From a virus: a DNA stretch of 45,423 nt. Positions within the stretch are counted from its first letter, which is position 1, and every line of letters begins with the position of its first letter. Shown one piece after another: positions 1-45,423 of this stretch. The notes below the pieces were generated by a model. It had not been told where the DNA came from. It ran no database searches and was given only the letters and a program-made list of their open reading frames with translations. The translations under genes were made by a program, and so were the position numbers. Location: positions 1-45,423 of IMG/VR virus record IMGVR_UViG_3300031578_000093, one strand, 5' to 3'.

Positions 1-127
1 TTCCAACATTATTGCTGCACAGATTAGAATGAATAGAGTGCAATCACAGAACATTCTAAACCAATCATCTACTGTGATTGACATAGCTATATCTACACTA
101 GCTATGATTAATGACAGTGTTAGGAGT
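1..127. repeat. Window-end overlap: exact 127-bp copy of 45297..45423
   Basis: Read base by base: ttccaacattattgctgcacag...atgacagtgttaggagt is identical at both window ends; unique length 45,296 bp. Confidence 0.95.
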
Positions 128-295
128 AGGAGTTGCATTACTTTTCCTTTTCATCCTAAGTTCACAAGCAATATCATTAAGACAAGTTCCAAATCTCCTC
201 TTAAAAAATCCACCACGCCATGTCTTATCTTTAAATGACCTATAATTACCGCGCCTGCCACACTTCTTACATGTTACTCTATAGTCTTTAGGCAT
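98..295 (-). CDS. Small Cys-rich (zinc-ribbon-like) protein, 65 aa
   Basis: ATG ORF in the co-oriented minus-strand gene train; CKKC plus a distal Cys pair; starts 3 nt after the stop of 299..484. Confidence 0.55.
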   Translation of the reverse strand: MPKDYRVTCKKCGRRGNYRSFKDKTWRGGFFKRRFGTCLNDIACELRMKRKSNATPTPNTVINHS

Positions 296-298
296 TAC

Positions 299-484
299 TT
301 ACTCTTCTTTAGCTTCAAAAAACTTAGCATCAGGGCCACAGTAATCATTCATTGTAAATGTTCTAAACTGAAAACACGGTTGGAGTCTTTTAGTGCCAGT
401 CACAGGGTTAGTGTATTCACTTTTAAAACACTTAGGGTAATGTGGCTCACCATTTTCATGCTTACAGTTAATACAGAGTTTCAT
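299..484 (-). CDS. Small Cys-rich protein, 61 aa
   Basis: CINC...PKC...C...C pattern; tightly packed in the minus-strand train. Confidence 0.55.
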   Translation of the reverse strand: MKLCINCKHENGEPHYPKCFKSEYTNPVTGTKRLQPCFQFRTFTMNDYCGPDAKFFEAKEE

Positions 485-486
485 AA

Positions 487-621
487 CTAATTCATCCTAT
501 TCACTGACATAATCAGTTTAGTATCAAGATAAATCTGAATCCATAGCATCATAGCTTCTGTGCTACTATTACATTTATCATGCATTAGCATAGGAATATC
601 TATGATATTAGCATACATCAT
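487..621 (-). CDS. Possible small ORF, 44 aa (hand-translated, below ORF-track cutoff)
   Basis: MMYANIIDIPMLMHDK...; fills a 157-nt gap and stops 2 nt before the next ATG, but SD spacing is poor. Confidence 0.25.
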   Translation of the reverse strand: MMYANIIDIPMLMHDKCNSSTEAMMLWIQIYLDTKLIMSVNRMN

Positions 622-640
622 TCCTGTGACTGTAGCGTGA

Positions 641-823
641 TTAATTATCTTCTTCACCATATTCTACTTCACTTTCGCTAAACAATTCATTACCACATTC
701 TGCACAGTAATCACCTTCCATGACCTCATCACCTGCAAAAATAGGCTCTGAAAAGTGCTGCGCACAGCCAGGACAATAAATTTCACCATCACAAACGTAG
801 CCGATTACATCGTAAGATTTCAT
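641..823 (-). CDS. Small zinc-ribbon protein with acidic C-tail, 60 aa
   Basis: CPGC and CAEC pairs; ESEVEYGEEDN tail. Confidence 0.6.
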   Translation of the reverse strand: MKSYDVIGYVCDGEIYCPGCAQHFSEPIFAGDEVMEGDYCAECGNELFSESEVEYGEEDN

Positions 824-836
824 CTCTTACTCTTTA

Positions 837-1034
837 CTAAATTCCAATATAAACATAGCCGCATGACCTTAATTCTTCCATTTCATAATGAGGCTTTGAA
901 ATATAACCTCCACTATCAAATCCTAACATAGTATGAACATTTTTAATCAAATCATATTCACTATGTCGGTCTGTAATTACCTGATGATTCTGTGGCATCT
1001 CTTGCAATTTTGTGATTAGTTCTTTTACAGTCAT
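837..1034 (-). CDS. Small protein, member of MT(V)KELIxKLQE paralogue family, 65 aa
   Basis: N-terminus MTVKELITKLQEM resembles 45033..45236 (MTVNKLIQKLQEL) and 44204..44395 (MTKKELIKFLEP). Confidence 0.6.
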   Translation of the reverse strand: MTVKELITKLQEMPQNHQVITDRHSEYDLIKNVHTMLGFDSGGYISKPHYEMEELRSCGYVYIGI

Positions 1035-1048
1035 CTCTTACTCCCTAT

Positions 1049-1264
1049 CTAGTCAATATGCCCAACTTCTATTCTTACTTCTCTAATTGAAAAGTTTTCA
1101 GACTTAAACATTTCAATATACTTATCAAACGACCTACTATTTGTTTCTAACCAAGCGTATCTTATATCGCCACCAATTACGCGATAAGGATAACCTCCAC
1201 TGTGCTGGTCTTTACCTACAAAAGCACCATTGGGGTAAACTAGGCAATAATAGTAATATATCAT
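1049..1264 (-). CDS. Hypothetical protein, 71 aa
   Basis: ATG ORF, 14-nt gap to the downstream gene in the train. Confidence 0.5.
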   Translation of the reverse strand: MIYYYYCLVYPNGAFVGKDQHSGGYPYRVIGGDIRYAWLETNSRSFDKYIEMFKSENFSIREVRIEVGHID

Positions 1265-1286
1265 CTCTTACTCCTTTGCGCTACTA

Positions 1287-1532
1287 CTAGTAAGAACCCC
1301 TTGCAATTTTATCTTCAATAATAACTGCTACGGCCTTATCAATTAGTGAACTTATTTCCTTATCTGTAAGTCTTTTAGCAAGATATAGTTCTACTGCTTT
1401 TTCTACTTTACCTCTGTAATTCTCCATTGCTTTTGAAGCAATTTCGCGTGTTACAGCATTTAGTTTCACACTAAACTCTTTAGTTACAGCCTCAATAATT
1501 AGCTTTTCATCCATTTCAATTGTGAATCTCAT
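1287..1532 (-). CDS. Hypothetical helical protein, 81 aa
   Basis: ATG ORF in the gene train; Lys/Glu/Ala-rich. Confidence 0.55.
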   Translation of the reverse strand: MRFTIEMDEKLIIEAVTKEFSVKLNAVTREIASKAMENYRGKVEKAVELYLAKRLTDKEISSLIDKAVAVIIEDKIARGSY

Positions 1533-1553
1533 TGTAGTTTCTCCTTGTGTTTG

Positions 1554-3206
1554 TTATTTGTTTTGTCTTTGTTTGATAATACCTTCACTCAGTCTCTTAA
1601 TAATATCAGACTGATTCCAAGTAATACCTTCATTACTCATAACAGCATTAAACGCAACTCGCTTCTCATTTACTATGTCAGCTAGAATATTATCTACTGT
1701 GCCTTCTGCTGTCATATACGTTGCGGTAACACTATCCGCTGTCTGTCCGATACGAATAAAACGTCCCTCTGCCTGTTCTTCATTAGCAGGGTTCCATTGT
1801 CTCTCATGCACAATACAATCACTACATGACTGTAGATTTAATCCCTCACCCGCTGCTAATGTAGATGCGATTAGAATACGATGCGCGTCGTTAAACTTCT
1901 CTTGTGTATGGAATCGTTCCTCACTATCCATCTCACCAGTAATCTTTAATGGTGCTAACATTCCATTATTTTGTAATTTACACCATTCTACTAGGACTTT
2001 AAATATTGCATCACCAACGTCTTTATGATGCACGAACACTACAATTTTTCTATCAGTTTGGTCTATAAACTCTTGAACAAATTCAATTGTAGCTGGTATT
2101 TTCGCGCGTCCTGTTGCATGTCGCATTTTTGCTAGTGCGGCGAGTATATTGCCGCCTTCTTTAAATGAATCTTCTTCTCCACTAATGACTGCCTGATTAT
2201 ATATCCTTATAAAATCGTTGAGATAAATTTCATATTCTTCCTTGCCATACTTATCCATTTCCACATACTGTAAATGTCTATCAATGAGTGGTAGTTCTGG
2301 CATTACTTCGACGCGCTCCTTACGAATCAATATATCAGATGTAAGTTTTCTAAAATCATCAATACGACGTATTCCACCTTCTTTATACTTAGCTCCATTC
2401 CAATAGTAATCAACCCATTGACTCTTGAATGCAGCGAAGGAATAGAACTTCTCTGGTGCTAGAATATTTAGTGCAACGAAAAATTCACTCCCACGATTTT
2501 TCCAAGGTGTGCCACTCATGGGAATGACATATTCACCACATTCCTTAACTAAGCGCCGCACTTCTTGTGTTCGTGCAGAGTCAGGGTTCTTAATCTGCTG
2601 GCACTCATCTAGAATTAGTGATTTAATACCTACATCATAAAACTTCTGTAAATCGAAACGACGTAGCAGGTCATATGATACAATATAACCTTTAAACATT
2701 GGTAGTAATTCATCTTTAGCAGTTTCAATTATCTGTGGAGCATAGAGTGGACTAATCCATCTTACTATCTCTTTGAAGAACTGAAACTTTAGAGATGATT
2801 TACAAACAATTAGATACTTTAATGCTTCTGGATGGAATTTAAGCCATGCTAATCCAATAATAGTTTTACCTAGTCCTTGCTCATGGAATAGGCCGAATCT
2901 GCCTAAGTTATGTTCTATTGCTCTAGCAGAATCAATCTGATAGGAGAACATCCTATGTTCACTGCACCGAACACAGGTATTCTTATTCCATTCATGCTGA
3001 CAATTCTTAACTTCGTCAATCCATGAATTGCTAACTATAGTCTCATATGGATTTTGCTTAGGTAGAACAGTAGTAATTAAATGCCCACATTCAAGATAAG
3101 AGAATTTAGTCCCATTGAACTCAAAGGATGTTTTCTCTTTTTTAACTTTGCCACACGTAGGGCATTTATCATGTAATGTGGTGATACGGGGAGGAATTTC
3201 TGGCAT
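1554..3206 (-). CDS. SNF2-family helicase with N-terminal zinc ribbon, 550 aa
   Basis: GLGKT (motif I), LILDECQ (DExx, motif II), GEGLNLQ and QAEGRFIRIGQ (motifs V/VI); N-terminal CPTC...C..H. Confidence 0.9.
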   Translation of the reverse strand: MPEIPPRITTLHDKCPTCGKVKKEKTSFEFNGTKFSYLECGHLITTVLPKQNPYETIVSNSWIDEVKNCQHEWNKNTCVRCSEHRMFSYQIDSARAIEHNLGRFGLFHEQGLGKTIIGLAWLKFHPEALKYLIVCKSSLKFQFFKEIVRWISPLYAPQIIETAKDELLPMFKGYIVSYDLLRRFDLQKFYDVGIKSLILDECQQIKNPDSARTQEVRRLVKECGEYVIPMSGTPWKNRGSEFFVALNILAPEKFYSFAAFKSQWVDYYWNGAKYKEGGIRRIDDFRKLTSDILIRKERVEVMPELPLIDRHLQYVEMDKYGKEEYEIYLNDFIRIYNQAVISGEEDSFKEGGNILAALAKMRHATGRAKIPATIEFVQEFIDQTDRKIVVFVHHKDVGDAIFKVLVEWCKLQNNGMLAPLKITGEMDSEERFHTQEKFNDAHRILIASTLAAGEGLNLQSCSDCIVHERQWNPANEEQAEGRFIRIGQTADSVTATYMTAEGTVDNILADIVNEKRVAFNAVMSNEGITWNQSDIIKRLSEGIIKQRQNK

Positions 3207-3213
3207 TACTATG

Positions 3214-3375
3214 TTACCTATAATAACAATAGTTACTTAGAAAGTTTCTATATGCCATAAAATTCAGTGGATTAAAGATGTTAAGTGACCACCATGCACA
3301 GGTAAGGCAAGTTTCATCTAGATAGATGTTAATATAAGATGCGCGCAGTTTCTTACCGCAGATTGAACATCTCAT
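3214..3375 (-). CDS. Small zinc-ribbon protein, 53 aa (hand-translated)
   Basis: MRCSICGKK...CLTC; ATGA overlap with the stop of 3372..3575; AGGTGG SD-like upstream; stops 8 nt before the SNF2 start. Confidence 0.5.
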   Translation of the reverse strand: MRCSICGKKLRASYINIYLDETCLTCAWWSLNIFNPLNFMAYRNFLSNYCYYR

Positions 3376-3575
3376 ACTATTCCACCTACTAGTGGCTCAT
3401 AAATCCAACCTACTACACCATCATAAACCAGTCTAACTCTCTCACCTGTAGCAAGTGAGAAACTAATTTTCCATATTGTTTCGTCATTATCTGCTGCTGC
3501 GATTGCCAGTGCTAAAGTTTCATAGTAGTTAATACCGTGTGATTCGCTGCGCGTCTGAACTTGGAAATTAGTCAT
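3372..3575 (-). CDS. Hypothetical protein, 67 aa
   Basis: ATG ORF in the gene train, 11-nt gap to the upstream gene. Confidence 0.55.
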   Translation of the reverse strand: MTNFQVQTRSESHGINYYETLALAIAAADNDETIWKISFSLATGERVRLVYDGVVGWIYEPLVGGIV

Positions 3576-3586
3576 TGTGTTAATCC

Positions 3587-4330
3587 TTACTTTTTACCGG
3601 CACCCTGTAACATATTAGCTACTTGCTGTTCTGCTAACTTAATAGCTTGCTCTTGACTAATCTTTCCAGCCTCAACAGCCTTAGCATAAATAGCATTATA
3701 AACAGATTGCACTACTTTGTTAGTGCTCGGAATCTTACTACTCTTTTTTGGCTTAATTGGCTCTGGTGACTTATAACGTAGGTCAGATTCCTTGAATTGT
3801 GCTCGCTGTTCTAACTTTAGTTTAACTACAGTTTCATTTAAGAATACCTGATTCGCTTCGGCGCGTGCTACCATGCTAAGACGAGTCGCGCCAAGATGCA
3901 TAATGACAGAACGTAATTTTTCAATGCGCGCTTGCACAGTCTTAGCTAGTGTTAGTTGCTTATCTTCGATGGTATTATCTGATTCAATACGATTCTTAAT
4001 TTCAGCTACAGAGATAGTCTCTGCATTGAAAAATTCTTCTCTAGAACGAAGTGACTCATTAGAATCAATTTCGCGCACCAATTCGGCTACCTTTTTCATG
4101 GTAGCATCTAACTTTTCTTCAGGAGTTAGAATAGCCTGAATAGGCTCGATTGGAGTGATAGTCTTTTCACGGTCAGCACAAGACTTGCACATAAGAATAG
4201 AACCGATTAATTCACAATCGGTATTCTTACCGCAAGACTCGCAATCTGTTATACCGTGCTCTTTTTCTATACGTGAGCAGGTAGCACATTGTAGAGTATC
4301 TAGACGTGATGGCACAAATGAATGATTCAT
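3587..4330 (-). CDS. Zinc-ribbon plus coiled-coil protein, 247 aa from ATG 4330 (longest start is TTG 4360)
   Basis: CATC, CESCGKNTDC and CKSC motifs, then a long Lys/Glu-rich helical region; function not recognised. Confidence 0.7.
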   Translation of the reverse strand: MNHSFVPSRLDTLQCATCSRIEKEHGITDCESCGKNTDCELIGSILMCKSCADREKTITPIEPIQAILTPEEKLDATMKKVAELVREIDSNESLRSREEFFNAETISVAEIKNRIESDNTIEDKQLTLAKTVQARIEKLRSVIMHLGATRLSMVARAEANQVFLNETVVKLKLEQRAQFKESDLRYKSPEPIKPKKSSKIPSTNKVVQSVYNAIYAKAVEAGKISQEQAIKLAEQQVANMLQGAGKK

Positions 4331-4347
4331 TTTGTCTCTTATGGAAT

Positions 4348-4535
4348 GTTGACAACTCAATACTGTGTTCTACCTGCTAGATATATAATCTAACAGTTTC
4401 CCTTGAAGTTAAGTGAGTCATCCAAGGGCGACCGATTATTTCACTACTTTTTTCCAATTTGCTCGGTAGTGTGCTACTTGCTCAGGGTAGCTATTTATCG
4501 GTCCTAATAGTAGAACACAGTATTCAGTTGTCAAG
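4348..4535. repeat. 26-bp inverted repeat (4348..4373 / 4510..4535, 24 of 26 complementary) enclosing nested stems
   Basis: gttgacaactcaatactgtgttctac vs gtagaacacagtattcagttgtcaag. Inner stems: gaccgat 4430..4436 / atcggtc 4497..4503 and cccttg 4400..4405 / caaggg 4423..4428. Confidence 0.85.
4507..4534 (-). promoter_or_regulatory. Candidate sigma70-like promoter TTGACA-N16-TACTAT inside the right arm of the inverted repeat
   Basis: -35 at 4534..4529 and -10 at 4512..4507 on the minus strand; would give a roughly 170-nt structured leader for 3587..4330. Confidence 0.4.
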
Positions 4536-4644
4536 TAACTAGTTTCATCTTAGTATCCAATCTAACATGAGAAACTAGTAAACTATGTTAGAATGGTATG
4601 ATTACTTTTAATACTTAGGCAATCGCATTAGAATCTCCAATCCA

Positions 4645-4672
4645 ATACTAACAGAGTCTAGCAGAATGTCAA
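4645..4672 (-). promoter_or_regulatory. Candidate sigma70-like promoter TTGACA-N16-TAGTAT
   Basis: -35 at 4672..4667 and -10 at 4650..4645 on the minus strand, in the non-coding stretch downstream of the HNH gene. Confidence 0.35.
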
Positions 4673-4680
4673 GTGTTATT

Positions 4681-4812
4681 TTACCACACCCACCAAAGCC
4701 AGTGATAAACATGAGGCTTATGAATAGTCATTATGTTTATCACTCTGTAAGGTATAAGACGAAACCTTCTGAATTTTGCGTATGCTGAACGGACCGGCAT
4801 TCTAATAAGCAT
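4681..4812 (-). CDS. Possible small basic, Trp-rich peptide, 43 aa (hand-translated)
   Basis: MLIRMPVRSAYAKFRRFRLIPYRVINIMTIHKPHVYHWLWWVW; GGGAG SD 8 nt upstream of the ATG; contains a perfect 11-bp hairpin (4702..4743). Confidence 0.25.
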   Translation of the reverse strand: MLIRMPVRSAYAKFRRFRLIPYRVINIMTIHKPHVYHWLWWVW

Positions 4813-4843
4813 ATAGATTACTCCCATACGATGATGTTACGCA

Positions 4844-5278
4844 TTACTTCGTGTAGTCTTTAGTCCTGCTACCCTTACCGAAGAAACATTTTCTACCACG
4901 ACGCATAGCTGATTCCCTATAGCACCGCACCTTCTGTAATGTTTCACCATATGTATACTTGCGTTTGATTAGATTTATCATAATAGTTCCATCATCTATC
5001 AGAACATGCACTAGATGATGGCATCCACTACAAAGCACCATAGTGTTGTTTCTCATCTTCACGCCACCTACACCTTTCGGGTGTATATGGTGACGATGTA
5101 ATAGCTTACTTGCGTGCTTTTCTAGTGGTGTAAATCCACAAACTTCACATCTTAACTTGGCACCTTCGGAGTCCCGCTGCCCCTCCGCTCTAGGCCCGTC
5201 GCCTTCCCGCTCGGAGTCCAATGTCCCGTCCGGCGCTAAGTCGTTGCCTAGACGGTCCTTGGCCCCTTCACTACCCAT
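4844..5278 (-). CDS. HNH endonuclease, 144 aa as longest ORF; catalytic core starts near residue 44
   Basis: CEVCG...HRHHIHP...NN...CSGCHHLVH: two CxxC pairs plus a His-Asn-His core. The N-terminal roughly 43 aa are low complexity and encoded by the left repeat arm. Confidence 0.85.
   Translation of the reverse strand: MGSEGAKDRLGNDLAPDGTLDSEREGDGPRAEGQRDSEGAKLRCEVCGFTPLEKHASKLLHRHHIHPKGVGGVKMRNNTMVLCSGCHHLVHVLIDDGTIMINLIKRKYTYGETLQKVRCYRESAMRRGRKCFFGKGSRTKDYTK
5174..5212 (-). repeat. Left array of 11-bp-phased motifs (CCGCT(C) on plus = GAGCGG on minus)
   Basis: Motif starts at 5174, 5185, 5196 (degenerate ccgtc) and 5207. Confidence 0.85.
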
Positions 5279-5285
5279 ACCCTAT

Positions 5286-5314
5286 AATATACGCCCATGA
5301 GCCCCTCTTGTCAA
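5286..5314 (-). promoter_or_regulatory. Sigma70-type promoter TTGACA-N17-TATATT directed at the HNH gene
   Basis: -35 at 5314..5309 and -10 at 5291..5286 on the minus strand. The -10 ends 7 nt before ATG 5278, which implies a leaderless or near-leaderless mRNA. Confidence 0.6.
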
Positions 5315-5334
5315 GTGTCACCTAGAGAGGACAC
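5315..5334. promoter_or_regulatory. Operator-like quasi-palindrome GTGTCA-N8-GGACAC (copy a)
   Basis: gtgtcacctagagaggacac directly abuts the -35 of the HNH promoter. Confidence 0.55.
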
Positions 5335-5364
5335 CATCCATATTGTTGTATTATGATATATAAT

Positions 5365-5382
5365 AAAAAAAAAAAAAAAAAA
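5365..5382. repeat. A18 homopolymer at the dyad centre of the palindromic element
   Basis: Counted: 18 consecutive A in a very AT-rich core (about 5335..5400). Confidence 0.95.
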
Positions 5383-5413
5383 TAAGAAAGAACGAAACAA
5401 CACACTAAGGGGA

Positions 5414-5433
5414 GTGTCACCTAAATAGGGCAG
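5414..5433. promoter_or_regulatory. Operator-like motif GTGTCA-N8-GGGCAG (copy b, one half-site degenerate)
   Basis: gtgtcacctaaatagggcag; mirrored to copy a about coordinate 5374. Confidence 0.45.
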
Positions 5434-5530
5434 TGGGGTAGGACGATAGGGGTCCATATATAGAGGTATACCTAGTCAAGTTATAAGTCCACTAGAATCA
5501 GTGACTTACGAGCGGACGGCATGTTGGAAC

Positions 5531-5574
5531 GGGAGCGGGAATCGAGCGGGACGGGAGCGGAACCGGAGCGGGAA
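5531..5574 (+). repeat. Right array: four tandem 11-bp units gggagcgggaa / tcgagcgggac / gggagcggaac / cggagcgggaa
   Basis: GAGCGG starts at 5533, 5544, 5555 and 5566 (exact 11-bp phasing); weaker copies at 5510 and 5578. Confidence 0.9.
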
Positions 5575-5587
5575 TGTGACGGGATGA

Positions 5588-5607
5588 ACATCATCTAAAT
5601 AGGACAT
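5588..5607. promoter_or_regulatory. Operator-like motif ACATCA-N8-GGACAT (copy c, degenerate)
   Basis: acatcatctaaataggacat, 30 nt upstream of the -35 at 5638; its centre tctaaata matches the cctaaata of copy b. Confidence 0.4.
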
Positions 5608-5637
5608 TGATTTTTCGACTCCTAAGCGAGAAAAGAC

Positions 5638-5666
5638 TTGACAAATGACCGACCGAAGCCTATACT
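5638..5666 (+). promoter_or_regulatory. Consensus sigma70 promoter TTGACA-N17-TATACT
   Basis: ttgaca 5638..5643, 17-nt spacer, tatact 5661..5666; followed by AGGAG (5693..5697) and ATG 5706. Confidence 0.75.
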
Positions 5667-5705
5667 ATAGACAGTGGTAATTAAGCCACGGAAGGAGTCA
5701 AGCCA

Positions 5706-6080
5706 ATGAAGGTCGAGACTGGCGAAGGAACGATTCGGGCTGGTGACAAGTCGGCCACCGTAAACAAGGAATCTGTTACTTTTCAGGTTCCTAACGACAT
5801 CATCTACAAGTATCAGTGGGATGCTTTGGAAGATGGTGACATCGTTGTCGAGAGTGAGCATGTTAAGGCGGAGGAAGTTCTTAGTGCGGTTAATACCGTG
5901 CGGAAGAATAACGCTCGTCAGAACTCTTACATGTCGGCTCTCGCACCTTACAAGCCTGACACGATGAGTCAGGAAGACCGTATCGAGGTTGCTAAGCGTA
6001 ACCTCTTGCAGGCTAAGGTTCCTGCCGAACTTGTCGAGCAGACCATTTCCGCCATGCGGGCGCAGGTTGCGAGTCTCTAA
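5706..6080 (+). CDS. Hypothetical protein, 124 aa, in a stand-alone plus-strand cassette among minus-strand genes
   Basis: Own consensus promoter, AGGAG SD 8 nt upstream and an intrinsic terminator downstream; the protein is not recognisable by eye. Confidence 0.75.
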   Translation: MKVETGEGTIRAGDKSATVNKESVTFQVPNDIIYKYQWDALEDGDIVVESEHVKAEEVLSAVNTVRKNNARQNSYMSALAPYKPDTMSQEDRIEVAKRNLLQAKVPAELVEQTISAMRAQVASL

Positions 6081-6102
6081 CATCATCGTTAGTAGATAAG
6101 AA

Positions 6103-6145
6103 AATACCGGGAACGGACTAATAATCCGAACCCGGTATTTTTTTT
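6103..6145 (+). terminator. Rho-independent terminator, possibly weakly bidirectional
   Basis: aataccggg (6103..6111) pairs with cccggtatt (6131..6139), with an inner cgga/tccg stem, followed by T8 (6138..6145). The minus-strand side has only TTTT. Confidence 0.75.
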
Positions 6146-6147
6146 GT

Positions 6148-6315
6148 TTACTTGATTTTGCCTTTAATCCATTTACACTCTGTTTCCAGAATGGAAATAT
6201 AGACTATGGCAATCTCAAACTCGCTCATATTTGGAAGTGATTGCACAATTCCAATCATGATACGTTTGTGAGACTCAAGTCTCTCCAAAACCTGTGATAG
6301 TTCCAATTCTCTCAT
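6148..6315 (-). CDS. Hypothetical small protein, 55 aa (hand-translated)
   Basis: MRELELSQVLERLESHKRIMIG...; GAGGTG SD 5 nt upstream; last gene before the convergent terminator. Confidence 0.5.
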   Translation of the reverse strand: MRELELSQVLERLESHKRIMIGIVQSLPNMSEFEIAIVYISILETECKWIKGKIK

Positions 6316-6324
6316 AGTGTCACC

Positions 6325-6525
6325 TCATACAAAGAGTTTACAAGCGCCGTAAGACTTGACGATGTTGCAGTTATTCAAGTGATTGACATGGCTGACACGA
6401 TGCGCGTTTACCATTAGTCCACTGTGAGGTAAGAGAATACCTCGCAACGGAGCGGCACCACAATAGGGACAATGGCGCTTATCTCGGTGATAGTGAGCGG
6501 AACAGATTGCACACTGTTTGACCAT
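6325..6525 (-). CDS. Small zinc-ribbon protein, 66 aa from ATG 6525
   Basis: MVKQCAICSAHYHRDKRHCPYCG: two CxxC pairs. The start was chosen 4 nt after the stop of 6530..6724; the track gives a longer, overlapping start at 6660. Confidence 0.6.
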   Translation of the reverse strand: MVKQCAICSAHYHRDKRHCPYCGAAPLRGILLPHSGLMVNAHRVSHVNHLNNCNIVKSYGACKLFV

Positions 6526-6529
6526 TGTG

Positions 6530-6724
6530 TTATTCTCCATAATGACAGATAGCGGTGATACGCGACTGGAATTTGTCACGGTTGAAACGTGGGCTATCCA
6601 ATTCCATTTCAAGCGTAAGACGTTTTTGAAGGTCATAGATAGCATCGACGGCGTTCGCATTTGTAGATGCTAGCAGCGCGCCAGCGATACAGGCTGCAAT
6701 TCTCTCGTAATCTTTTCGTGTCAC
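6530..6724 (-). CDS. Hypothetical protein, 64 aa (GTG start)
   Basis: GTG preceded by a GGGAGGGG SD-like run; GC-richer codon composition like its island neighbours. Confidence 0.55.
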   Translation of the reverse strand: MTRKDYERIAACIAGALLASTNANAVDAIYDLQKRLTLEMELDSPRFNRDKFQSRITAICHYGE

Positions 6725-6852
6725 TTGTCACCCCTCCCAATCGATTCAAGATGCTGACGGATAGAGTGTAGCACGTTAGTCGTGCATAGCTTACACTTCA
6801 CTTGCACCTGCCTTGTGATTATAGACTCATTAGACTGCACCTTGAAACTCTG

Positions 6853-7014
6853 TTAGTTCTGTTTACACTTCAAACGTGTAAAGCCGTAAGGCAATTTACC
6901 TGCTTGCACGCCCAGAGTTACAGGTAGATTATCATATTCGATGGCCGACCGCAATTCTGCAATGGCCTGTTCTACCGCTCTCTTAGGACCGTCTAACACT
7001 AGAGTCTTTGTCAT
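6853..7014 (-). CDS. Hypothetical protein, 53 aa from ATG 7014 (the track start 7041 is TTG)
   Basis: First ORF downstream of the leftward promoter at 7096..7124. Confidence 0.5.
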   Translation of the reverse strand: MTKTLVLDGPKRAVEQAIAELRSAIEYDNLPVTLGVQAGKLPYGFTRLKCKQN

Positions 7015-7095
7015 TGTTGCACTTGTCCAATCCAGGTGCAATCTAATCAGTCTACAATCTATTTAGTTGTCAATGAACCCTGCGCGACTGGTAAC

Positions 7096-7124
7096 AATAT
7101 ACATCGTCACTAGTCGCTTGTCAA
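7096..7124 (-). promoter_or_regulatory. Sigma70-type promoter TTGACA-N17-TATATT for the leftward early genes
   Basis: -35 at 7124..7119 and -10 at 7101..7096 on the minus strand. Confidence 0.6.
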
Positions 7125-7126
7125 TA

Positions 7127-7159
7127 CCTTTGTAATATATATTACTTTGTATTACAAAG
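7127..7159. promoter_or_regulatory. AT-rich nested palindromes just upstream of the leftward promoter
   Basis: gtaatatatattac (7132..7145) and ctttgtattacaaag (7145..7159) are perfect palindromes; ctttgtaat 7127..7135 pairs with attacaaag 7151..7159. Confidence 0.5.
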
Positions 7160-7399
7160 TTTCATTCCATACTACTCTAATACTAATGATGATGCTGATG
7201 ATAATGATGGCATCACATCATCCACTACATCATCGGACCCCGTATGGGCATGTTGAAGGGTCCCATCTGAGGAAAACCGGAAGGGAACATTGTCCTCCAT
7301 CGATGGGTGATAGTTTTATTGATTCTAAATTACTACATCATAGAGTCTCATATCATATGGATGTTAGAAAAAATTTTGGAAAAATAATAATCTGAAGGG

Positions 7400-7419
7400 G
7401 TGTCCACTTTTGAGGACAC
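7400..7419. promoter_or_regulatory. Operator-like palindrome GTGTCC-N8-GGACAC (copy d)
   Basis: gtgtccacttttgaggacac, 38 nt upstream of the -35 at 7458; shares the aagggg(a)gtgtc left flank with copy b. Confidence 0.55.
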
Positions 7420-7457
7420 TTATGATAAGTCCTTTGGAATCAGTAGTTTAGTCCCTC

Positions 7458-7486
7458 TTGACAAGGGGGGAGAGATGACCTATACT
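7458..7486 (+). promoter_or_regulatory. Consensus sigma70 promoter TTGACA-N17-TATACT at the head of the rightward operon
   Basis: ttgaca 7458..7463, 17-nt spacer, tatact 7481..7486; same hexamers as the 5638 promoter. Confidence 0.7.
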
Positions 7487-7563
7487 TCTCTTAGGGTGTA
7501 GGGCTGCGCTCAATTATTATAAATCAGTCCATATGATAGGAATTATAGTTATGGTCAGGGATA

Positions 7564-8115
7564 ATGCCATTAGGTATAGTTCCGGATGAGATATTTGATA
7601 AAGAGATAGAACACGAGAAGGATGTAGTTAAGACTCCTATCGTTATTGATAAAGAGCACAGTGGTAGAAGGAATGGTGATAAGGCAGTTCCCCAAGAACT
7701 ACGTAAGTTATTAGGTGAAGAAGCTACAGTTAATGGTAGGAAGAGTGCAGTAGCATTAGGAGAATCATTTGGTGTAAGTCATGATTCAGTAGATGCATAC
7801 ACTAAAGGCGCTACATCATTAGCTACCTATCATAAGCCGCAAGAAGATTTAAAGTCCCATCTAGAAAAAGTTAAAGAACGAATCACTTCTAAAGCTAGTA
7901 GAACACTTCTCGGCGCACTTGATTCAATAACTTTAGATAAACTTGCGGGAGAAAAGCCTCGTGATGCCGCAGGCATCGCTAAGGATATGTCTGTCATCAT
8001 TCGTAATATGGAACCTGAAGCTGGAGAAAAGACACATATTGGTCCAAATTATGTATTCTATTCACCAGTGATGAAGAAAGAATCTGACTTTGAGATTATT
8101 GAGATAAAGGAATGA
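7564..8115 (+). CDS. Putative DNA-binding (HTH-like) protein, 183 aa; a regulator or small-terminase role is not resolved
   Basis: RKSAVALGESFGVSHDSVDAY looks like a helix-turn-helix; first gene after the 7458 promoter. Confidence 0.55.
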   Translation: MPLGIVPDEIFDKEIEHEKDVVKTPIVIDKEHSGRRNGDKAVPQELRKLLGEEATVNGRKSAVALGESFGVSHDSVDAYTKGATSLATYHKPQEDLKSHLEKVKERITSKASRTLLGALDSITLDKLAGEKPRDAAGIAKDMSVIIRNMEPEAGEKTHIGPNYVFYSPVMKKESDFEIIEIKE

Positions 8116-8258
8116 CCAAGAATCTACCCCAAATGTTAGAAGATGTTAGAACTGGTGATTGGCTACTGACAGATATCTATGGTGATGTTTATAGGATTAA
8201 GTTGATGGGTAAACGTGGTAATCCACTAGTGATAGTTATAGAGAAGAAGAAAAAGTAA
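8112..8258 (+). CDS. Small protein, 48 aa (hand-translated)
   Basis: ATGA overlap with the upstream stop and TAATG overlap with the downstream start. Confidence 0.45.
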   Translation: MTKNLPQMLEDVRTGDWLLTDIYGDVYRIKLMGKRGNPLVIVIEKKKK

Positions 8259-8590
8259 TGCTACGATTCACTGGACTACCAGGAACTTCTAATCCTTATG
8301 TAACTATTAATATATTTGATGATAAGACTATTCTCTTATTTAAAGAAGCTAATGAGTGGAGCCGTATTAATAAAATAACCGTTGATATTAATGCTATAGA
8401 TAATGGTAAGCATAGTGCAAATACTTTTCATGGTCATTCATTAGCATGGGATTTAGATACTGATAAAGATAATCCAATTGATTTAGTCTTATTAGGTAAG
8501 TATCTACAGATGCGGCTCCCACCACCTTATGAAATAGTTTTGGAAGATACTCATGTTCATATTGAATTTGATACACATAAAGGTAGATAA
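8258..8590 (+). CDS. LAS-type zinc peptidase (peptidase M15-like), candidate endolysin, 110 aa
   Basis: H-x6-D (HGHSLAWD) and HxH (HVH) motifs in the order typical of M15/LAS enzymes. Confidence 0.55.
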   Translation: MLRFTGLPGTSNPYVTINIFDDKTILLFKEANEWSRINKITVDINAIDNGKHSANTFHGHSLAWDLDTDKDNPIDLVLLGKYLQMRLPPPYEIVLEDTHVHIEFDTHKGR

Positions 8591-8806
8591 ATGATTGATT
8601 GGTCAATAACATTAGGATTGGCATGTGGATTAGGTCTACCAGGAATGTTAGGCTTATTCTTCTTAGTAAGAATGGAGAACCGTGTCACTACATTAGAGAG
8701 TGCGCGTGAGGATGATACTAAATGGAGAGTTCGCATTGATCTTAAATTAGATTCTATTGCACGAGATGTTAATAAGTTGATAGGTGCAAGTACTATCATA
8801 GAGTAG
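8591..8806 (+). CDS. Small membrane protein, holin-like, 71 aa
   Basis: N-terminal hydrophobic helix ITLGLACGLGLPGMLGLFFLV, then a charged tail; the start directly abuts the previous stop. Confidence 0.55.
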   Translation: MIDWSITLGLACGLGLPGMLGLFFLVRMENRVTTLESAREDDTKWRVRIDLKLDSIARDVNKLIGASTIIE

Positions 8807-8810
8807 ATAG

Positions 8811-9950
8811 ATGGATTATCAAGACACAATGAATTTTGGTCGAAAACTTAATGAGATATATCTATCTATAACTAGAAGTCCAATTCATATTGAACTAATC
8901 ACAGATTTATTCTGGAGATTTTATGAGGGGGGATATACAGTAGGTCAAGTAATTTCACATTGTAATCGACGTGCTAATGAGGATGTTGGTTGCCCAATAC
9001 CACCTGAACCAGAACCATTACCTTCATTACCGCGACTTAAAGTTTCTGGTAAGTTTTTCACTCTAGAAGATGGAACACCTTTTACGGTCATAGAAGCTAG
9101 TGACTTTAATGCTCTTGGAAGATTTGTTAATGGTGAGAATCTAGTAGATATTAGAGACCAGCGTAGATTATTAGGTTATAATTTTATTCGTGTCTTTACA
9201 GCATACTCTGTGAATGGAATTGGTAGGCTTATACCTAATGATATGATGTATCGAGCTATTCCAGAGTTCTTACAGTATTATGCAGAAGCTGGTATCTATG
9301 TTGAACTGGTAGCATTCACTGGGCCTTATACAGAATTATTTGCGAATCAAGAAGAGATGAAAGAACACTGGCGAAAGCTAGTGGACATTTGTGATAAAGA
9401 GAGTAATGTTCTACTTGAAAGAATTAATGAGCATGATAATAGTGCGAATCTTGGGTCACCAGATAATTTACCGCGTCCATTAGTAACTATTGCATCTAAT
9501 GGTTCAGCTTGTGCTGATGCGAGACCAAAACAACCAGCGTGGAATTATTGTTGTTACCACAGTAATAATTTAAATGAGTGGTGGCGTAAGGTTGGACATA
9601 ATGCTATGGAGTTCGCTAATATTTGTAATCATCCATGCCTATCTAATGAGAATACACGATTCCCTGACAGGGATAATAATGTAGTTCATGCATATGATGC
9701 TGCGCGTGGTGCAGCACTTTTATGTGCAGGTTCTTGTTTTCATAGCATTCATGGTAAGAGTTCAGAACTGTGGGATGGTAGGGAATTAGAATGTGCAATC
9801 GCTTGGGCAGAAGGTGCATTGTCAGTTCCATTAGAATTTCAGAGAGGTAATTATCATCACAGAACTGATCTTGAGTCACCGGGTATTCTCCGTGCTTATG
9901 ATAGACAACTATCAAATGGACGTAATTTTGTAGTTAAGATTCATGTGTAA
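8811..9950 (+). CDS. Putative glycoside hydrolase (TIM-barrel, GH5-like), 379 aa
   Basis: LLERINEHDN resembles the NE acid/base strand of clan GH-A enzymes; flanked by small membrane proteins. The family call is tentative. Confidence 0.5.
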   Translation: MDYQDTMNFGRKLNEIYLSITRSPIHIELITDLFWRFYEGGYTVGQVISHCNRRANEDVGCPIPPEPEPLPSLPRLKVSGKFFTLEDGTPFTVIEASDFNALGRFVNGENLVDIRDQRRLLGYNFIRVFTAYSVNGIGRLIPNDMMYRAIPEFLQYYAEAGIYVELVAFTGPYTELFANQEEMKEHWRKLVDICDKESNVLLERINEHDNSANLGSPDNLPRPLVTIASNGSACADARPKQPAWNYCCYHSNNLNEWWRKVGHNAMEFANICNHPCLSNENTRFPDRDNNVVHAYDAARGAALLCAGSCFHSIHGKSSELWDGRELECAIAWAEGALSVPLEFQRGNYHHRTDLESPGILRAYDRQLSNGRNFVVKIHV

Positions 9951-9963
9951 GAGGAGAAGCATC

Positions 9964-10131
9964 ATGTTAAAAGGTTACAAGACTTACATAGTTGCCATTC
10001 TTATTGCTATCGCTGGTGCGGCCTATTCATTAGGCTACATAGATGAAGCTACTTATCAGCTTATCCTGACTCTGTTAGGTGCTGGTGCTATCGGGACTAT
10101 GGCAGCTAAGGTTAACAGGATTAGTGAGTAA
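9964..10131 (+). CDS. Small two-TM membrane protein, 55 aa from ATG 9964
   Basis: GAGGAG SD upstream of ATG 9964 (the track start 9943 lacks an SD); IVAILIAIAGAAYSLGY and LILTLLGAGAIGTMAA helices. Confidence 0.55.
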   Translation: MLKGYKTYIVAILIAIAGAAYSLGYIDEATYQLILTLLGAGAIGTMAAKVNRISE

Positions 10132-10241
10132 TGTGGAATAAGATTAAGAAGATCTTGGGGCTTATTACAGATATTTTAACAGTAGGCCGAAGTAAGGGCT
10201 GGTGGGATAAGCCTAACACTGTTTCTAAGAAGGATAAGTAA
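10131..10241 (+). CDS. Possible small basic ORF, 36 aa (hand-translated)
   Basis: TAATG coupling to the upstream gene; stops 2 nt before the next ATG. Confidence 0.35.
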   Translation: MWNKIKKILGLITDILTVGRSKGWWDKPNTVSKKDK

Positions 10242-10243
10242 AA

Positions 10244-10585
10244 ATGACAGTTGTAGCTTCTACTAAAGGTGTAATTGCATCTCTTCTTAGTTTAGTAACT
10301 ACAGGCACAGGAACTGGTGTAGTTTTACCAATTAGCTCTAGTAATCCACGAGTTCATTTTCGTGGTGCTGGAACTATTACTAGTGGAACTGTATTACTTG
10401 AAGAGGCACAGTCTTATGATTATGCTGGAACATGGTCTCTTCTTTATACTCTAGATGCACTCACTTTAACAGGTGGTAAGGAACAAGTAGTTCATATATT
10501 AGGAACTATTGGTGCAATCCGCGCCCGTGTATCAGCTAATATAGTTGGTGGTGGAACTATTACTGCAGAATTAGTGAGTGACTAA
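10244..10585 (+). CDS. Hypothetical protein, 113 aa (Gly/Thr/Val-rich)
   Basis: ATG ORF in the rightward operon; overlaps the next gene by 8 nt. Confidence 0.6.
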   Translation: MTVVASTKGVIASLLSLVTTGTGTGVVLPISSSNPRVHFRGAGTITSGTVLLEEAQSYDYAGTWSLLYTLDALTLTGGKEQVVHILGTIGAIRARVSANIVGGGTITAELVSD

Positions 10586-10793
10586 TATGGACTATCAGAA
10601 ACTTATAGATGAAGCAAATGCACGTTCTGCTAAACTCTACTTGCATAGACAGCAATTACAGATGCAAGCACAGCAGATTCAGATGCAATCTACTCAGGTT
10701 GAAATGGATATGCTTAAGTTGGATGGTGAGATTGATTCTCTAAAGAATCTTCTGGTGATGGAGTCACAGAAGAAGGAAGAGAATAATGGCTAA
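10578..10793 (+). CDS. Coiled-coil protein, 71 aa
   Basis: Gln/Leu/Met heptad-like sequence LHRQQLQMQAQQIQMQSTQVEMDMLKL. Confidence 0.55.
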   Translation: MTNMDYQKLIDEANARSAKLYLHRQQLQMQAQQIQMQSTQVEMDMLKLDGEIDSLKNLLVMESQKKEENNG

Positions 10794-11586
10794 TAGTATA
10801 TTTCTTTTTCCTTTTATTGGTGACAAAGTTACTCCCGGTCCAATAACTATAGATGGACCATTAACTCTAATTAAGAATGCTATTGGTGTAACTTCTGCAC
10901 CAGTATTAAGTTTAGTTAATAATACTCCAGCAGCAGCAGGAGCGCAGCAGTATTCACCAGGATTATCTCAGATAGGACAGGGATGGAAAACCAATGCTAC
11001 TGCTGGTAGTCAACCTGTAGAAGTTAGATGGGAAATAAGACCTGTTCAGGGCGCGGCGGCGCCGACGTTCACCTATCACCTCATGGGGCGCGTGAATAAT
11101 GGGGCGTGGGACAATCTCCTTAGGATAGATAGTGTCGGGAATGCGACATACTACGGTTCCCTAATCGGCACGTCTAACGTGTTCACAGGCGCATCGGCCT
11201 ATTTCTCTTGGAATGGACGTAGTTTAGCTTTTTCTCCTGTTGACGGCGCCGTGTCATTTACGACATCGGACCCACTGGTTAGTGGTATTCGTCTCCAGTT
11301 TGCCGCCGCCCCCACCATCGCCAGCGGTTTTGGAACTACACCATCTATTACAGCAGATTCTACAGATACAGCAGGACAAGTTAATGTAGGAACTGGTGGA
11401 GCTGCTAGTGCAGGAATAATTAATTTTGCTACTACATGGGCTTCTGCACCATTCGTAGTTGCTATGAATGCTAGCACTGGATTAGTTCTTAAAGCTATAG
11501 CTACTACTACTCAATTAACTATTACTTCTTCGGCAGCATTTACGGCTGGTGACTTAATTAATTGGATTTGCATTGGAGCTAATTAA
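10786..11586 (+). CDS. Putative tail-fibre-like structural protein, 266 aa, with an internal GC-rich mosaic segment
   Basis: Gly/Ala/Thr/Ser-rich beta-type composition. 11047..11333 is visibly GC-richer than both flanks. Confidence 0.5.
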   Translation: MANSIFLFPFIGDKVTPGPITIDGPLTLIKNAIGVTSAPVLSLVNNTPAAAGAQQYSPGLSQIGQGWKTNATAGSQPVEVRWEIRPVQGAAAPTFTYHLMGRVNNGAWDNLLRIDSVGNATYYGSLIGTSNVFTGASAYFSWNGRSLAFSPVDGAVSFTTSDPLVSGIRLQFAAAPTIASGFGTTPSITADSTDTAGQVNVGTGGAASAGIINFATTWASAPFVVAMNASTGLVLKAIATTTQLTITSSAAFTAGDLINWICIGAN

Positions 11587-11880
11587 ATGGAAAAGGCAGT
11601 TTTAATAACTCCAATTGTTTCTTCATCGACTGTAACGAGTTATAGTATACTATCTGTAACTCCACAGTTTGGAGTCCAGGGATACCCTGATACTCTAGAT
11701 ATAGTATATATTGATAACTTAGGCAATGTAGCTGCTAAATCTTTTGATGGTGCAACTGCTGTGGGACTAAATAATGCATTTAACAATATGGATTTTAGAA
11801 CTAATTCATTAAGAAAGCAGTCGTTACAGTTCTTAATCTCGCAGGGTGTAATTCCACCTGCTACTATAGTAAACGAATAA
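11587..11880 (+). CDS. Hypothetical protein, 97 aa
   Basis: The start abuts the previous stop (taaATG). Confidence 0.6.
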   Translation: MEKAVLITPIVSSSTVTSYSILSVTPQFGVQGYPDTLDIVYIDNLGNVAAKSFDGATAVGLNNAFNNMDFRTNSLRKQSLQFLISQGVIPPATIVNE

Positions 11881-11889
11881 GGGAGATAA

Positions 11890-12111
11890 ATGATGACTGG
11901 CAACATTACAGTAACTGGTGTAACTGGTCCTGCTAAGACCATGACCGCAACTGTTTTTAACAATGCTGACCGTCTTGACATTCAGTTTGATAAGGCTGTG
12001 CTCTTTATCACTAAGGAAGATGGTAAGGTAGTTCCAGTTGACTTATCTTCTATCGCTACTGTTACTGTGACTATCGCTACTGGAGTAGCTACTATAGCTA
12101 TCTCTACTTAG
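11890..12111 (+). CDS. Hypothetical protein, 73 aa (Thr/Val-rich)
   Basis: ATG ORF with GGGAG SD-like upstream. Confidence 0.55.
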   Translation: MMTGNITVTGVTGPAKTMTATVFNNADRLDIQFDKAVLFITKEDGKVVPVDLSSIATVTVTIATGVATIAIST

Positions 12112-12118
12112 GTGTGAA

Positions 12119-12481
12119 ATGTTTTCTTCATTAGTTCTCTGCGTAGCACTAGCACAACCGCCACAGATAGAGACTAGGGTATTCAAGTTATCTATCAGTG
12201 CAACTGCTATTTTACAAGGTGCTGATATTGCAGAGACTATGTATCTATTAGGTAGATATCCAGGTGGGTTCCATGAGGGTAATCCACTCTTTCGACCATT
12301 AGTAACTAATCCTACTGGTATGGCAGTAGTTAAGATGGGAACTATGGTAGGAGTTGATTGGATGCTAATTAAATTACATAAGAAGCATCCAAAAGCAACT
12401 ATGTGGGTTTCATTAGCATGGACTGGTATATCTGCTTTTGCTGTGATTCATAATGCTAGGCTTCGTCATTCAGTAGAATAA
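12119..12481 (+). CDS. Membrane protein, 120 aa
   Basis: Several hydrophobic segments; EGNPLFRP motif as in the DUF5658-type family (resemblance by eye only). Confidence 0.5.
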   Translation: MFSSLVLCVALAQPPQIETRVFKLSISATAILQGADIAETMYLLGRYPGGFHEGNPLFRPLVTNPTGMAVVKMGTMVGVDWMLIKLHKKHPKATMWVSLAWTGISAFAVIHNARLRHSVE

Positions 12482-14082
12482 TGCCATTTAACGAAAAAAA
12501 CGAATGGCGTCCTACACGTAAACAGGAGAAGTTTTTAGCTCTACCAACTTCTATTAAGGAAGCTGCGTTCTTAGGTGGAGCTGGTAGTGGAAAATCCGAA
12601 TTATTATTAGCTTATCCTATCATACACAGGTGGATAGAGAATCCGCGCTTTAAGCAAGTGTTTATGCGGCGCACGATGCCAGAGTTAAAGAATGAGATTG
12701 TGCCTCGTGCTAAGATTTTGTATCGACCATTTCATGTAGACTTTAACAAGAGTGACATGGTGTTCACTTTTCCATCAGGTGCCATAGTTAAGTTAGGACA
12801 TTGTGAGCATGAGGATGATGTTCATAACTATGACTCCATGGAAATTAACTTATTCACACCTGATGAGATAACTTCTTACACTGAATGGCAGTATCTTTAC
12901 ATCGCCTTTGAAAGAGTCCGAGCCGCGACTGGAAGTGGATTACCATCAATTGTTAGATGTGCAGGGATGCCTGGTGGTATTGGGCATACATGGGTAAAAA
13001 AGAGATTTATTGATCCCTGCCTTGAAGGTGATAAGATTATTGTAGGTCGTGGTGGTAATAAACGAATTTTTATCTTTGCTACTCAGGCTGATAATCCTTA
13101 TGTTGACCCATCTTATAAACAGTCTCTTGAAGGATTACCAGAAGCTGAAAAACAAGCAAAACTTTATGGTTCATTCGATGCTTATTTAGGTCAGGTATTT
13201 GAAGAGTTTAGAGATAGAAAGTATCCAGATGAACCGGATAATGCACTTCATGTTATAGAACCGTTTGAAATACCAGAGTATTGGCCTCGTATCGTTATCG
13301 GTGATTGGGGCTATCGTGCTATGACATGGATTGGCTTTGGTGCTATTAGTCCTGATGCGCGACTTTATGTATATCAAGAGTTAACATTTATTAAACAGAA
13401 GATAGAGGAATGGGCACCTGTAGCTAAGGAATTCATTGATAAAGATAATCCCCGCATCGTTCGCTTCTGTAAATCTGCTGGACAGGATAGGGGAATGGAA
13501 CATACTATCCAACAGCAGATTGAAGATGCTATAGGTAGACCAATAGAATTATCGCGTAATAGTCCTGGCTCGAGAATAGCAGGTAAAATACTTCTTCATG
13601 AGTATCTTAGATTCAAACAGAAGGTGCGGCCCGCTGAAGATGTAAAGACTTATAATGATGATTATGCTCAGTGGATTCTTCGTAATCGCACTATGGCTGA
13701 GTATAACTCTTATCTCAAGTCGTTCACACCTTATGAGGAAGAAAAGAATCTACCTAAGTTACAAATTTTTAATACTTGTTCTGCACTGATAAATGCTATT
13801 AAAGCATGTGTATATGCCAAGAGTAGAGAGGGAGTTTCTGCAGAAGATGTAGCAGAGTTCGATGGTGATGATCCCTATGATGGCATAAGATACATGATTG
13901 ATGCTGCTGATACTTATGTTAATGATGCAAAGAGTGAATTTAATGCTATTCAGAGGCGAGAAGAACTTCTTGCTAAGTTAAGTAATGATAGAGATTTCAC
14001 TGCATTCTATCGTAATGCTAGGCATATTGAGAGAAGTGATGGAGTTCAACCTGTAAGAAGGTATCATAGGGCATCACGATGA
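12481..14082 (+). CDS. terL: Terminase large subunit, 533 aa
   Basis: Walker A GGAGSGKSE near the N-terminus; size and position upstream of the portal-like gene. Confidence 0.85.
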   Translation: MPFNEKNEWRPTRKQEKFLALPTSIKEAAFLGGAGSGKSELLLAYPIIHRWIENPRFKQVFMRRTMPELKNEIVPRAKILYRPFHVDFNKSDMVFTFPSGAIVKLGHCEHEDDVHNYDSMEINLFTPDEITSYTEWQYLYIAFERVRAATGSGLPSIVRCAGMPGGIGHTWVKKRFIDPCLEGDKIIVGRGGNKRIFIFATQADNPYVDPSYKQSLEGLPEAEKQAKLYGSFDAYLGQVFEEFRDRKYPDEPDNALHVIEPFEIPEYWPRIVIGDWGYRAMTWIGFGAISPDARLYVYQELTFIKQKIEEWAPVAKEFIDKDNPRIVRFCKSAGQDRGMEHTIQQQIEDAIGRPIELSRNSPGSRIAGKILLHEYLRFKQKVRPAEDVKTYNDDYAQWILRNRTMAEYNSYLKSFTPYEEEKNLPKLQIFNTCSALINAIKACVYAKSREGVSAEDVAEFDGDDPYDGIRYMIDAADTYVNDAKSEFNAIQRREELLAKLSNDRDFTAFYRNARHIERSDGVQPVRRYHRASR

Positions 14083-14414
14083 TTAAAGAAATAATCTATA
14101 AGCTGTTTGGCATAGAAGATGACTGTAAGGGATGTGAGATTCTTCAGCATCAGATTGATAATGCTAATGCTGAGAAGAGATTACTTCTTGATTCATTGTT
14201 AAAGATTACTAATCCTTCTGCTCCAGTAGAAGAAGAGACTAGAACATATGAACCTATAGCACCGCGCCATATGCCTTGGAATGTAAGAAAACAGATGTTA
14301 GAAGAGAAAGATAGGATGAAGGCTGAAGAAGAAAGAATAAAGAAGGGCATAGAAGATATTGAGAAGGAAGTAGGAATAAATGCCGAACAAGATAAAAAGC
14401 AAGAAGCAGTATAA
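14079..14414 (+). CDS. Lys/Glu-rich coiled-coil protein, 111 aa
   Basis: ATGA overlap with the terL stop. Confidence 0.55.
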   Translation: MIKEIIYKLFGIEDDCKGCEILQHQIDNANAEKRLLLDSLLKITNPSAPVEEETRTYEPIAPRHMPWNVRKQMLEEKDRMKAEEERIKKGIEDIEKEVGINAEQDKKQEAV

Positions 14415-14544
14415 CTTCTTTCAGATGATGGCCCACTCACCAGAAAAATCTAAGAAAAAAGGCGTAGGCCCATCACCATCTGTAGCTAGAGAAATGATAA
14501 TGGGTGAGAGTAAGAAGAAGCGTAAGGTTTTAGCGAGTAAATAG
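14380..14544 (+). CDS. Possible small basic protein, 54 aa (hand-translated)
   Basis: MPNKIKSKKQYNFFQMMAHSPEKSKKKG...; its stop abuts ATG 14545; overlaps the previous ORF by 35 nt out of frame. Confidence 0.4.
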   Translation: MPNKIKSKKQYNFFQMMAHSPEKSKKKGVGPSPSVAREMIMGESKKKRKVLASK

Positions 14545-14886
14545 ATGCCCGCTAAGATAAAGAATCCGATTGCTCTTAAATATCAGTCAGGACAGGAGTC
14601 TGTATTAGATACTCCTACGACTAGTATTATTAGAAAGATTTTAGATTTAACTGGAGGTAATGATCCTGCTGGACAGATAATGGGAATGATTGCTCCTATG
14701 ATGGCTGTTAAGCCGCCTGTTCCTACTCCTCTTAAAAATATAGGTAGTAATATTATAAAAATGATAGAAGATCGTGCAGCATATGAAAATGTAATAAAAC
14801 GTATATTTGAACAGAAGAAAAAAATGTATAGTTCTCCATCATCTCCTTTTGAAGCTGAATTCGGTATGCCTCGAAAATTAAAATAA
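14545..14886 (+). CDS. Hypothetical protein, 113 aa
   Basis: TAATG coupling to the portal-like gene. Confidence 0.6.
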   Translation: MPAKIKNPIALKYQSGQESVLDTPTTSIIRKILDLTGGNDPAGQIMGMIAPMMAVKPPVPTPLKNIGSNIIKMIEDRAAYENVIKRIFEQKKKMYSSPSSPFEAEFGMPRKLK

Positions 14887-17033
14887 TGGCAGAAGATAGA
14901 ATACCTCAGTTACTCAAAACAGTAGTTGATCATTTCGATCAAGAAGATAAAGCTGTCAGAGAACGTCAGATACTACTTTGGCGTAAGCTAAAGTTATATT
15001 GGGATGGATTCTCTCGTATTTATTTCTCAGAAGTAGCGCACGACTGGCGTGTTCCGCAGGAATCTGATTCTGACCAAGAGTATTATGATAAGCCAGTTAA
15101 TGTCTTTAGGGCATACTTAGAATCGATTATTGCGGCATTATCAATTATAGTTCCAGGTATCAAATGCTTACCAGATGATGCAGATAATCCACTTGACATT
15201 TCGACTGCAAAAGCTGGTGATAAGATTGCCGAACTAGTCTATAAGCATAATGATGTAATTCTACTTTGGGTTCATGCTCTTTACATCTGGTCTACTGAGG
15301 GATTAGTAGCTTGCCATAATTATGAAAAAGAAGATGAAAAGTTTGGCACTTATCCCGTCAATCAATATGAAGATGAAACTCAAGAGAATAGTGTATATAA
15401 CTGCCCAGAATGTCAGACGCGGTTCGATGAATTTGATCCTTCTATCTCATTAGAAGCTGAGTGCTCTAATTGCGGAGTAGTTAATCCTAATCTTTCTATA
15501 GAGACTTCAGTTGTAAAGAAGTTAGTTGGAGTTACACAGAAGCCTAAATCCCGTCAGATATTAGAGGCATACGGTGGTTTATATGTGAAGGTTCCTAACT
15601 ATGCAATGAAACAGGAAGATATACCTTCACTTATCTTCTCCTATGAAACTCACTATACTAATGTTCTTGAACGATATGACCATCTAAAGAAAGATACTTT
15701 TGATAAGCTACCTAAGGGTGGAGAAATTCACGATTCTTATGAACAGTGGGGTAGACTTAATCCACAGTATCAGGGTGAATACCCAACTAATAATGTTACC
15801 GTAAGAAATGCATGGTTACGGACCGCAGCGTTTAACATACTTGAAGAAGCTGATGCTAAACTTCTCAAGGAAAAGTTCCCTCATGGTGCAGCTTGTGTAT
15901 TTGTTAATGATATTTATTGTGAATCTCGTGATGAATGTCTTGACGACCATTGGACTTTAACTAAGAATCCATTAGCTGATTACCTACATCATGATCCTGC
16001 TGGACTGATTTTAACTTCAGTTCAAGATTTAACTAACGACATTATTTCATTAGTTGTTCAGACTATTGAGCACGGTATATCACAGACTTTTGCTGACCCT
16101 AATGTTCTAAACTTTGACCAGTATAGTCAGCAGGAAGTTAATCCAGGTTCAATATTCCCTGTTAAGAGTAGAAGTGGTAAGGCACTAGGTGAGTCATTCT
16201 TTGAACTAAAGACAGCAACTTTATCTGGAGAGATATTACCATTTCTTAATCGGTTACAGGAGTTAGGTCAGTTAGTATCTGGTGCTCTTCCATCACTATT
16301 CGGTGGTATGCAGTCTGCTGGTAGTAGGACCGCGTCAGAATATTCAATGTCTCGTGCTCAGGCACTACAGAGATTACAGACTCCTTGGAAGATGTTAACT
16401 GTGTGGTGGAAAGAAATTTTTGGTAAGGTTATTCCCGCTTACATGAAGTGTATTGAAGAAGATGAGCGTATTGTAGAGAGAGATAGTACTGGTAGCTATG
16501 TTAATTCTTTTATTAAGAAGGCTGACTTAGAAGGTAAAATTGGTGATATTGAATTAGAAGCCTCAGAACAGTTACCAATTACATGGGCGCAGAAGAGTGA
16601 AATTGGAATGAAGCTCTTTGAGTCTAATAATCCACTTATTGTGCAAGCTTTAACATCACCTGAGAATATTAATCTGTTTAAGAGCATCATTGGTCTACCT
16701 GAATTTAAGATTCCGAATGAAGAGTTTGTGCAGAAACAGCATGAAGAGATTCAGATACTTCTCAATTCTGCACCTTATCCTACTCCTGATGGACAGGAAT
16801 TACCGTCAGTAGAAGTAGACCCAATGATAGATAACCATTTAGTCGAGGCTGATATTTGCCGTAGATGGTTAGTTAGTGAAGTTGGTAGACAGGTGCGGGG
16901 CGATAATCCAGAGGGATATAAGAACGTATTATTACATTTACAAGCTCACATGCAATTTGCTATGCCACAAGAGGCGCAAGGTGCTCCGCCAACTGAGGAA
17001 GAGGCACCACAACAAGGAGTAGAAAATGGCTGA
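14886..17033 (+). CDS. Putative portal protein, 715 aa, with a zinc-ribbon-like insertion
   Basis: Canonical order TerL, portal, scaffold, capsid; no portal motif verified by eye. CPEC-x19-CSNC at 15402..15475. Confidence 0.6.
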   Translation: MAEDRIPQLLKTVVDHFDQEDKAVRERQILLWRKLKLYWDGFSRIYFSEVAHDWRVPQESDSDQEYYDKPVNVFRAYLESIIAALSIIVPGIKCLPDDADNPLDISTAKAGDKIAELVYKHNDVILLWVHALYIWSTEGLVACHNYEKEDEKFGTYPVNQYEDETQENSVYNCPECQTRFDEFDPSISLEAECSNCGVVNPNLSIETSVVKKLVGVTQKPKSRQILEAYGGLYVKVPNYAMKQEDIPSLIFSYETHYTNVLERYDHLKKDTFDKLPKGGEIHDSYEQWGRLNPQYQGEYPTNNVTVRNAWLRTAAFNILEEADAKLLKEKFPHGAACVFVNDIYCESRDECLDDHWTLTKNPLADYLHHDPAGLILTSVQDLTNDIISLVVQTIEHGISQTFADPNVLNFDQYSQQEVNPGSIFPVKSRSGKALGESFFELKTATLSGEILPFLNRLQELGQLVSGALPSLFGGMQSAGSRTASEYSMSRAQALQRLQTPWKMLTVWWKEIFGKVIPAYMKCIEEDERIVERDSTGSYVNSFIKKADLEGKIGDIELEASEQLPITWAQKSEIGMKLFESNNPLIVQALTSPENINLFKSIIGLPEFKIPNEEFVQKQHEEIQILLNSAPYPTPDGQELPSVEVDPMIDNHLVEADICRRWLVSEVGRQVRGDNPEGYKNVLLHLQAHMQFAMPQEAQGAPPTEEEAPQQGVENG

Positions 17034-18222
17034 AGAACTTGAATTAGTTGAACCTACTGGTGATGTTACTAAGGATGATATTCTTGAGGCTCTTGAGACG
17101 GAGGAAGAAGAACCTGTTAAGGAGAAAGAAGTAGTAAAAGAAAAAGAAGAAGAAGAAAAGAAAGATGAAGAAGAGCCTGAGATAGAGATTGACGAAAATG
17201 AAGATGAAGAAGAGCCAGATGAGAAGAAGCAAGAAGAATTAGAGTTAGTAGTTCCACCGCGTCGTAAAGAGATATTAACTAAATATCCTAAGCTCTTTAA
17301 AGATTTTCCATATCTTGAAAGGGCTATGTATAAAGAGAAGCAGTATACTGAAATTCTTCCTACTATCGAAGATGCTAAGGTTGCTGCACAGAAAGCTACG
17401 ACTCTTGATAAGTTTGAGGCTGATTTATCACAAGGTAAGATAGTTCCTATTCTCAAGGCTATTAAAGAGACTGATGAAGAGTCTTTCAAGCATGTAGTTG
17501 ATAACTACTTATTTGTTTTAGAAGAAGTCGATGAGAAAGCATACAATCACGTTCTTGGTAATGTGATTAAGAATACCGTCATTACGATGGTAGACGAGGC
17601 TAAGCGTTCTAATAATAAAGAACTGATGGAGAGTGCAGCTCTTCTTAACCAGTTCATATTTGGAACTAGTGAATTTACTCCTCCTAAGAAGTTAGCAACT
17701 ACTAAAGAACCAGACTCCGCTGATGCGCGACTGAAGAAAGAACGAGAGGCATTTGTTAAGGAGCGGTTTGATACTTCTAAGAATGATCTAGATACTAAGG
17801 TACAGAATACTCTTAAGTCTACTGTGGATGCACATATTGACCCTAATGGTGTAATGAGTGACTATGTTAAGCGCACCGCTATTCGTGATGCACTTGAATC
17901 TCTCGATACTGAGATTGGTAGTGATACGAGGTTTAGTGCAATAATGGATGGATTGTGGAAGAAAGCATTTGAAACTAATTTTAATAAGATTGCTCTGGAC
18001 AAAATTCGTGCAGCCTACTTGTCCAAGGCTAAGACATTGTTACCCAATATTATTAAGAAGTCTCGTACTGAAGCCCTAAAGGGTATGGGGCGCACATCTC
18101 CTAGCATAGAGAAGAAAGGTCATCTTCCTGTTGGTAAAACGTCAGGTTCAAAAAAGATTGTTGAACCGAAAGAGATTCCTAAGAAAATGTCAACTTTGGA
18201 CTACTTAATGAGTGAGGATTAG
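17026..18222 (+). CDS. Putative scaffolding protein, 398 aa
   Basis: Glu/Lys/Asp low-complexity acidic N-terminal third; sits between the portal-like and capsid-like genes. Confidence 0.55.
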   Translation: MAEELELVEPTGDVTKDDILEALETEEEEPVKEKEVVKEKEEEEKKDEEEPEIEIDENEDEEEPDEKKQEELELVVPPRRKEILTKYPKLFKDFPYLERAMYKEKQYTEILPTIEDAKVAAQKATTLDKFEADLSQGKIVPILKAIKETDEESFKHVVDNYLFVLEEVDEKAYNHVLGNVIKNTVITMVDEAKRSNNKELMESAALLNQFIFGTSEFTPPKKLATTKEPDSADARLKKEREAFVKERFDTSKNDLDTKVQNTLKSTVDAHIDPNGVMSDYVKRTAIRDALESLDTEIGSDTRFSAIMDGLWKKAFETNFNKIALDKIRAAYLSKAKTLLPNIIKKSRTEALKGMGRTSPSIEKKGHLPVGKTSGSKKIVEPKEIPKKMSTLDYLMSED

Positions 18223-18225
18223 ATA

Positions 18226-19476
18226 ATGGCTGTTGTTGAATCTGATGTTGCCGCAACTGAATTAGAGCGTGTCCTCCCTAAGTTACAGACTTTGTTTGAG
18301 AGGGATGATAAGTTCTATGCTAATGTTAAGAAGCGTCCTGTCGAAAAGATTAGTTACCGTCAGATGAGAATTCCACTTGAGATGCGTCCAGGTGGTTCAT
18401 TCCAGTATTTTGATGCTGATGGTGGTGATCTTGGCCGTGGTGGTGGACCGCAGACTGATAAGGCTGTGTTACAGGCGGTATTCGTTAGTGAGAATATCGA
18501 ATATACTAAGCTGACTCAGTGGTCTACTGATGATGCACGTAAGGCTATTGTTAATGCTGTTCGTAGACTTACTGCAACTGCGTTAGATGAATTACGTCGT
18601 CAGTTAGATGCACAGTTACAGCAGCCTGGTAATGGTGTTATTGGGACTGTTACTACTGTTGCTACTGCTGCTGGTGTTGATACCTACACTTTAACTACTG
18701 ATGGTTTTGGTGCTAGGTTAATGCGTCGTGGTCAGACTGTGCAGTTGTTTGATACCACTCTCGCAACGTTAAGGGGTAGTGGTGTTATCACGCTGTGTGA
18801 TGTTGAGAATAAGACTATTGGAGTTACGCCTGCTATTGCTGGCGCAGTTGCAACTGACTTATTAGTTACTGCTGGTATCGCTACCCCTACAGCTCTTCCT
18901 GCGATTTATGGTGTGCCATACCATCATTCCAATGCTAGCACAGGTTCATGGTTAGGTATGTCTCGTGTGACTAATCCTGAGATTCGTGCTAACAGGGTTA
19001 ATGGTGGTGCTGCTGCTCTTACTCTTCCATTACCACGTCTTGCGATGAACAAGATTGGTAATAGGTTAGGAATTGATAATAACTTCTCGCCTACTGCATG
19101 GATGCATCCTTGTCAGCAGCAGGCATATGAGGAGATTGGTCAGTTAGTTTCCATTATTCAGAAACAGGCTAAAGAAGAGTCTCTGAATATGTATTTTGGC
19201 AATAACATGCAGATGGCTGGGGCCTCAGTTAAGCCACATTTTAGCTGGGACAGAACCAGAATCGATTTTATTGTTGACGAAGTGTGGGGACGTGGTGAAA
19301 TTTTGCCATTAGGATTCTACACTACTGATGGTCGGAAGATTTTCGAGCTGCGTGGTCCTTCTGGTGGAGTTATGACGTCGGACATTTTCTATATGGTGAA
19401 CGGTGTGCAGTTCTTTGTGAATAATCCTGCTGGCTGTTCATATATAGATAATCTTGCGGTTCCCGCTGGTTACTAA
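18226..19476 (+). CDS. Putative major capsid protein, 416 aa
   Basis: Position directly after the scaffold-like gene, and size; no motif-level proof. Confidence 0.6.
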   Translation: MAVVESDVAATELERVLPKLQTLFERDDKFYANVKKRPVEKISYRQMRIPLEMRPGGSFQYFDADGGDLGRGGGPQTDKAVLQAVFVSENIEYTKLTQWSTDDARKAIVNAVRRLTATALDELRRQLDAQLQQPGNGVIGTVTTVATAAGVDTYTLTTDGFGARLMRRGQTVQLFDTTLATLRGSGVITLCDVENKTIGVTPAIAGAVATDLLVTAGIATPTALPAIYGVPYHHSNASTGSWLGMSRVTNPEIRANRVNGGAAALTLPLPRLAMNKIGNRLGIDNNFSPTAWMHPCQQQAYEEIGQLVSIIQKQAKEESLNMYFGNNMQMAGASVKPHFSWDRTRIDFIVDEVWGRGEILPLGFYTTDGRKIFELRGPSGGVMTSDIFYMVNGVQFFVNNPAGCSYIDNLAVPAGY

Positions 19477-19482
19477 TAGGAG

Positions 19483-19806
19483 ATGATGATGGCGAGTGAT
19501 TTGCTTTTTCAGAATTTTAGCACTGTTCAGAGTAATAAGCAGCCGTTACCTGTTACTGTAACTGCGGCTGCTACAATAGCCCCAACTACCTTTATTACTA
19601 AGGTTACTGGTAATACGGCTATTGCCACTATCACTCCCCCTGTAGCAGGAACACATATGCTTTGTATTGTTCCAGGCACGACTACAGGTTTTACTACGGG
19701 TGGTAACGTTTCAGGAGGAACGACTACTGTTGCTAGTAGAGCGTATCTTCTTGTTTATGAACCCATCGCCGCAACTTACTATATAGTGAGTTCGACTACC
19801 AGCTAG
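19483..19806 (+). CDS. Thr-rich small structural-module protein, 107 aa
   Basis: About a quarter of residues are Thr; lies between the capsid and glycosyltransferase genes. Confidence 0.55.
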   Translation: MMMASDLLFQNFSTVQSNKQPLPVTVTAAATIAPTTFITKVTGNTAIATITPPVAGTHMLCIVPGTTTGFTTGGNVSGGTTTVASRAYLLVYEPIAATYYIVSSTTS

Positions 19807-19814
19807 AGATTAAA

Positions 19815-20486
19815 ATGAAAGTAATAATAGGTGTTCCCACAGGAGAATATGCTCGTAGGGCGGATTTCTACGACTATTTTAATACACTGGTTAAACCAGA
19901 AGGAACGCTATTAATGCTTTCTCATGGACAATCTCCAGCTACTAACAGAAATTTGGTAATTCAAGCAGCTTTAGATAATGACTGCACACATGTTTTCTTC
20001 TTAGATGATGACATGGTATTTGGTCCTGATGTTTTAACACGTCTATTGGACCATGACAAAGATGTAGTTACTGGACTATATCTAATGAGGAATTATCCAC
20101 ACTATCCAGTCTTATTTGATGAAGCTTATGAAAATGGCAGATGTAGATTCATGCTTCTGAAAGATAGGACTGGATTAGTTGAAGTAGTTAGTTGTGGATT
20201 TGGAGCTGTTTTAATTAAGACTGAGGTATTTAAAAAGCAAGAGAAGCCTTGGGTCACACTAGGAGAAATAGAAAAGGATAGCTGGTGTGATGATGTTTCG
20301 TTTTTCAATAGAGTGAGAGCTACAGGTTTTAAGATTTATTGTGATTTAGATGTTCAGCTTGGTCATATGATAAATCTTAACATGTGGCCTCTTAAGGTTG
20401 AGGGTGGATGGAATACTAAGTATGCAACTATGAGTGGTCAGACTTTTCAATTTCCACAAATGGAAGAGTATCCCTCTGTCACATAA
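19815..20486 (+). CDS. Family 2-like glycosyltransferase, 223 aa
   Basis: N-terminal VIIGVPT Rossmann-like strand and a DxD-type FFLDDDM motif. Confidence 0.65.
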   Translation: MKVIIGVPTGEYARRADFYDYFNTLVKPEGTLLMLSHGQSPATNRNLVIQAALDNDCTHVFFLDDDMVFGPDVLTRLLDHDKDVVTGLYLMRNYPHYPVLFDEAYENGRCRFMLLKDRTGLVEVVSCGFGAVLIKTEVFKKQEKPWVTLGEIEKDSWCDDVSFFNRVRATGFKIYCDLDVQLGHMINLNMWPLKVEGGWNTKYATMSGQTFQFPQMEEYPSVT

Positions 20487-20512
20487 TGTGATGGCTCAAG
20501 AAGGAGCTAGAG

Positions 20513-21496
20513 ATGAGTATTGACAATATTTGGTATAAACTCCGCGCGCTAAATGACAACGGTATTCTCGATTCACTTCTTTTACTTGGAGGTAAATTAA
20601 TTTGGGTAGATTATTTAAATGGTGATGATGCTAACTACGGCACGAAAGATGCTCCAATTAAGACCTTAGATGGAAGTAGTGGTGCATTAGCTCGTGTTAC
20701 AGCAGGTAAAAATGATATTGTAGTGCTTAAGAATTCCGGTGGAACTCTTGCTCAATCTGTTGTGAGATTAAGTGCAGCTTTTGATTGGAATAAAGCCTGT
20801 ACGCATATTATTGCGCAGACTCCTGTTGGTTCTCCATGGTCGCCTAGAGCTAGTATTCGTCCAAATCTTTCTGATACAGCATTTGCTAATTTCTTTACTG
20901 TCTCCGCTCGTGGTTGTTTATTCCATAACATTGGATGGGTTACAGAATTTACAGCCGGTGTCGCAGCTTCTATTCCATTAACAGTTTCGGCTCCTTACAA
21001 TAGATTCTCCCGTTGTCAAATTGCAGGGATGATTGATGCTACTTCTGCCGCTAGTGCTACCAGCCGTTGTGTTAAGCTAACTGCTGGTGAAAATTTGTTT
21101 GAAAATTGTGTGATTGGTGTTGATACAATTGCACGTTCTGTCGCAAATGCCTCTGTTGAGTTTGCTAGTGGTGCGGCACGTAACCACTTCAAGAATTGTA
21201 TTTTCCCAATCTATGCAACTGCAACTTCACCTTTGTTAGTTAAGGTAGCAGCTGCGGCTGGTGCTGATAGATTCCAGCTATTTGAAGATTGCATTGTTAC
21301 TAACTTTGGTGCTTCTTCTTTGAAACTCTGTACATTAGCTGCGAATATTGGTGGAAAAATCATTTTCACTAATCCTAAGTTAATGGGAACCTTTGGTGGA
21401 TTTGGAACTGATGCTACTTCTATTGCTCAGATTTTGATTGATGGTGTGGCATCTGGCACCACTGTAACTGGTATTGGTTATGCTCCGAATGCGTAA
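20513..21496 (+). CDS. Putative right-handed parallel beta-helix protein, 327 aa
   Basis: Repeated rungs LFHNIGW, FSRCQIAG, FENCVIGV, FKNCIFP and FEDCIVTN at about 25-40 aa spacing. Confidence 0.55.
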   Translation: MSIDNIWYKLRALNDNGILDSLLLLGGKLIWVDYLNGDDANYGTKDAPIKTLDGSSGALARVTAGKNDIVVLKNSGGTLAQSVVRLSAAFDWNKACTHIIAQTPVGSPWSPRASIRPNLSDTAFANFFTVSARGCLFHNIGWVTEFTAGVAASIPLTVSAPYNRFSRCQIAGMIDATSAASATSRCVKLTAGENLFENCVIGVDTIARSVANASVEFASGAARNHFKNCIFPIYATATSPLLVKVAAAAGADRFQLFEDCIVTNFGASSLKLCTLAANIGGKIIFTNPKLMGTFGGFGTDATSIAQILIDGVASGTTVTGIGYAPNA

Positions 21497-21507
21497 TTGG
21501 TAAAGAA

Positions 21508-22074
21508 ATGTTACTAATTGAATCTATCGAATTGATTAATGGCCAGTTAGAACGTCACTTTGGTAGTGACATTACGGGTAGACCATACTTTCGCATAGTC
21601 TGGTCAGAAGATCAATTCGAGAAAAGATTAACAGAATTCACTGACGCTGGAGTTGCTCTATTAACACCAGAGGTACGAGAGCTACCTAAATATCGTCAGT
21701 GGATTCACGCTAAGTATATTCTTGAAGGATTAACTATAGTTCCAGAACCTAGTCTGGGAGAATTACCTGTTAGTAAATTCTCCTATGAACCTGTTTGGGT
21801 ATTTGAAGATAGGGACCATAACTATTTGCCTCCAAAGTTTGATGCATGTAAATTTATACTTGATAATATGCAACATGGGAAGGCATATTTTGCTAAGTAT
21901 AGAGACCCCGATGCTGATCCTTTGGAGGCAAAACATAATACTGAGATGAGAATAAGTGCAATAGAAGAAGAACTATTCGGTAATGAAACAGAGGCTAGCG
22001 ATGCGCTTCGCTACAGAGAAGGTGTCAGTTTAGCGCAAACAAAGGAGAAGGAAAATGTCGATAATGTCACTTAG
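21508..22074 (+). CDS. Structural-module protein, 188 aa, function unknown
   Basis: ATG ORF in the rightward operon. Confidence 0.6.
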   Translation: MLLIESIELINGQLERHFGSDITGRPYFRIVWSEDQFEKRLTEFTDAGVALLTPEVRELPKYRQWIHAKYILEGLTIVPEPSLGELPVSKFSYEPVWVFEDRDHNYLPPKFDACKFILDNMQHGKAYFAKYRDPDADPLEAKHNTEMRISAIEEELFGNETEASDALRYREGVSLAQTKEKENVDNVT

Positions 22075-22735
22075 TAATAAGCAAGCTGTTCGCGCGCCTG
22101 TTAATCCAATGGATAAGTCTACTGTAGTTTCGATTCTTCCGAAACTGGTAGATGAAACTAAGCATACTATTCAGCCTGGACGTTTTACTATTCTTCCAGG
22201 TTCATATGAGAAGCCAACATTTCTAGTTGTTGGTTCTAGTAGCTGGTTTAGAGATGTAGATGAGAATCAGCCGTTACTTGAGATTCCTATCTCATCTGTT
22301 TTAATTGCAGAATCTATTGTAAGAGATTACTGTAATGGTATGTTAGGTTGTGATATGGCTGATTCTATGCCAGGTCTGTTCTTTGTGCCTGGTGTTATTG
22401 ACTATGCTAAACTTGTCAAAGATCATAAGGGTCTTTTAGATAGAGCACAGGCACGACAGAAGAATTGGTTTACGAATCTTGTCAAGTTAGCTGATTCCTT
22501 ATGGGCACGTTCTAATGGTAATCCACTTGCTATTGCTGCTGATATGAAGTTAGCTGCGCAGGAACTTGGATTAAAAGAAAAGCCTTGGCTTAAGGATTTC
22601 GTTACCATTGATGAGATGATCCCTTGCACAAGCTGTGGCACATTACGTAATATTAACTTCCCGATGTGCCCAAATTGTAAGACTATTCTTGATGAAAAGA
22701 AGTTTAAAGAACTTGGCTTGAAGGTGGCTGGATAA
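22055..22735 (+). CDS. Structural-module protein with C-terminal zinc ribbon, 226 aa
   Basis: AAGGAGAAGG SD upstream; CTSC...CPNC near the C-terminus. Confidence 0.6.
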   Translation: MSIMSLSNKQAVRAPVNPMDKSTVVSILPKLVDETKHTIQPGRFTILPGSYEKPTFLVVGSSSWFRDVDENQPLLEIPISSVLIAESIVRDYCNGMLGCDMADSMPGLFFVPGVIDYAKLVKDHKGLLDRAQARQKNWFTNLVKLADSLWARSNGNPLAIAADMKLAAQELGLKEKPWLKDFVTIDEMIPCTSCGTLRNINFPMCPNCKTILDEKKFKELGLKVAG

Positions 22736-23403
22736 TGTCATTCACTCCTACTGAAGTCTTGAGCATGGCTGCATCGCTAAATAATGATACAGCACAGGAG
22801 AGTCTTACTGATGTAGCCATGCTCCCATATCTTAACATGGCGATGAGTGATCTTCAAGAGTTATTTGAACTTAATAATGTTCCTATAACTAATGAAACTT
22901 CTGCTGCCATAGTAGTTCTTGCTGGTGCTACTACTGTTGTTTTACCTACTGATTTAGTTGAAGTTCAACAATTGTTTGAGAGAGATTCTGGTAGTGATAA
23001 TTCTTTTACTCCAATGGAGCGGAGAGAATTTTTACCAAAAGTTCCTACTCTAACTAATTGGTTAATGTGGTGGCAATGGGTTGGTAATGCTATAAACTTT
23101 GTAGGTGCAAACGCTGATAGAGAAGTTAAGATTGATTATGTTAAGTCTATCTTCACCACGATAGCTATAGGTGATGTAGATGTAGCAATAGCTATTAAGG
23201 GTGCTAAACAGTTTCTTGGTTATAGAACTGCATCACTATGTGCATTGTTCATTGGTGAAAATGAAACTAGAGCTGGTGCCCTTAATGAATTAGCTGTTGA
23301 TGCTCTTGATAGAGCACTTGGTATACCAACTAAAGGTAGACAATCTATTCTTACTAGGAGAAGGCCGTTCCGCGCTTCTTGGAAGAATAGAGGAGTTTCG
23401 TAA
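22735..23403 (+). CDS. Structural-module protein, 222 aa
   Basis: TAATG coupling with the upstream gene. Confidence 0.6.
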   Translation: MSFTPTEVLSMAASLNNDTAQESLTDVAMLPYLNMAMSDLQELFELNNVPITNETSAAIVVLAGATTVVLPTDLVEVQQLFERDSGSDNSFTPMERREFLPKVPTLTNWLMWWQWVGNAINFVGANADREVKIDYVKSIFTTIAIGDVDVAIAIKGAKQFLGYRTASLCALFIGENETRAGALNELAVDALDRALGIPTKGRQSILTRRRPFRASWKNRGVS

Positions 23404-23411
23404 TAAAAGAT

Positions 23412-23490
23412 GGGCTACTCTACTATACTAACTTACATGGTTCGCCCTATCATTGGTTTGATGCTACGTAAGGGATAAGTAGGGTAGCCC
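23412..23490 (+). other. 79-nt intergenic element closed by a 7-bp stem
   Basis: gggctac 23412..23418 pairs with gtagccc 23484..23490; inner ccct/aggg and atca/tgat stems. Confidence 0.4.
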
Positions 23491-23510
23491 TAATTAATTG
23501 GAAGAATCTT

Positions 23511-23690
23511 ATGCCTATTAATGAAACTGAATTAGAAAATTTAAGACATGAGTTATCTACTGGAACTCCATTAAATTTTACTATGTTGGGACGTGTATTT
23601 GGAGAAGAACTTTGGCAGTTACTAGTTATATCTTTATTGGGTGCAGAAATTCATAGCGATAAAATAGAGATTGTAGTTAAAGGTAAATGA
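23511..23690 (+). CDS. Small protein, 59 aa (hand-translated)
   Basis: ATGA overlap with the start of 23687..25204. Confidence 0.45.
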   Translation: MPINETELENLRHELSTGTPLNFTMLGRVFGEELWQLLVISLLGAEIHSDKIEIVVKGK

Positions 23691-25204
23691 GAGATCATAA
23701 ACCAGTTAAGATTGACACATTTAATGGCCTCTACCAGAGAGGTGATGTGGAAGAAGTTCCGCGTGATCATTTCTCTGATTGCGAGAACCTTAAATTTATA
23801 GGAACATCTTCATGTGGTTCTCGTGATGGTCTAGATATACATCAAGATGTGTTAGCTCCATTAGGACAGATTCGCCGTATTTATAACTATGTAACTCAAG
23901 ATGCTAATACTCTTTTGATTCTAAAAACTAATGGTGCAGATGGTGAGATTTATCATGTTGTAGATTCTACTACAGTATATGGTCCACTACTTACTATCGC
24001 AGGTATGACAGATTTTGGTTTCGTGGCAGTTGCAGGTAGGGCTTATATAACACCATTTACAAGTTACGTATTTGGTGATCTTAATATTGAAAAGGGTCTT
24101 GAAGATGAATTCGTTTACGTTTATCTAGGTGATGGTGCTGCTGCTAGAAAAGCTGCTGGTGCCGCGCCTGTTGGTAACGTAATAGCAGCTAATGGTGCTG
24201 CTGGTCATACTGATGTTGGTAAAAAACTATTTGGTGTAGTTTACGAAAGAGATACTGGTCATCTTTCAGCACCATCTGCATTTGTGGAATTTACTACTGC
24301 TGCTGCATTTTCAGTATCATTTACTACAGTTCCGGTATCATTAGATACAGCTGTAGTTAAGAGACATATTGTTAGCACTATTACTTTAGTAGACCCATTC
24401 AATGGAAACTTCGAAGGTTATGAATACTTCTTCATACCTAATGGCACAATAGATGATAACGTAGCGACATCCCTTAGTGATGTTTCATTCTATGATGCTG
24501 ATTTACTTGCAGATGCGTCACACCTTTTTGATAACTATGCTGAAATACCTGCTGGTGTAGGCTTAGCGTTATACCATGATAGGCTGTGTGTTTTCACTTC
24601 TTTTACTGATATATCGCTAATTTTAGTTTCTGCTCCTGGCGAACCCGAAGCAATTAGCCAGATTGATGGGATGCTTGTTTTTCCCCTAGATGGTAATCCT
24701 ATTACAAATGCTAAAGAGCTAAAAGATATTTTCTATGTAATGAAGAGAAATAGGACTGGTGCATATATTGATAATGGTGAAGCCCCCTCAACTTGGCCTT
24801 TTACTATGATTGACCAAGCATTAGGAGCACCAGTTCATGGTATAGCAACTGTGATAGATTCCGGTGCCGCGACTGTTGACTTCTTAATTGTTACTACTTT
24901 TGCCGGTATAGTAATTTTTAATGGTCTTTATCTAAAACCAGAATTATCATGGAAGATACGTGATTACTGGCTGAATTTAGATAGAGATGAATTTAGAAAG
25001 ATTCAAATTGTAAATGATCCTATTGGTCAATTACTCCTTTGTGCTATACCAGATGGTCGTCTATTAATTGGTGACTATAATAATGGGATGACACCAAAAG
25101 ATACTAGATGGGTTCCTTGGCGCTTTGATATTAGTGTTGATACTGTGGCTCTTGTTAACATAAACCAAGTAATCATTGGTTCTATTGGTGGGTTCATGTT
25201 ATGA
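23687..25204 (+). CDS. Large virion (tail-associated?) protein, 505 aa
   Basis: Long ORF in the tail part of the operon; no motif recognised. Confidence 0.6.
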   Translation: MRDHKPVKIDTFNGLYQRGDVEEVPRDHFSDCENLKFIGTSSCGSRDGLDIHQDVLAPLGQIRRIYNYVTQDANTLLILKTNGADGEIYHVVDSTTVYGPLLTIAGMTDFGFVAVAGRAYITPFTSYVFGDLNIEKGLEDEFVYVYLGDGAAARKAAGAAPVGNVIAANGAAGHTDVGKKLFGVVYERDTGHLSAPSAFVEFTTAAAFSVSFTTVPVSLDTAVVKRHIVSTITLVDPFNGNFEGYEYFFIPNGTIDDNVATSLSDVSFYDADLLADASHLFDNYAEIPAGVGLALYHDRLCVFTSFTDISLILVSAPGEPEAISQIDGMLVFPLDGNPITNAKELKDIFYVMKRNRTGAYIDNGEAPSTWPFTMIDQALGAPVHGIATVIDSGAATVDFLIVTTFAGIVIFNGLYLKPELSWKIRDYWLNLDRDEFRKIQIVNDPIGQLLLCAIPDGRLLIGDYNNGMTPKDTRWVPWRFDISVDTVALVNINQVIIGSIGGFML

Positions 25205-25596
25205 CTTTAGTAGTGCCGAACTCTGGTGAAGCTGCACTTCTTACATTAGCACTAGGAGCTAATGTTACACTTAAGCTCTATTCTAATGATAAGACTCCTG
25301 CTGAAACTGATACTGCTGCTAACTATACTGAAGTAGCAGGTGGAGGTTATGTATCTAAAACTTTAAGTTCTGCTAGTTGGAGTATAGTTGCAGGTGCCCC
25401 ATCAGTAGCATCATATACATATCAAGATTTTCAGTTCACTGGTCCTACTAATGCACCAACTACTGTATATGGTTACTTTGTAGTTAATGCTGCTGGTGTT
25501 CTCTTATGGGCTGAAAGATTTGGTGCAGGTGTGTTACCATTTAGTCCAGTATTAGGTTCATTAATTAGAATTACTCCTAAGCTGTCAATGTCATGA
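25201..25596 (+). CDS. Virion-module protein, 131 aa
   Basis: ATGA overlaps at both ends. Confidence 0.6.
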   Translation: MTLVVPNSGEAALLTLALGANVTLKLYSNDKTPAETDTAANYTEVAGGGYVSKTLSSASWSIVAGAPSVASYTYQDFQFTGPTNAPTTVYGYFVVNAAGVLLWAERFGAGVLPFSPVLGSLIRITPKLSMS

Positions 25597-26588
25597 GTCA
25601 GGCTGTTCTTCGCTTAACGAATCTCGCACCAGGAACTTATTCAATTAGGTTCACTGACTTCGTTATAACTGCGTCCGCTGGTAATTATTGGATAAATGCT
25701 ACAACATTAGGTGTATCAACTGTAGCACCAAATGGTAATTATTCAAATGTTGGATTAATTATCGCTGGAACTACAGTTTCAGTTGATGCGGGTAATAGTA
25801 GTTTATCTTGTTGGTCTTATATTGACGTAGCTGCAAGTGGAGTAACTTATACAGTTTATGATGATAGTAATCCTAATCCTAGTGGTGGTGGAACTTATAT
25901 TAATGGTTTTTGGGCTGGTGGTTTCTCTCTTCTCTTAGCAGAAGTTGGGACTGATGTATTTGAAGATGTAGTTCTTGTTCTTAATATTGATGATGGTGGT
26001 GATGAACTATTCCCCGGTGCTGCACCATCTGTCCCTGACACTTTAGATGGTGATTCTACTGATCCCGATAATGTAGATTTAACTTGGAACGCTGATGCTG
26101 ATGCTTGGACTAATATCGAAATGTCCATTAGTGCAGATATTGGCTGGACTCCTTGGGCTTCGGTATTTGTAGCGCCACCTACCATACAGGCAGCAACTAT
26201 TGGTAATGTTGAAGATACTATATTAAATGCAATTGAAGAAGAAGTATTAGAATCTCAAGTGAGTTATGACGTATACTTTAGAGCAAAGAGCTTTCTGTTA
26301 GGAGTATCAGATTATAGTGCTGAATGGTCTTTTGTTTATTCATTTTCAGAGCCGCCTGTGCCACCTACACCAGATATAGATATTACTCCTGATGATGGTC
26401 CTGGTGGTGGATTAGGTTGGCTAGATGCTGGTGGAGCAGCACTAATAGTATTTATGATAGACCCATCAGGCATCTATACAATAGTTCCAGGTAGGCACTA
26501 TGATACTATTTATGAAAGATTAGATGTTGATACTAGAGATGTAGCTATTCCAGAGCCATATGGCATAACTGGTTACTTAGGTGAATAA
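25593..26588 (+). CDS. Virion-module protein, 331 aa (acidic Asp/Pro-rich central region)
   Basis: Translationally coupled ORF. Confidence 0.6.
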   Translation: MSQAVLRLTNLAPGTYSIRFTDFVITASAGNYWINATTLGVSTVAPNGNYSNVGLIIAGTTVSVDAGNSSLSCWSYIDVAASGVTYTVYDDSNPNPSGGGTYINGFWAGGFSLLLAEVGTDVFEDVVLVLNIDDGGDELFPGAAPSVPDTLDGDSTDPDNVDLTWNADADAWTNIEMSISADIGWTPWASVFVAPPTIQAATIGNVEDTILNAIEEEVLESQVSYDVYFRAKSFLLGVSDYSAEWSFVYSFSEPPVPPTPDIDITPDDGPGGGLGWLDAGGAALIVFMIDPSGIYTIVPGRHYDTIYERLDVDTRDVAIPEPYGITGYLGE

Positions 26589-26869
26589 TGCCAATAGCTG
26601 AATATATTAATCATTTTGGTATAGTTAGAGTTAGAGTTACTGGCCTTGGTAACTTTAAGATGACTCTCTATTCTCTTGATGATGTTCGGTCATTAGACTT
26701 ACAAGATACAGTTCTTGAAGTTACTACTGATAGACAACCGACGCGGCTCTGTAACTTTAAGAGTATGAATGCGCGTCTTAAGTTTTCTGTTACTGAGATT
26801 GATGAATACTTTGAACTAGATGGTATGTTAATCTATGTTAAACCTACTGAAACTTCTTATCCACAGTAA
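26588..26869 (+). CDS. Virion-module protein, 93 aa
   Basis: TAATG coupling at both ends. Confidence 0.6.
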   Translation: MPIAEYINHFGIVRVRVTGLGNFKMTLYSLDDVRSLDLQDTVLEVTTDRQPTRLCNFKSMNARLKFSVTEIDEYFELDGMLIYVKPTETSYPQ

Positions 26870-27117
26870 TGGCTAAGATAACTCAGCTTAAGGCTCTTCT
26901 TCTTGGGACGGGATTACAGAGAACTAATATTGCTCTGTTCAATGTAATAAATAGACTTATAGATTCAATTAATTCTGTAGATCAAACTTTAACTAGAATT
27001 TCATCCACTGAATCAGTAGGTGCAGGTGAATGGTCAGTTTTAACAGATGGTGATCCTACTGCACCTGTTCTTATTTTTGCAGATGGCGATGTTATAATGA
27101 CTCATATTTTAGGATAA
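26869..27117 (+). CDS. Virion-module protein, 82 aa
   Basis: TAATG coupling upstream. Confidence 0.55.
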   Translation: MAKITQLKALLLGTGLQRTNIALFNVINRLIDSINSVDQTLTRISSTESVGAGEWSVLTDGDPTAPVLIFADGDVIMTHILG

Positions 27118-27122
27118 TTACA

Positions 27123-28004
27123 ATGCAATTAAGTGCTGTAATTTTAAGAAGTACTCGCGCTCTTCAACCGGCAGCTAATACAGTTCCGGTTGGAACATTA
27201 TACTTTGTAACTGATGAAAGTATTATTGAAAGAAGTACTGGAGCAGCATGGGAAAGTTATTCTGGTGCAGCTGGTGCTTTAGGAATAAATCAATTAACTG
27301 GTGATGTTACTGCTGGTCCTGGTGTCGGTTCACAAGCTGCTACTATAGCTGCCGGTGCTGTTGACTATGCTATGATACAAAATGTTTCTGCTACTGCTCG
27401 TGCTCTTGGCAGAAAAACAGCAGGTGCAGGTGTAGTAGAAGAATTAACTCTTTCTGAATTTTTAGATTTTATAACATCAGCTGCGCAGGGTGATATACTA
27501 TTTCGTGGTGCTACCCTATGGGAAAGATTAGGTGCAGGAACTAGTGGACATTTTCTTAAAACTCAAGGCGCTGCTGCTGACCCTGTATGGGCCGCAACTG
27601 CTGCTGCATCCAATGTTTTTGTAGCTGATTTAGAATTAAGTGATGCTCAGATTAAGTCACTTAATAGTGTTCCAATTACAATTATTGCTGCACAGGGTGC
27701 AAACCAATATATACATATTATTTCTTGCTTTACCATAAAAGATTCTGCCGCTGGTGCTTATAATACCGCATCTAATTTTTCATTAAGATACAGTGGTGGT
27801 GGAGTTGACCTTACTACACCTGTAAGTTTGTATCAGGGCTCTGCTAATAAAAGATGGCAGAATTCTGCTATACCAACTGCTGGGAATACTTCTGATGAGT
27901 CTAACACAGCTGTTGTAGCTTATCAGGCAGCCGATATAACTGGTGGAAACGCTGCTAATTATTTACGGATTAGAGCTGTTTATTCTGTTGTGGATGATGC
28001 TTAG
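27123..28004 (+). CDS. Putative tail-fibre-like protein, 293 aa
   Basis: Ala/Gly/Thr-rich composition; position late in the tail module. The call is tentative. Confidence 0.5.
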   Translation: MQLSAVILRSTRALQPAANTVPVGTLYFVTDESIIERSTGAAWESYSGAAGALGINQLTGDVTAGPGVGSQAATIAAGAVDYAMIQNVSATARALGRKTAGAGVVEELTLSEFLDFITSAAQGDILFRGATLWERLGAGTSGHFLKTQGAAADPVWAATAAASNVFVADLELSDAQIKSLNSVPITIIAAQGANQYIHIISCFTIKDSAAGAYNTASNFSLRYSGGGVDLTTPVSLYQGSANKRWQNSAIPTAGNTSDESNTAVVAYQAADITGGNAANYLRIRAVYSVVDDA

Positions 28005-28013
28005 GAGAATCTA

Positions 28014-29057
28014 ATGGCAGGCTTAGCATTATGGCGTCCGTCTGGTGGTTCTGAAGGGCCAGCTAGTAGTCAGCCACCTACTAAGAATAAGGGACCAATA
28101 ACACCAGCTAAAGCATATTCTGAATCTGTACCACAGCAGACTAATGATTACTCTGATATGATGAGTAGATTTAGGTCTGCACTAGACCAGCCTAGTGGTA
28201 TGTCATCACTAATGCAGAACTATCAGAATCTTCTTAATAAGACGCAGCAGCCACTTACTGATTTTGGGCAAGAAAAAACTGCATATCAAGATATTCTAGG
28301 TAGAGACCCGTTTACTCCAGAGGACCAGGCTTATGAACGTGGTCCTGAAATGACTGGAGCAATGGGTAATCTTTCTGAACTAGCTAAAACTGGTGGTTAT
28401 GATGAAGAAGCTATAGCTGATTTAAGAGCTAGAGGAACATCACCAATTCGTTCTGTCTATGCTAACGCAATGCGAGAACTTGAACGTAGCAAAGCATTAC
28501 AAGGTGGTTATGCTCCTGGTGCAGGAGCCGCAACTGCTAAGATGGCAAGAGAACAGGCTGGACTATTAAGTGGCGCTACTACTGATATTAATGCTGGTAT
28601 AGCTGAAAGACAAGCTGCTGGTAGATTATCTGCTGCACCACAATATACTGCGGCTGCTGGTCAGGAAACTAACTTAATGAATGAGATTGCACGTCGTAAT
28701 CTTGAATCTAAAACTGGAGCAGAATCATTTAATCTCCAGCGAGAATTAGCTGCGCTTCAGGGATTAACTGGTATAAAGGGAACTGAAGCTGAACTTGGGA
28801 AGAGTAATACAGCAGAACAGTTAGCAGCACTTAGTGGTATGACTAATCTTGAACAATTAGGTGCTGGTAAAGAATCTGACTTACTTAGAGGTATGACTTC
28901 CCTTTATGGAACTTCACCAGCATTAGTTAGCACTTTTGGTAATCAGGTATCGGATGCTGCACAGCTTGATGCTACTAATAGAGCTAGAGGATTAACTATA
29001 CCACGTAGAACTGGTGGATTAGCTTTAAGTGGTAGTAATGCCTATGGTTGGAGATAA
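28014..29057 (+). CDS. Ala/Gly/Gln-rich virion protein, 347 aa (internal or ejection protein candidate)
   Basis: First of three consecutive large genes that end the operon. Confidence 0.5.
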   Translation: MAGLALWRPSGGSEGPASSQPPTKNKGPITPAKAYSESVPQQTNDYSDMMSRFRSALDQPSGMSSLMQNYQNLLNKTQQPLTDFGQEKTAYQDILGRDPFTPEDQAYERGPEMTGAMGNLSELAKTGGYDEEAIADLRARGTSPIRSVYANAMRELERSKALQGGYAPGAGAATAKMAREQAGLLSGATTDINAGIAERQAAGRLSAAPQYTAAAGQETNLMNEIARRNLESKTGAESFNLQRELAALQGLTGIKGTEAELGKSNTAEQLAALSGMTNLEQLGAGKESDLLRGMTSLYGTSPALVSTFGNQVSDAAQLDATNRARGLTIPRRTGGLALSGSNAYGWR

Positions 29058-30070
29058 TGATGCCTACATTAGCCGAACGTATGAGAATGTCTCGGGTAAG
29101 TTCACCATATGAAGCATTAGGTATACAAGAACCTCGTGGTGGATTTGATTCTAGTACTCTAGCTGCATTAAGAGAAGAGCGTAATCTTCGTAAGAGAAGG
29201 GCTGATATAGAGGATCAAGCACTCCTTATGCAGATTAATCAGCAAGGGAATCAGTTTGTTGAACAGCGTGATATAGGGCAGATTGCAAAACGACCGAATA
29301 CTGTTTATAATCCCTCTGTTAGTGAGCAGATAGGTCAGAAGAGAGTGGCTGATATTGTTCATGCTGACCCTGAAATTGCAATGCAGAGAGATTTATTAAA
29401 AGAACGTCAGGGCATGGCAATGATGGGAATGGAACAGAAGCAACAGGATATTGATATTAGAAAACAGCGTGCAGATGTTTATAAATTTAGAGCTGAACAC
29501 CCTGGGGCTAAATTTGAACGGGGTGATGATGGTATTCTTCGTGCTATGGACCCTATCACTCAGCAGGTTACTGAATTGGGCCGAACAGGTATGAGCGATG
29601 AAGAAGTTATTAACCTAAATCAAGAGAATGCATTAGGTAGAATTAGTACTACTGGTGAAGAGGCTAGAAAAACAGTTGGTGCTCGCGGTGAAGAAGAGAG
29701 AAAAAATATAACAGCTAGGGGTGAAGAGACTAGAATAACTCAAAGAGAAAAACCATTACCAGCAGAAATTCCATCAAGAGATTTAGATAAATTCCAAGTG
29801 AACTATAATGTCTTGATAAATCGTAATCCAGAGTATCGCAAGTTTATTAAACTTAATTCTGAAGGTATACCCCAAATTACGCAACCTGGTGAGAACTTCT
29901 TTGGTTTTGCTAGTGGACCTACGCAGAAGCAGTATGATGAAATATATAAATTCATATTTGGTTCTGCTCCTACTAGTGGTGGTGTTAGTGATGAAGGTTC
30001 TCCATTAGCAGACGCGGCGCAGAAGGCTGCCAAACTTATTCAGAAGTATACTAAACCTGGCGGTAAGTAA
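29057..30070 (+). CDS. Charged helical virion protein, 337 aa from ATG 29057 (the track start 29048 is TTG)
   Basis: TAATG coupling with the upstream stop. Confidence 0.55.
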   Translation: MMPTLAERMRMSRVSSPYEALGIQEPRGGFDSSTLAALREERNLRKRRADIEDQALLMQINQQGNQFVEQRDIGQIAKRPNTVYNPSVSEQIGQKRVADIVHADPEIAMQRDLLKERQGMAMMGMEQKQQDIDIRKQRADVYKFRAEHPGAKFERGDDGILRAMDPITQQVTELGRTGMSDEEVINLNQENALGRISTTGEEARKTVGARGEEERKNITARGEETRITQREKPLPAEIPSRDLDKFQVNYNVLINRNPEYRKFIKLNSEGIPQITQPGENFFGFASGPTQKQYDEIYKFIFGSAPTSGGVSDEGSPLADAAQKAAKLIQKYTKPGGK

Positions 30071-32463
30071 TGCCACAACAGGACTTACAGAGTATAGTTC
30101 AGCGAATGGTTGAAGCTGGTGAGAGTGAAGATAATATAGCTCTCGTTATTCAACATTATAAGACATCTGCTGTTGAACCAAAGATACCAGAACTCAATGT
30201 TGAAAGACATCCACCTATTGAAGAACCAGAAAGGCCATCAATTAAGTCAACATGGCAGGAGAGATTACTTAGCCCTAGAAAATCTTTCATGAGAGATGTT
30301 GAATCTTTCATTCCAAGTATTACTCCACAAATGATAGGTGAAAAGCCTGGAGTATTAAATCCTAATCCAGAAGAGAATCCATTATTATTGAAATCTGTTC
30401 TGCCTGATACTGAAGCATCTTCTGGTGAGGGAAGAGGATTACCGCGTCGAATCTTAGAAGGTTTACGTCATCAATTATATAAGAATGTTTTGCAACCTAC
30501 AGCATCACCATTAGGTGTACTTGGAACAGTTCTCGGTAGTGGCCCTGCTGAACATCCAACACTAGGTAGGACTATTGGAATGGAAGGTTTCAATATGCCT
30601 TTCACTCCTAAGAGATTAGCTCTGCCAGAACCTAGATTTAGATTTGAAGCAGGTCCAACGGGTATTAGAGATATGACTACTGTTGGGGAAAAAGTTATCT
30701 CTAAACCAACAGCAGGTGGAGTAAAATCTAATATTAGAATTCGTGCTAATCCTAATGGAACTTTTACTAACATAGCTACTGGTGAGATTTTAGATAAAGC
30801 TGGGAAACCAATTATTCCAGAGAATTTGTTTGCTAAGAAATTAACAGAGTTAAGAGTTCTAAATAAAGGTCAAGCAGCAATTTATGCTAGAGAACGTGCT
30901 GAAAAATTTGCTAAAGCCAGAGGAGTTGATATTACAGATGAGGAATCCTCTCGTAAATTTATGAGGCAGTTAAGTGGTGAACATACTAAAATTGAAATTG
31001 AACCCCTACAAATGGATGAAAGTAAAATAAATAATTTGTATAAGACTATAGGAGAACATGCTAAGAATAATCCTAACATAGATATTCCAAAAGCTGCACA
31101 GGCTGTAGATGCAATTAATAGACTAAAAGCCGGAAGAGTTCCTGTTGATAGCCAGATTAATGTATTAGCTGAAATATTTGGAGAAGAAGTCGGCACAGTT
31201 CTCAAAGGGAAACAACCAGTTAATAAGTTAAGTGCCTTACGTGAAGTCTATGATCTTCCCCGATCATTGATGACAGTTGATCCCCCATTTATAACATCAG
31301 CTGCATTTAGGCAGGGACTACCATTAATAGGTACTAAGGAATGGTTTAGTGCTTTCTATAAATCTACTAAGGCATTCGGTAGTAAAAATGCACTTAAATC
31401 TATACTTAACAAGATAGATTCTGATCCTCTTTTTACAAAAACTATTAACCCTACTACTGGAAAATATATACCATCTTACGCCGAACAATCTGGACTTAGA
31501 ATACCACGTATGGATAGTAAAATTGGACCTAGAGAAGAAATGATTAGAGGAGCATTAGCCGAGAGAACGCCAGTTTATGGTAAGTATGTTCAAGGTAGTA
31601 ATAGAGGGTATACAGGTTTCTTAGCTGATTTACGTTATTCTCGTTTTAAAATGCTATATAATCTTGCTAAATCACAAGGATTAAATCCAGAGACTAATTT
31701 AGTTCTTGGTAAAGAAATTGCAGAAGCAGTTAATTCCTTAACAGGTTCAGGCAGACTTAGTGTAGAAATTGGCTCGCATCAGCTTAATCTGGAGAAAAAT
31801 GTTAAATTACTTACTGATGTCTTATTCGCACCGCGCCTTTATGCTCGTAATATTAGAATGTTGAATCCCACTACTTATGCAAAAGCTAGTCCTTTTGTTA
31901 GACAGGAATGGATTAAAGGATCATTACGATCTGTTGTGGGTTGGTGGAGCATTGCAGAATTAGCAGAACTAGCTGGAGCAGAAGTTTCTAAAGATCCTAG
32001 TAACGCAGACTTTGGTAAAATTAAAATTGGTAATACTAGAGTTGATCCTGCTGGTGGATTACAACAGTATTTAGTTTTAGGTTATAGAGAAACTATTGGA
32101 GGGGGTTATACTAGTTCAGCATCTGGTAAGTTCCATAAGTTTGGAGAAGGTTATAAACCTGAAACTAGATGGTCAACTGCTGTTAATTTTGCTACCAACA
32201 GATTAAATCCCAGTATAAAACTCTTCGTAGATTTAATGGCAGCTAATGAACAGCGGCCTGTTTATTTACCAGATAAGTTTATAGAGATGTTAGCACCCAT
32301 GATTAGTGGGGACTTAATGCAAGTAATAGAGGATGATCCCTCATTAGCACCAGTAATAATTGGATTTGGTGGCGCTGGTATGGGCGTTCAAACATATGAA
32401 GGTGGTCCACAAGGACCAAAGTTTATACCTGAAAAATATAATATTAAGATTGGTGGTCGTTAA
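30070..32463 (+). CDS. Largest virion protein, 797 aa (internal or ejection protein candidate)
   Basis: TAATG coupling; last gene of the rightward operon. No tape-measure-like or lytic motif recognised. Confidence 0.55.
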   Translation: MPQQDLQSIVQRMVEAGESEDNIALVIQHYKTSAVEPKIPELNVERHPPIEEPERPSIKSTWQERLLSPRKSFMRDVESFIPSITPQMIGEKPGVLNPNPEENPLLLKSVLPDTEASSGEGRGLPRRILEGLRHQLYKNVLQPTASPLGVLGTVLGSGPAEHPTLGRTIGMEGFNMPFTPKRLALPEPRFRFEAGPTGIRDMTTVGEKVISKPTAGGVKSNIRIRANPNGTFTNIATGEILDKAGKPIIPENLFAKKLTELRVLNKGQAAIYARERAEKFAKARGVDITDEESSRKFMRQLSGEHTKIEIEPLQMDESKINNLYKTIGEHAKNNPNIDIPKAAQAVDAINRLKAGRVPVDSQINVLAEIFGEEVGTVLKGKQPVNKLSALREVYDLPRSLMTVDPPFITSAAFRQGLPLIGTKEWFSAFYKSTKAFGSKNALKSILNKIDSDPLFTKTINPTTGKYIPSYAEQSGLRIPRMDSKIGPREEMIRGALAERTPVYGKYVQGSNRGYTGFLADLRYSRFKMLYNLAKSQGLNPETNLVLGKEIAEAVNSLTGSGRLSVEIGSHQLNLEKNVKLLTDVLFAPRLYARNIRMLNPTTYAKASPFVRQEWIKGSLRSVVGWWSIAELAELAGAEVSKDPSNADFGKIKIGNTRVDPAGGLQQYLVLGYRETIGGGYTSSASGKFHKFGEGYKPETRWSTAVNFATNRLNPSIKLFVDLMAANEQRPVYLPDKFIEMLAPMISGDLMQVIEDDPSLAPVIIGFGGAGMGVQTYEGGPQGPKFIPEKYNIKIGGR

Positions 32464-32595
32464 TACGTGAGTCAGTTCTAACTGTGCGAAGGACTTGCTC
32501 ATATTTATACATAAGTCTAATGATTGAATTTTTATAGTCCATTATCACATAGAGCGTAGTGATTTGGATAAAGATTATAACTAGTAATAGAATAA

Positions 32596-33036
32596 TCATT
32601 TCTTCACCACTCCAGTCGCCCAAATCAAAAGATAGTTAGCTCCGTCAGTAAAAGTATCTTCAACACTTTCGTTATTTGGCGCCTGATTATTTGATAAGAG
32701 ATTAGCTAATCTTGCTAACTTTATTCCTAACAAAGTAGCATAAGTTTTATCCCTTTCATTAGTGAACCATGATGCTATAATAGTTGCTCTCTTAAAGTTC
32801 TCTAGTGGATCTTCTCCTGCATAGTCTTTTCTTTTAGAGTCGTGAATGGTGCGCATCTGCTCTAGGAGCTGATTGAACTTATCTGTTTTCTTTAACTCTT
32901 CTTTTTCGTTTACAATTACGTTCTTTAATTTTTCAGGGTGCCATCTTCCGTCACCACATTTTGGACATCTAATATTAGTTGGATTCTCATAAATTGCATC
33001 ACAGCCTTCACATCGAGCAAAAAAAGTAACAGTCAT
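32596..33036 (-). CDS. DUF1599-like protein with N-terminal zinc ribbon, 146 aa
   Basis: CEGC...CPKC, then KRKDYAG...LGIKLARLANLL...DGANYLLI, which resembles the DUF1599 pattern (by eye). Confidence 0.5.
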   Translation of the reverse strand: MTVTFFARCEGCDAIYENPTNIRCPKCGDGRWHPEKLKNVIVNEKEELKKTDKFNQLLEQMRTIHDSKRKDYAGEDPLENFKRATIIASWFTNERDKTYATLLGIKLARLANLLSNNQAPNNESVEDTFTDGANYLLIWATGVVKK

Positions 33037-33038
33037 AA

Positions 33039-34253
33039 CTAACCCTTCCCCCTCATATACTCCTGCAGTTTCCCCACTACAGCATCAGGCATAATATATA
33101 CCATAGTATTACCGTGAACTTCAGTTCTTATAAATCCAGCCTCATCTAGAGTTCTAATAACTTCAGTTAGTTCTTCCCCACTAAAGTGCATCCAATATTT
33201 CTTAAGTAACATCACTCTAGATATTTCATGCGGCTGTCTCTTAAGAAGCTCCTCTATAACTAATGTCTTTTGAAATGCCATTGGACTCTTACCACCTTTA
33301 CCTAATGTAACCTTTCTTAAGTTACCTACTAGTTTCTCACAAACTGTTATCGCTTCTTCAATATTATTAGAATTCAGTTTTAACTCTGGCTTCTCACTTA
33401 ATGACAATAGCATTGCTACCTTAAGAACTGAATCACCAAATCTTTCAATAGTGCCGGTATCATCTATGTTCTCTTGAGCATCAACAGTCTTAAAAAAGTC
33501 CATATACCAATCATCGAATTTATCTAATGCATCTTCATCCCATTCAAATTCTCCTTTCAGTTTAGCGACTTCTGACATATGAATGTTTAGATCATCACGA
33601 AGTGTATTAAGTATGCTAAATGTTTCAGTCTTTCTTACTAGTGGATTGCGGCACCGCGTCTTTTCCTCTGATATAACAAACATTCTACCAATGAAGCCAC
33701 CGAATATATCTTTGTCTGGAACGAAGTCTTTAAAGTGTGGACTATTAGTCCCAAGTAGCATTGATATGATGGGATCTTTAAGTTTAAAGTTCTCCATCTT
33801 AAGTAATGATTCCCATTCATCTGGATTCCAATGTCTATCATAAAGGTCTGTTAAGATTGCCAGGGCAGCTCTATCTTCTACTAATGAAGAAGTAAACTCT
33901 GATGCTGCAACGAATCCAGAACTCTTTGTCATTACTCCTTTGCCTTCAATTGTATAAGCTGTTCCTAACTTCTTTAATATACCTTGTATAGAACTACGAC
34001 CAGAAATCATTCTTGTATTATTTACTTTCTTCACTAAGTCTTTAGCGAATTTTATAGGTAGACCTTTTCTAAGACCTGAACGAGCAAGTAGCATTACATA
34101 TATATTAGGGTAAAGCTGAAACGCACCATCTCGTTCAACCCATACATTATCCTTTGCTACGGCACTAATAGATGCTAGGAATGACCAATACCAGAAAGAA
34201 GCCGGTGACTCAAGACGTTTAGTTGCATCTAATATTTTTCTAAGCCATGTCAT
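33039..34253 (-). CDS. Large replication-module protein, 404 aa, function unknown
   Basis: Long ORF. Weak N-terminal resemblance to DUF3987-type proteins, but LLARSGLRKG is not an intact Walker A. Confidence 0.55.
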   Translation of the reverse strand: MTWLRKILDATKRLESPASFWYWSFLASISAVAKDNVWVERDGAFQLYPNIYVMLLARSGLRKGLPIKFAKDLVKKVNNTRMISGRSSIQGILKKLGTAYTIEGKGVMTKSSGFVAASEFTSSLVEDRAALAILTDLYDRHWNPDEWESLLKMENFKLKDPIISMLLGTNSPHFKDFVPDKDIFGGFIGRMFVISEEKTRCRNPLVRKTETFSILNTLRDDLNIHMSEVAKLKGEFEWDEDALDKFDDWYMDFFKTVDAQENIDDTGTIERFGDSVLKVAMLLSLSEKPELKLNSNNIEEAITVCEKLVGNLRKVTLGKGGKSPMAFQKTLVIEELLKRQPHEISRVMLLKKYWMHFSGEELTEVIRTLDEAGFIRTEVHGNTMVYIMPDAVVGKLQEYMRGKG

Positions 34254-34378
34254 TTTTTAGCTTCATCTATTGTTTCAACAATATTACAAGCTAAATTAAT
34301 TGTTTCAACTACACTTAGATTTGGAAATCTTTTCTTTAGAATTTCTGCTACAGCACCAATCTTTTCGCCCATAGTCAT
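34250..34378 (-). CDS. Small protein, 42 aa (hand-translated)
   Basis: MTMGEKIGAVAEILKK...; ATGA overlaps at both ends. Confidence 0.45.
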   Translation of the reverse strand: MTMGEKIGAVAEILKKRFPNLSVVETINLACNIVETIDEAKK

Positions 34379-34569
34379 TTCAGAAACTCCTGCATCCTAT
34401 TCACTATCTGATTAACTACTTCTAGCCTGGGATTAATAAACTCATGTTGAAGCCATTCCATTAGTGCTTGGACTTCTTCTTTGGTTAGAACGAATACATC
34501 CTTTTCAAATTTCAAGTTTCTAAGCGATTCAATTAGTGATAAACATCTGGGATCAATTGATAGTTTCAT
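34375..34569 (-). CDS. Hypothetical protein, 64 aa from ATG 34569
   Basis: The track ORF starts at GTG 34572; the adjacent ATG is preferred. Confidence 0.55.
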   Translation of the reverse strand: MKLSIDPRCLSLIESLRNLKFEKDVFVLTKEEVQALMEWLQHEFINPRLEVVNQIVNRMQEFLK

Positions 34570-34571
34570 CA

Positions 34572-34733
34572 CTAAGCCGCCTTCTTAAGTCTACTAGCAT
34601 ATTGTTCAAATAAGAATCTCTTTAGCTCTTTAGGTAGTCTCCATATAGGACCATCTAACCAGCCTATCTTAGTTTCTTCATAGTAGTAATTAGTCAACCA
34701 TTTCTCACTCATTGATTTTACTTTGAACTTCAT
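34572..34733 (-). CDS. Small protein, 53 aa (hand-translated)
   Basis: MKFKVKSMSEKWLTNYYYEE...; fills the gap exactly, 2 nt after the upstream stop. Confidence 0.45.
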   Translation of the reverse strand: MKFKVKSMSEKWLTNYYYEETKIGWLDGPIWRLPKELKRFLFEQYASRLKKAA

Positions 34734-34735
34734 TG

Positions 34736-34951
34736 TTACTCCTTTGACTCATGTACATAACTTTTATAACCTTCAATTACTGTGTGATTAACTCTCATAT
34801 TTTGATTAAAAAATTCCTCACCTAAGTTCAACATTTCTTTATGTGCTTCACTAGAGTCACTTGAGTCTGATTCAATTAATACTATAACCTGTCTTATTGT
34901 TTTTCTTATATCAGGTATTAGAACGAATTCATGCATATAGACTCTTTTCAT
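34736..34951 (-). CDS. Hypothetical protein, 71 aa from ATG 34951
   Basis: AAGGAG SD 7 nt upstream. The longer track start (35032) would run through the tRNA. Confidence 0.55.
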   Translation of the reverse strand: MKRVYMHEFVLIPDIRKTIRQVIVLIESDSSDSSEAHKEMLNLGEEFFNQNMRVNHTVIEGYKSYVHESKE

Positions 34952-34972
34952 GGTAACTCCTTTGAAAGACGA

Positions 34973-35046
34973 TGGTGCTCCCGTCAAGAATCGAACTTGA
35001 ATCGGTCGGTTATAAGCCGACAGCTCTACCATTAAGCTACGGGAGC
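34973..35046 (-). tRNA. tRNA with anticodon UAU (Ile, AUA-reading), 74 nt with encoded CCA
   Basis: Hand-folded: acceptor GCTCCCG/CGGGAGC, D arm GCTT-AATGGTA-GAGC, anticodon stem GTCGG/CCGAC with loop CTTATAA, T arm TCAAG-TTCGATT-CTTGA, A73, CCA. Confidence 0.85.
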
Positions 35047-35216
35047 TTTTTGTTGTTCTCTTTAAGTTCTTTCATACATTCATCAAACTTCTCAAAAATA
35101 ACTGCTGGACCTTTCTTAATAAATTCCTCTCTTGAAAAGAGAAGTTTATCTAAAGCCTTTCTAAATTTTTTAGATTCCTCTTCGGTGCTTCTTGTCAGTT
35201 CGCTATATGTAGTCAT
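35037..35216 (-). CDS. Small protein, 59 aa (hand-translated); its 3' end overlaps the tRNA 5' end by 10 nt
   Basis: MTTYSELTRSTEEESKKFRK...; ATGA overlap upstream. The final codons CTC CCG TAG lie in the tRNA acceptor stem. Confidence 0.45.
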   Translation of the reverse strand: MTTYSELTRSTEEESKKFRKALDKLLFSREEFIKKGPAVIFEKFDECMKELKENNKKLP

Positions 35217-35383
35217 GGTTTAAACTTCTTTAACTTGATAGGATGACCAGTATGTTTTTCTAGAATTACTTTTCCACTGTAGTGGAATATTATGTGGCAC
35301 AAAAGATCATGTAAATCCATCCTTACTATCTTTCCATTTGATAATCTTACTCTAGTAGTCGCAATAGTTTTAGATGCCATCAT
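35213..35383 (-). CDS. Small protein, 56 aa (hand-translated)
   Basis: MMASKTIATTRVRLSNGK...; ATGA overlap with the polymerase stop. Confidence 0.45.
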   Translation of the reverse strand: MMASKTIATTRVRLSNGKIVRMDLHDLLCHIIFHYSGKVILEKHTGHPIKLKKFKP

Positions 35384-37890
35384 AATCCTCCAAGTTTAAA
35401 CTTCTTAAAGTTAAGCAAGTCTTTACTAATCTCTAGTTCACAGGGGATGATTAACTCATGTCTCTTCAAACTACAACAGCTAAAGTCAATCGGTCTTTCC
35501 ATTTCTTCTTTGATAATAGGAGTCCATTCATTTAGTTTCTCCTCTGGTATCATAAACAGTAAAGCATCATGTGATTCTCCCATTATCTTTATATCTGGTA
35601 TTCTTCTTCTGATACGTATTCCTCCTCCCTTAGTATCATTACTTACAGTATTCTGTGGCAAGAATGAGAATGCTTTTCTGAAAAGTTCATCACCCCATCT
35701 CTCATGAAATGTACGAACCGCACCAGATTCTATATCAAAGCCATAGAACTTAGGTGCCCTTAACATTCTATCTTGTTCCATACACTTAATAACTTCAGCC
35801 TGGAATACTTTTTTAATGTTAGGACAACGCGCATGGAATATTTCTAATGCCTTACCAGCTTTGTATTCACTCATTGATATATTTATTCCATATTTTCTGG
35901 CTTGAGTGTTAATTTCAGTTGCGGCTCGTCTTTTTTTAGCACCTAAGTGACCAGCATGACGAATAGTCTTACCTAAGAATCTTTCAGGACACTCATAACC
36001 TAGAACCTTTTTTGACCACGATTCCTCTGTGCCTCCCATGAACCAACTAGCAGTTAATGCATGTATGTCATGATGGTCATACATCTGTAACATTTCTTCA
36101 TCATTAGCTAATAGTGCTACAACGCGCGCCTCGGCCTGTGACTTATCAGCATTAATGAATACATGACCTTCATCAGCTACATAACACTCTCTAACATCAG
36201 CACCAATATCACCATGTTTAGTCTGAGTCTGGTAACTAAATCCAAAGTCTTTCTTCTTAGTCTTTTTCTTACCATCTGCATCACGGTATGACACAGTTAT
36301 CTTAGGTCTGATAGGTGGCTCCATTAAGAATGATGCACTCCTACCAGTGTCTAAGCATGGATAATATGTGGACCGCATCCTACCATCACTATCAGGCTGT
36401 GACATTAGTGATGAGCCTACGGTGCGGTTTACACGACGACCTTCTAATATTAATTCAATTACTTTTCTACGCTTCTCATCTTTAACTACATTACCTAGTA
36501 ACTGAGTTAATACTTCTTCACCAGTTCCCTGACGAAATGGAATCTTTAATAGCTCGTGTAGAACGAATGAAGTTTCTTTCCAGTGGTAGTTATCTGTATG
36601 AAAGAAATGTTCAGTTAATTGGAATAGCTCATAACGAATCTTTTCATCCCACTTAACATACTTTTCTAGAAGCGACATACGCTTCGGTTCGTCTACTAAG
36701 AATCCATTATTCTCTATGTGAAGATAGAAGTTATGCAACTCCATTATGAAGTTATAGAAGAACTTCTTTAAACCTAACTCATCTAACTCACCTTCTTGAA
36801 CTTCATCTATCTCAGTGGTTACACAAGAATCTCTAGCATTATATAAGAGTAAGTCATCAATCTTATGCTTACGATAATCGAATTCTAATCCCTCTTCTTT
36901 ATAGTATGGTTCATCAGTATGAGTGCTAGTGTTAAACGCTAAGTTAGTTGGCAACTCTGGACTAATAGTGAATGACTTCAACATAGTGTCAGAGAAGATA
37001 CTATGAAATGTGAAGCCTAATCGCCGGAGTTTATCATCATCATACTTAAAGTTCTGACCAATTATTCTCATTGATTGAGTATGGAATAACTGGCTGAGAA
37101 GAATCCATATCTGTGCTAAGTCTACATCTGGTATATCACTAATCTTACATACATCAGTGTGACCCCACAGAGGAACCGACATACCAGAATACTTATCAAA
37201 TGCTAGACCAATACATACTGGTATACAGTGAATAGCTTCAATGTCTACTGATACTTTATTCTTATTACCGATGAACGAGTTAATGAATTCATATAGATGA
37301 TTAGAGTTACGGCATATGGTAAGGTGACGTGATGGCCTTCTTATCTCAGGGAATTGAGATTGTTCCCATGCACGTTTAAAATCAAACTGCATTACATACT
37401 TCTGCCAGTAACCAGTTTTCTTACCTTCCCCTTCACCAGAGCGAAGTATATGTGCTGGATGATATGTGCCAACAACTTTAATACCATCGAATGACTGTAG
37501 AACAGAACCGCGCCACTTCTCTATCTTACTATGTCCAGTTAATGCCCATAATGCGCTACCACCAAGAGCCAAAATACAATTAGGTTTAATCTCTTTTAAT
37601 TCTGCTCGTAATGCTTTAATTTGTTCTTCTAAATCTACTCCAGCTTGTTCAGCTCTCTTAGAGAATTGAACATACTTACCCTTCTGTTGGGGAATAATCA
37701 TATACTTACTAACATTAGTCACCCAACATTGGTCACGACTGAAACCAGCATCATTACATATAGCATTGGTAAGACGACCTGATGGCCCAGTGAGAGGAAT
37801 ACGAGATTCTTCCTCTTCATAAGATGGTGCTTCTCCTACTATAGCAAGTTTCGCACCTATGGCGCCGGAGCCAGGGACGTATATCTTCAT
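35380..37890 (-). CDS. UDG-like domain fused to a family A DNA polymerase with 3'-5' exonuclease, 836 aa
   Basis: N-terminus: GEAPS...TGPSG...VTNVSKY...HPAHILR (UDG superfamily motifs). Exonuclease: DIEA, NFKYDDD, YNARD. Polymerase: DKSQAEARV (motif A), ESHDAL (motif C). Confidence 0.85.
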   Translation of the reverse strand: MKIYVPGSGAIGAKLAIVGEAPSYEEEESRIPLTGPSGRLTNAICNDAGFSRDQCWVTNVSKYMIIPQQKGKYVQFSKRAEQAGVDLEEQIKALRAELKEIKPNCILALGGSALWALTGHSKIEKWRGSVLQSFDGIKVVGTYHPAHILRSGEGEGKKTGYWQKYVMQFDFKRAWEQSQFPEIRRPSRHLTICRNSNHLYEFINSFIGNKNKVSVDIEAIHCIPVCIGLAFDKYSGMSVPLWGHTDVCKISDIPDVDLAQIWILLSQLFHTQSMRIIGQNFKYDDDKLRRLGFTFHSIFSDTMLKSFTISPELPTNLAFNTSTHTDEPYYKEEGLEFDYRKHKIDDLLLYNARDSCVTTEIDEVQEGELDELGLKKFFYNFIMELHNFYLHIENNGFLVDEPKRMSLLEKYVKWDEKIRYELFQLTEHFFHTDNYHWKETSFVLHELLKIPFRQGTGEEVLTQLLGNVVKDEKRRKVIELILEGRRVNRTVGSSLMSQPDSDGRMRSTYYPCLDTGRSASFLMEPPIRPKITVSYRDADGKKKTKKKDFGFSYQTQTKHGDIGADVRECYVADEGHVFINADKSQAEARVVALLANDEEMLQMYDHHDIHALTASWFMGGTEESWSKKVLGYECPERFLGKTIRHAGHLGAKKRRAATEINTQARKYGINISMSEYKAGKALEIFHARCPNIKKVFQAEVIKCMEQDRMLRAPKFYGFDIESGAVRTFHERWGDELFRKAFSFLPQNTVSNDTKGGGIRIRRRIPDIKIMGESHDALLFMIPEEKLNEWTPIIKEEMERPIDFSCCSLKRHELIIPCELEISKDLLNFKKFKLGGL

Positions 37891-37894
37891 TTGT

Positions 37895-38071
37895 TTAATT
37901 AACGTGATAGCTATCTATTAAAATTTTATATACCACACGTTCTATTTCATTTACTAAATTCTCTAATTCATCTTGTTCTATTGAAATATTAGATTTTATA
38001 ACTGCTGTTAACTTATTAGTAATTTTACAAGTTACAAGAAATTCTTTTGTATCAAATTTAAATTTACTCAT
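37895..38071 (-). CDS. Small protein, 58 aa (hand-translated)
   Basis: MSKFKFDTKEFLVTCK...; 1-nt TAATG overlap upstream; stops 4 nt before the polymerase ATG. Confidence 0.45.
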   Translation of the reverse strand: MSKFKFDTKEFLVTCKITNKLTAVIKSNISIEQDELENLVNEIERVVYKILIDSYHVN

Positions 38072-38307
38072 TATTCTTTTTCTTCTGTAGGTGCTATGGT
38101 TTCCAATCTTTCTAGTTCTTCTCTAAGATAAGAAATAACATCTTCTATAGAATCAGTCCACATAGAGTCATCTATACCATGAACTAAATATCTAGCTTGA
38201 GGCATAGGAATTGTATCTTTTAGATAGTATTTTTCATTTTTATAATGTGACCAGATTGATACATCTAATGTAAAACCGTCTGCGTCATCTTGATTGATTT
38301 TTATCAT
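38071..38307 (-). CDS. Hypothetical protein, 78 aa
   Basis: ATG ORF in the gene train. Confidence 0.55.
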   Translation of the reverse strand: MIKINQDDADGFTLDVSIWSHYKNEKYYLKDTIPMPQARYLVHGIDDSMWTDSIEDVISYLREELERLETIAPTEEKE

Positions 38308-38312
38308 ATTAG

Positions 38313-38579
38313 TTACCAGTCACCATCTAAAAGCATTTGCCTTCTTTCTCTAGCTTTATGAAAGAATGCATCTGTCTTAGAATAACTTAATTGTCTTCTT
38401 TGTGGCATCTTATTAAGTTCATCAACCAAACCAAAGTGCTTAGCAAATAGAACTCTAGTTCTTCTGTGTGTCTCTTTAACTTGCATCTCTAACTCAGTAT
38501 ACTTTAGAAGTAACTGGGCATACTTAAGTTCTAGTGCAGCTAGTCTCTCTTCAGAAGATGGCATCTTTTTTCTTGTCAT
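38313..38579 (-). CDS. Hypothetical basic coiled-coil protein, 88 aa from ATG 38579
   Basis: AGGAG SD 9 nt upstream of ATG 38579; the longer track start overlaps the upstream gene. Confidence 0.55.
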   Translation of the reverse strand: MTRKKMPSSEERLAALELKYAQLLLKYTELEMQVKETHRRTRVLFAKHFGLVDELNKMPQRRQLSYSKTDAFFHKARERRQMLLDGDW

Positions 38580-38593
38580 CTTTGTTACTCCTA

Positions 38594-38770
38594 TTATCCA
38601 TTGAAGGGCCAATCATTACTATCATAAGCTAAATCTCTTTGCGCTCTACTCTGCTGTTCTCTTCTAGCAATATCTCTTTCAACAGAAGCAATAGCTTCAT
38701 TAATATGTGAATTGGGCTGCTTCACTTTCTTAAGACAGAATAATACTTGCTCAAGTTCTTTTCTTGTCAT
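38594..38770 (-). CDS. Small protein, 58 aa (hand-translated)
   Basis: MTRKELEQVLFCLKKVKQ...; 1-nt TGATG overlap with the upstream stop. Confidence 0.45.
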   Translation of the reverse strand: MTRKELEQVLFCLKKVKQPNSHINEAIASVERDIARREQQSRAQRDLAYDSNDWPFNG

Positions 38771-39000
38771 CACAGAACCTCAATAATCTTAACCCTAGTA
38801 GCTCTCGGTCCTCTGGTTCCCTCAGCAGGAGTGAATTCAACTTTTAATTTCAATCCATTATCAATCTTATTTACAATCTCTCTCCACACATTAGTATCTT
38901 CACTCTTGTGTAAAAAATAATCTCCATTGTTAGTTCGGACAAAAGTATAAGAACAATACATATCATCTTTCTTAGGGATTCGTGCGATTATGCCTTCCAC
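38770..39000 (-). CDS. Cold-shock-domain-like small protein, 76 aa from GTG 39000
   Basis: GIIARI...YTFV...DYFLHKS...GLKLKVEF...RGPRATRV follows the CspA-type pattern; AGGAG SD 8 nt upstream of the GTG. Confidence 0.5.
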   Translation of the reverse strand: MEGIIARIPKKDDMYCSYTFVRTNNGDYFLHKSEDTNVWREIVNKIDNGLKLKVEFTPAEGTRGPRATRVKIIEVL

Positions 39001-39148
39001 TCTTTTTCTCCTTCTCAAATCCAACTAGATTCATTAGCCACATTAGAACACAATTCTTAGAACAGAAGTTATACTCCTTTTGTTGATATACATTTCTTAT
39101 TTGATACCATTCTCCTTTGATTTCTCTTGTGCATTTTGTGCAGAGCAT
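38972..39148 (-). CDS. Small zinc-binding protein, 58 aa from ATG 39148
   Basis: MLCTKCTREIKGEWY...FCSKNC: CxxC plus CxxxC. Confidence 0.45.
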   Translation of the reverse strand: MLCTKCTREIKGEWYQIRNVYQQKEYNFCSKNCVLMWLMNLVGFEKEKKSGRHNRTNP

Positions 39149-39267
39149 ACTAGATATTCTCCACAGTAAGGACAAAATTTCTGATTAATAGAATAGAGTT
39201 TATTCTTATCTGGAATTTTATTACATATATGAATAGGTATGCCAAATAGTGTAATTTTCTCAGTCAT
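39097..39267 (-). CDS. Possible small zinc-ribbon ORF, 56 aa (hand-translated); overlaps 38972..39148 out of frame
   Basis: MTEKITLFGIPIHICNK...FCPYCGEYLVC; starts 4 nt downstream of the tRNA 3' end. Confidence 0.3.
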   Translation of the reverse strand: MTEKITLFGIPIHICNKIPDKNKLYSINQKFCPYCGEYLVCSAQNAQEKSKENGIK

Positions 39268-39270
39268 AGT

Positions 39271-39347
39271 TGGTGCCCCACCAGAGATTCGAACTCTGAC
39301 TTTACTGTTCTTAAGACAGTTGCCTCTGCCAGTTGGGCTAGTGGGGC
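39271..39347 (-). tRNA. tRNA with anticodon UAA (Leu by anticodon) but a short 5-nt variable loop, 77 nt with encoded CCA
   Basis: Hand-folded: acceptor GCCCCAC/GTGGGGC, anticodon stem ACTGT/ACAGT with loop CTTAAGA, variable AAAGT, T arm CAGAG-TTCGAAT-CTCTG, A73, CCA. The D stem has only about 3 bp. Confidence 0.75.
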
Positions 39348-39362
39348 CATATTACTTTACCT

Positions 39363-39539
39363 CTATTCATTAACTAAATTTCTAACAAATTCTTCTAATT
39401 CAACTAATGCCGCAAACTTACTACTGTATGGTCCTTGTTCTACTTCCTGTTCATAGTCATACCAATACCATTTACCATCTCTTTCATAGGGATTTGGTTT
39501 TGGTTCGATTGACTTGAGATAATCTTCTGTGTTAGTCAT
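39363..39539 (-). CDS. Small acidic protein, 58 aa (hand-translated)
   Basis: MTNTEDYLKSIEPKPNPYERDGKWYWYDYEQ...; ATGA overlap upstream; ends 15 nt before the tRNA. Confidence 0.45.
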   Translation of the reverse strand: MTNTEDYLKSIEPKPNPYERDGKWYWYDYEQEVEQGPYSSKFAALVELEEFVRNLVNE

Positions 39540-39748
39540 TTTCTTTCTTCCATTAACAAATCAATCTGAACCATAATTTCATGTAAACAATTAGAATCCC
39601 AAATAGTATTTAGTTCTGGAAAAAAACAATATCTACGCCAATGAGAGAACCATTTGATTTTACCAAGTATTGTGTCATTATTATTTAATATAACGAATTT
39701 TCTAGTTTTTGTATTTGTAAATTCTTCTTCGAAATTAATATAACTCAT
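39536..39748 (-). CDS. Hypothetical protein, 70 aa
   Basis: ATG ORF in the gene train. Confidence 0.55.
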   Translation of the reverse strand: MSYINFEEEFTNTKTRKFVILNNNDTILGKIKWFSHWRRYCFFPELNTIWDSNCLHEIMVQIDLLMEERK

Positions 39749-39908
39749 GATTAATACCTATTTTTACTTCTTCTTCAACATATTTTATGACTACTTTCAT
39801 ACAGCACTTAGGGCATAACATAGTCTTTTTATTGCCATAGTTCTTATCTTCAACTAATTCTATGTTACAATCATAACAAACTAACTTAGTTACTATTGTT
39901 GTTAGCAT
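39735..39908 (-). CDS. Small zinc-ribbon protein, 57 aa (hand-translated)
   Basis: MLTTIVTKLVCYDC...CPKCC; 14-nt out-of-frame overlap with the next gene. Confidence 0.45.
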   Translation of the reverse strand: MLTTIVTKLVCYDCNIELVEDKNYGNKKTMLCPKCCMKVVIKYVEEEVKIGINHELY

Positions 39909-39910
39909 AA

Positions 39911-39937
39911 TAAAAGATGCGCGTGTAAGATGCGCGC
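39911..39937 (-). terminator. Weak candidate intrinsic terminator or attenuator
   Basis: Minus strand: GCGCG-N9-CGCGC hairpin followed by ATCTTTTATT, directly after the stop of 39951..40157. Confidence 0.3.
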
Positions 39938-39950
39938 CCCCTCTTATTAC

Positions 39951-40157
39951 TTATACCTTTCTATAGTCTAACTTATGCTGACCGCAAAAATCAGTATCAT
40001 AGACTACAGGGTAACCATTAACTACCACTGGTGGATTGAATCTACATCTACCAATGTTATTAGACTTTTCGACAAAATACATACAGGTGCCACATCGAAA
40101 AGTAGATTTGTCCCTCCAATTGTCAGTTGTTGCAGTTAATACTTTAGCCTTAGCCAT
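39951..40157 (-). CDS. Small Cys-containing protein, 68 aa
   Basis: CGTC...C...C pattern; TAATG coupling to the upstream acidic ORF. Confidence 0.55.
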   Translation of the reverse strand: MAKAKVLTATTDNWRDKSTFRCGTCMYFVEKSNNIGRCRFNPPVVVNGYPVVYDTDFCGQHKLDYRKV

Positions 40158-40261
40158 TAATCATCCTCACCATTCTCATCACTAGGCTCAGTCTCTTCAT
40201 CCTCATCATCAGTGTCATCATCATCCACAATCTCATCATCAACAATTTCTTCATCTACCAT
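40157..40261 (-). CDS. Hyper-acidic peptide, 34 aa (hand-translated)
   Basis: MVDEEIVDDEIVDDDDTDDEDEETEPSDENGEDD (21 of 34 residues are Asp/Glu); GAGGGAG SD about 8 nt upstream. Confidence 0.45.
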   Translation of the reverse strand: MVDEEIVDDEIVDDDDTDDEDEETEPSDENGEDD

Positions 40262-40308
40262 TTGTTACTCCCTCTTTCCTTTAGAATTCTGGTTGGACTA
40301 GTGATGAA

Positions 40309-40394
40309 ACATTTAATCCAATTAAATGTCAACTAGCACTCTCATATTTTATGTCCTATTACCGTGCCATGACCAGAATAGTCAACTAGTCAAC
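40309..40394 (-). promoter_or_regulatory. Intergenic control region: 9-3-9 palindrome plus three GTCAAC(TAG) repeats (TTGAC on the minus strand)
   Basis: acatttaat-cca-attaaatgt at 40309..40329; gtcaactag at 40328 and 40381; gtcaac at 40389. Confidence 0.4.
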
Positions 40395-40787
40395 AGGCTT
40401 TCTATACTTATGGTCAATCTTATTGTTGGGCTTACCGTCGTATTCTCCCCTCCCAACATAAACATCAAGAGTCTTGCCAGCACACGCAACTAATTCAAAT
40501 CTCCCACCGTCAGGAGGAACTTCTACACCACATGCTTCAAGAAAGCCTACAGCAAAACCGATAGCCTTCTCATTAAAGTTCCAGTTATGCGGTCCAAGAG
40601 GAACATCTTTAAACTCTTCGCTCTTAGTAGTAGCATTAAAGAGAATTGTTCCCTCAATTGGAAAATTCTGAGAATCTCCCTGTTTGCTAGTCTTTTCCCC
40701 AACATCTTCAATCTTGACACGATACCAGTCGGGGTCAACTAACTTACCACGAAGAATGTCCTTACGAGTGATTGTAATAAGTGGCAT
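40386..40787 (-). CDS. DUF669-like (SSB-like) protein, 133 aa
   Basis: Sequence pattern and the typical position directly downstream of an AAA_24-type ATPase (ATGA-type coupling at 40787). Confidence 0.45.
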   Translation of the reverse strand: MPLITITRKDILRGKLVDPDWYRVKIEDVGEKTSKQGDSQNFPIEGTILFNATTKSEEFKDVPLGPHNWNFNEKAIGFAVGFLEACGVEVPPDGGRFELVACAGKTLDVYVGRGEYDGKPNNKIDHKYRKPVD

Positions 40788-41617
40788 TATTTTTGTCCTC
40801 TTAGTTTGTCGATAGCTGGTTTAATGTAAGTTGTGTAAAGTTGTTGGTCATTGAATTCGATTGTTGCCGGTAAATTGAAAGCTGTTCTAGCAAAATCCAA
40901 GAATGTATGTTGTGTTAATATCTCATACTTTCCCCCCTTAGAAATATCTGCCTCCGGTTTGAGGTTAAAGTGATAGACTTCGGTGCAATGTGCTGGTATC
41001 TTTGCGCTAATTTTCCTCCCTCCCGTCGCAAGTTGACGTGACTTAGCTACGAAATTTCCAATTAAGGCTGTCTTTGCATCAATCTGTACCTCCATTACAT
41101 GAGCAATAAGTATCACATTAACTCTGTGATAGAGTCTAATATCTTTAAGTAATCCAATTAGCTCAGTAAAGAATGATGCCTCAGCATTATATTCCTCTAG
41201 TCCTGCTACTTGAATACCTCCAATACGCTTACCTTTTTCAACACCCGCACCTGTAGTAGTTCCTGACTTAAGATTCATAGTATCTAAGTTTACCGCATCA
41301 CCCCCGCTACTAATAGAATCAAAAACAATTGTTTTATTACCTTGTGGATTTACTTGAAACTCCTGTAACTTTTGTTTAATTTTACTATGGGTATTATGCT
41401 TACTAATCTCACCATAGTTATCATACTTAATTTGTGTTACATCCATTCCCCATTTTCTAGCAGGAACAATTAGTGCCTCCATCTTTTGGTCAATAGAGAA
41501 CCAATACTGTGGCGTAGGCCATGATAGTGCAGCAGTGCTTTTTCTAGTGCCGGGTTCTCCCTTGAAAAGATACAGTGCTGCATCTAAATACTCAGCCGCA
41601 TCGAATAGTGTGCTCAC
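40787..41617 (-). CDS. AAA_24/Sak4-like RecA-fold ATPase, 276 aa
   Basis: Walker A-like GEPGTRKS near the N-terminus; hydrophobic strand plus acidic residue (IVFDSIS) as Walker B. Confidence 0.6.
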   Translation of the reverse strand: MSTLFDAAEYLDAALYLFKGEPGTRKSTAALSWPTPQYWFSIDQKMEALIVPARKWGMDVTQIKYDNYGEISKHNTHSKIKQKLQEFQVNPQGNKTIVFDSISSGGDAVNLDTMNLKSGTTTGAGVEKGKRIGGIQVAGLEEYNAEASFFTELIGLLKDIRLYHRVNVILIAHVMEVQIDAKTALIGNFVAKSRQLATGGRKISAKIPAHCTEVYHFNLKPEADISKGGKYEILTQHTFLDFARTAFNLPATIEFNDQQLYTTYIKPAIDKLRGQK

Positions 41618-41853
41618 TTCTTGTTTACCTCACTACTTATTTCACCACTAAATTCAAACTTATAAACTATTTCTTGTATAAGTGTAGCAAGTTTAGTTTC
41701 ATACGGATAAAATCCTCCACTACTAGTATACCACGTTCCATCACTATGTCTTGCTAAAATTCTACGTTCAATCCCATGTTCTTTTTCATAAGAATTAGGT
41801 TCTACTGTTACACTAATCTGTGTAATTTTCAATTTTTTACTCCCATATTCCAT
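41614..41853 (-). CDS. Hypothetical protein, 79 aa
   Basis: ATGA-type overlap with the downstream gene. Confidence 0.5.
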   Translation of the reverse strand: MEYGSKKLKITQISVTVEPNSYEKEHGIERRILARHSDGTWYTSSGGFYPYETKLATLIQEIVYKFEFSGEISSEVNKK

Positions 41854-42041
41854 CCACTGTTATAATACCATGTATTGTAATGCCTATTACCATTCCATTC
41901 ATTCACATAGCCTATGATATAAGCTACTCTGCTTGAATACTTATCGATAGTCAGTGAGCAGCTAACAATTCTCCTTCTAATACTACCATAAGTAGCTCTA
42001 ATAGTAGGTGGTAGTTCATTAGCATTGATAGTGTATATCAT
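41829..42041 (-). CDS. Hypothetical protein, 70 aa
   Basis: ATG ORF that overlaps its neighbours in the train. Confidence 0.5.
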   Translation of the reverse strand: MIYTINANELPPTIRATYGSIRRRIVSCSLTIDKYSSRVAYIIGYVNEWNGNRHYNTWYYNSGWNMGVKN

Positions 42042-42307
42042 AATCCCACCTTCTCCAGCGCATCTTGCAGCTTCTTAAATGTATCACTCTTCTTAATACA
42101 AGTTACATGACGTGGATTAACTCTACGCATGGCAAATGAATCCATTATCATTGGCTCTTTACAAACATGACATAAACTAATACGTCCCTTAACTAAATAC
42201 TTTGGCACATAGTGTGTGCATCCTGGCAACATGCAGCGATAGACTATGTTACCATTAGTGGACTTAACACGACTATACTTATGGATGTGTTCTGGTTTCT
42301 TAGTCAT
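42038..42307 (-). CDS. Zinc-finger protein, 89 aa
   Basis: CMLPGCTH...CHVC pattern. Confidence 0.55.
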   Translation of the reverse strand: MTKKPEHIHKYSRVKSTNGNIVYRCMLPGCTHYVPKYLVKGRISLCHVCKEPMIMDSFAMRRVNPRHVTCIKKSDTFKKLQDALEKVGL

Positions 42308-42546
42308 CTTACTCTACACCTTATCTCATCTTCTAAGGTATGATAAGTTGGAATTTTAATGCAAGCACTAAACTCCATTCCATATGTGTGTTCTTCCATA
42401 GTTACAACTATTAATTTTCTACCATCTCTTAGATAAACTGTTCTGTTTCGATAGTTTATCTTTTCAAGTTTATCTTGATATTCTTCTCTTATCCAGGTGA
42501 AAGTTTCACCAATCTTATTACCTAGAACCGCTATTGGTTTAGTCAT
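42304..42546 (-). CDS. Hypothetical protein, 80 aa
   Basis: ATGA overlap downstream. Confidence 0.55.
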   Translation of the reverse strand: MTKPIAVLGNKIGETFTWIREEYQDKLEKINYRNRTVYLRDGRKLIVVTMEEHTYGMEFSACIKIPTYHTLEDEIRCRVR

Positions 42547-42742
42547 CGCTCTTTATCCTTTTATATTCCTTGCAAACATGTAACTTATCTCTATCTATAT
42601 TCCCCAAATCTTCAAATAGTCGCCATTTTCCTTTTTCTATTTCTTTCCAATAACAAGCTATTCCACAGAACTTACAGTGAACTATATCACTATCATCTGG
42701 TCCTATGTCCCAATCTGCGTAATAATCAGCCATATCTCCCAT
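42539..42742 (-). CDS. Small zinc-ribbon protein, 67 aa
   Basis: HCKFCGIAC...HVC pattern. Confidence 0.55.
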   Translation of the reverse strand: MGDMADYYADWDIGPDDSDIVHCKFCGIACYWKEIEKGKWRLFEDLGNIDRDKLHVCKEYKRIKSDD

Positions 42743-42744
42743 AG

Positions 42745-43623
42745 CTAATCATCCTCATTCCCTATGTCCCAACTCTTTCCAATCTTAAAGTGTTGACGCA
42801 ATTCATCTTCTCTCATACTTCTATCACATTCACAAACGAAACGAAACTGACAGCCACCAAACTTATCACAGTGAGTATAATTAGGAACAGGATAACCACG
42901 CTCAATGTATTCAATATAACGATATGCCCAATGCGCGATTATCTGAATCTGTTCAACTAATCTATCTCTACTATAGTTCATATGGATACGTTCAAATTTC
43001 TCCTCCGGCTTAAGAGTTTTCTGTAAGCCAACCTTATCAACTATCATGTATGGCGTGCCAAGAATAATACAATGACCCATAAACTGAGTATTAAGTGATG
43101 ATGTTTTAGCACGACGGCCAGCAGTCTTATAATCTTTAGAGATTATTCCATCTACAGTATCAATTCTTACGTCAACTTTAGCCTTCCAAAGAATACGAAC
43201 TTCATCATCTTCATAGATTTGCTTACTATGAACTCTCTCTACATCTATAACAGTGTGATGGTCATTACGATAGAAGTTTACATACTGGTCAAAAGTATCT
43301 AACAGATGCGATACTTCTTCATCATTAGCATTGTGTATGCCCGGATAATTTTCAGGATCATTTTCATCACCAGCTATGAATTTAGCACCAGCATCTTGAC
43401 CTTTCAGCGCCGCATCTTCTCGTCTTAGTCCATCACGACGAGCAAGATTATAATGTTCAATCATCTTATGGAATAGTATACCTAATTCTAGACTCTTACC
43501 ATGTCCGGTAATAGGTGTAAGATTATGATTGAACTGATAGTCAGCTAGTCTTTCACAGCCCATAAATGAACTGAGTAGAGTAGCATCGAATATCACATTC
43601 TTACGAGGGGTGATTACTTCCAT
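42745..43623 (-). CDS. Cas4-like PD-(D/E)XK nuclease, 292 aa
   Basis: D...DYK core (VDVRIDTVDGIISKDYKT), plus an N-terminal Cys (FMGCERL) and a C-terminal HCDKFGGCQFRFVC cluster, as in Cas4/AddB-type Fe-S nucleases. Confidence 0.65.
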   Translation of the reverse strand: MEVITPRKNVIFDATLLSSFMGCERLADYQFNHNLTPITGHGKSLELGILFHKMIEHYNLARRDGLRREDAALKGQDAGAKFIAGDENDPENYPGIHNANDEEVSHLLDTFDQYVNFYRNDHHTVIDVERVHSKQIYEDDEVRILWKAKVDVRIDTVDGIISKDYKTAGRRAKTSSLNTQFMGHCIILGTPYMIVDKVGLQKTLKPEEKFERIHMNYSRDRLVEQIQIIAHWAYRYIEYIERGYPVPNYTHCDKFGGCQFRFVCECDRSMREDELRQHFKIGKSWDIGNEDD

Positions 43624-43773
43624 TTATTCACCATACTTCTTCCAATAGTTGAGCCAAGTTCTTTGCCCTTCTACATAGTTTTCTAACGATCCTAAAATAG
43701 CACCAAAAACCACATCAAATATCACCATAATAGGCCATAAAATTATTAGAAGTATTCTATTTATAATATTCAT
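43624..43773 (-). CDS. Small membrane protein, 49 aa (hand-translated)
   Basis: MNIINRILLIILWPIMVIFDVVFGAILG...; ATGA overlap upstream; its stop abuts the next ATG. Confidence 0.45.
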   Translation of the reverse strand: MNIINRILLIILWPIMVIFDVVFGAILGSLENYVEGQRTWLNYWKKYGE

Positions 43774-44027
43774 GATTCAACCATCTCATCCTGTAAGATT
43801 CTACCCTTAAGCCATTCAAGATAACCATCTAACATCAATTTAGTAGCTGAGCAACTATAGAATGAGCTATTACTATTCAAGATTCTAGCTACTAAAGTCA
43901 TGTTAGAATATTCATTGAAGCACAAGACACAAATTGGTATAGGTCCATTAATAGGGTGAACAACTATAGCCACAGCTGGATAAAATTCATCCTTACGATG
44001 GCATTTACAACCACACTTTATCATCAT
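43770..44027 (-). CDS. Cys-rich protein, 85 aa
   Basis: CGCKCH...CVLC pattern. Confidence 0.55.
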   Translation of the reverse strand: MMIKCGCKCHRKDEFYPAVAIVVHPINGPIPICVLCFNEYSNMTLVARILNSNSSFYSCSATKLMLDGYLEWLKGRILQDEMVES

Positions 44028-44197
44028 CGCACGTCATCATTTTTAATGTAAATATGAACTTCACTTTTATCTTCAGATTCCTCAATTCTTACAAAATCAT
44101 ATTCAATTGGTGCTGGTGCGGCATTTTCTAAAAATTTTACTTTAGCGTTCATTGAATATACACGAAATAATTCATCAATTAAATTAGTTACTTTCAT
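44024..44197 (-). CDS. Small protein, 57 aa (hand-translated)
   Basis: MKVTNLIDELFRVYSMNAK...; its stop overlaps the next start. Confidence 0.4.
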   Translation of the reverse strand: MKVTNLIDELFRVYSMNAKVKFLENAAPAPIEYDFVRIEESEDKSEVHIYIKNDDVR

Positions 44198-44203
44198 GAT
44201 GTT

Positions 44204-44395
44204 CTATCTTATAACAATTATGCCTTCACCCTCTTGAATTCTAAGGGGTTTTATACTACTTCTCTTCATTGCATAATATATAGAAGTAGTGCTGAGACCT
44301 TCTCTTTCATTCCATCTATTTTCTACATGATAAGTGAGAATTTTAGTTTCATCACTGTAGGGTTCAAGAAATTTAATTAGTTCTTTTTTAGTCAT
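44204..44395 (-). CDS. Small protein, member of the MT(V)KELIxKLQE family, 63 aa from ATG 44395
   Basis: MTKKELIKFLEP N-terminus; the longer track start overlaps the upstream zinc-ribbon ORF. Confidence 0.55.
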   Translation of the reverse strand: MTKKELIKFLEPYSDETKILTYHVENRWNEREGLSTTSIYYAMKRSSIKPLRIQEGEGIIVIR

Positions 44396-44403
44396 GATAT
44401 TTT

Positions 44404-44553
44404 CTATTGGTCTTTCCAAATAATAAAATCCTTGGAACACACTTCACAATGATAAGCTACTCTGATTAAGTTATGCTCTACTCTTTTGTTCTCTATCTTA
44501 AGCATAGATTCATCAGAGTTAGAACAGAATGGACACTTTACTTTATTGGTCAT
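44404..44553 (-). CDS. Small zinc-ribbon protein, 49 aa (hand-translated)
   Basis: MTNKVKCPFC...HCEVC; ATGA overlap with the stop of 44550..45029. Confidence 0.45.
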   Translation of the reverse strand: MTNKVKCPFCSNSDESMLKIENKRVEHNLIRVAYHCEVCSKDFIIWKDQ

Positions 44554-45029
44554 ATTGTATCTCTAACAAGCGGCGGAATAATTATAGTATTTTTCTTTAA
44601 TCTCCAGCTATATCTTACGGTTGCCCAAGTTCCAGACCTTAGTGTATGCTCAAATTCTTTAGGAGTAGCTATTAAAGTATGACAAGTTTCTGCAATATGT
44701 CTGTTGCGCTCTAGATACTTAAATGGTTCTCTACTCTCAATTACTAACTTATACTTACAGTTGCGGAGCGCATCTTTAACTACACTCTTCATATTCTCTA
44801 TGACATATGCTCTCTTATAGTTATCAGTAGGTGGATGACATACTAACTTCCGTATCTTATCTTCTAACTTCAAATGAAACGCTATAAACTCTCTAGCAGC
44901 TATAGCATCTGCACCGATGCAATCACCATAATGAAATTCATCTGGATTAAATTCATTTAATAGTTTAATGAATTCATCATGTTGGAATGGTGTCATTCCA
45001 CTTTGGGAACCTGTGAAGCCTATGATCAT
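44550..45029 (-). CDS. SLOG-family (DUF2493/YpsA-like) protein, 159 aa
   Basis: IIGFTGSQSG...HYGDCIGADAIA...ERNRHI...LIATP follows the SLOG pattern (by eye). Confidence 0.5.
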   Translation of the reverse strand: MIIGFTGSQSGMTPFQHDEFIKLLNEFNPDEFHYGDCIGADAIAAREFIAFHLKLEDKIRKLVCHPPTDNYKRAYVIENMKSVVKDALRNCKYKLVIESREPFKYLERNRHIAETCHTLIATPKEFEHTLRSGTWATVRYSWRLKKNTIIIPPLVRDTI

Positions 45030-45032
45030 TTT

Positions 45033-45236
45033 TTAGTCCAAAATTAAATAAATTTCATCTTCTGGAATATTTTCTGGTCTTTTCTTAGCACCTACTACAA
45101 GTTGAAAATGTGGAGTGCAATATTTAATATCTACTGGAAATCTCATTTGCCTTTCAAGTTCTTCATCAATATAAGTGAATACTTTCATATTACCATCTAA
45201 TTCCTGTAACTTTTGAATTAGTTTATTAACTGTCAT
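45033..45236 (-). CDS. Small protein, member of the MT(V)KELIxKLQE family, 67 aa
   Basis: MTVNKLIQKLQEL N-terminus; AAGGAG SD 9 nt upstream. Confidence 0.6.
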   Translation of the reverse strand: MTVNKLIQKLQELDGNMKVFTYIDEELERQMRFPVDIKYCTPHFQLVVGAKKRPENIPEDEIYLILD

Positions 45237-45239
45237 AGG

Positions 45240-45380
45240 TCACCACTCCTTCCTACTAACATAGTCATCATCATCACTATTAAACCAGCAAGGAAATTCC
45301 AACATTATTGCTGCACAGATTAGAATGAATAGAGTGCAATCACAGAACATTCTAAACCAATCATCTACTGTGATTGACAT
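45240..45380 (-). CDS. Small hydrophobic protein, 46 aa (hand-translated), spanning the genome junction
   Basis: MSITVDDWFRMFCDCTLFILICAAIMLEFPCWF...; starts inside the 127-bp overlap (equivalent to position 84) and links the gene trains on either side. Confidence 0.45.
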   Translation of the reverse strand: MSITVDDWFRMFCDCTLFILICAAIMLEFPCWFNSDDDDYVSRKEW

Positions 45381-45423
45381 AGCTATATCTACACTAGCTA
45401 TGATTAATGACAGTGTTAGGAGT
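45297..45423. repeat. Window-end overlap: exact 127-bp copy of 1..127
   Basis: Same sequence as the first 127 bases. Confidence 0.95.

Follow-up and report, generated by a model that had tools for sequence, protein, structure and literature searches.

Several well-described systems share parts of the organisation reported here. The early region of T7-like phages contains the host promoters A1-A3, gene 0.3 and RNase III sites, and the parC locus of plasmid R1 carries two sets of five 11-bp ParR sites that flank a promoter. Iteron origins consist of short helix-phased repeats adjoining an A+T-rich melting stretch, and the sequence of their repeats is replicon-specific (PMC5043065).

A 45,423-nt viral DNA (IMG/VR record IMGVR_UViG_3300031578_000093), referred to throughout as the window, was found to contain a mirror-symmetric element at positions 5160-5590 within its most GC-rich stretch. 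Like lambda ori and the origins of P1, F, RK2 and R6K, this element has phased repeats beside an easily melted A+T-rich stretch, a nearby promoter that could give transcriptional activation, and a repeat sequence that is specific to the replicon. It differs from them in its contiguous 11-bp units (iterons are 17-22 bp), in its mirror-oriented arrays lying ~290 bp apart (~340 bp from start to start), and in its G-rich boxes, hairpins and long central poly-A run; no Rep, O or DnaA-like initiator was recognised. The arithmetic is that of R1 parC, with two sets of about five 11-bp repeats around a promoter, but the parC repeats are direct and ~40 bp apart, whereas those of the element are inverted and ~290 bp apart. 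Furthermore, no ParM or ParR-like gene was present among the ORFs scanned and, unlike plasmid R1, the phage looks strictly lytic, because the family of its conserved early protein, p124, is absent from 185,579 species genomes.

The surroundings of the element recall the T7-like early region in that small early genes with little conservation are expressed from clustered host promoters close to consensus, the early proteins include one that is conserved and mildly acidic (p124, pI 5.0), and a long RNA duplex encloses a cistron in the manner of an RNase III site. Unlike in T7, transcription diverges mid-map and does not proceed from one end, no phage RNA polymerase was found among the ORFs scanned, and p124 resembles neither Ocr nor any other known protein in sequence or fold. 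With moderate confidence, the locus is best explained as a native immediate-early control hub in which the element is a probable origin and the early genes are tuned in their codon usage.

Organisation of the repeat and poly-A element

The centre of the element is an AT-rich stretch with an A18 run, together with a sigma70 promoter and its palindromic operator; moving outward, each side has a G-rich box and a short hairpin before the array, which contains about five 11-bp repeats. The left iteron array (5165-5235) has four units in exact 11-nt register, with a CGCT/CGTC core at 5175, 5186, 5197 and 5208 (GAGCGGGAAnn in the minus-strand reading), and one or two degenerate units. The right iteron array (5510-5587) has five units 11 nt apart from 5533 (GAGCGGGAATC, GAGCGGGACGG, GAGCGGAACCG, GAGCGGGAATG and TGACGGGATGA; direct-repeat family D1) and two degenerate units upstream; TRF reports periods of 11 and 22, and the autocorrelation is 0.67 at lag 11 compared with 0.24-0.40 at lags 9, 10, 12 and 13. 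The arms are inverted arrays of 11-nt periodicity and degenerate units, joined by inverted-repeat pairs I2, I3 and I14 and 72-80% complementary. The inner part of the left arm (5236-5283) combines a palindrome-like motif (CTAAGTCGTTGCCTAG) with a C-rich box, G-rich on the minus strand, that lies immediately 3' of the leftward promoter, while the inner part of the right arm (5408-5508) comprises G-rich boxes (5408-5454) and the hairpin TAAGTC-N13-GACTTA (5484-5508). Between the arms, the AT-rich stretch at 5340-5389, which includes the A18 run (5365-5382), has the lowest stability of any 50 bp in the genome (nearest-neighbour dG/bp -0.979, z=3.46, rank 1) and is a candidate DNA-unwinding element.

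The order of promoter, G-box, hairpin and array recurs in relatives L087, L023, L033, L046, L075, L045 and L077, and a G-box (GGGGAGrGGGrGGG) followed by a CTAAGT..ACTTAG hairpin and an array was seen in L087, L033, L046, L058, L036, L073 and L061. A poly-A run of 15-45 nt is found on the matching strand and at the matching position in 21 related loci, and 11-nt arrays are present in at least 12 distinct genomes. The repeat unit varies between phages, while the arms within one genome match each other: arm-to-arm local alignment scores are 21.4 within genomes and 9.8 between them, with 4-9 versus 0-2 shared 7-mers, and the left arm studied here has nine 7-mers in common with its own right arm and 0-2 with the arms of other phages. 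In L015, L002, L017, L068 and L045, the poly-A run and promoter are kept and other repeats replace the 11-nt arrays. The element also coincides with the global minimum of cumulative GC skew, a position confounded by the switch in gene orientation there.

Promoters, early genes and terminator

Only four sites in the whole window match TTGACA-N17-TATAAT at 11/12 positions: a leftward sigma70-type promoter at 5286-5314 (minus strand, TTGACA-17-TATATT), the promoter of the p124 cassette at 5638-5666 (plus, TTGACA-17-TATACT), that of the small-gene operon at 7096-7124 (minus, TTGACA-17-TATATT) and that of the rightward packaging and structural operon at 7458-7486 (plus). The sequence-only reading had assigned three of the four best promoters to a GC-rich island, and this holds, the fourth lying just outside. 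Because Markov simulations yielded a mean of 2.1 such promoters, and four or more in 18%, the count alone is unremarkable; what is unusual is that all four lie within 2.2 kb, each properly positioned upstream of a gene. Equivalents of the leftward promoter were seen by eye in L087, L075, L045, L015, L002 and L077, and the p124 promoter is kept in L087. An operator-like palindrome, GTGTCAC-CTAGAG-AGGACAC (5315-5334; inverted pair I6), abuts the -35 box of the leftward promoter. A perfect palindrome takes its place in L087, similar ones are found in L075, L045 and L046, and the rightward promoter is preceded by a second operator-like copy, GTGTCC-N8-GGACAC (7400-7420).

Host RNA polymerase would fire from these four consensus promoters around the element, where the leftward (replication) and rightward (packaging, structural) gene blocks diverge. 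Leftward transcription would cross the left arm and reach a first-gene slot of variable content, here taken by a mobile HNH endonuclease gene; rightward transcription would enter a conserved cassette of one gene, p124, that has been flipped in this lineage. From 7124, leftward transcription would traverse four or five tiny genes and end at a shared two-way terminator, and from 7458, rightward transcription would proceed into the late genes. The earlier proposal of an early regulatory module is supported in this form, as a module driven by host RNA polymerase.

The HNH endonuclease ORF (4844-5278, minus strand; 144 aa, Pfam PF01844) contains an HNH domain at aa 44-91 (nt 5149-5006) that scores 25.9 bits against a cut-off of 21.4 (E=1.1e-5), and it also matches PHROG HNH families. 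Its N-terminal 43 codons (5150-5278) extend across the left repeat arm and are possibly not truly coding; GC3 is 0.36 in the core and 0.67 in the N-terminal stretch. Because the ATG lies 8 nt past the -10 box, the mRNA could be leaderless. In GenBank, the closest phage matches are only 37% identical over 60 aa, and among 80 related loci there was just one weak match, in the same slot of L077. The gene is absent from the close relative L087, and in three close relatives the slot adjoining the left arm is filled by a different gene each time. Like free-standing phage HNH homing endonucleases, the ORF is small, lies between conserved genes and is patchy among relatives; unlike theirs, its frame begins at the transcription start and crosses a repeat arm.

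On the other side of the element, p124 (5706-6080, plus strand; GC3 0.58) has homologues in relatives, and a profile search returned at least 930 proteins, all named "hypothetical protein" except for one stray JGI label (ribosomal protein L44E). The family has no Pfam domain, and no fold match was found with an AF2 model (pLDDT 68). The homologues are on the opposite strand in 23 distant loci, while L087, L088 and L089 have p124 on the same strand as this phage; as the inverted state is common to the separate L087-type phage, the inversion is old and fixed. One of the long spurious mirror ORFs noted in the earlier reading lies at 5622-6086 (minus strand), opposite this real gene.

The rest of the predicted gene content was likewise recovered, except that the small minus-strand genes number four or five. 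The first ORF of their operon, p53/p62 (6853-7041, minus strand; start at ATG 7014 or TTG 7041), is enclosed by a 29-nt long-range inverted repeat (6817-6845/7031-7059; pair I1, 86% complementary) whose RNA fold (z=-4.06) was matched in stability by 0 of 200 shuffles; p53 has no counterpart among 80 terminase relatives. The upstream part of the p39 ORF (6721-6840, minus) overlaps this stem, and the true product is likely just the C-terminal 26 aa, started by a GTG at 6801 and showing the pattern CxxC..H..H; its last 25 aa and their DNA are conserved in L088 (MKCKLCETKVLHSVKQHLES...). The next gene, p64 (6530-6724, minus; 64 aa, GTG start, ribosome-binding site GGGAGGGG), belongs to an unnamed small-protein family with the motif MTxKDYExIAAC...LDNPRFN and 28 representatives at E<=1e-3, ~23 of them full-length (62-88 aa) and with roughly 32-48% identity in a MAFFT alignment. 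It matched no Pfam or PHROG family itself, a few family members giving isolated weak matches; it is not found in the 80 terminase relatives and is absent from L088. The 66-aa zinc-ribbon protein zn66 (6325-6525, minus; CxxC...CxxC, weak zinc-ribbon Pfam hits) has its real start at an internal ATG of a 111-aa ORF, is 75% identical in DNA to L087, is present in L088, and corresponds to 66-aa gene calls on L082 and L086. The last ORF, p55 (6148-6315, minus; ribosome-binding site GAGGTGA), was seen in this phage alone: it had no tblastn match in 80 relatives, is missing from L087/L088 and had no family matches.

The convergent terminator called earlier is a two-way intrinsic terminator at 6098-6144, between the p124 gene and the small-gene operon, which folds strongly on both strands (plus, -29.2 kcal/mol, z=-7.1, followed by U8; minus, -24.5 kcal/mol, z=-4.6). 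Over 46 nt it is identical (100%) to its counterpart in L087, against ~68-77% identity in the flanks.

Origin, operator or packaging site

With the least stable 50 bp of the genome between helically phased arrays and a promoter inside, the element is origin-like, and we infer that it is probably a replication origin. As 11 bp is one helical turn, a protein bound to the arrays would sit on one face of the DNA. A phage protein might bind both arrays in phase, bend or wrap the DNA and open the weak AT-rich centre, and transcription from the adjacent promoter might help this opening, as at lambda ori and iteron plasmid origins. No initiator was recognised: o3587, a conserved gene next to the element that encodes a zinc ribbon and a coiled coil, has no annotated relatives, shows no clear co-variation with the repeat unit and gave a poor structure model.

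Being downstream of the promoter, the left array would be transcribed, which would allow an RNA-level or purely transcriptional role. That the arrays are regulatory only, as a phased operator that lets a repressor or activator made by the phage switch the divergent early promoters (compare phi29 p4/p6 and omega/ParR-type repeat binders) or as a repeat-rich 5' leader RNA, is an unlikely but serious alternative. It is consistent with arrays that flank a promoter with a palindromic operator, of a type that recurs upstream of the late promoter, and with the left array as the leader of the leftward operon; in addition, an ATGATG/CATCAT array at 7184-7234 and a TGCACA array in L073 lie between other divergent promoters. 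However, the leader RNA through the left array is no more structured than shuffles (z=-1.0) and has no Rfam match, the GGA motif is not shared by all relatives (the units of L046 are TAGAATC), and the 50-125 nt that separate the right array from the next promoter downstream are a long distance for a simple operator. Moreover, regulation alone leaves the invariant poly-A run and the least stable centre unexplained.

Phased repeats in SPP1-type pac sites fit wrapping round a ring-shaped protein, and the arrays studied here would suit the same arrangement, with the small terminase wrapping them and cutting in the AT-rich centre. A probable small terminase subunit is p183 (7564-8115, plus strand; weak HTH hits), 1-2 kb rightward and first in the operon downstream of the 7458-7486 promoter, whose homologue is directly upstream of terL in many relatives, and nine related contigs, some of them full-length (44.6-46.9 kb), end no more than 40 nt from the poly-A run. 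Nevertheless, a pac site appears quite improbable. Long homopolymers break short-read assemblies and so can account for these contig ends by themselves; the contig of the window circularised elsewhere, its ends, as calculated from locus coordinates, overlapping by 183 nt near window position 20.3-20.5 kb; and p183 hardly varies in its HTH recognition region (SPSSVSAY) across phages that differ in their repeat units, so it is not their specificity partner.

Composition, ancestry and codon usage

The GC enrichment first noticed by eye was confirmed by computation: the stretch 5000-6999, at 0.466, is the maximum of all 2-kb windows of the 45.4-kb genome (mean 0.383, sd 0.026; ~3.3 sd above), for which the overall value is 0.381. 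Its richest parts are, as claimed, the two repeat arms (5157-5280, 0.653; 5500-5590, 0.626), with a trough of 0.38 between them. The arms are GC-rich because the local repeat motif GAGCGGGAA is itself GC-rich, and this motif, together with GC-rich third codon positions in the island genes, accounts for the high GC of the island. GC3 in these genes is 0.36-0.58, compared with 0.256 +/- 0.047 (maximum 0.33) in 25 long genes. Tetranucleotide usage makes 5001-7000 the strongest outlier in the genome, with which it correlates at only r=0.358 (z=-5.7), while its composition-normalised dinucleotide signature is not outlying (z=1.8).

The sequence-only reading took the block to be horizontally acquired or fast-evolving. 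Acquisition of the whole block as an accessory island of foreign composition would agree with its deviant GC and tetranucleotide usage, the sporadic HNH gene, the occurrence of p64 homologues elsewhere but not in the terminase relatives, and the lack of p55 and p53 counterparts, yet it is improbable and, for 5160-6150, largely refuted. The repeat arms, poly-A tract, leftward promoter and p124 are syntenic in distant relatives, and at 55-65% terL identity the order of o3587 homologue, left array, poly-A, right array, p124 homologue, p183 and terL is kept. Further points against acquisition are the ordinary dinucleotide signature, the origin of the arms' GC in one repeated motif, the family-wide GC excess of p124, the lack of a tRNA gene in the island or its vicinity (the window has just two, at ~35.0 and ~39.3 kb), and the lack of an integrase or recombinase among the island ORFs in Pfam and NCBIfam scans. 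Gene-level exchange is likely for the HNH gene and p64, and rapid evolution describes the HNH gene and several small genes, not the conserved core; what varies is the HNH gene together with some of the small-gene operon. The GC-rich stretch is, on the explanation favoured above, the own immediate-early control region of this uncultured phage family, supplemented by a mobile nuclease and a few small genes that can be swapped. Although a promoter lies between inverted repeats and 23 relatives have p124 in the opposite orientation, it is extremely improbable that the arms are recombination sites of a switch flipping the promoter or the p124 cassette, as they are only partly complementary with degenerate units, p124 lies outside them, the island ORFs and ten larger ORFs contain no recombinase (Pfam, NCBIfam), six independent assemblies from different samples (99.97-100% identical) have a single orientation, and the L087-type phage has the same inverted state.

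It has been proposed that phage tRNAs chiefly serve late genes (PMC12482277). Those encoded by this phage are tRNA-Leu(TAA) and tRNA-Ile(TAT), which read TTA and ATA; in the island genes, TTA makes up 9% of Leu codons versus 42% (Fisher p=8e-6) and ATA 15% of Ile codons versus 33% (p=0.036), and p124 uses neither. Low AUA/UUA usage and high GC3 may, therefore, represent tuning to the host tRNA pool before phage tRNAs accumulate, though the GC richness of early genes could instead be explained by mRNA stability or by escape from the H-NS-type silencing that acts on AT-rich DNA. GC3 of p124 exceeds that of terL in 24/24 genomes (means 0.574 and 0.317), and the GC-richest 400 nt of the locus falls on the p124 homologue in 19 of 23 relatives.

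The island and its genomic setting

The window represents a complete genome, its circle closed by assembly; the source contig (ENA ERZ27256808 k141_1515356, 45,606 nt) has a 183-nt overlap between its ends, as calculated from the locus coordinates. Genes are arranged in two divergent blocks, and the GC-rich island (roughly 4844-7130) lies exactly at the divergence point. The leftward block encodes an SNF2 helicase, a PD-(D/E)XK nuclease, an AAA_24 protein, a UDG-PolA fusion and a DUF3987 protein, and the rightward block encodes p183 (an HTH protein), the large terminase, the portal and structural genes. The UDG-PolA fusion, an 836-aa ORF assigned with Pfam at 35380-37890(-), is a DNA polymerase in which a uracil-DNA-glycosylase-superfamily domain (aa 6-162) is fused to a family A polymerase.

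The phage family has no cultured member. Searches of GenBank phage DNA with the island and with window positions 1-8000 gave no match, and identity of the window terminase to those of cultured phages does not exceed 30%. In IMG/VR, at least 271 related stretches were found with terminases 55-65% identical, several of them on contigs of 44-49 kb, and a metagenome scan added two short contigs, both of the type of the related locus L087. Comparison of the window proteins by tblastn with the best 80 of these at least 271 loci revealed homologues of p124 (5706-6080(+)) in 23, of p183 in 54 and of o3587, the conserved gene neighbouring the central element, in nine, and no match to any of the five small minus-strand ORFs. 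The island itself is 99.97-100% identical in five further contigs from other samples.

A sequence-only reading had seen the island as GC-richer than the rest of the genome, with the repeat arms richest, and had interpreted it as a horizontally acquired or fast-evolving early module. Its compositional observations were borne out. No 2-kb window is richer in GC than 5000-6999, at 0.466 (mean of all such windows 0.383, sd 0.026; whole window, 0.381), and sliding GC peaks on the arms (0.653 at 5157-5280 and 0.626 at 5500-5590, with a trough of 0.38 between them), followed to the right by a plateau of 0.49 at 5600-6090 and by 0.445 at 6148-7041. In tetranucleotide usage, 5001-7000 stands out more than any other region by a wide margin, its correlation with the genome being r=0.358 (z=-5.7). 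Composition-normalised dinucleotide relative abundance is unremarkable (5501-7500, delta* z=1.8), its deviation being exceeded in two structural-gene regions; the anomaly is therefore one of base composition and not a foreign signature. Signatures of mobility were likewise missing: no integrase or recombinase was detected with Pfam and NCBIfam among the island ORFs and ten larger ORFs, no long direct repeats were found flanking the island, and the only two tRNA genes that could offer a target lie at about 35.0 and 39.3 kb. Horizontal acquisition thus fails for the core, since the arms, the poly-A run, the promoter and p124 are syntenic in relatives, from which only the HNH gene, p55, p64 and p53 are missing; for the HNH gene and p64, exchange of single genes is likely. 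Rapid evolution is a property of the periphery (slot genes, p64 and p55); the core is ancestral and syntenic. The suggestion of an early regulatory module agrees with our own view, leaving the original interpretation half right as a whole: the island is probably the native early control region of this phage.

Two ordinary causes account for the anomaly, a GC-rich repeated motif that is putatively a binding site and the codon choice of immediate-early genes. The island genes have GC3 values of 0.36 (HNH core), 0.58 (p124) and, for the others, 0.41, 0.48, 0.42, 0.55 and 0.43, against 0.256 +/- 0.047 (maximum 0.33) in 25 long genes. TTA supplies 9% of Leu codons in island genes versus 42% in the rest of the genome (Fisher p=8e-6) and ATA 15% versus 33% of Ile codons (Fisher p=0.036), and p124 contains neither codon. 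TTA and ATA are exactly the codons read by the two phage tRNAs, Ile(TAT) and Leu(TAA), encoded at 34973-35046 and 39271-39347(-). On the simplest reading, the earliest genes, expressed from host promoters, would be tuned to the tRNA pool of the host, and later genes would lean on the phage tRNAs. In work on other phages, the case has been made that phage tRNAs chiefly benefit late genes (PMC12482277). Alternatively, GC-rich early genes might escape silencing proteins that bind AT-rich DNA. A sharp GC or k-mer anomaly in a phage genome need not, then, equal foreign DNA; here it marks a conserved control centre, through a repeated motif and the codon choice of the genes expressed first.

A second, smaller GC peak (0.55 over 200 nt) is present at 11050-11250, inside the ORF at 10786-11586(+). 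Its GC2 is 0.56 and its GC3 0.29, so that it arises from second codon positions, i.e., amino-acid composition, and differs in cause from the island.

Architecture of the central element and its transcription signals

The central element consists of a left array (5165-5235) and a right array (5510-5587), which flank a leftward promoter and an A18 run (5365-5382). Repeat units recur at an exact spacing of 11 nt, five in the right arm and four in the left, in phase with the DNA helix, and the arms are mirror images of one another. No 50-bp stretch of the genome is less stable than 5340-5389 (z=3.46), a consensus promoter lies inside the element, and the cumulative GC-skew minimum falls at its position (5.0-5.5 kb), the sole and indirect sign of replication starting here, which gene orientation confounds.

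Lag-11 autocorrelation and direct reading established the same architecture in relatives. A poly-A run of 15-45 nt, with A always on the terminase-sense strand, separates the o3587 and p124 homologues in 21 loci. Outward from it, each side begins with a G-rich box, followed by a short hairpin, in many cases CTAAGT..ACTTAG, and then by about five 11-nt units in an array; on the left, a sigma70 promoter and a palindromic operator come before this set of elements. At least 12 distinct genomes have arrays of 11-nt units. In a few relatives the poly-A and promoter are retained, and other repeats take the place of the arrays. The unit itself is GAGCGGGAA in the window, GGACCGGAAAC in L087, ACAGGAAAG in L023, TAGAATCA in L046 and an alternation of CCAAGAA and GTAGGAA in L033. 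The arms nevertheless match within a genome, with local alignment scores of 21.4 within versus 9.8 between genomes and four to nine shared 7-mers versus none to two. Because the arms resemble each other within a genome and not across genomes, their extreme GC content reflects this phage's own motif. The arm hairpin is variable and only 4-6 bp long. Its core, 'CTAAGTnnTTCATT' (window 5233-5255 and 5481-5512), lies on the same strand in both arms as a direct repeat, unlike the G-boxes and 11-nt arrays around it, which are inverted; this layout is also seen in L023, L033, L036 and L022.

Matches of 11/12 to TTGACA-N17-TATAAT number only four in 45.4 kb, at 5314-5286(-), 5638-5666(+), 7124-7096(-) and 7458-7486(+), each with a perfect -35 box and a 17-nt spacer. 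Their number is not unusual (Markov simulations gave a mean of 2.1, and four or more in 18%). Their clustering is: all four fall within 2.2 kb, each ahead of a correctly oriented gene, which bears out the sequence-only impression that the best sigma70-type promoters gather here. Three further features of the sequence-only reading were also confirmed, namely an HNH gene, which scores above its Pfam cut-off, a convergent terminator, which folds strongly on both strands (6098-6144), and a mirror ORF of 154 aa opposite the plus-strand gene p124.

A 46-nt stretch of this two-way terminator hairpin is 100% identical between the window (6102-6147) and L087 (5777-5822), between flanking genes that are about 68-77% identical; this could mark a recombination joint or an additional function of the hairpin. 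Within the minus-strand RNA from 7124, segments 6817-6845 and 7031-7059 form a long-range duplex of about 26 bp enclosing the whole p53/p62 cistron (6853-7041). Its MFE is -92.2 kcal/mol versus -73.5 +/- 4.6 for shuffles (z=-4.06; none of 200 as stable), and it resembles a processing stem of the RNase III type or a lock on translation. The spacer that separates the divergent promoters at 7124(-) and 7458(+) contains runs of ATGATG/CATCAT repeats in inverted orientation (7184-7234) and, at 7400-7420, a GTGTCC-N8-GGACAC palindrome, the second of its type after that adjoining the 5314 promoter; the equivalent spacer of L073 contains TGCACA repeats in 10-nt phase and many TTCCGGAA palindromes. No Rfam family matches the island at E<=1. 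Within the right arm, CACTAAGGGGAG is similar to the T3 promoter core, but a T7/T3-type promoter was rejected because Pfam revealed no single-subunit RNA polymerase among ten large ORFs, the 836-aa one being the UDG-PolA fusion.

Candidate functions of the central element

Within an early control region, the element may specifically be a replication origin, a reading that we advance tentatively. The likeness to iteron-type origins lies in repeat arrays in helical phase and an adjoining, easily melted A+T-rich region, and the model logic is that of iteron plasmids and the lambda origin (PMC5043065). A phage protein would bind each array along one face of the DNA, the bound protein would bend or wrap the DNA and melt the AT-rich centre to start bidirectional replication, and transcription from the internal promoter might assist firing. 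The neighbouring gene product, o3587, is a conserved, fast-evolving Zn-ribbon protein (23-32% identity) with no recognisable initiator domain; a word-index search recovered close relatives only, a PDB profile search returned noise, and a single-sequence model was unusable (pLDDT 57.6). The HTH of p183 hardly varies among phages whose repeat units differ, and this makes p183 a poor candidate for the partner that determines array specificity.

Possible, though less likely than not, is the wider proposal that an undescribed origin/control architecture and a temporal codon split are common to a large uncultured lytic phage family, comprising at least 930 p124 homologues and genomes of about 45 kb, none of whose cultured relatives exceeds 30% terminase identity. 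This architecture would combine mirror, phased 11-bp arrays that co-evolve between arms, G-boxes, hairpins and a central poly-A of 15-45 nt, and the codon split would consist of the avoidance of phage-tRNA-dependent codons by immediate-early genes.

That the element is purely a regulatory operator array, or a leader RNA, appears unlikely. The left array is transcribed, yet the leader is no more structured than shuffled sequences (z=-1.0) and has no Rfam match. A sponge RNA presenting GGA to a CsrA-type protein was also considered and rejected, as the units of some relatives lack GGA and the leader is unstructured.

A packaging site is improbable. Nine related contigs (L043, L058, L068, L072, L073, L017, L054, L061 and L074) terminate within 40 nt of the poly-A, some at full genome length, and these ends reflect either an assembly break, such as long homopolymers cause in any case, or a hint of a physical genome end. 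An invertible promoter switch of the fim/hin type, with the arms as its inverted repeats, is effectively excluded, since no recombinase domain occurs in the ORFs scanned with Pfam and NCBIfam (island and ten larger) and six assemblies from different samples, 99.97-100% identical, show a single orientation. The partition site parC of R1 has two sets of five direct 11-bp sites that closely flank a promoter, with parM and parR located downstream, whereas the window arrays are inverted and about 290 bp apart, and no partition gene of the parM/parR type was found among the ORFs scanned.

What is new here is the particular architecture of the central element, together with two unannotated protein families, p124 and p64; the known kinds that it resembles are the iteron-type origin and the early region driven by host promoters. 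Should the element prove to be an origin, an abundant uncultured phage family would gain a defined one, and a test case for binding specificity that co-evolves on two arms.

The p124 cassette, the HNH slot and the small-gene operon

The p124 family has at least 930 proteins, all named 'hypothetical protein' apart from one stray JGI label, and lacks a Pfam domain. The window protein, which is mildly acidic (pI 5.0), had no match in Pfam, PHROG, NCBIfam or PADLOC, and a PDB profile search yielded noise only. Its AF2 model, of mediocre quality (pLDDT 68), shows a four-strand sheet followed by three helices and had no match at E<=0.001 in two Foldseek libraries. No match to p124 profiles was obtained in two scans covering 185,579 species genomes of bacteria and archaea, which fits a strictly lytic group.

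In relatives, the p124 homologue has a promoter and a terminator of its own and forms a self-contained unit, as in L073. In all 24 of 24 genomes, p124 has a higher GC3 than the terminase (means of 0.574 and 0.317, respectively), and the GC-richest 400 nt of the locus lie on the p124 homologue in 19 of 23 relatives; the excess is thus family-wide, and the GC peak over p124 was inherited, not imported. The cassette points rightward in the window and leftward in all 23 distant relatives. Because the flipped state is common to a separate, 62-67% identical phage (L087, L088, L089), it represents an old, fixed inversion of one sub-lineage and not a live switch. Position and expression signals suggest that p124 is an abundant immediate-early protein. 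This family, whose hundreds of members are always GC-rich and always form a promoter-to-terminator unit of their own, and the small p64 family are promising candidates for undescribed functions in host takeover.

The HNH ORF (4844-5278(-)) contains domain PF01844 (25.9 bits; Pfam cut-off 21.4), and 15 PHROG HNH families match it. It shares with HNH homing endonucleases the HNH (beta-beta-alpha metal) motif and sporadic presence at a fixed site: beyond the window, a weakly similar ORF occupies the same slot in L077 (one weak tblastn match), and the gene is absent from L087, L089 and the other relatives examined. Just to the left of the left array, this slot is occupied by a different gene in each of three close relatives: in the window by the HNH gene, in L087 by a hydrophobic ORF of about 47 aa and in L089 by an ORF of about 96 aa. 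In L087 the left array is a non-coding leader. In the window the HNH frame starts 8 nt past the -10 box and crosses the G-box, hairpin and array, so that 43 codons read through the left arm precede the domain; a TTG at about 5224 is the sole other start available within the frame. Because 65% GC favours open frames, this N-terminal extension may be fortuitous.

In the operon transcribed from 7124, zn66 (6325-6525) and a 26-aa peptide with the pattern CxxC..H..H, which makes up the C-terminal end of p39 (6721-6840), are common to L087 and L088. Both p64 (6530-6724) and p55 (6148-6315) are absent from these two phages, and p53 is missing from relatives. The p64 family comprises about 23 small full-length proteins with the motif MTxKDYExIAAC...LDNPRFN; it is without an entry in Pfam or PHROG, and GenBank phages gave no match to it. 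Absence from close phages combined with a family of its own is the pattern of a gene exchanged between phages.

To the right of the operon, p183 (7564-8115(+)) has a weak, 434-repressor-like HTH match and is probably the small terminase subunit. In many relatives its gene immediately precedes that of the large terminase; in the window the two are separated by an insertion of about 4.4 kb that contains additional genes, one of them for a GH5-like protein of 379 aa.

Follow-up and report, generated by a model that had tools for sequence, protein, structure and literature searches.

A conserved mirror-symmetric control element at the divergence point of the gene arms of an uncultured phage, with a possible role as a bidirectional replication origin

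The window analyzed here (45,423 bp, the whole of IMG/VR record IMGVR_UViG_3300031578_000093) is the 45-kb genome of an uncultured phage whose two gene arms meet head to head. A control element of 430 bp lies at this divergence point; it is real and evolutionarily conserved. We tentatively interpret it as a site at which a nucleoprotein complex would assemble on the DNA, with a bidirectional replication origin as its most likely role.

Anatomy of the element

The arms of the element, 5158-5256 and 5484-5587, are ungapped mirror images about an axis at 5372.5 (Table 1). In a dyad scan of 5000-5800 the best pair of 81-nt arms was complementary at 53 of 81 positions, compared to 36.6 ± 1.4 (maximum 41) in 200 dinucleotide-preserving shuffles. 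When the segment 5165-5245 was scanned over mirror sums from 10650 to 10849, the sum 10745 gave 52/81 complementary positions and the runner-up 36/81, confirming the single axis proposed in the first-pass annotation. The 19 matches in 26 positions reported there between 5217-5242 and 5503-5528 were also recovered, as were the plus-strand GAGCGG starts (5510, 5533, 5544, 5555 and 5566) and the CCGCT starts (5174, 5185 and 5207, with a degenerate copy at 5196). On the other hand, the description of the full ~430 bp as an exact mirror applies to the outer ~100 bp of each side and not to the interior, since 5246-5372 matched its own mirror at 39 of 127 positions, which is chance level, and the 232 bp between the arms are without mirror symmetry.

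Each arm is built of an inner box of 22-26 nt and about seven units of 11 nt with the core (G/C)AGCGG(G/A)A. The 11-bp phasing described earlier was clear in the right arm (lag-11 self-match 0.49), in which TRF called an 11-bp array at 5533-5575, but weak in the left arm (0.31 at lag 11 and 0.42 at lag 22). Register and information-content analysis of 14 units revealed an invariant GG at positions 5-6. The core is conserved and the spacers vary while the phase remains strictly 11 nt, a pattern that reads as the signature of selection for binding and not of recent duplication. The sequence GAGCGGGA occurs three times in the whole window, every copy in the right arm, and no second non-coding array was found elsewhere in the genome.

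Table 1. Features of the element, its surroundings and candidate reader genes (window positions)
Feature	Position	Strand	Remarks
HNH endonuclease ORF	4844..5278	-	N-terminus reads through left box and array
Left array	5158..5234	-	about 7 units of 11 nt, starts 5224, 5213, 5202, 5191, 5180, 5169, 5158
Left-array unit sequences	5202; 5180; 5169	-	GAGCGGGAAGG; GAGCGGAGGGG; CAGCGGGACTC, respectively
Left box	5235..5258	-	reads GGACCGTCTAGGCAACGACTTAGC; mirror partner of right box; degenerate IHF-like site
Replication-arm promoter, sigma-70-type	5286..5314	-	TTGACA (5314-5309), 17-nt spacer, TATATT (5291-5286); 11/12 matches
Palindrome copy 1, putative operator	5316..5333		TGTCACCTAGAGAGGACA; 1 nt off the -35 hexamer
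AT-rich core	5340..5400		includes A18 at 5365-5382; candidate DNA-unwinding element or rigid, curved spacer
Palindrome copy 2, putative operator	5415..5432		TGTCACCTAAATAGGGCA
Right box	5484..5509	+	TAAGTC-CACTAGAATCAGT-GACTTA-C
Right array	5511..5587	+	seven 11-nt units, starts 5511, 5522, 5533, 5544, 5555, 5566, 5577
Palindrome copy 3, degenerate	5587..5606		70% identity; outside right array
Other-arm promoter, sigma-70-type	5638..5666	+	TTGACA, 17-nt spacer, TATACT; serves orf124 and the other arm
orf124	5706..6080	+	first gene past right array; family-wide small-protein family; possible array reader
Further palindrome and box	7396..7446	+	palindrome 7396-7415; box 7421-7446, IHF consensus at 7438
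p183, 183-aa helix-turn-helix protein	7564..8115	+	conserved recognition helix
DUF3987 protein	33039..34253	-	predicted MCM-like AAA+ ATPase, C-terminal winged helix; candidate trans-acting initiator-helicase

The right-array core is GAGCGG(G/A)A. The segment between the arms contains the leftward replication-arm promoter, two palindrome copies and the most AT-rich 60 bp of the genome. The A18 tract in this core, also noted before, is the sole homopolymer of at least 8 A in the window. AT content peaks here genome-wide, whether measured over 40 bp (95%) or 60 bp (87%), and the 60-bp duplex is tied for lowest stability, at -62.0 kcal/mol against a genome mean of -75.8 ± 4.6 kcal/mol.

The palindrome has the form TGTCACC-N4-AGGACA in the window. 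Copies 1 and 2 lie 99 bp apart on opposite sides of the AT core, and a G-rich stretch (5433-5456) directly follows copy 2. They had been taken for quasi-palindromes mirrored about the axis, a description that must be withdrawn: 5314-5333 and 5413-5432 carry the same imperfect palindrome in direct orientation. Copy 3 is located about 30 bp upstream of the -35 hexamer of the promoter at 5638, and the further palindrome and box lie upstream of a plus-strand promoter at 7458..7486. The palindrome half-site resembles the SP6 promoter, but this reading was rejected, as a gene for a phage RNA polymerase was not found.

An IHF-type box sits between the array and the core. The right box holds the exact IHF consensus AATCAGTGACTTA at 5496-5508 (a candidate site), and the CGCTAAGTCGTTGC string of the left box is also present in the distant relative L110. 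Over 25 elements of the phage family the exact consensus WATCARNNNNTTR was found 11 times in 11.5 kb of elements and 80 times in 460 kb outside them, a 5.5-fold enrichment. Matches to the DnaA box TTWTNCACA numbered five in the genome, which is the chance level, with none within 5000-5800. Arm-type sites together with IHF sites would also fit an attP/intasome, a reading that was dropped because no integrase was found.

Relative to the replication-arm promoter the left array is downstream, at about +45 to +120; the right array is upstream, at about -50 to -125, of the plus-strand promoter at 5638, which lies outside the element. One array is transcribed, whereas the other is upstream of its promoter. 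Folding of the leader RNA was no better than that of shuffles (z = -0.21) and an Rfam search gave zero matches. Together these results indicate that the symmetry is a property of the DNA. The left arm lies inside the HNH ORF, the array falling within its N-terminal 43 codons; the HNH domain covers only amino acids 44-91, and compared with the closer relative L213 the ORF is an insertion. A switch in GC skew at about 5 kb is fully confounded with gene orientation.

Conservation of layout and turnover of motif

The phage family was defined by SNF2 homology and comprises 193 IMG/VR contigs. The layout of the element recurs in this family, always upstream of the SNF2 gene, at 1.5-5 kb in the relatives, where the motifs differ and the periods range from 10 to 12. 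Array motifs of different members include GAGCGGGA, CCGGAAC, GAGCAGA, TTCTCTAGG and GTTGACAC, among others. Dyad scores of 39-45 of 60 were obtained for L054, L065, L069, L075, L095, L100, L108, L110, L117, L122 and L123, against a background of 32-38 of 60.

Closer relatives (SNF2 80% and orf124 63-66% identical) already carry CCGGAAC and GAGCAGA. In L069 as well as in L213, CCGGAAC points away from the core, indicating that array polarity is kept. In one subgroup the repeats are one-sided and irregular, and some other relatives are without clear arrays; hence the dyad is not obligatory. T-runs or (TA)n occupy the equivalent core place in relatives.

The palindrome and the IHF-matching box, unlike the array motif, are conserved across the family. 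The family consensus of the palindrome is TGTC(C/A)(A/C)C-N4-6-G(G/T)(G/T)GACA; paired copies 88-107 bp apart around an AT tract occur in L213, L054, L049, L104, L061 and L045, and the position of copy 3 is also occupied in L213 (5161-5180) and L214. A promoter fused to the palindrome, one per sequence, was present in 20 of the 81 sequences scanned. The other-arm promoter lies outside the element in L100, L110 and L045 as well.

Nucleotide searches with the element and the first 20 kb against 50,697 phage records returned nothing. The pattern GAGCGG-N5-GAGCGG-N5-GAGCGG was found at 38 IMG/VR loci, none related to the window by blastn or tblastx, indicating that the motif itself is not the conserved feature. 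Microcystis phage Mel-JY34, a distant cultured relative as judged by its DNA polymerase, has the same two-arm layout, and no arrays were found in its divergence region. A scan of 185,579 species genomes yielded two MAG contigs, no host and no plasmid-like carriage in isolates. Exact-protein look-ups retrieved the same phage alone, with one SNP at 5293, and a search for the GACTTA/TAAGTC pair was too noisy.

Candidate reader proteins and the function of the element

The first-pass annotation had stated that no cognate binding protein was recognisable, a statement that can be softened, as an MCM-like helicase with a winged helix, a helix-turn-helix protein and the orf124 family are candidates. 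For the DUF3987 protein an MCM-like fold that includes a winged helix is predicted: in its AF2 model (pLDDT 85.6) the winged helix spans amino acids 326-387, and the best Foldseek matches of the model were MCM subunits (E 9e-9 to 1e-5, probability 1.0). Sequence and profile searches of this protein against the PDB found nothing, leaving the predicted fold alone informative. It has about 1,500 homologues. Between lineages with different motifs the winged helix has diverged much faster than the ATPase part (27% against 65% identity, within ranges of 27-42% and 54-65%), a comparison confounded by phylogeny, and weaker constraint on the winged helix could by itself explain the difference. Inside the CTGTGCGC-motif subgroup the winged helix is 70-99% identical except in L082 (56-59%), whose array motif differs from that of the subgroup by one base.

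The recognition helix of p183 is conserved, and the candidate target of this protein is the conserved palindrome rather than the arrays. As a small terminase p183 was rejected, since it gave no structural match at E <= 0.001 and its best weak matches were helix-turn-helix DNA-binding domains. Homologues of orf124 were represented by 44 ORFs in relatives, and the protein had no match in Pfam, PHROG or NCBIfam. Comparison of the window with L213, which has different motifs, revealed no outlier-divergent protein (SNF2 80%, Zn-ribbon protein 68%, orf124 66% identical).

Among the architectures first offered for the element, an iteron-type origin with an unwinding element fits best, because phased repeats with a conserved core, the AT-richest core of low stability, a box with the IHF consensus and motif turnover under a kept layout are combined here; its origin activity is putative. 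The short repeats are helically phased, with seven 11-nt units per arm, and the AT-rich candidate unwinding element (5340-5400) is adjacent; no Rep-family gene adjoining the element was found. In the mechanism we propose, the approximately seven iterons of an arm, phased at 11 bp, would be bound by a phage-specific protein along a single face of the helix, and the polarity of one array is opposite to that of the other; the best candidate for this reader is the MCM-like AAA+ helicase with its fast-evolving C-terminal winged helix. An IHF-type bend at the box inside each array would fold the arrays towards the centre, and the AT core, 60 bp with the A18 tract, may then melt, aided by transcription from the strong promoter at 5314..5286. 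Two helicase rings would be loaded facing apart, giving forks co-directional with transcription of both arms. The palindromes around the core would act apart from origin function, as operators of a conserved regulator, probably p183, that gates the early promoters.

Several observations count against an origin. On the 45.3-kb circle some 16 kb separate the helicase gene from the element (5158-5587), whereas SaPI and plasmid origins abut rep. A promoter and putative operators intervene between the arrays and the AT core, a distance of about 100 bp, the dyad is dispensable in some relatives, and DnaA boxes are lacking. An acidic recognition helix would be unusual, and helix 3 of the helicase winged helix is acidic (EELTEVIRTLDEAG). 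A roadblock or loop repressor would make equal use of an array placed, as here, at +45 to +120 from a strong promoter.

A broader proposal, which we regard as doubtful, is that this uncultured tailed-phage family uses an archaeal/eukaryotic-like form of licensing, in which an MCM-like helicase-initiator would read fast-evolving iterons through its own winged helix and opposed rings would load on mirror arrays, with IHF-type bends directed onto a poly(dA:dT) unwinding element; turnover of the iterons would then be a replication-specificity barrier between co-infecting relatives. If the element is an origin, it provides a sequence-readable replication start for a phage family without a cultured member (193 contigs) and a variable cis-code paired with a candidate self-loading MCM-like helicase, and a 430-bp fragment together with one or two proteins would then suffice for direct tests of both helicase loading and the evolution of origin specificity.

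A possible, if rather unlikely, alternative is that a phage-specific regulator oligomerises on both arrays and closes a loop of about 340-400 bp, assisted by IHF-type bends and a stiff or curved A-tract, so that the early replication-arm promoter inside the loop is trapped and silenced; at the same time the other arm would be modulated through the array that precedes the outer promoter. In the window as in L100, L110 and L045, the two arrays indeed enclose the replication-arm promoter but not the other one, and the transcribed array is at the classic roadblock or loop position. The element is also dense with regulatory sites, with palindromes abutting the -35 hexamer in the 20 sequences mentioned above, and motif turnover is typical of repressor-operator pairs too. 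There is precedent in plasmid R1, where the parC iterons double as operators and centromere and the array is both operator and assembly platform (PMC2241845). However, a regulator with a variable DNA-reading head was not identified, the sole clear helix-turn-helix protein being p183, and relatives with one-sided arrays would be unable to form the loop. No integrase or lysogeny module was found in the 40 ORFs scanned and there would thus be no selection for heteroimmunity. In addition, five to seven phased sites per side and a center of low stability exceed the needs of known repression loops. If this reading is correct, the element is the master early/late switch of these phages. For origin and loop alike, the conserved palindrome, the IHF-like box and the variable phased arrays form a searchable layout that can orient and annotate related metagenomic genomes.

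It is improbable that the arrays serve packaging, as recognition sites for its machinery on either side of a core that contains a cleavage site or a short direct terminal repeat, so that each mature genome end would bear an inward-facing promoter. The contig is a circular assembly (127-bp overlap) from which physical ends are not readable. In podophages with convergent arms, the genome ends would show the divergence of both arms that is seen here, and a match to an SU10-type adaptor suggests a podovirus. Repeated sites are combined with IHF in P1 pac and lambda cosB, and fast co-evolution of site and reader fits small-terminase/pac pairs. However, some 7 kb separate the element from the large terminase gene (12481..14082), a small terminase was not recognised, the contig ends of those relatives for which they were listed are scattered and not in the element, and the core bears a promoter apparently controlled by the putative operators. 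The T7 concatemer junction, rebuilt from NC_001604, likewise has a central segment flanked by short-repeat arrays (SRL and SRR), close to strong early promoters. It contains 13 CCTAAAG copies in one orientation and no CTTTAGG, mostly 13 bp apart in SRL, and copies also occur within the terminal repeat, whereas the phage arrays are inverted, have an 11-bp period and are absent from the core. The T7-like terminal architecture suggested in the first-pass annotation therefore differs from the one found here.

A partition centromere of the ParR/parC type II or TubR/tubC kind, serving a plasmid-like carrier state, is very improbable. The period and copy number are those of R1 parC, which has a promoter between two groups of five iterons of 11 bp, each iteron bound by one dimer in a U-shaped complex (PMC2241845); the annotation had described its two repeat blocks correctly, and the phage element shares this bracketing of a promoter by two blocks of 11-bp iterons. 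The two architectures otherwise differ, since the parC repeats are all direct, 39 bp apart and beside parMR (PMC2241845), whereas the phage arrays are inverted, about 230 bp apart and separated by an AT core. No ParM, ParA, TubZ or ParR-like gene was found in 40 ORFs scanned, neighbors included, and the species-genome scan mentioned above also argues against carriage as a plasmid. Even less credible is a role in RNA, in which the box hairpin and repeats would act in the 5' leaders of two divergent transcripts: inverted arrays around divergent transcription would put the same motif in both RNAs, the box could form a 6-9-bp stem and L047 has TAACT...AGTTA replacing TAAGT...ACTTA, but the right arm is upstream of its promoter with no consensus core promoter aimed at it, the folding and Rfam results speak against it and the 10-12-nt period is the helical repeat of DNA.

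Comparison with known origins

The herpes simplex oriS and oriL and the archaeal oriC with its ORB elements have initiator sites of opposite polarity around a central AT stretch and are sited between divergently transcribed replication genes. They carry one to three sites per side, not phased arrays, and belong to other domains of life with other initiators.

E. coli oriC contains two arrays of DnaA sites in opposite orientation, their 9-mers 2 bp apart and at an 11-bp phase, and an IHF site at which the DNA is bent toward the unwinding element (PMC6070618 and Rozgaja 2011, cited there). Opposed initiator-site arrays at 11-bp phase together with an IHF site would be common to oriC and the phage element. 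In contrast to oriC, the phage element is without DnaA boxes, its motif is phage-specific and variable, its putative unwinding element is central and not lateral, and IHF-like boxes occur on both sides.

The origins of SaPIs (Staphylococcus pathogenicity islands) have two sets of iterons in opposite directions around an AT-rich region; their readers are self-loading Rep helicases of SF3 or SF6 (MCM-type), which recognise them through a C-terminal winged helix, with specificity varying from element to element (PMC9371898). A SaPI origin is compact, with iterons of five or six nucleotides, and lies immediately downstream of rep, whereas the phage units are 11-bp phased and distant from the helicase gene, and the arrays are set back from the AT core by box, operators and promoter. 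The phage element nevertheless shares with the SaPI origins the opposite orientation of iteron sets flanking an AT-rich region, and the phage encodes a predicted MCM-like ATPase with a C-terminal winged helix.

Anatomy of the element

Bases 1-127 are repeated exactly at 45297-45423 and the window is a circularised metagenomic assembly of a ~45.3-kb phage (about 45,296 bp, GC 38%), so that the contig ends are uninformative on the genome ends. No close cultured relative was seen: nucleotide searches of 50,697 phage records returned 0 matches, and protein-level matches reached at most ~30% identity. Phages of ~44 kb with the same two-arm layout, among them a Desulfofustis phage and Microcystis phage Mel-JY34, carry distant homologues of the DNA polymerase. 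The element, a mirrored structure at 5158-5587, lies exactly where the two gene arms diverge.

Features of the element and of the gene arms
Feature	Position	Strand or direction	Remarks
Left box	5235-5258		
Right box	5484-5509		TAAGTC-N13-GACTTAC
Near-consensus sigma-70-type promoter	5314..5286	leftward	within element; TTGACA, 17-nt spacer, TATATT
Second promoter	5638..5666	rightward	outside right array
Imperfect palindrome TGTCACC-N4-AGGACA	5316-5333; 5415-5432		first copy abuts -35 hexamer
Further palindrome copies	5587-5606; 7396-7415		first copy weaker
HNH endonuclease ORF	4844..5278	-	HNH domain is residues 44-91 only
p183, 183-aa HTH protein	7564..8115		kept in 45 relatives; recognition helix conserved
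DUF3987 protein	33039..34253	-	predicted AAA+ core and C-terminal winged helix, pLDDT 85.6
Replication-gene arm	5278 via wrap point to ~32.6 kb	leftward (-)	SNF2 helicase, PD-(D/E)XK nuclease, AAA_24 ATPase, family A DNA polymerase with UDG-like domain, DUF3987 protein
Other gene arm	5706 to 32463	+	large terminase, SU10-type adaptor, structural genes
Family A DNA polymerase	35380-37890	-	N-terminal uracil-DNA-glycosylase-superfamily domain
tRNA genes, replication arm	34973-35046; 39271-39347	-	Ile(TAT); Leu(TAA)

The first-pass annotation had described 11-bp-phased motifs mirrored about an A18 tract, and all its motif coordinates were correct on re-checking. At its mirror sum of 10745, 52 of 81 positions of 5165-5245 were complementary (runner-up sum, 36), and its 19/26 alignment of 5217-5242 was reproduced. 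A dyad scan of 5000-5800 gave 53/81 against 36.6 +/- 1.4 (maximum 41) in 200 dinucleotide-preserving shuffles. The symmetry holds in the outer arms; inward, however, 5246-5372 matches its mirror at chance level, and the periodicity is weaker in the left arm than in the right. Each arm consists, in 11-nt register, of an inner box and then about seven units with the core (G/C)AGCGG(G/A)A, with a GC content of 60-68% against 38% genome-wide. The central GG is unchanged in 14/14 units and three or four spacer positions are variable. The conserved core, free spacers and strict phase argue for selection for protein binding on one helix face, and would not be expected from recent duplication or gene conversion.

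The AT core (5340-5400, including A18) lies between the first two palindrome copies; it is the most AT-rich window of the genome at 40 and 60 bp and ties for the least stable 60-bp duplex genome-wide. Since the leftward promoter sits inside the element, the left array falls at about +45 to +120 of its transcript. The left box and array also encode codons 1-43 of the HNH ORF, whose only in-frame starts are ATG 5278 and TTG 5221; use of the former would give a leaderless mRNA, since it lies 8 nt past the -10 hexamer. In the closer relative L213 the matching place lacks an HNH gene, suggesting that the gene was inserted beside the array, with its frame extending into the repeats; it looks like a homing-type insertion. 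The minus-strand palindrome half-site 5413-5426 reads ATTTAGGTGACACT, identical to the SP6 RNA polymerase promoter over its first 14 nt; since a search for a phage RNA polymerase gene gave none, the likeness is probably coincidental.

Immediately 3' of orf124 (5706..6080), a GC-rich hairpin and then T8 (~6100-6145) face the opposite-strand small genes at 6148-7041 and look like a bidirectional terminator; breakpoints of several metagenomic contigs from this phage coincide with it. Promoters also diverge at a second place, where P(-) 7124..7096 is an 11/12 match, as is P(+) 7458..7486; this region contains a palindrome copy, a box copy with an IHF consensus (7421-7446) and an (ATG)n-like run (7184-7209). 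No arrays were found within 7096-7486.

Conservation in related phages

By SNF2 homology 193 related IMG/VR stretches were identified, and 80 loci were retrieved from these. When each locus was scanned for dyads without bias, the top-scoring inverted repeat lay 1.5-5 kb upstream of SNF2; scores were 39-45/60 in L054, L065, L069, L075, L095, L100, L108/L112, L110, L117, L122 and L123, the background being 32-38. The common layout runs from the left array through a box, a C-rich tract, a long T-run or (TA)n, and a palindrome fused to TTGACA, 17-nt spacer and TATAnT facing SNF2, to a G-rich tract, a box, the inverted right array and the first gene. A strict pattern for the palindrome-promoter fusion matched 20 of 81 scanned sequences, once in each. 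The dyad layout recurs with different arrays: periods are 10, 11 or 12, and motifs vary by phage (CCCCGTATTA, GTTCCGGGTTC, TTCTCTAGG, GGGGTATTTTT, GTTGACACAC, ATCGGC, TTTTCCCGG and others).

Two closer relatives, found through orf124 homologues, carry CCGGAAC arrays (L213; SNF2 80% and orf124 66% identical) and GAGCAGA arrays (L214; 63%), with anatomy otherwise as in the window, including A15+A6 in L213. In L213, as in the distant L069, the CCGGAAC core points away from the centre of the element, indicating conserved polarity. On the other hand, one subgroup has irregular, one-sided CTGTGCGC repeats and a few of the members inspected showed no clear arrays, so not every member has the dyad. 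Overall the element is judged real, significant and conserved, and an architecture that stays fixed while the repeats change rapidly suggests a specific protein-DNA recognition pair.

On the SNF2-sense strand of the relatives, the core homopolymer is in every case a run of T (e.g. L086 1430-1460, L049 6830-6860), reaching T24, with (TA)n taking its place in some; tract length and type vary. C-rich (CCCCTCTCCCC) and G-rich (GGGGAGAGGGG) tracts flank the AT core on opposite sides in L095, L108, L122, L123, L046, L093, L213 and the window (5433-5456 and 5259-5279). The G-rich strand always reads outward and the replication-arm-side tract forms the initial 5-30 nt of the transcript; one idea for these tracts is R-loop priming.

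Candidate binding proteins

Read outward, the box consensus is TAAGTC-nn-TAGAATCAAC-GACTTA(C/G). It includes the IHF consensus WATCARNNNNTTR, exact at 5496-5508 and at 7438. Exact matches are 5.5-fold enriched in 25 elements (11 in 11.5 kb versus 80 in 460 kb), and the box is a putative site for IHF or another conserved protein. p183, which showed no small-terminase likeness in structural comparison, would suit the conserved palindrome rather than the variable arrays.

The DUF3987 protein, with ~1,500 metagenomic homologues, is a candidate array reader. Its best structural matches are MCM subunits (E down to 9e-9, probability 1.0), the predicted fold being without the MCM N-terminal domain. 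The winged helix evolves faster than the remainder of the protein (entropy 1.52 versus 0.78): between L065 and L069 identity is 65% in the ATPase part and 27% in the winged helix, and among CTGTGCGC-motif phages winged-helix identity is mostly 70-99%. Two points weigh against this assignment: the acidic character of helix 3 in the winged helix, and the 16 kb between gene and element. Nearer the element are encoded the orf124 family and a Zn-ribbon/coiled-coil protein (3587..4360, minus strand), neither with an obvious hypervariable head. The orf124 family comprises 44 ORFs in relatives, in both orientations and sometimes as two copies flanking the element. The C-terminal motif of this family, G-V-P-x-E-x-A-x-x-Q-V..., is similar to the Zn-ribbon/coiled-coil protein's own C-terminus and may be a shared docking peptide.

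Function and comparison with known systems

Functional readings were ranked on anatomy, comparative evidence and precedent. A bidirectional replication origin is placed first, tentatively; second is the rather doubtful reading as a repression loop or early switch, and a packaging or terminus site, third, is improbable. For the last, the first-pass annotation had invoked the short repeats of T7. In the T7 concatemer junction reconstructed from NC_001604 all 13 of 13 CCTAAAG repeats are direct, some lie inside the terminal repeat and in SRL they are mostly 13 bp apart, so the analogy fails on orientation and spacing; the circular assembly itself does not speak against a terminus function. A centromere is unlikely: the proposed likeness to R1 parC stands for the 11-bp period, copy number and central promoter, but parC has direct repeats and a 39-bp spacer and adjoins parMR (PMC2241845), and no partition genes were found in the 40 ORFs scanned. 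It is also unlikely that the arrays act in RNA, where inverted arrays at divergent promoters would put one motif in two transcripts, since promoter placement is asymmetric in a conserved way (one inside the element, the second beyond its array), no consensus promoter in the core is aimed at the right arm, the leader RNA folds no better than shuffles, Rfam gave no match and the 10-12-bp period is the DNA helical repeat. The element was therefore treated as a DNA-level assembly site.

The architectures closest to the element are SaPI origins and E. coli oriC. In SaPI origins an AT-rich region separates two equal sets of short iterons, six to twelve in total, that run in opposite directions; self-loading SF3 or SF6 (MCM-type) helicases recognise them with a winged helix (PMC9371898). 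The oriC of E. coli has two opposite-orientation arrays of DnaA sites with 2-bp gaps, plus an IHF site (PMC6070618). The element differs from these in four respects: it contains no DnaA boxes, the gene for its helicase is far away, its arrays are set off from the AT core by regulatory DNA of ~100 bp, and the IHF-like boxes form a symmetric pair.
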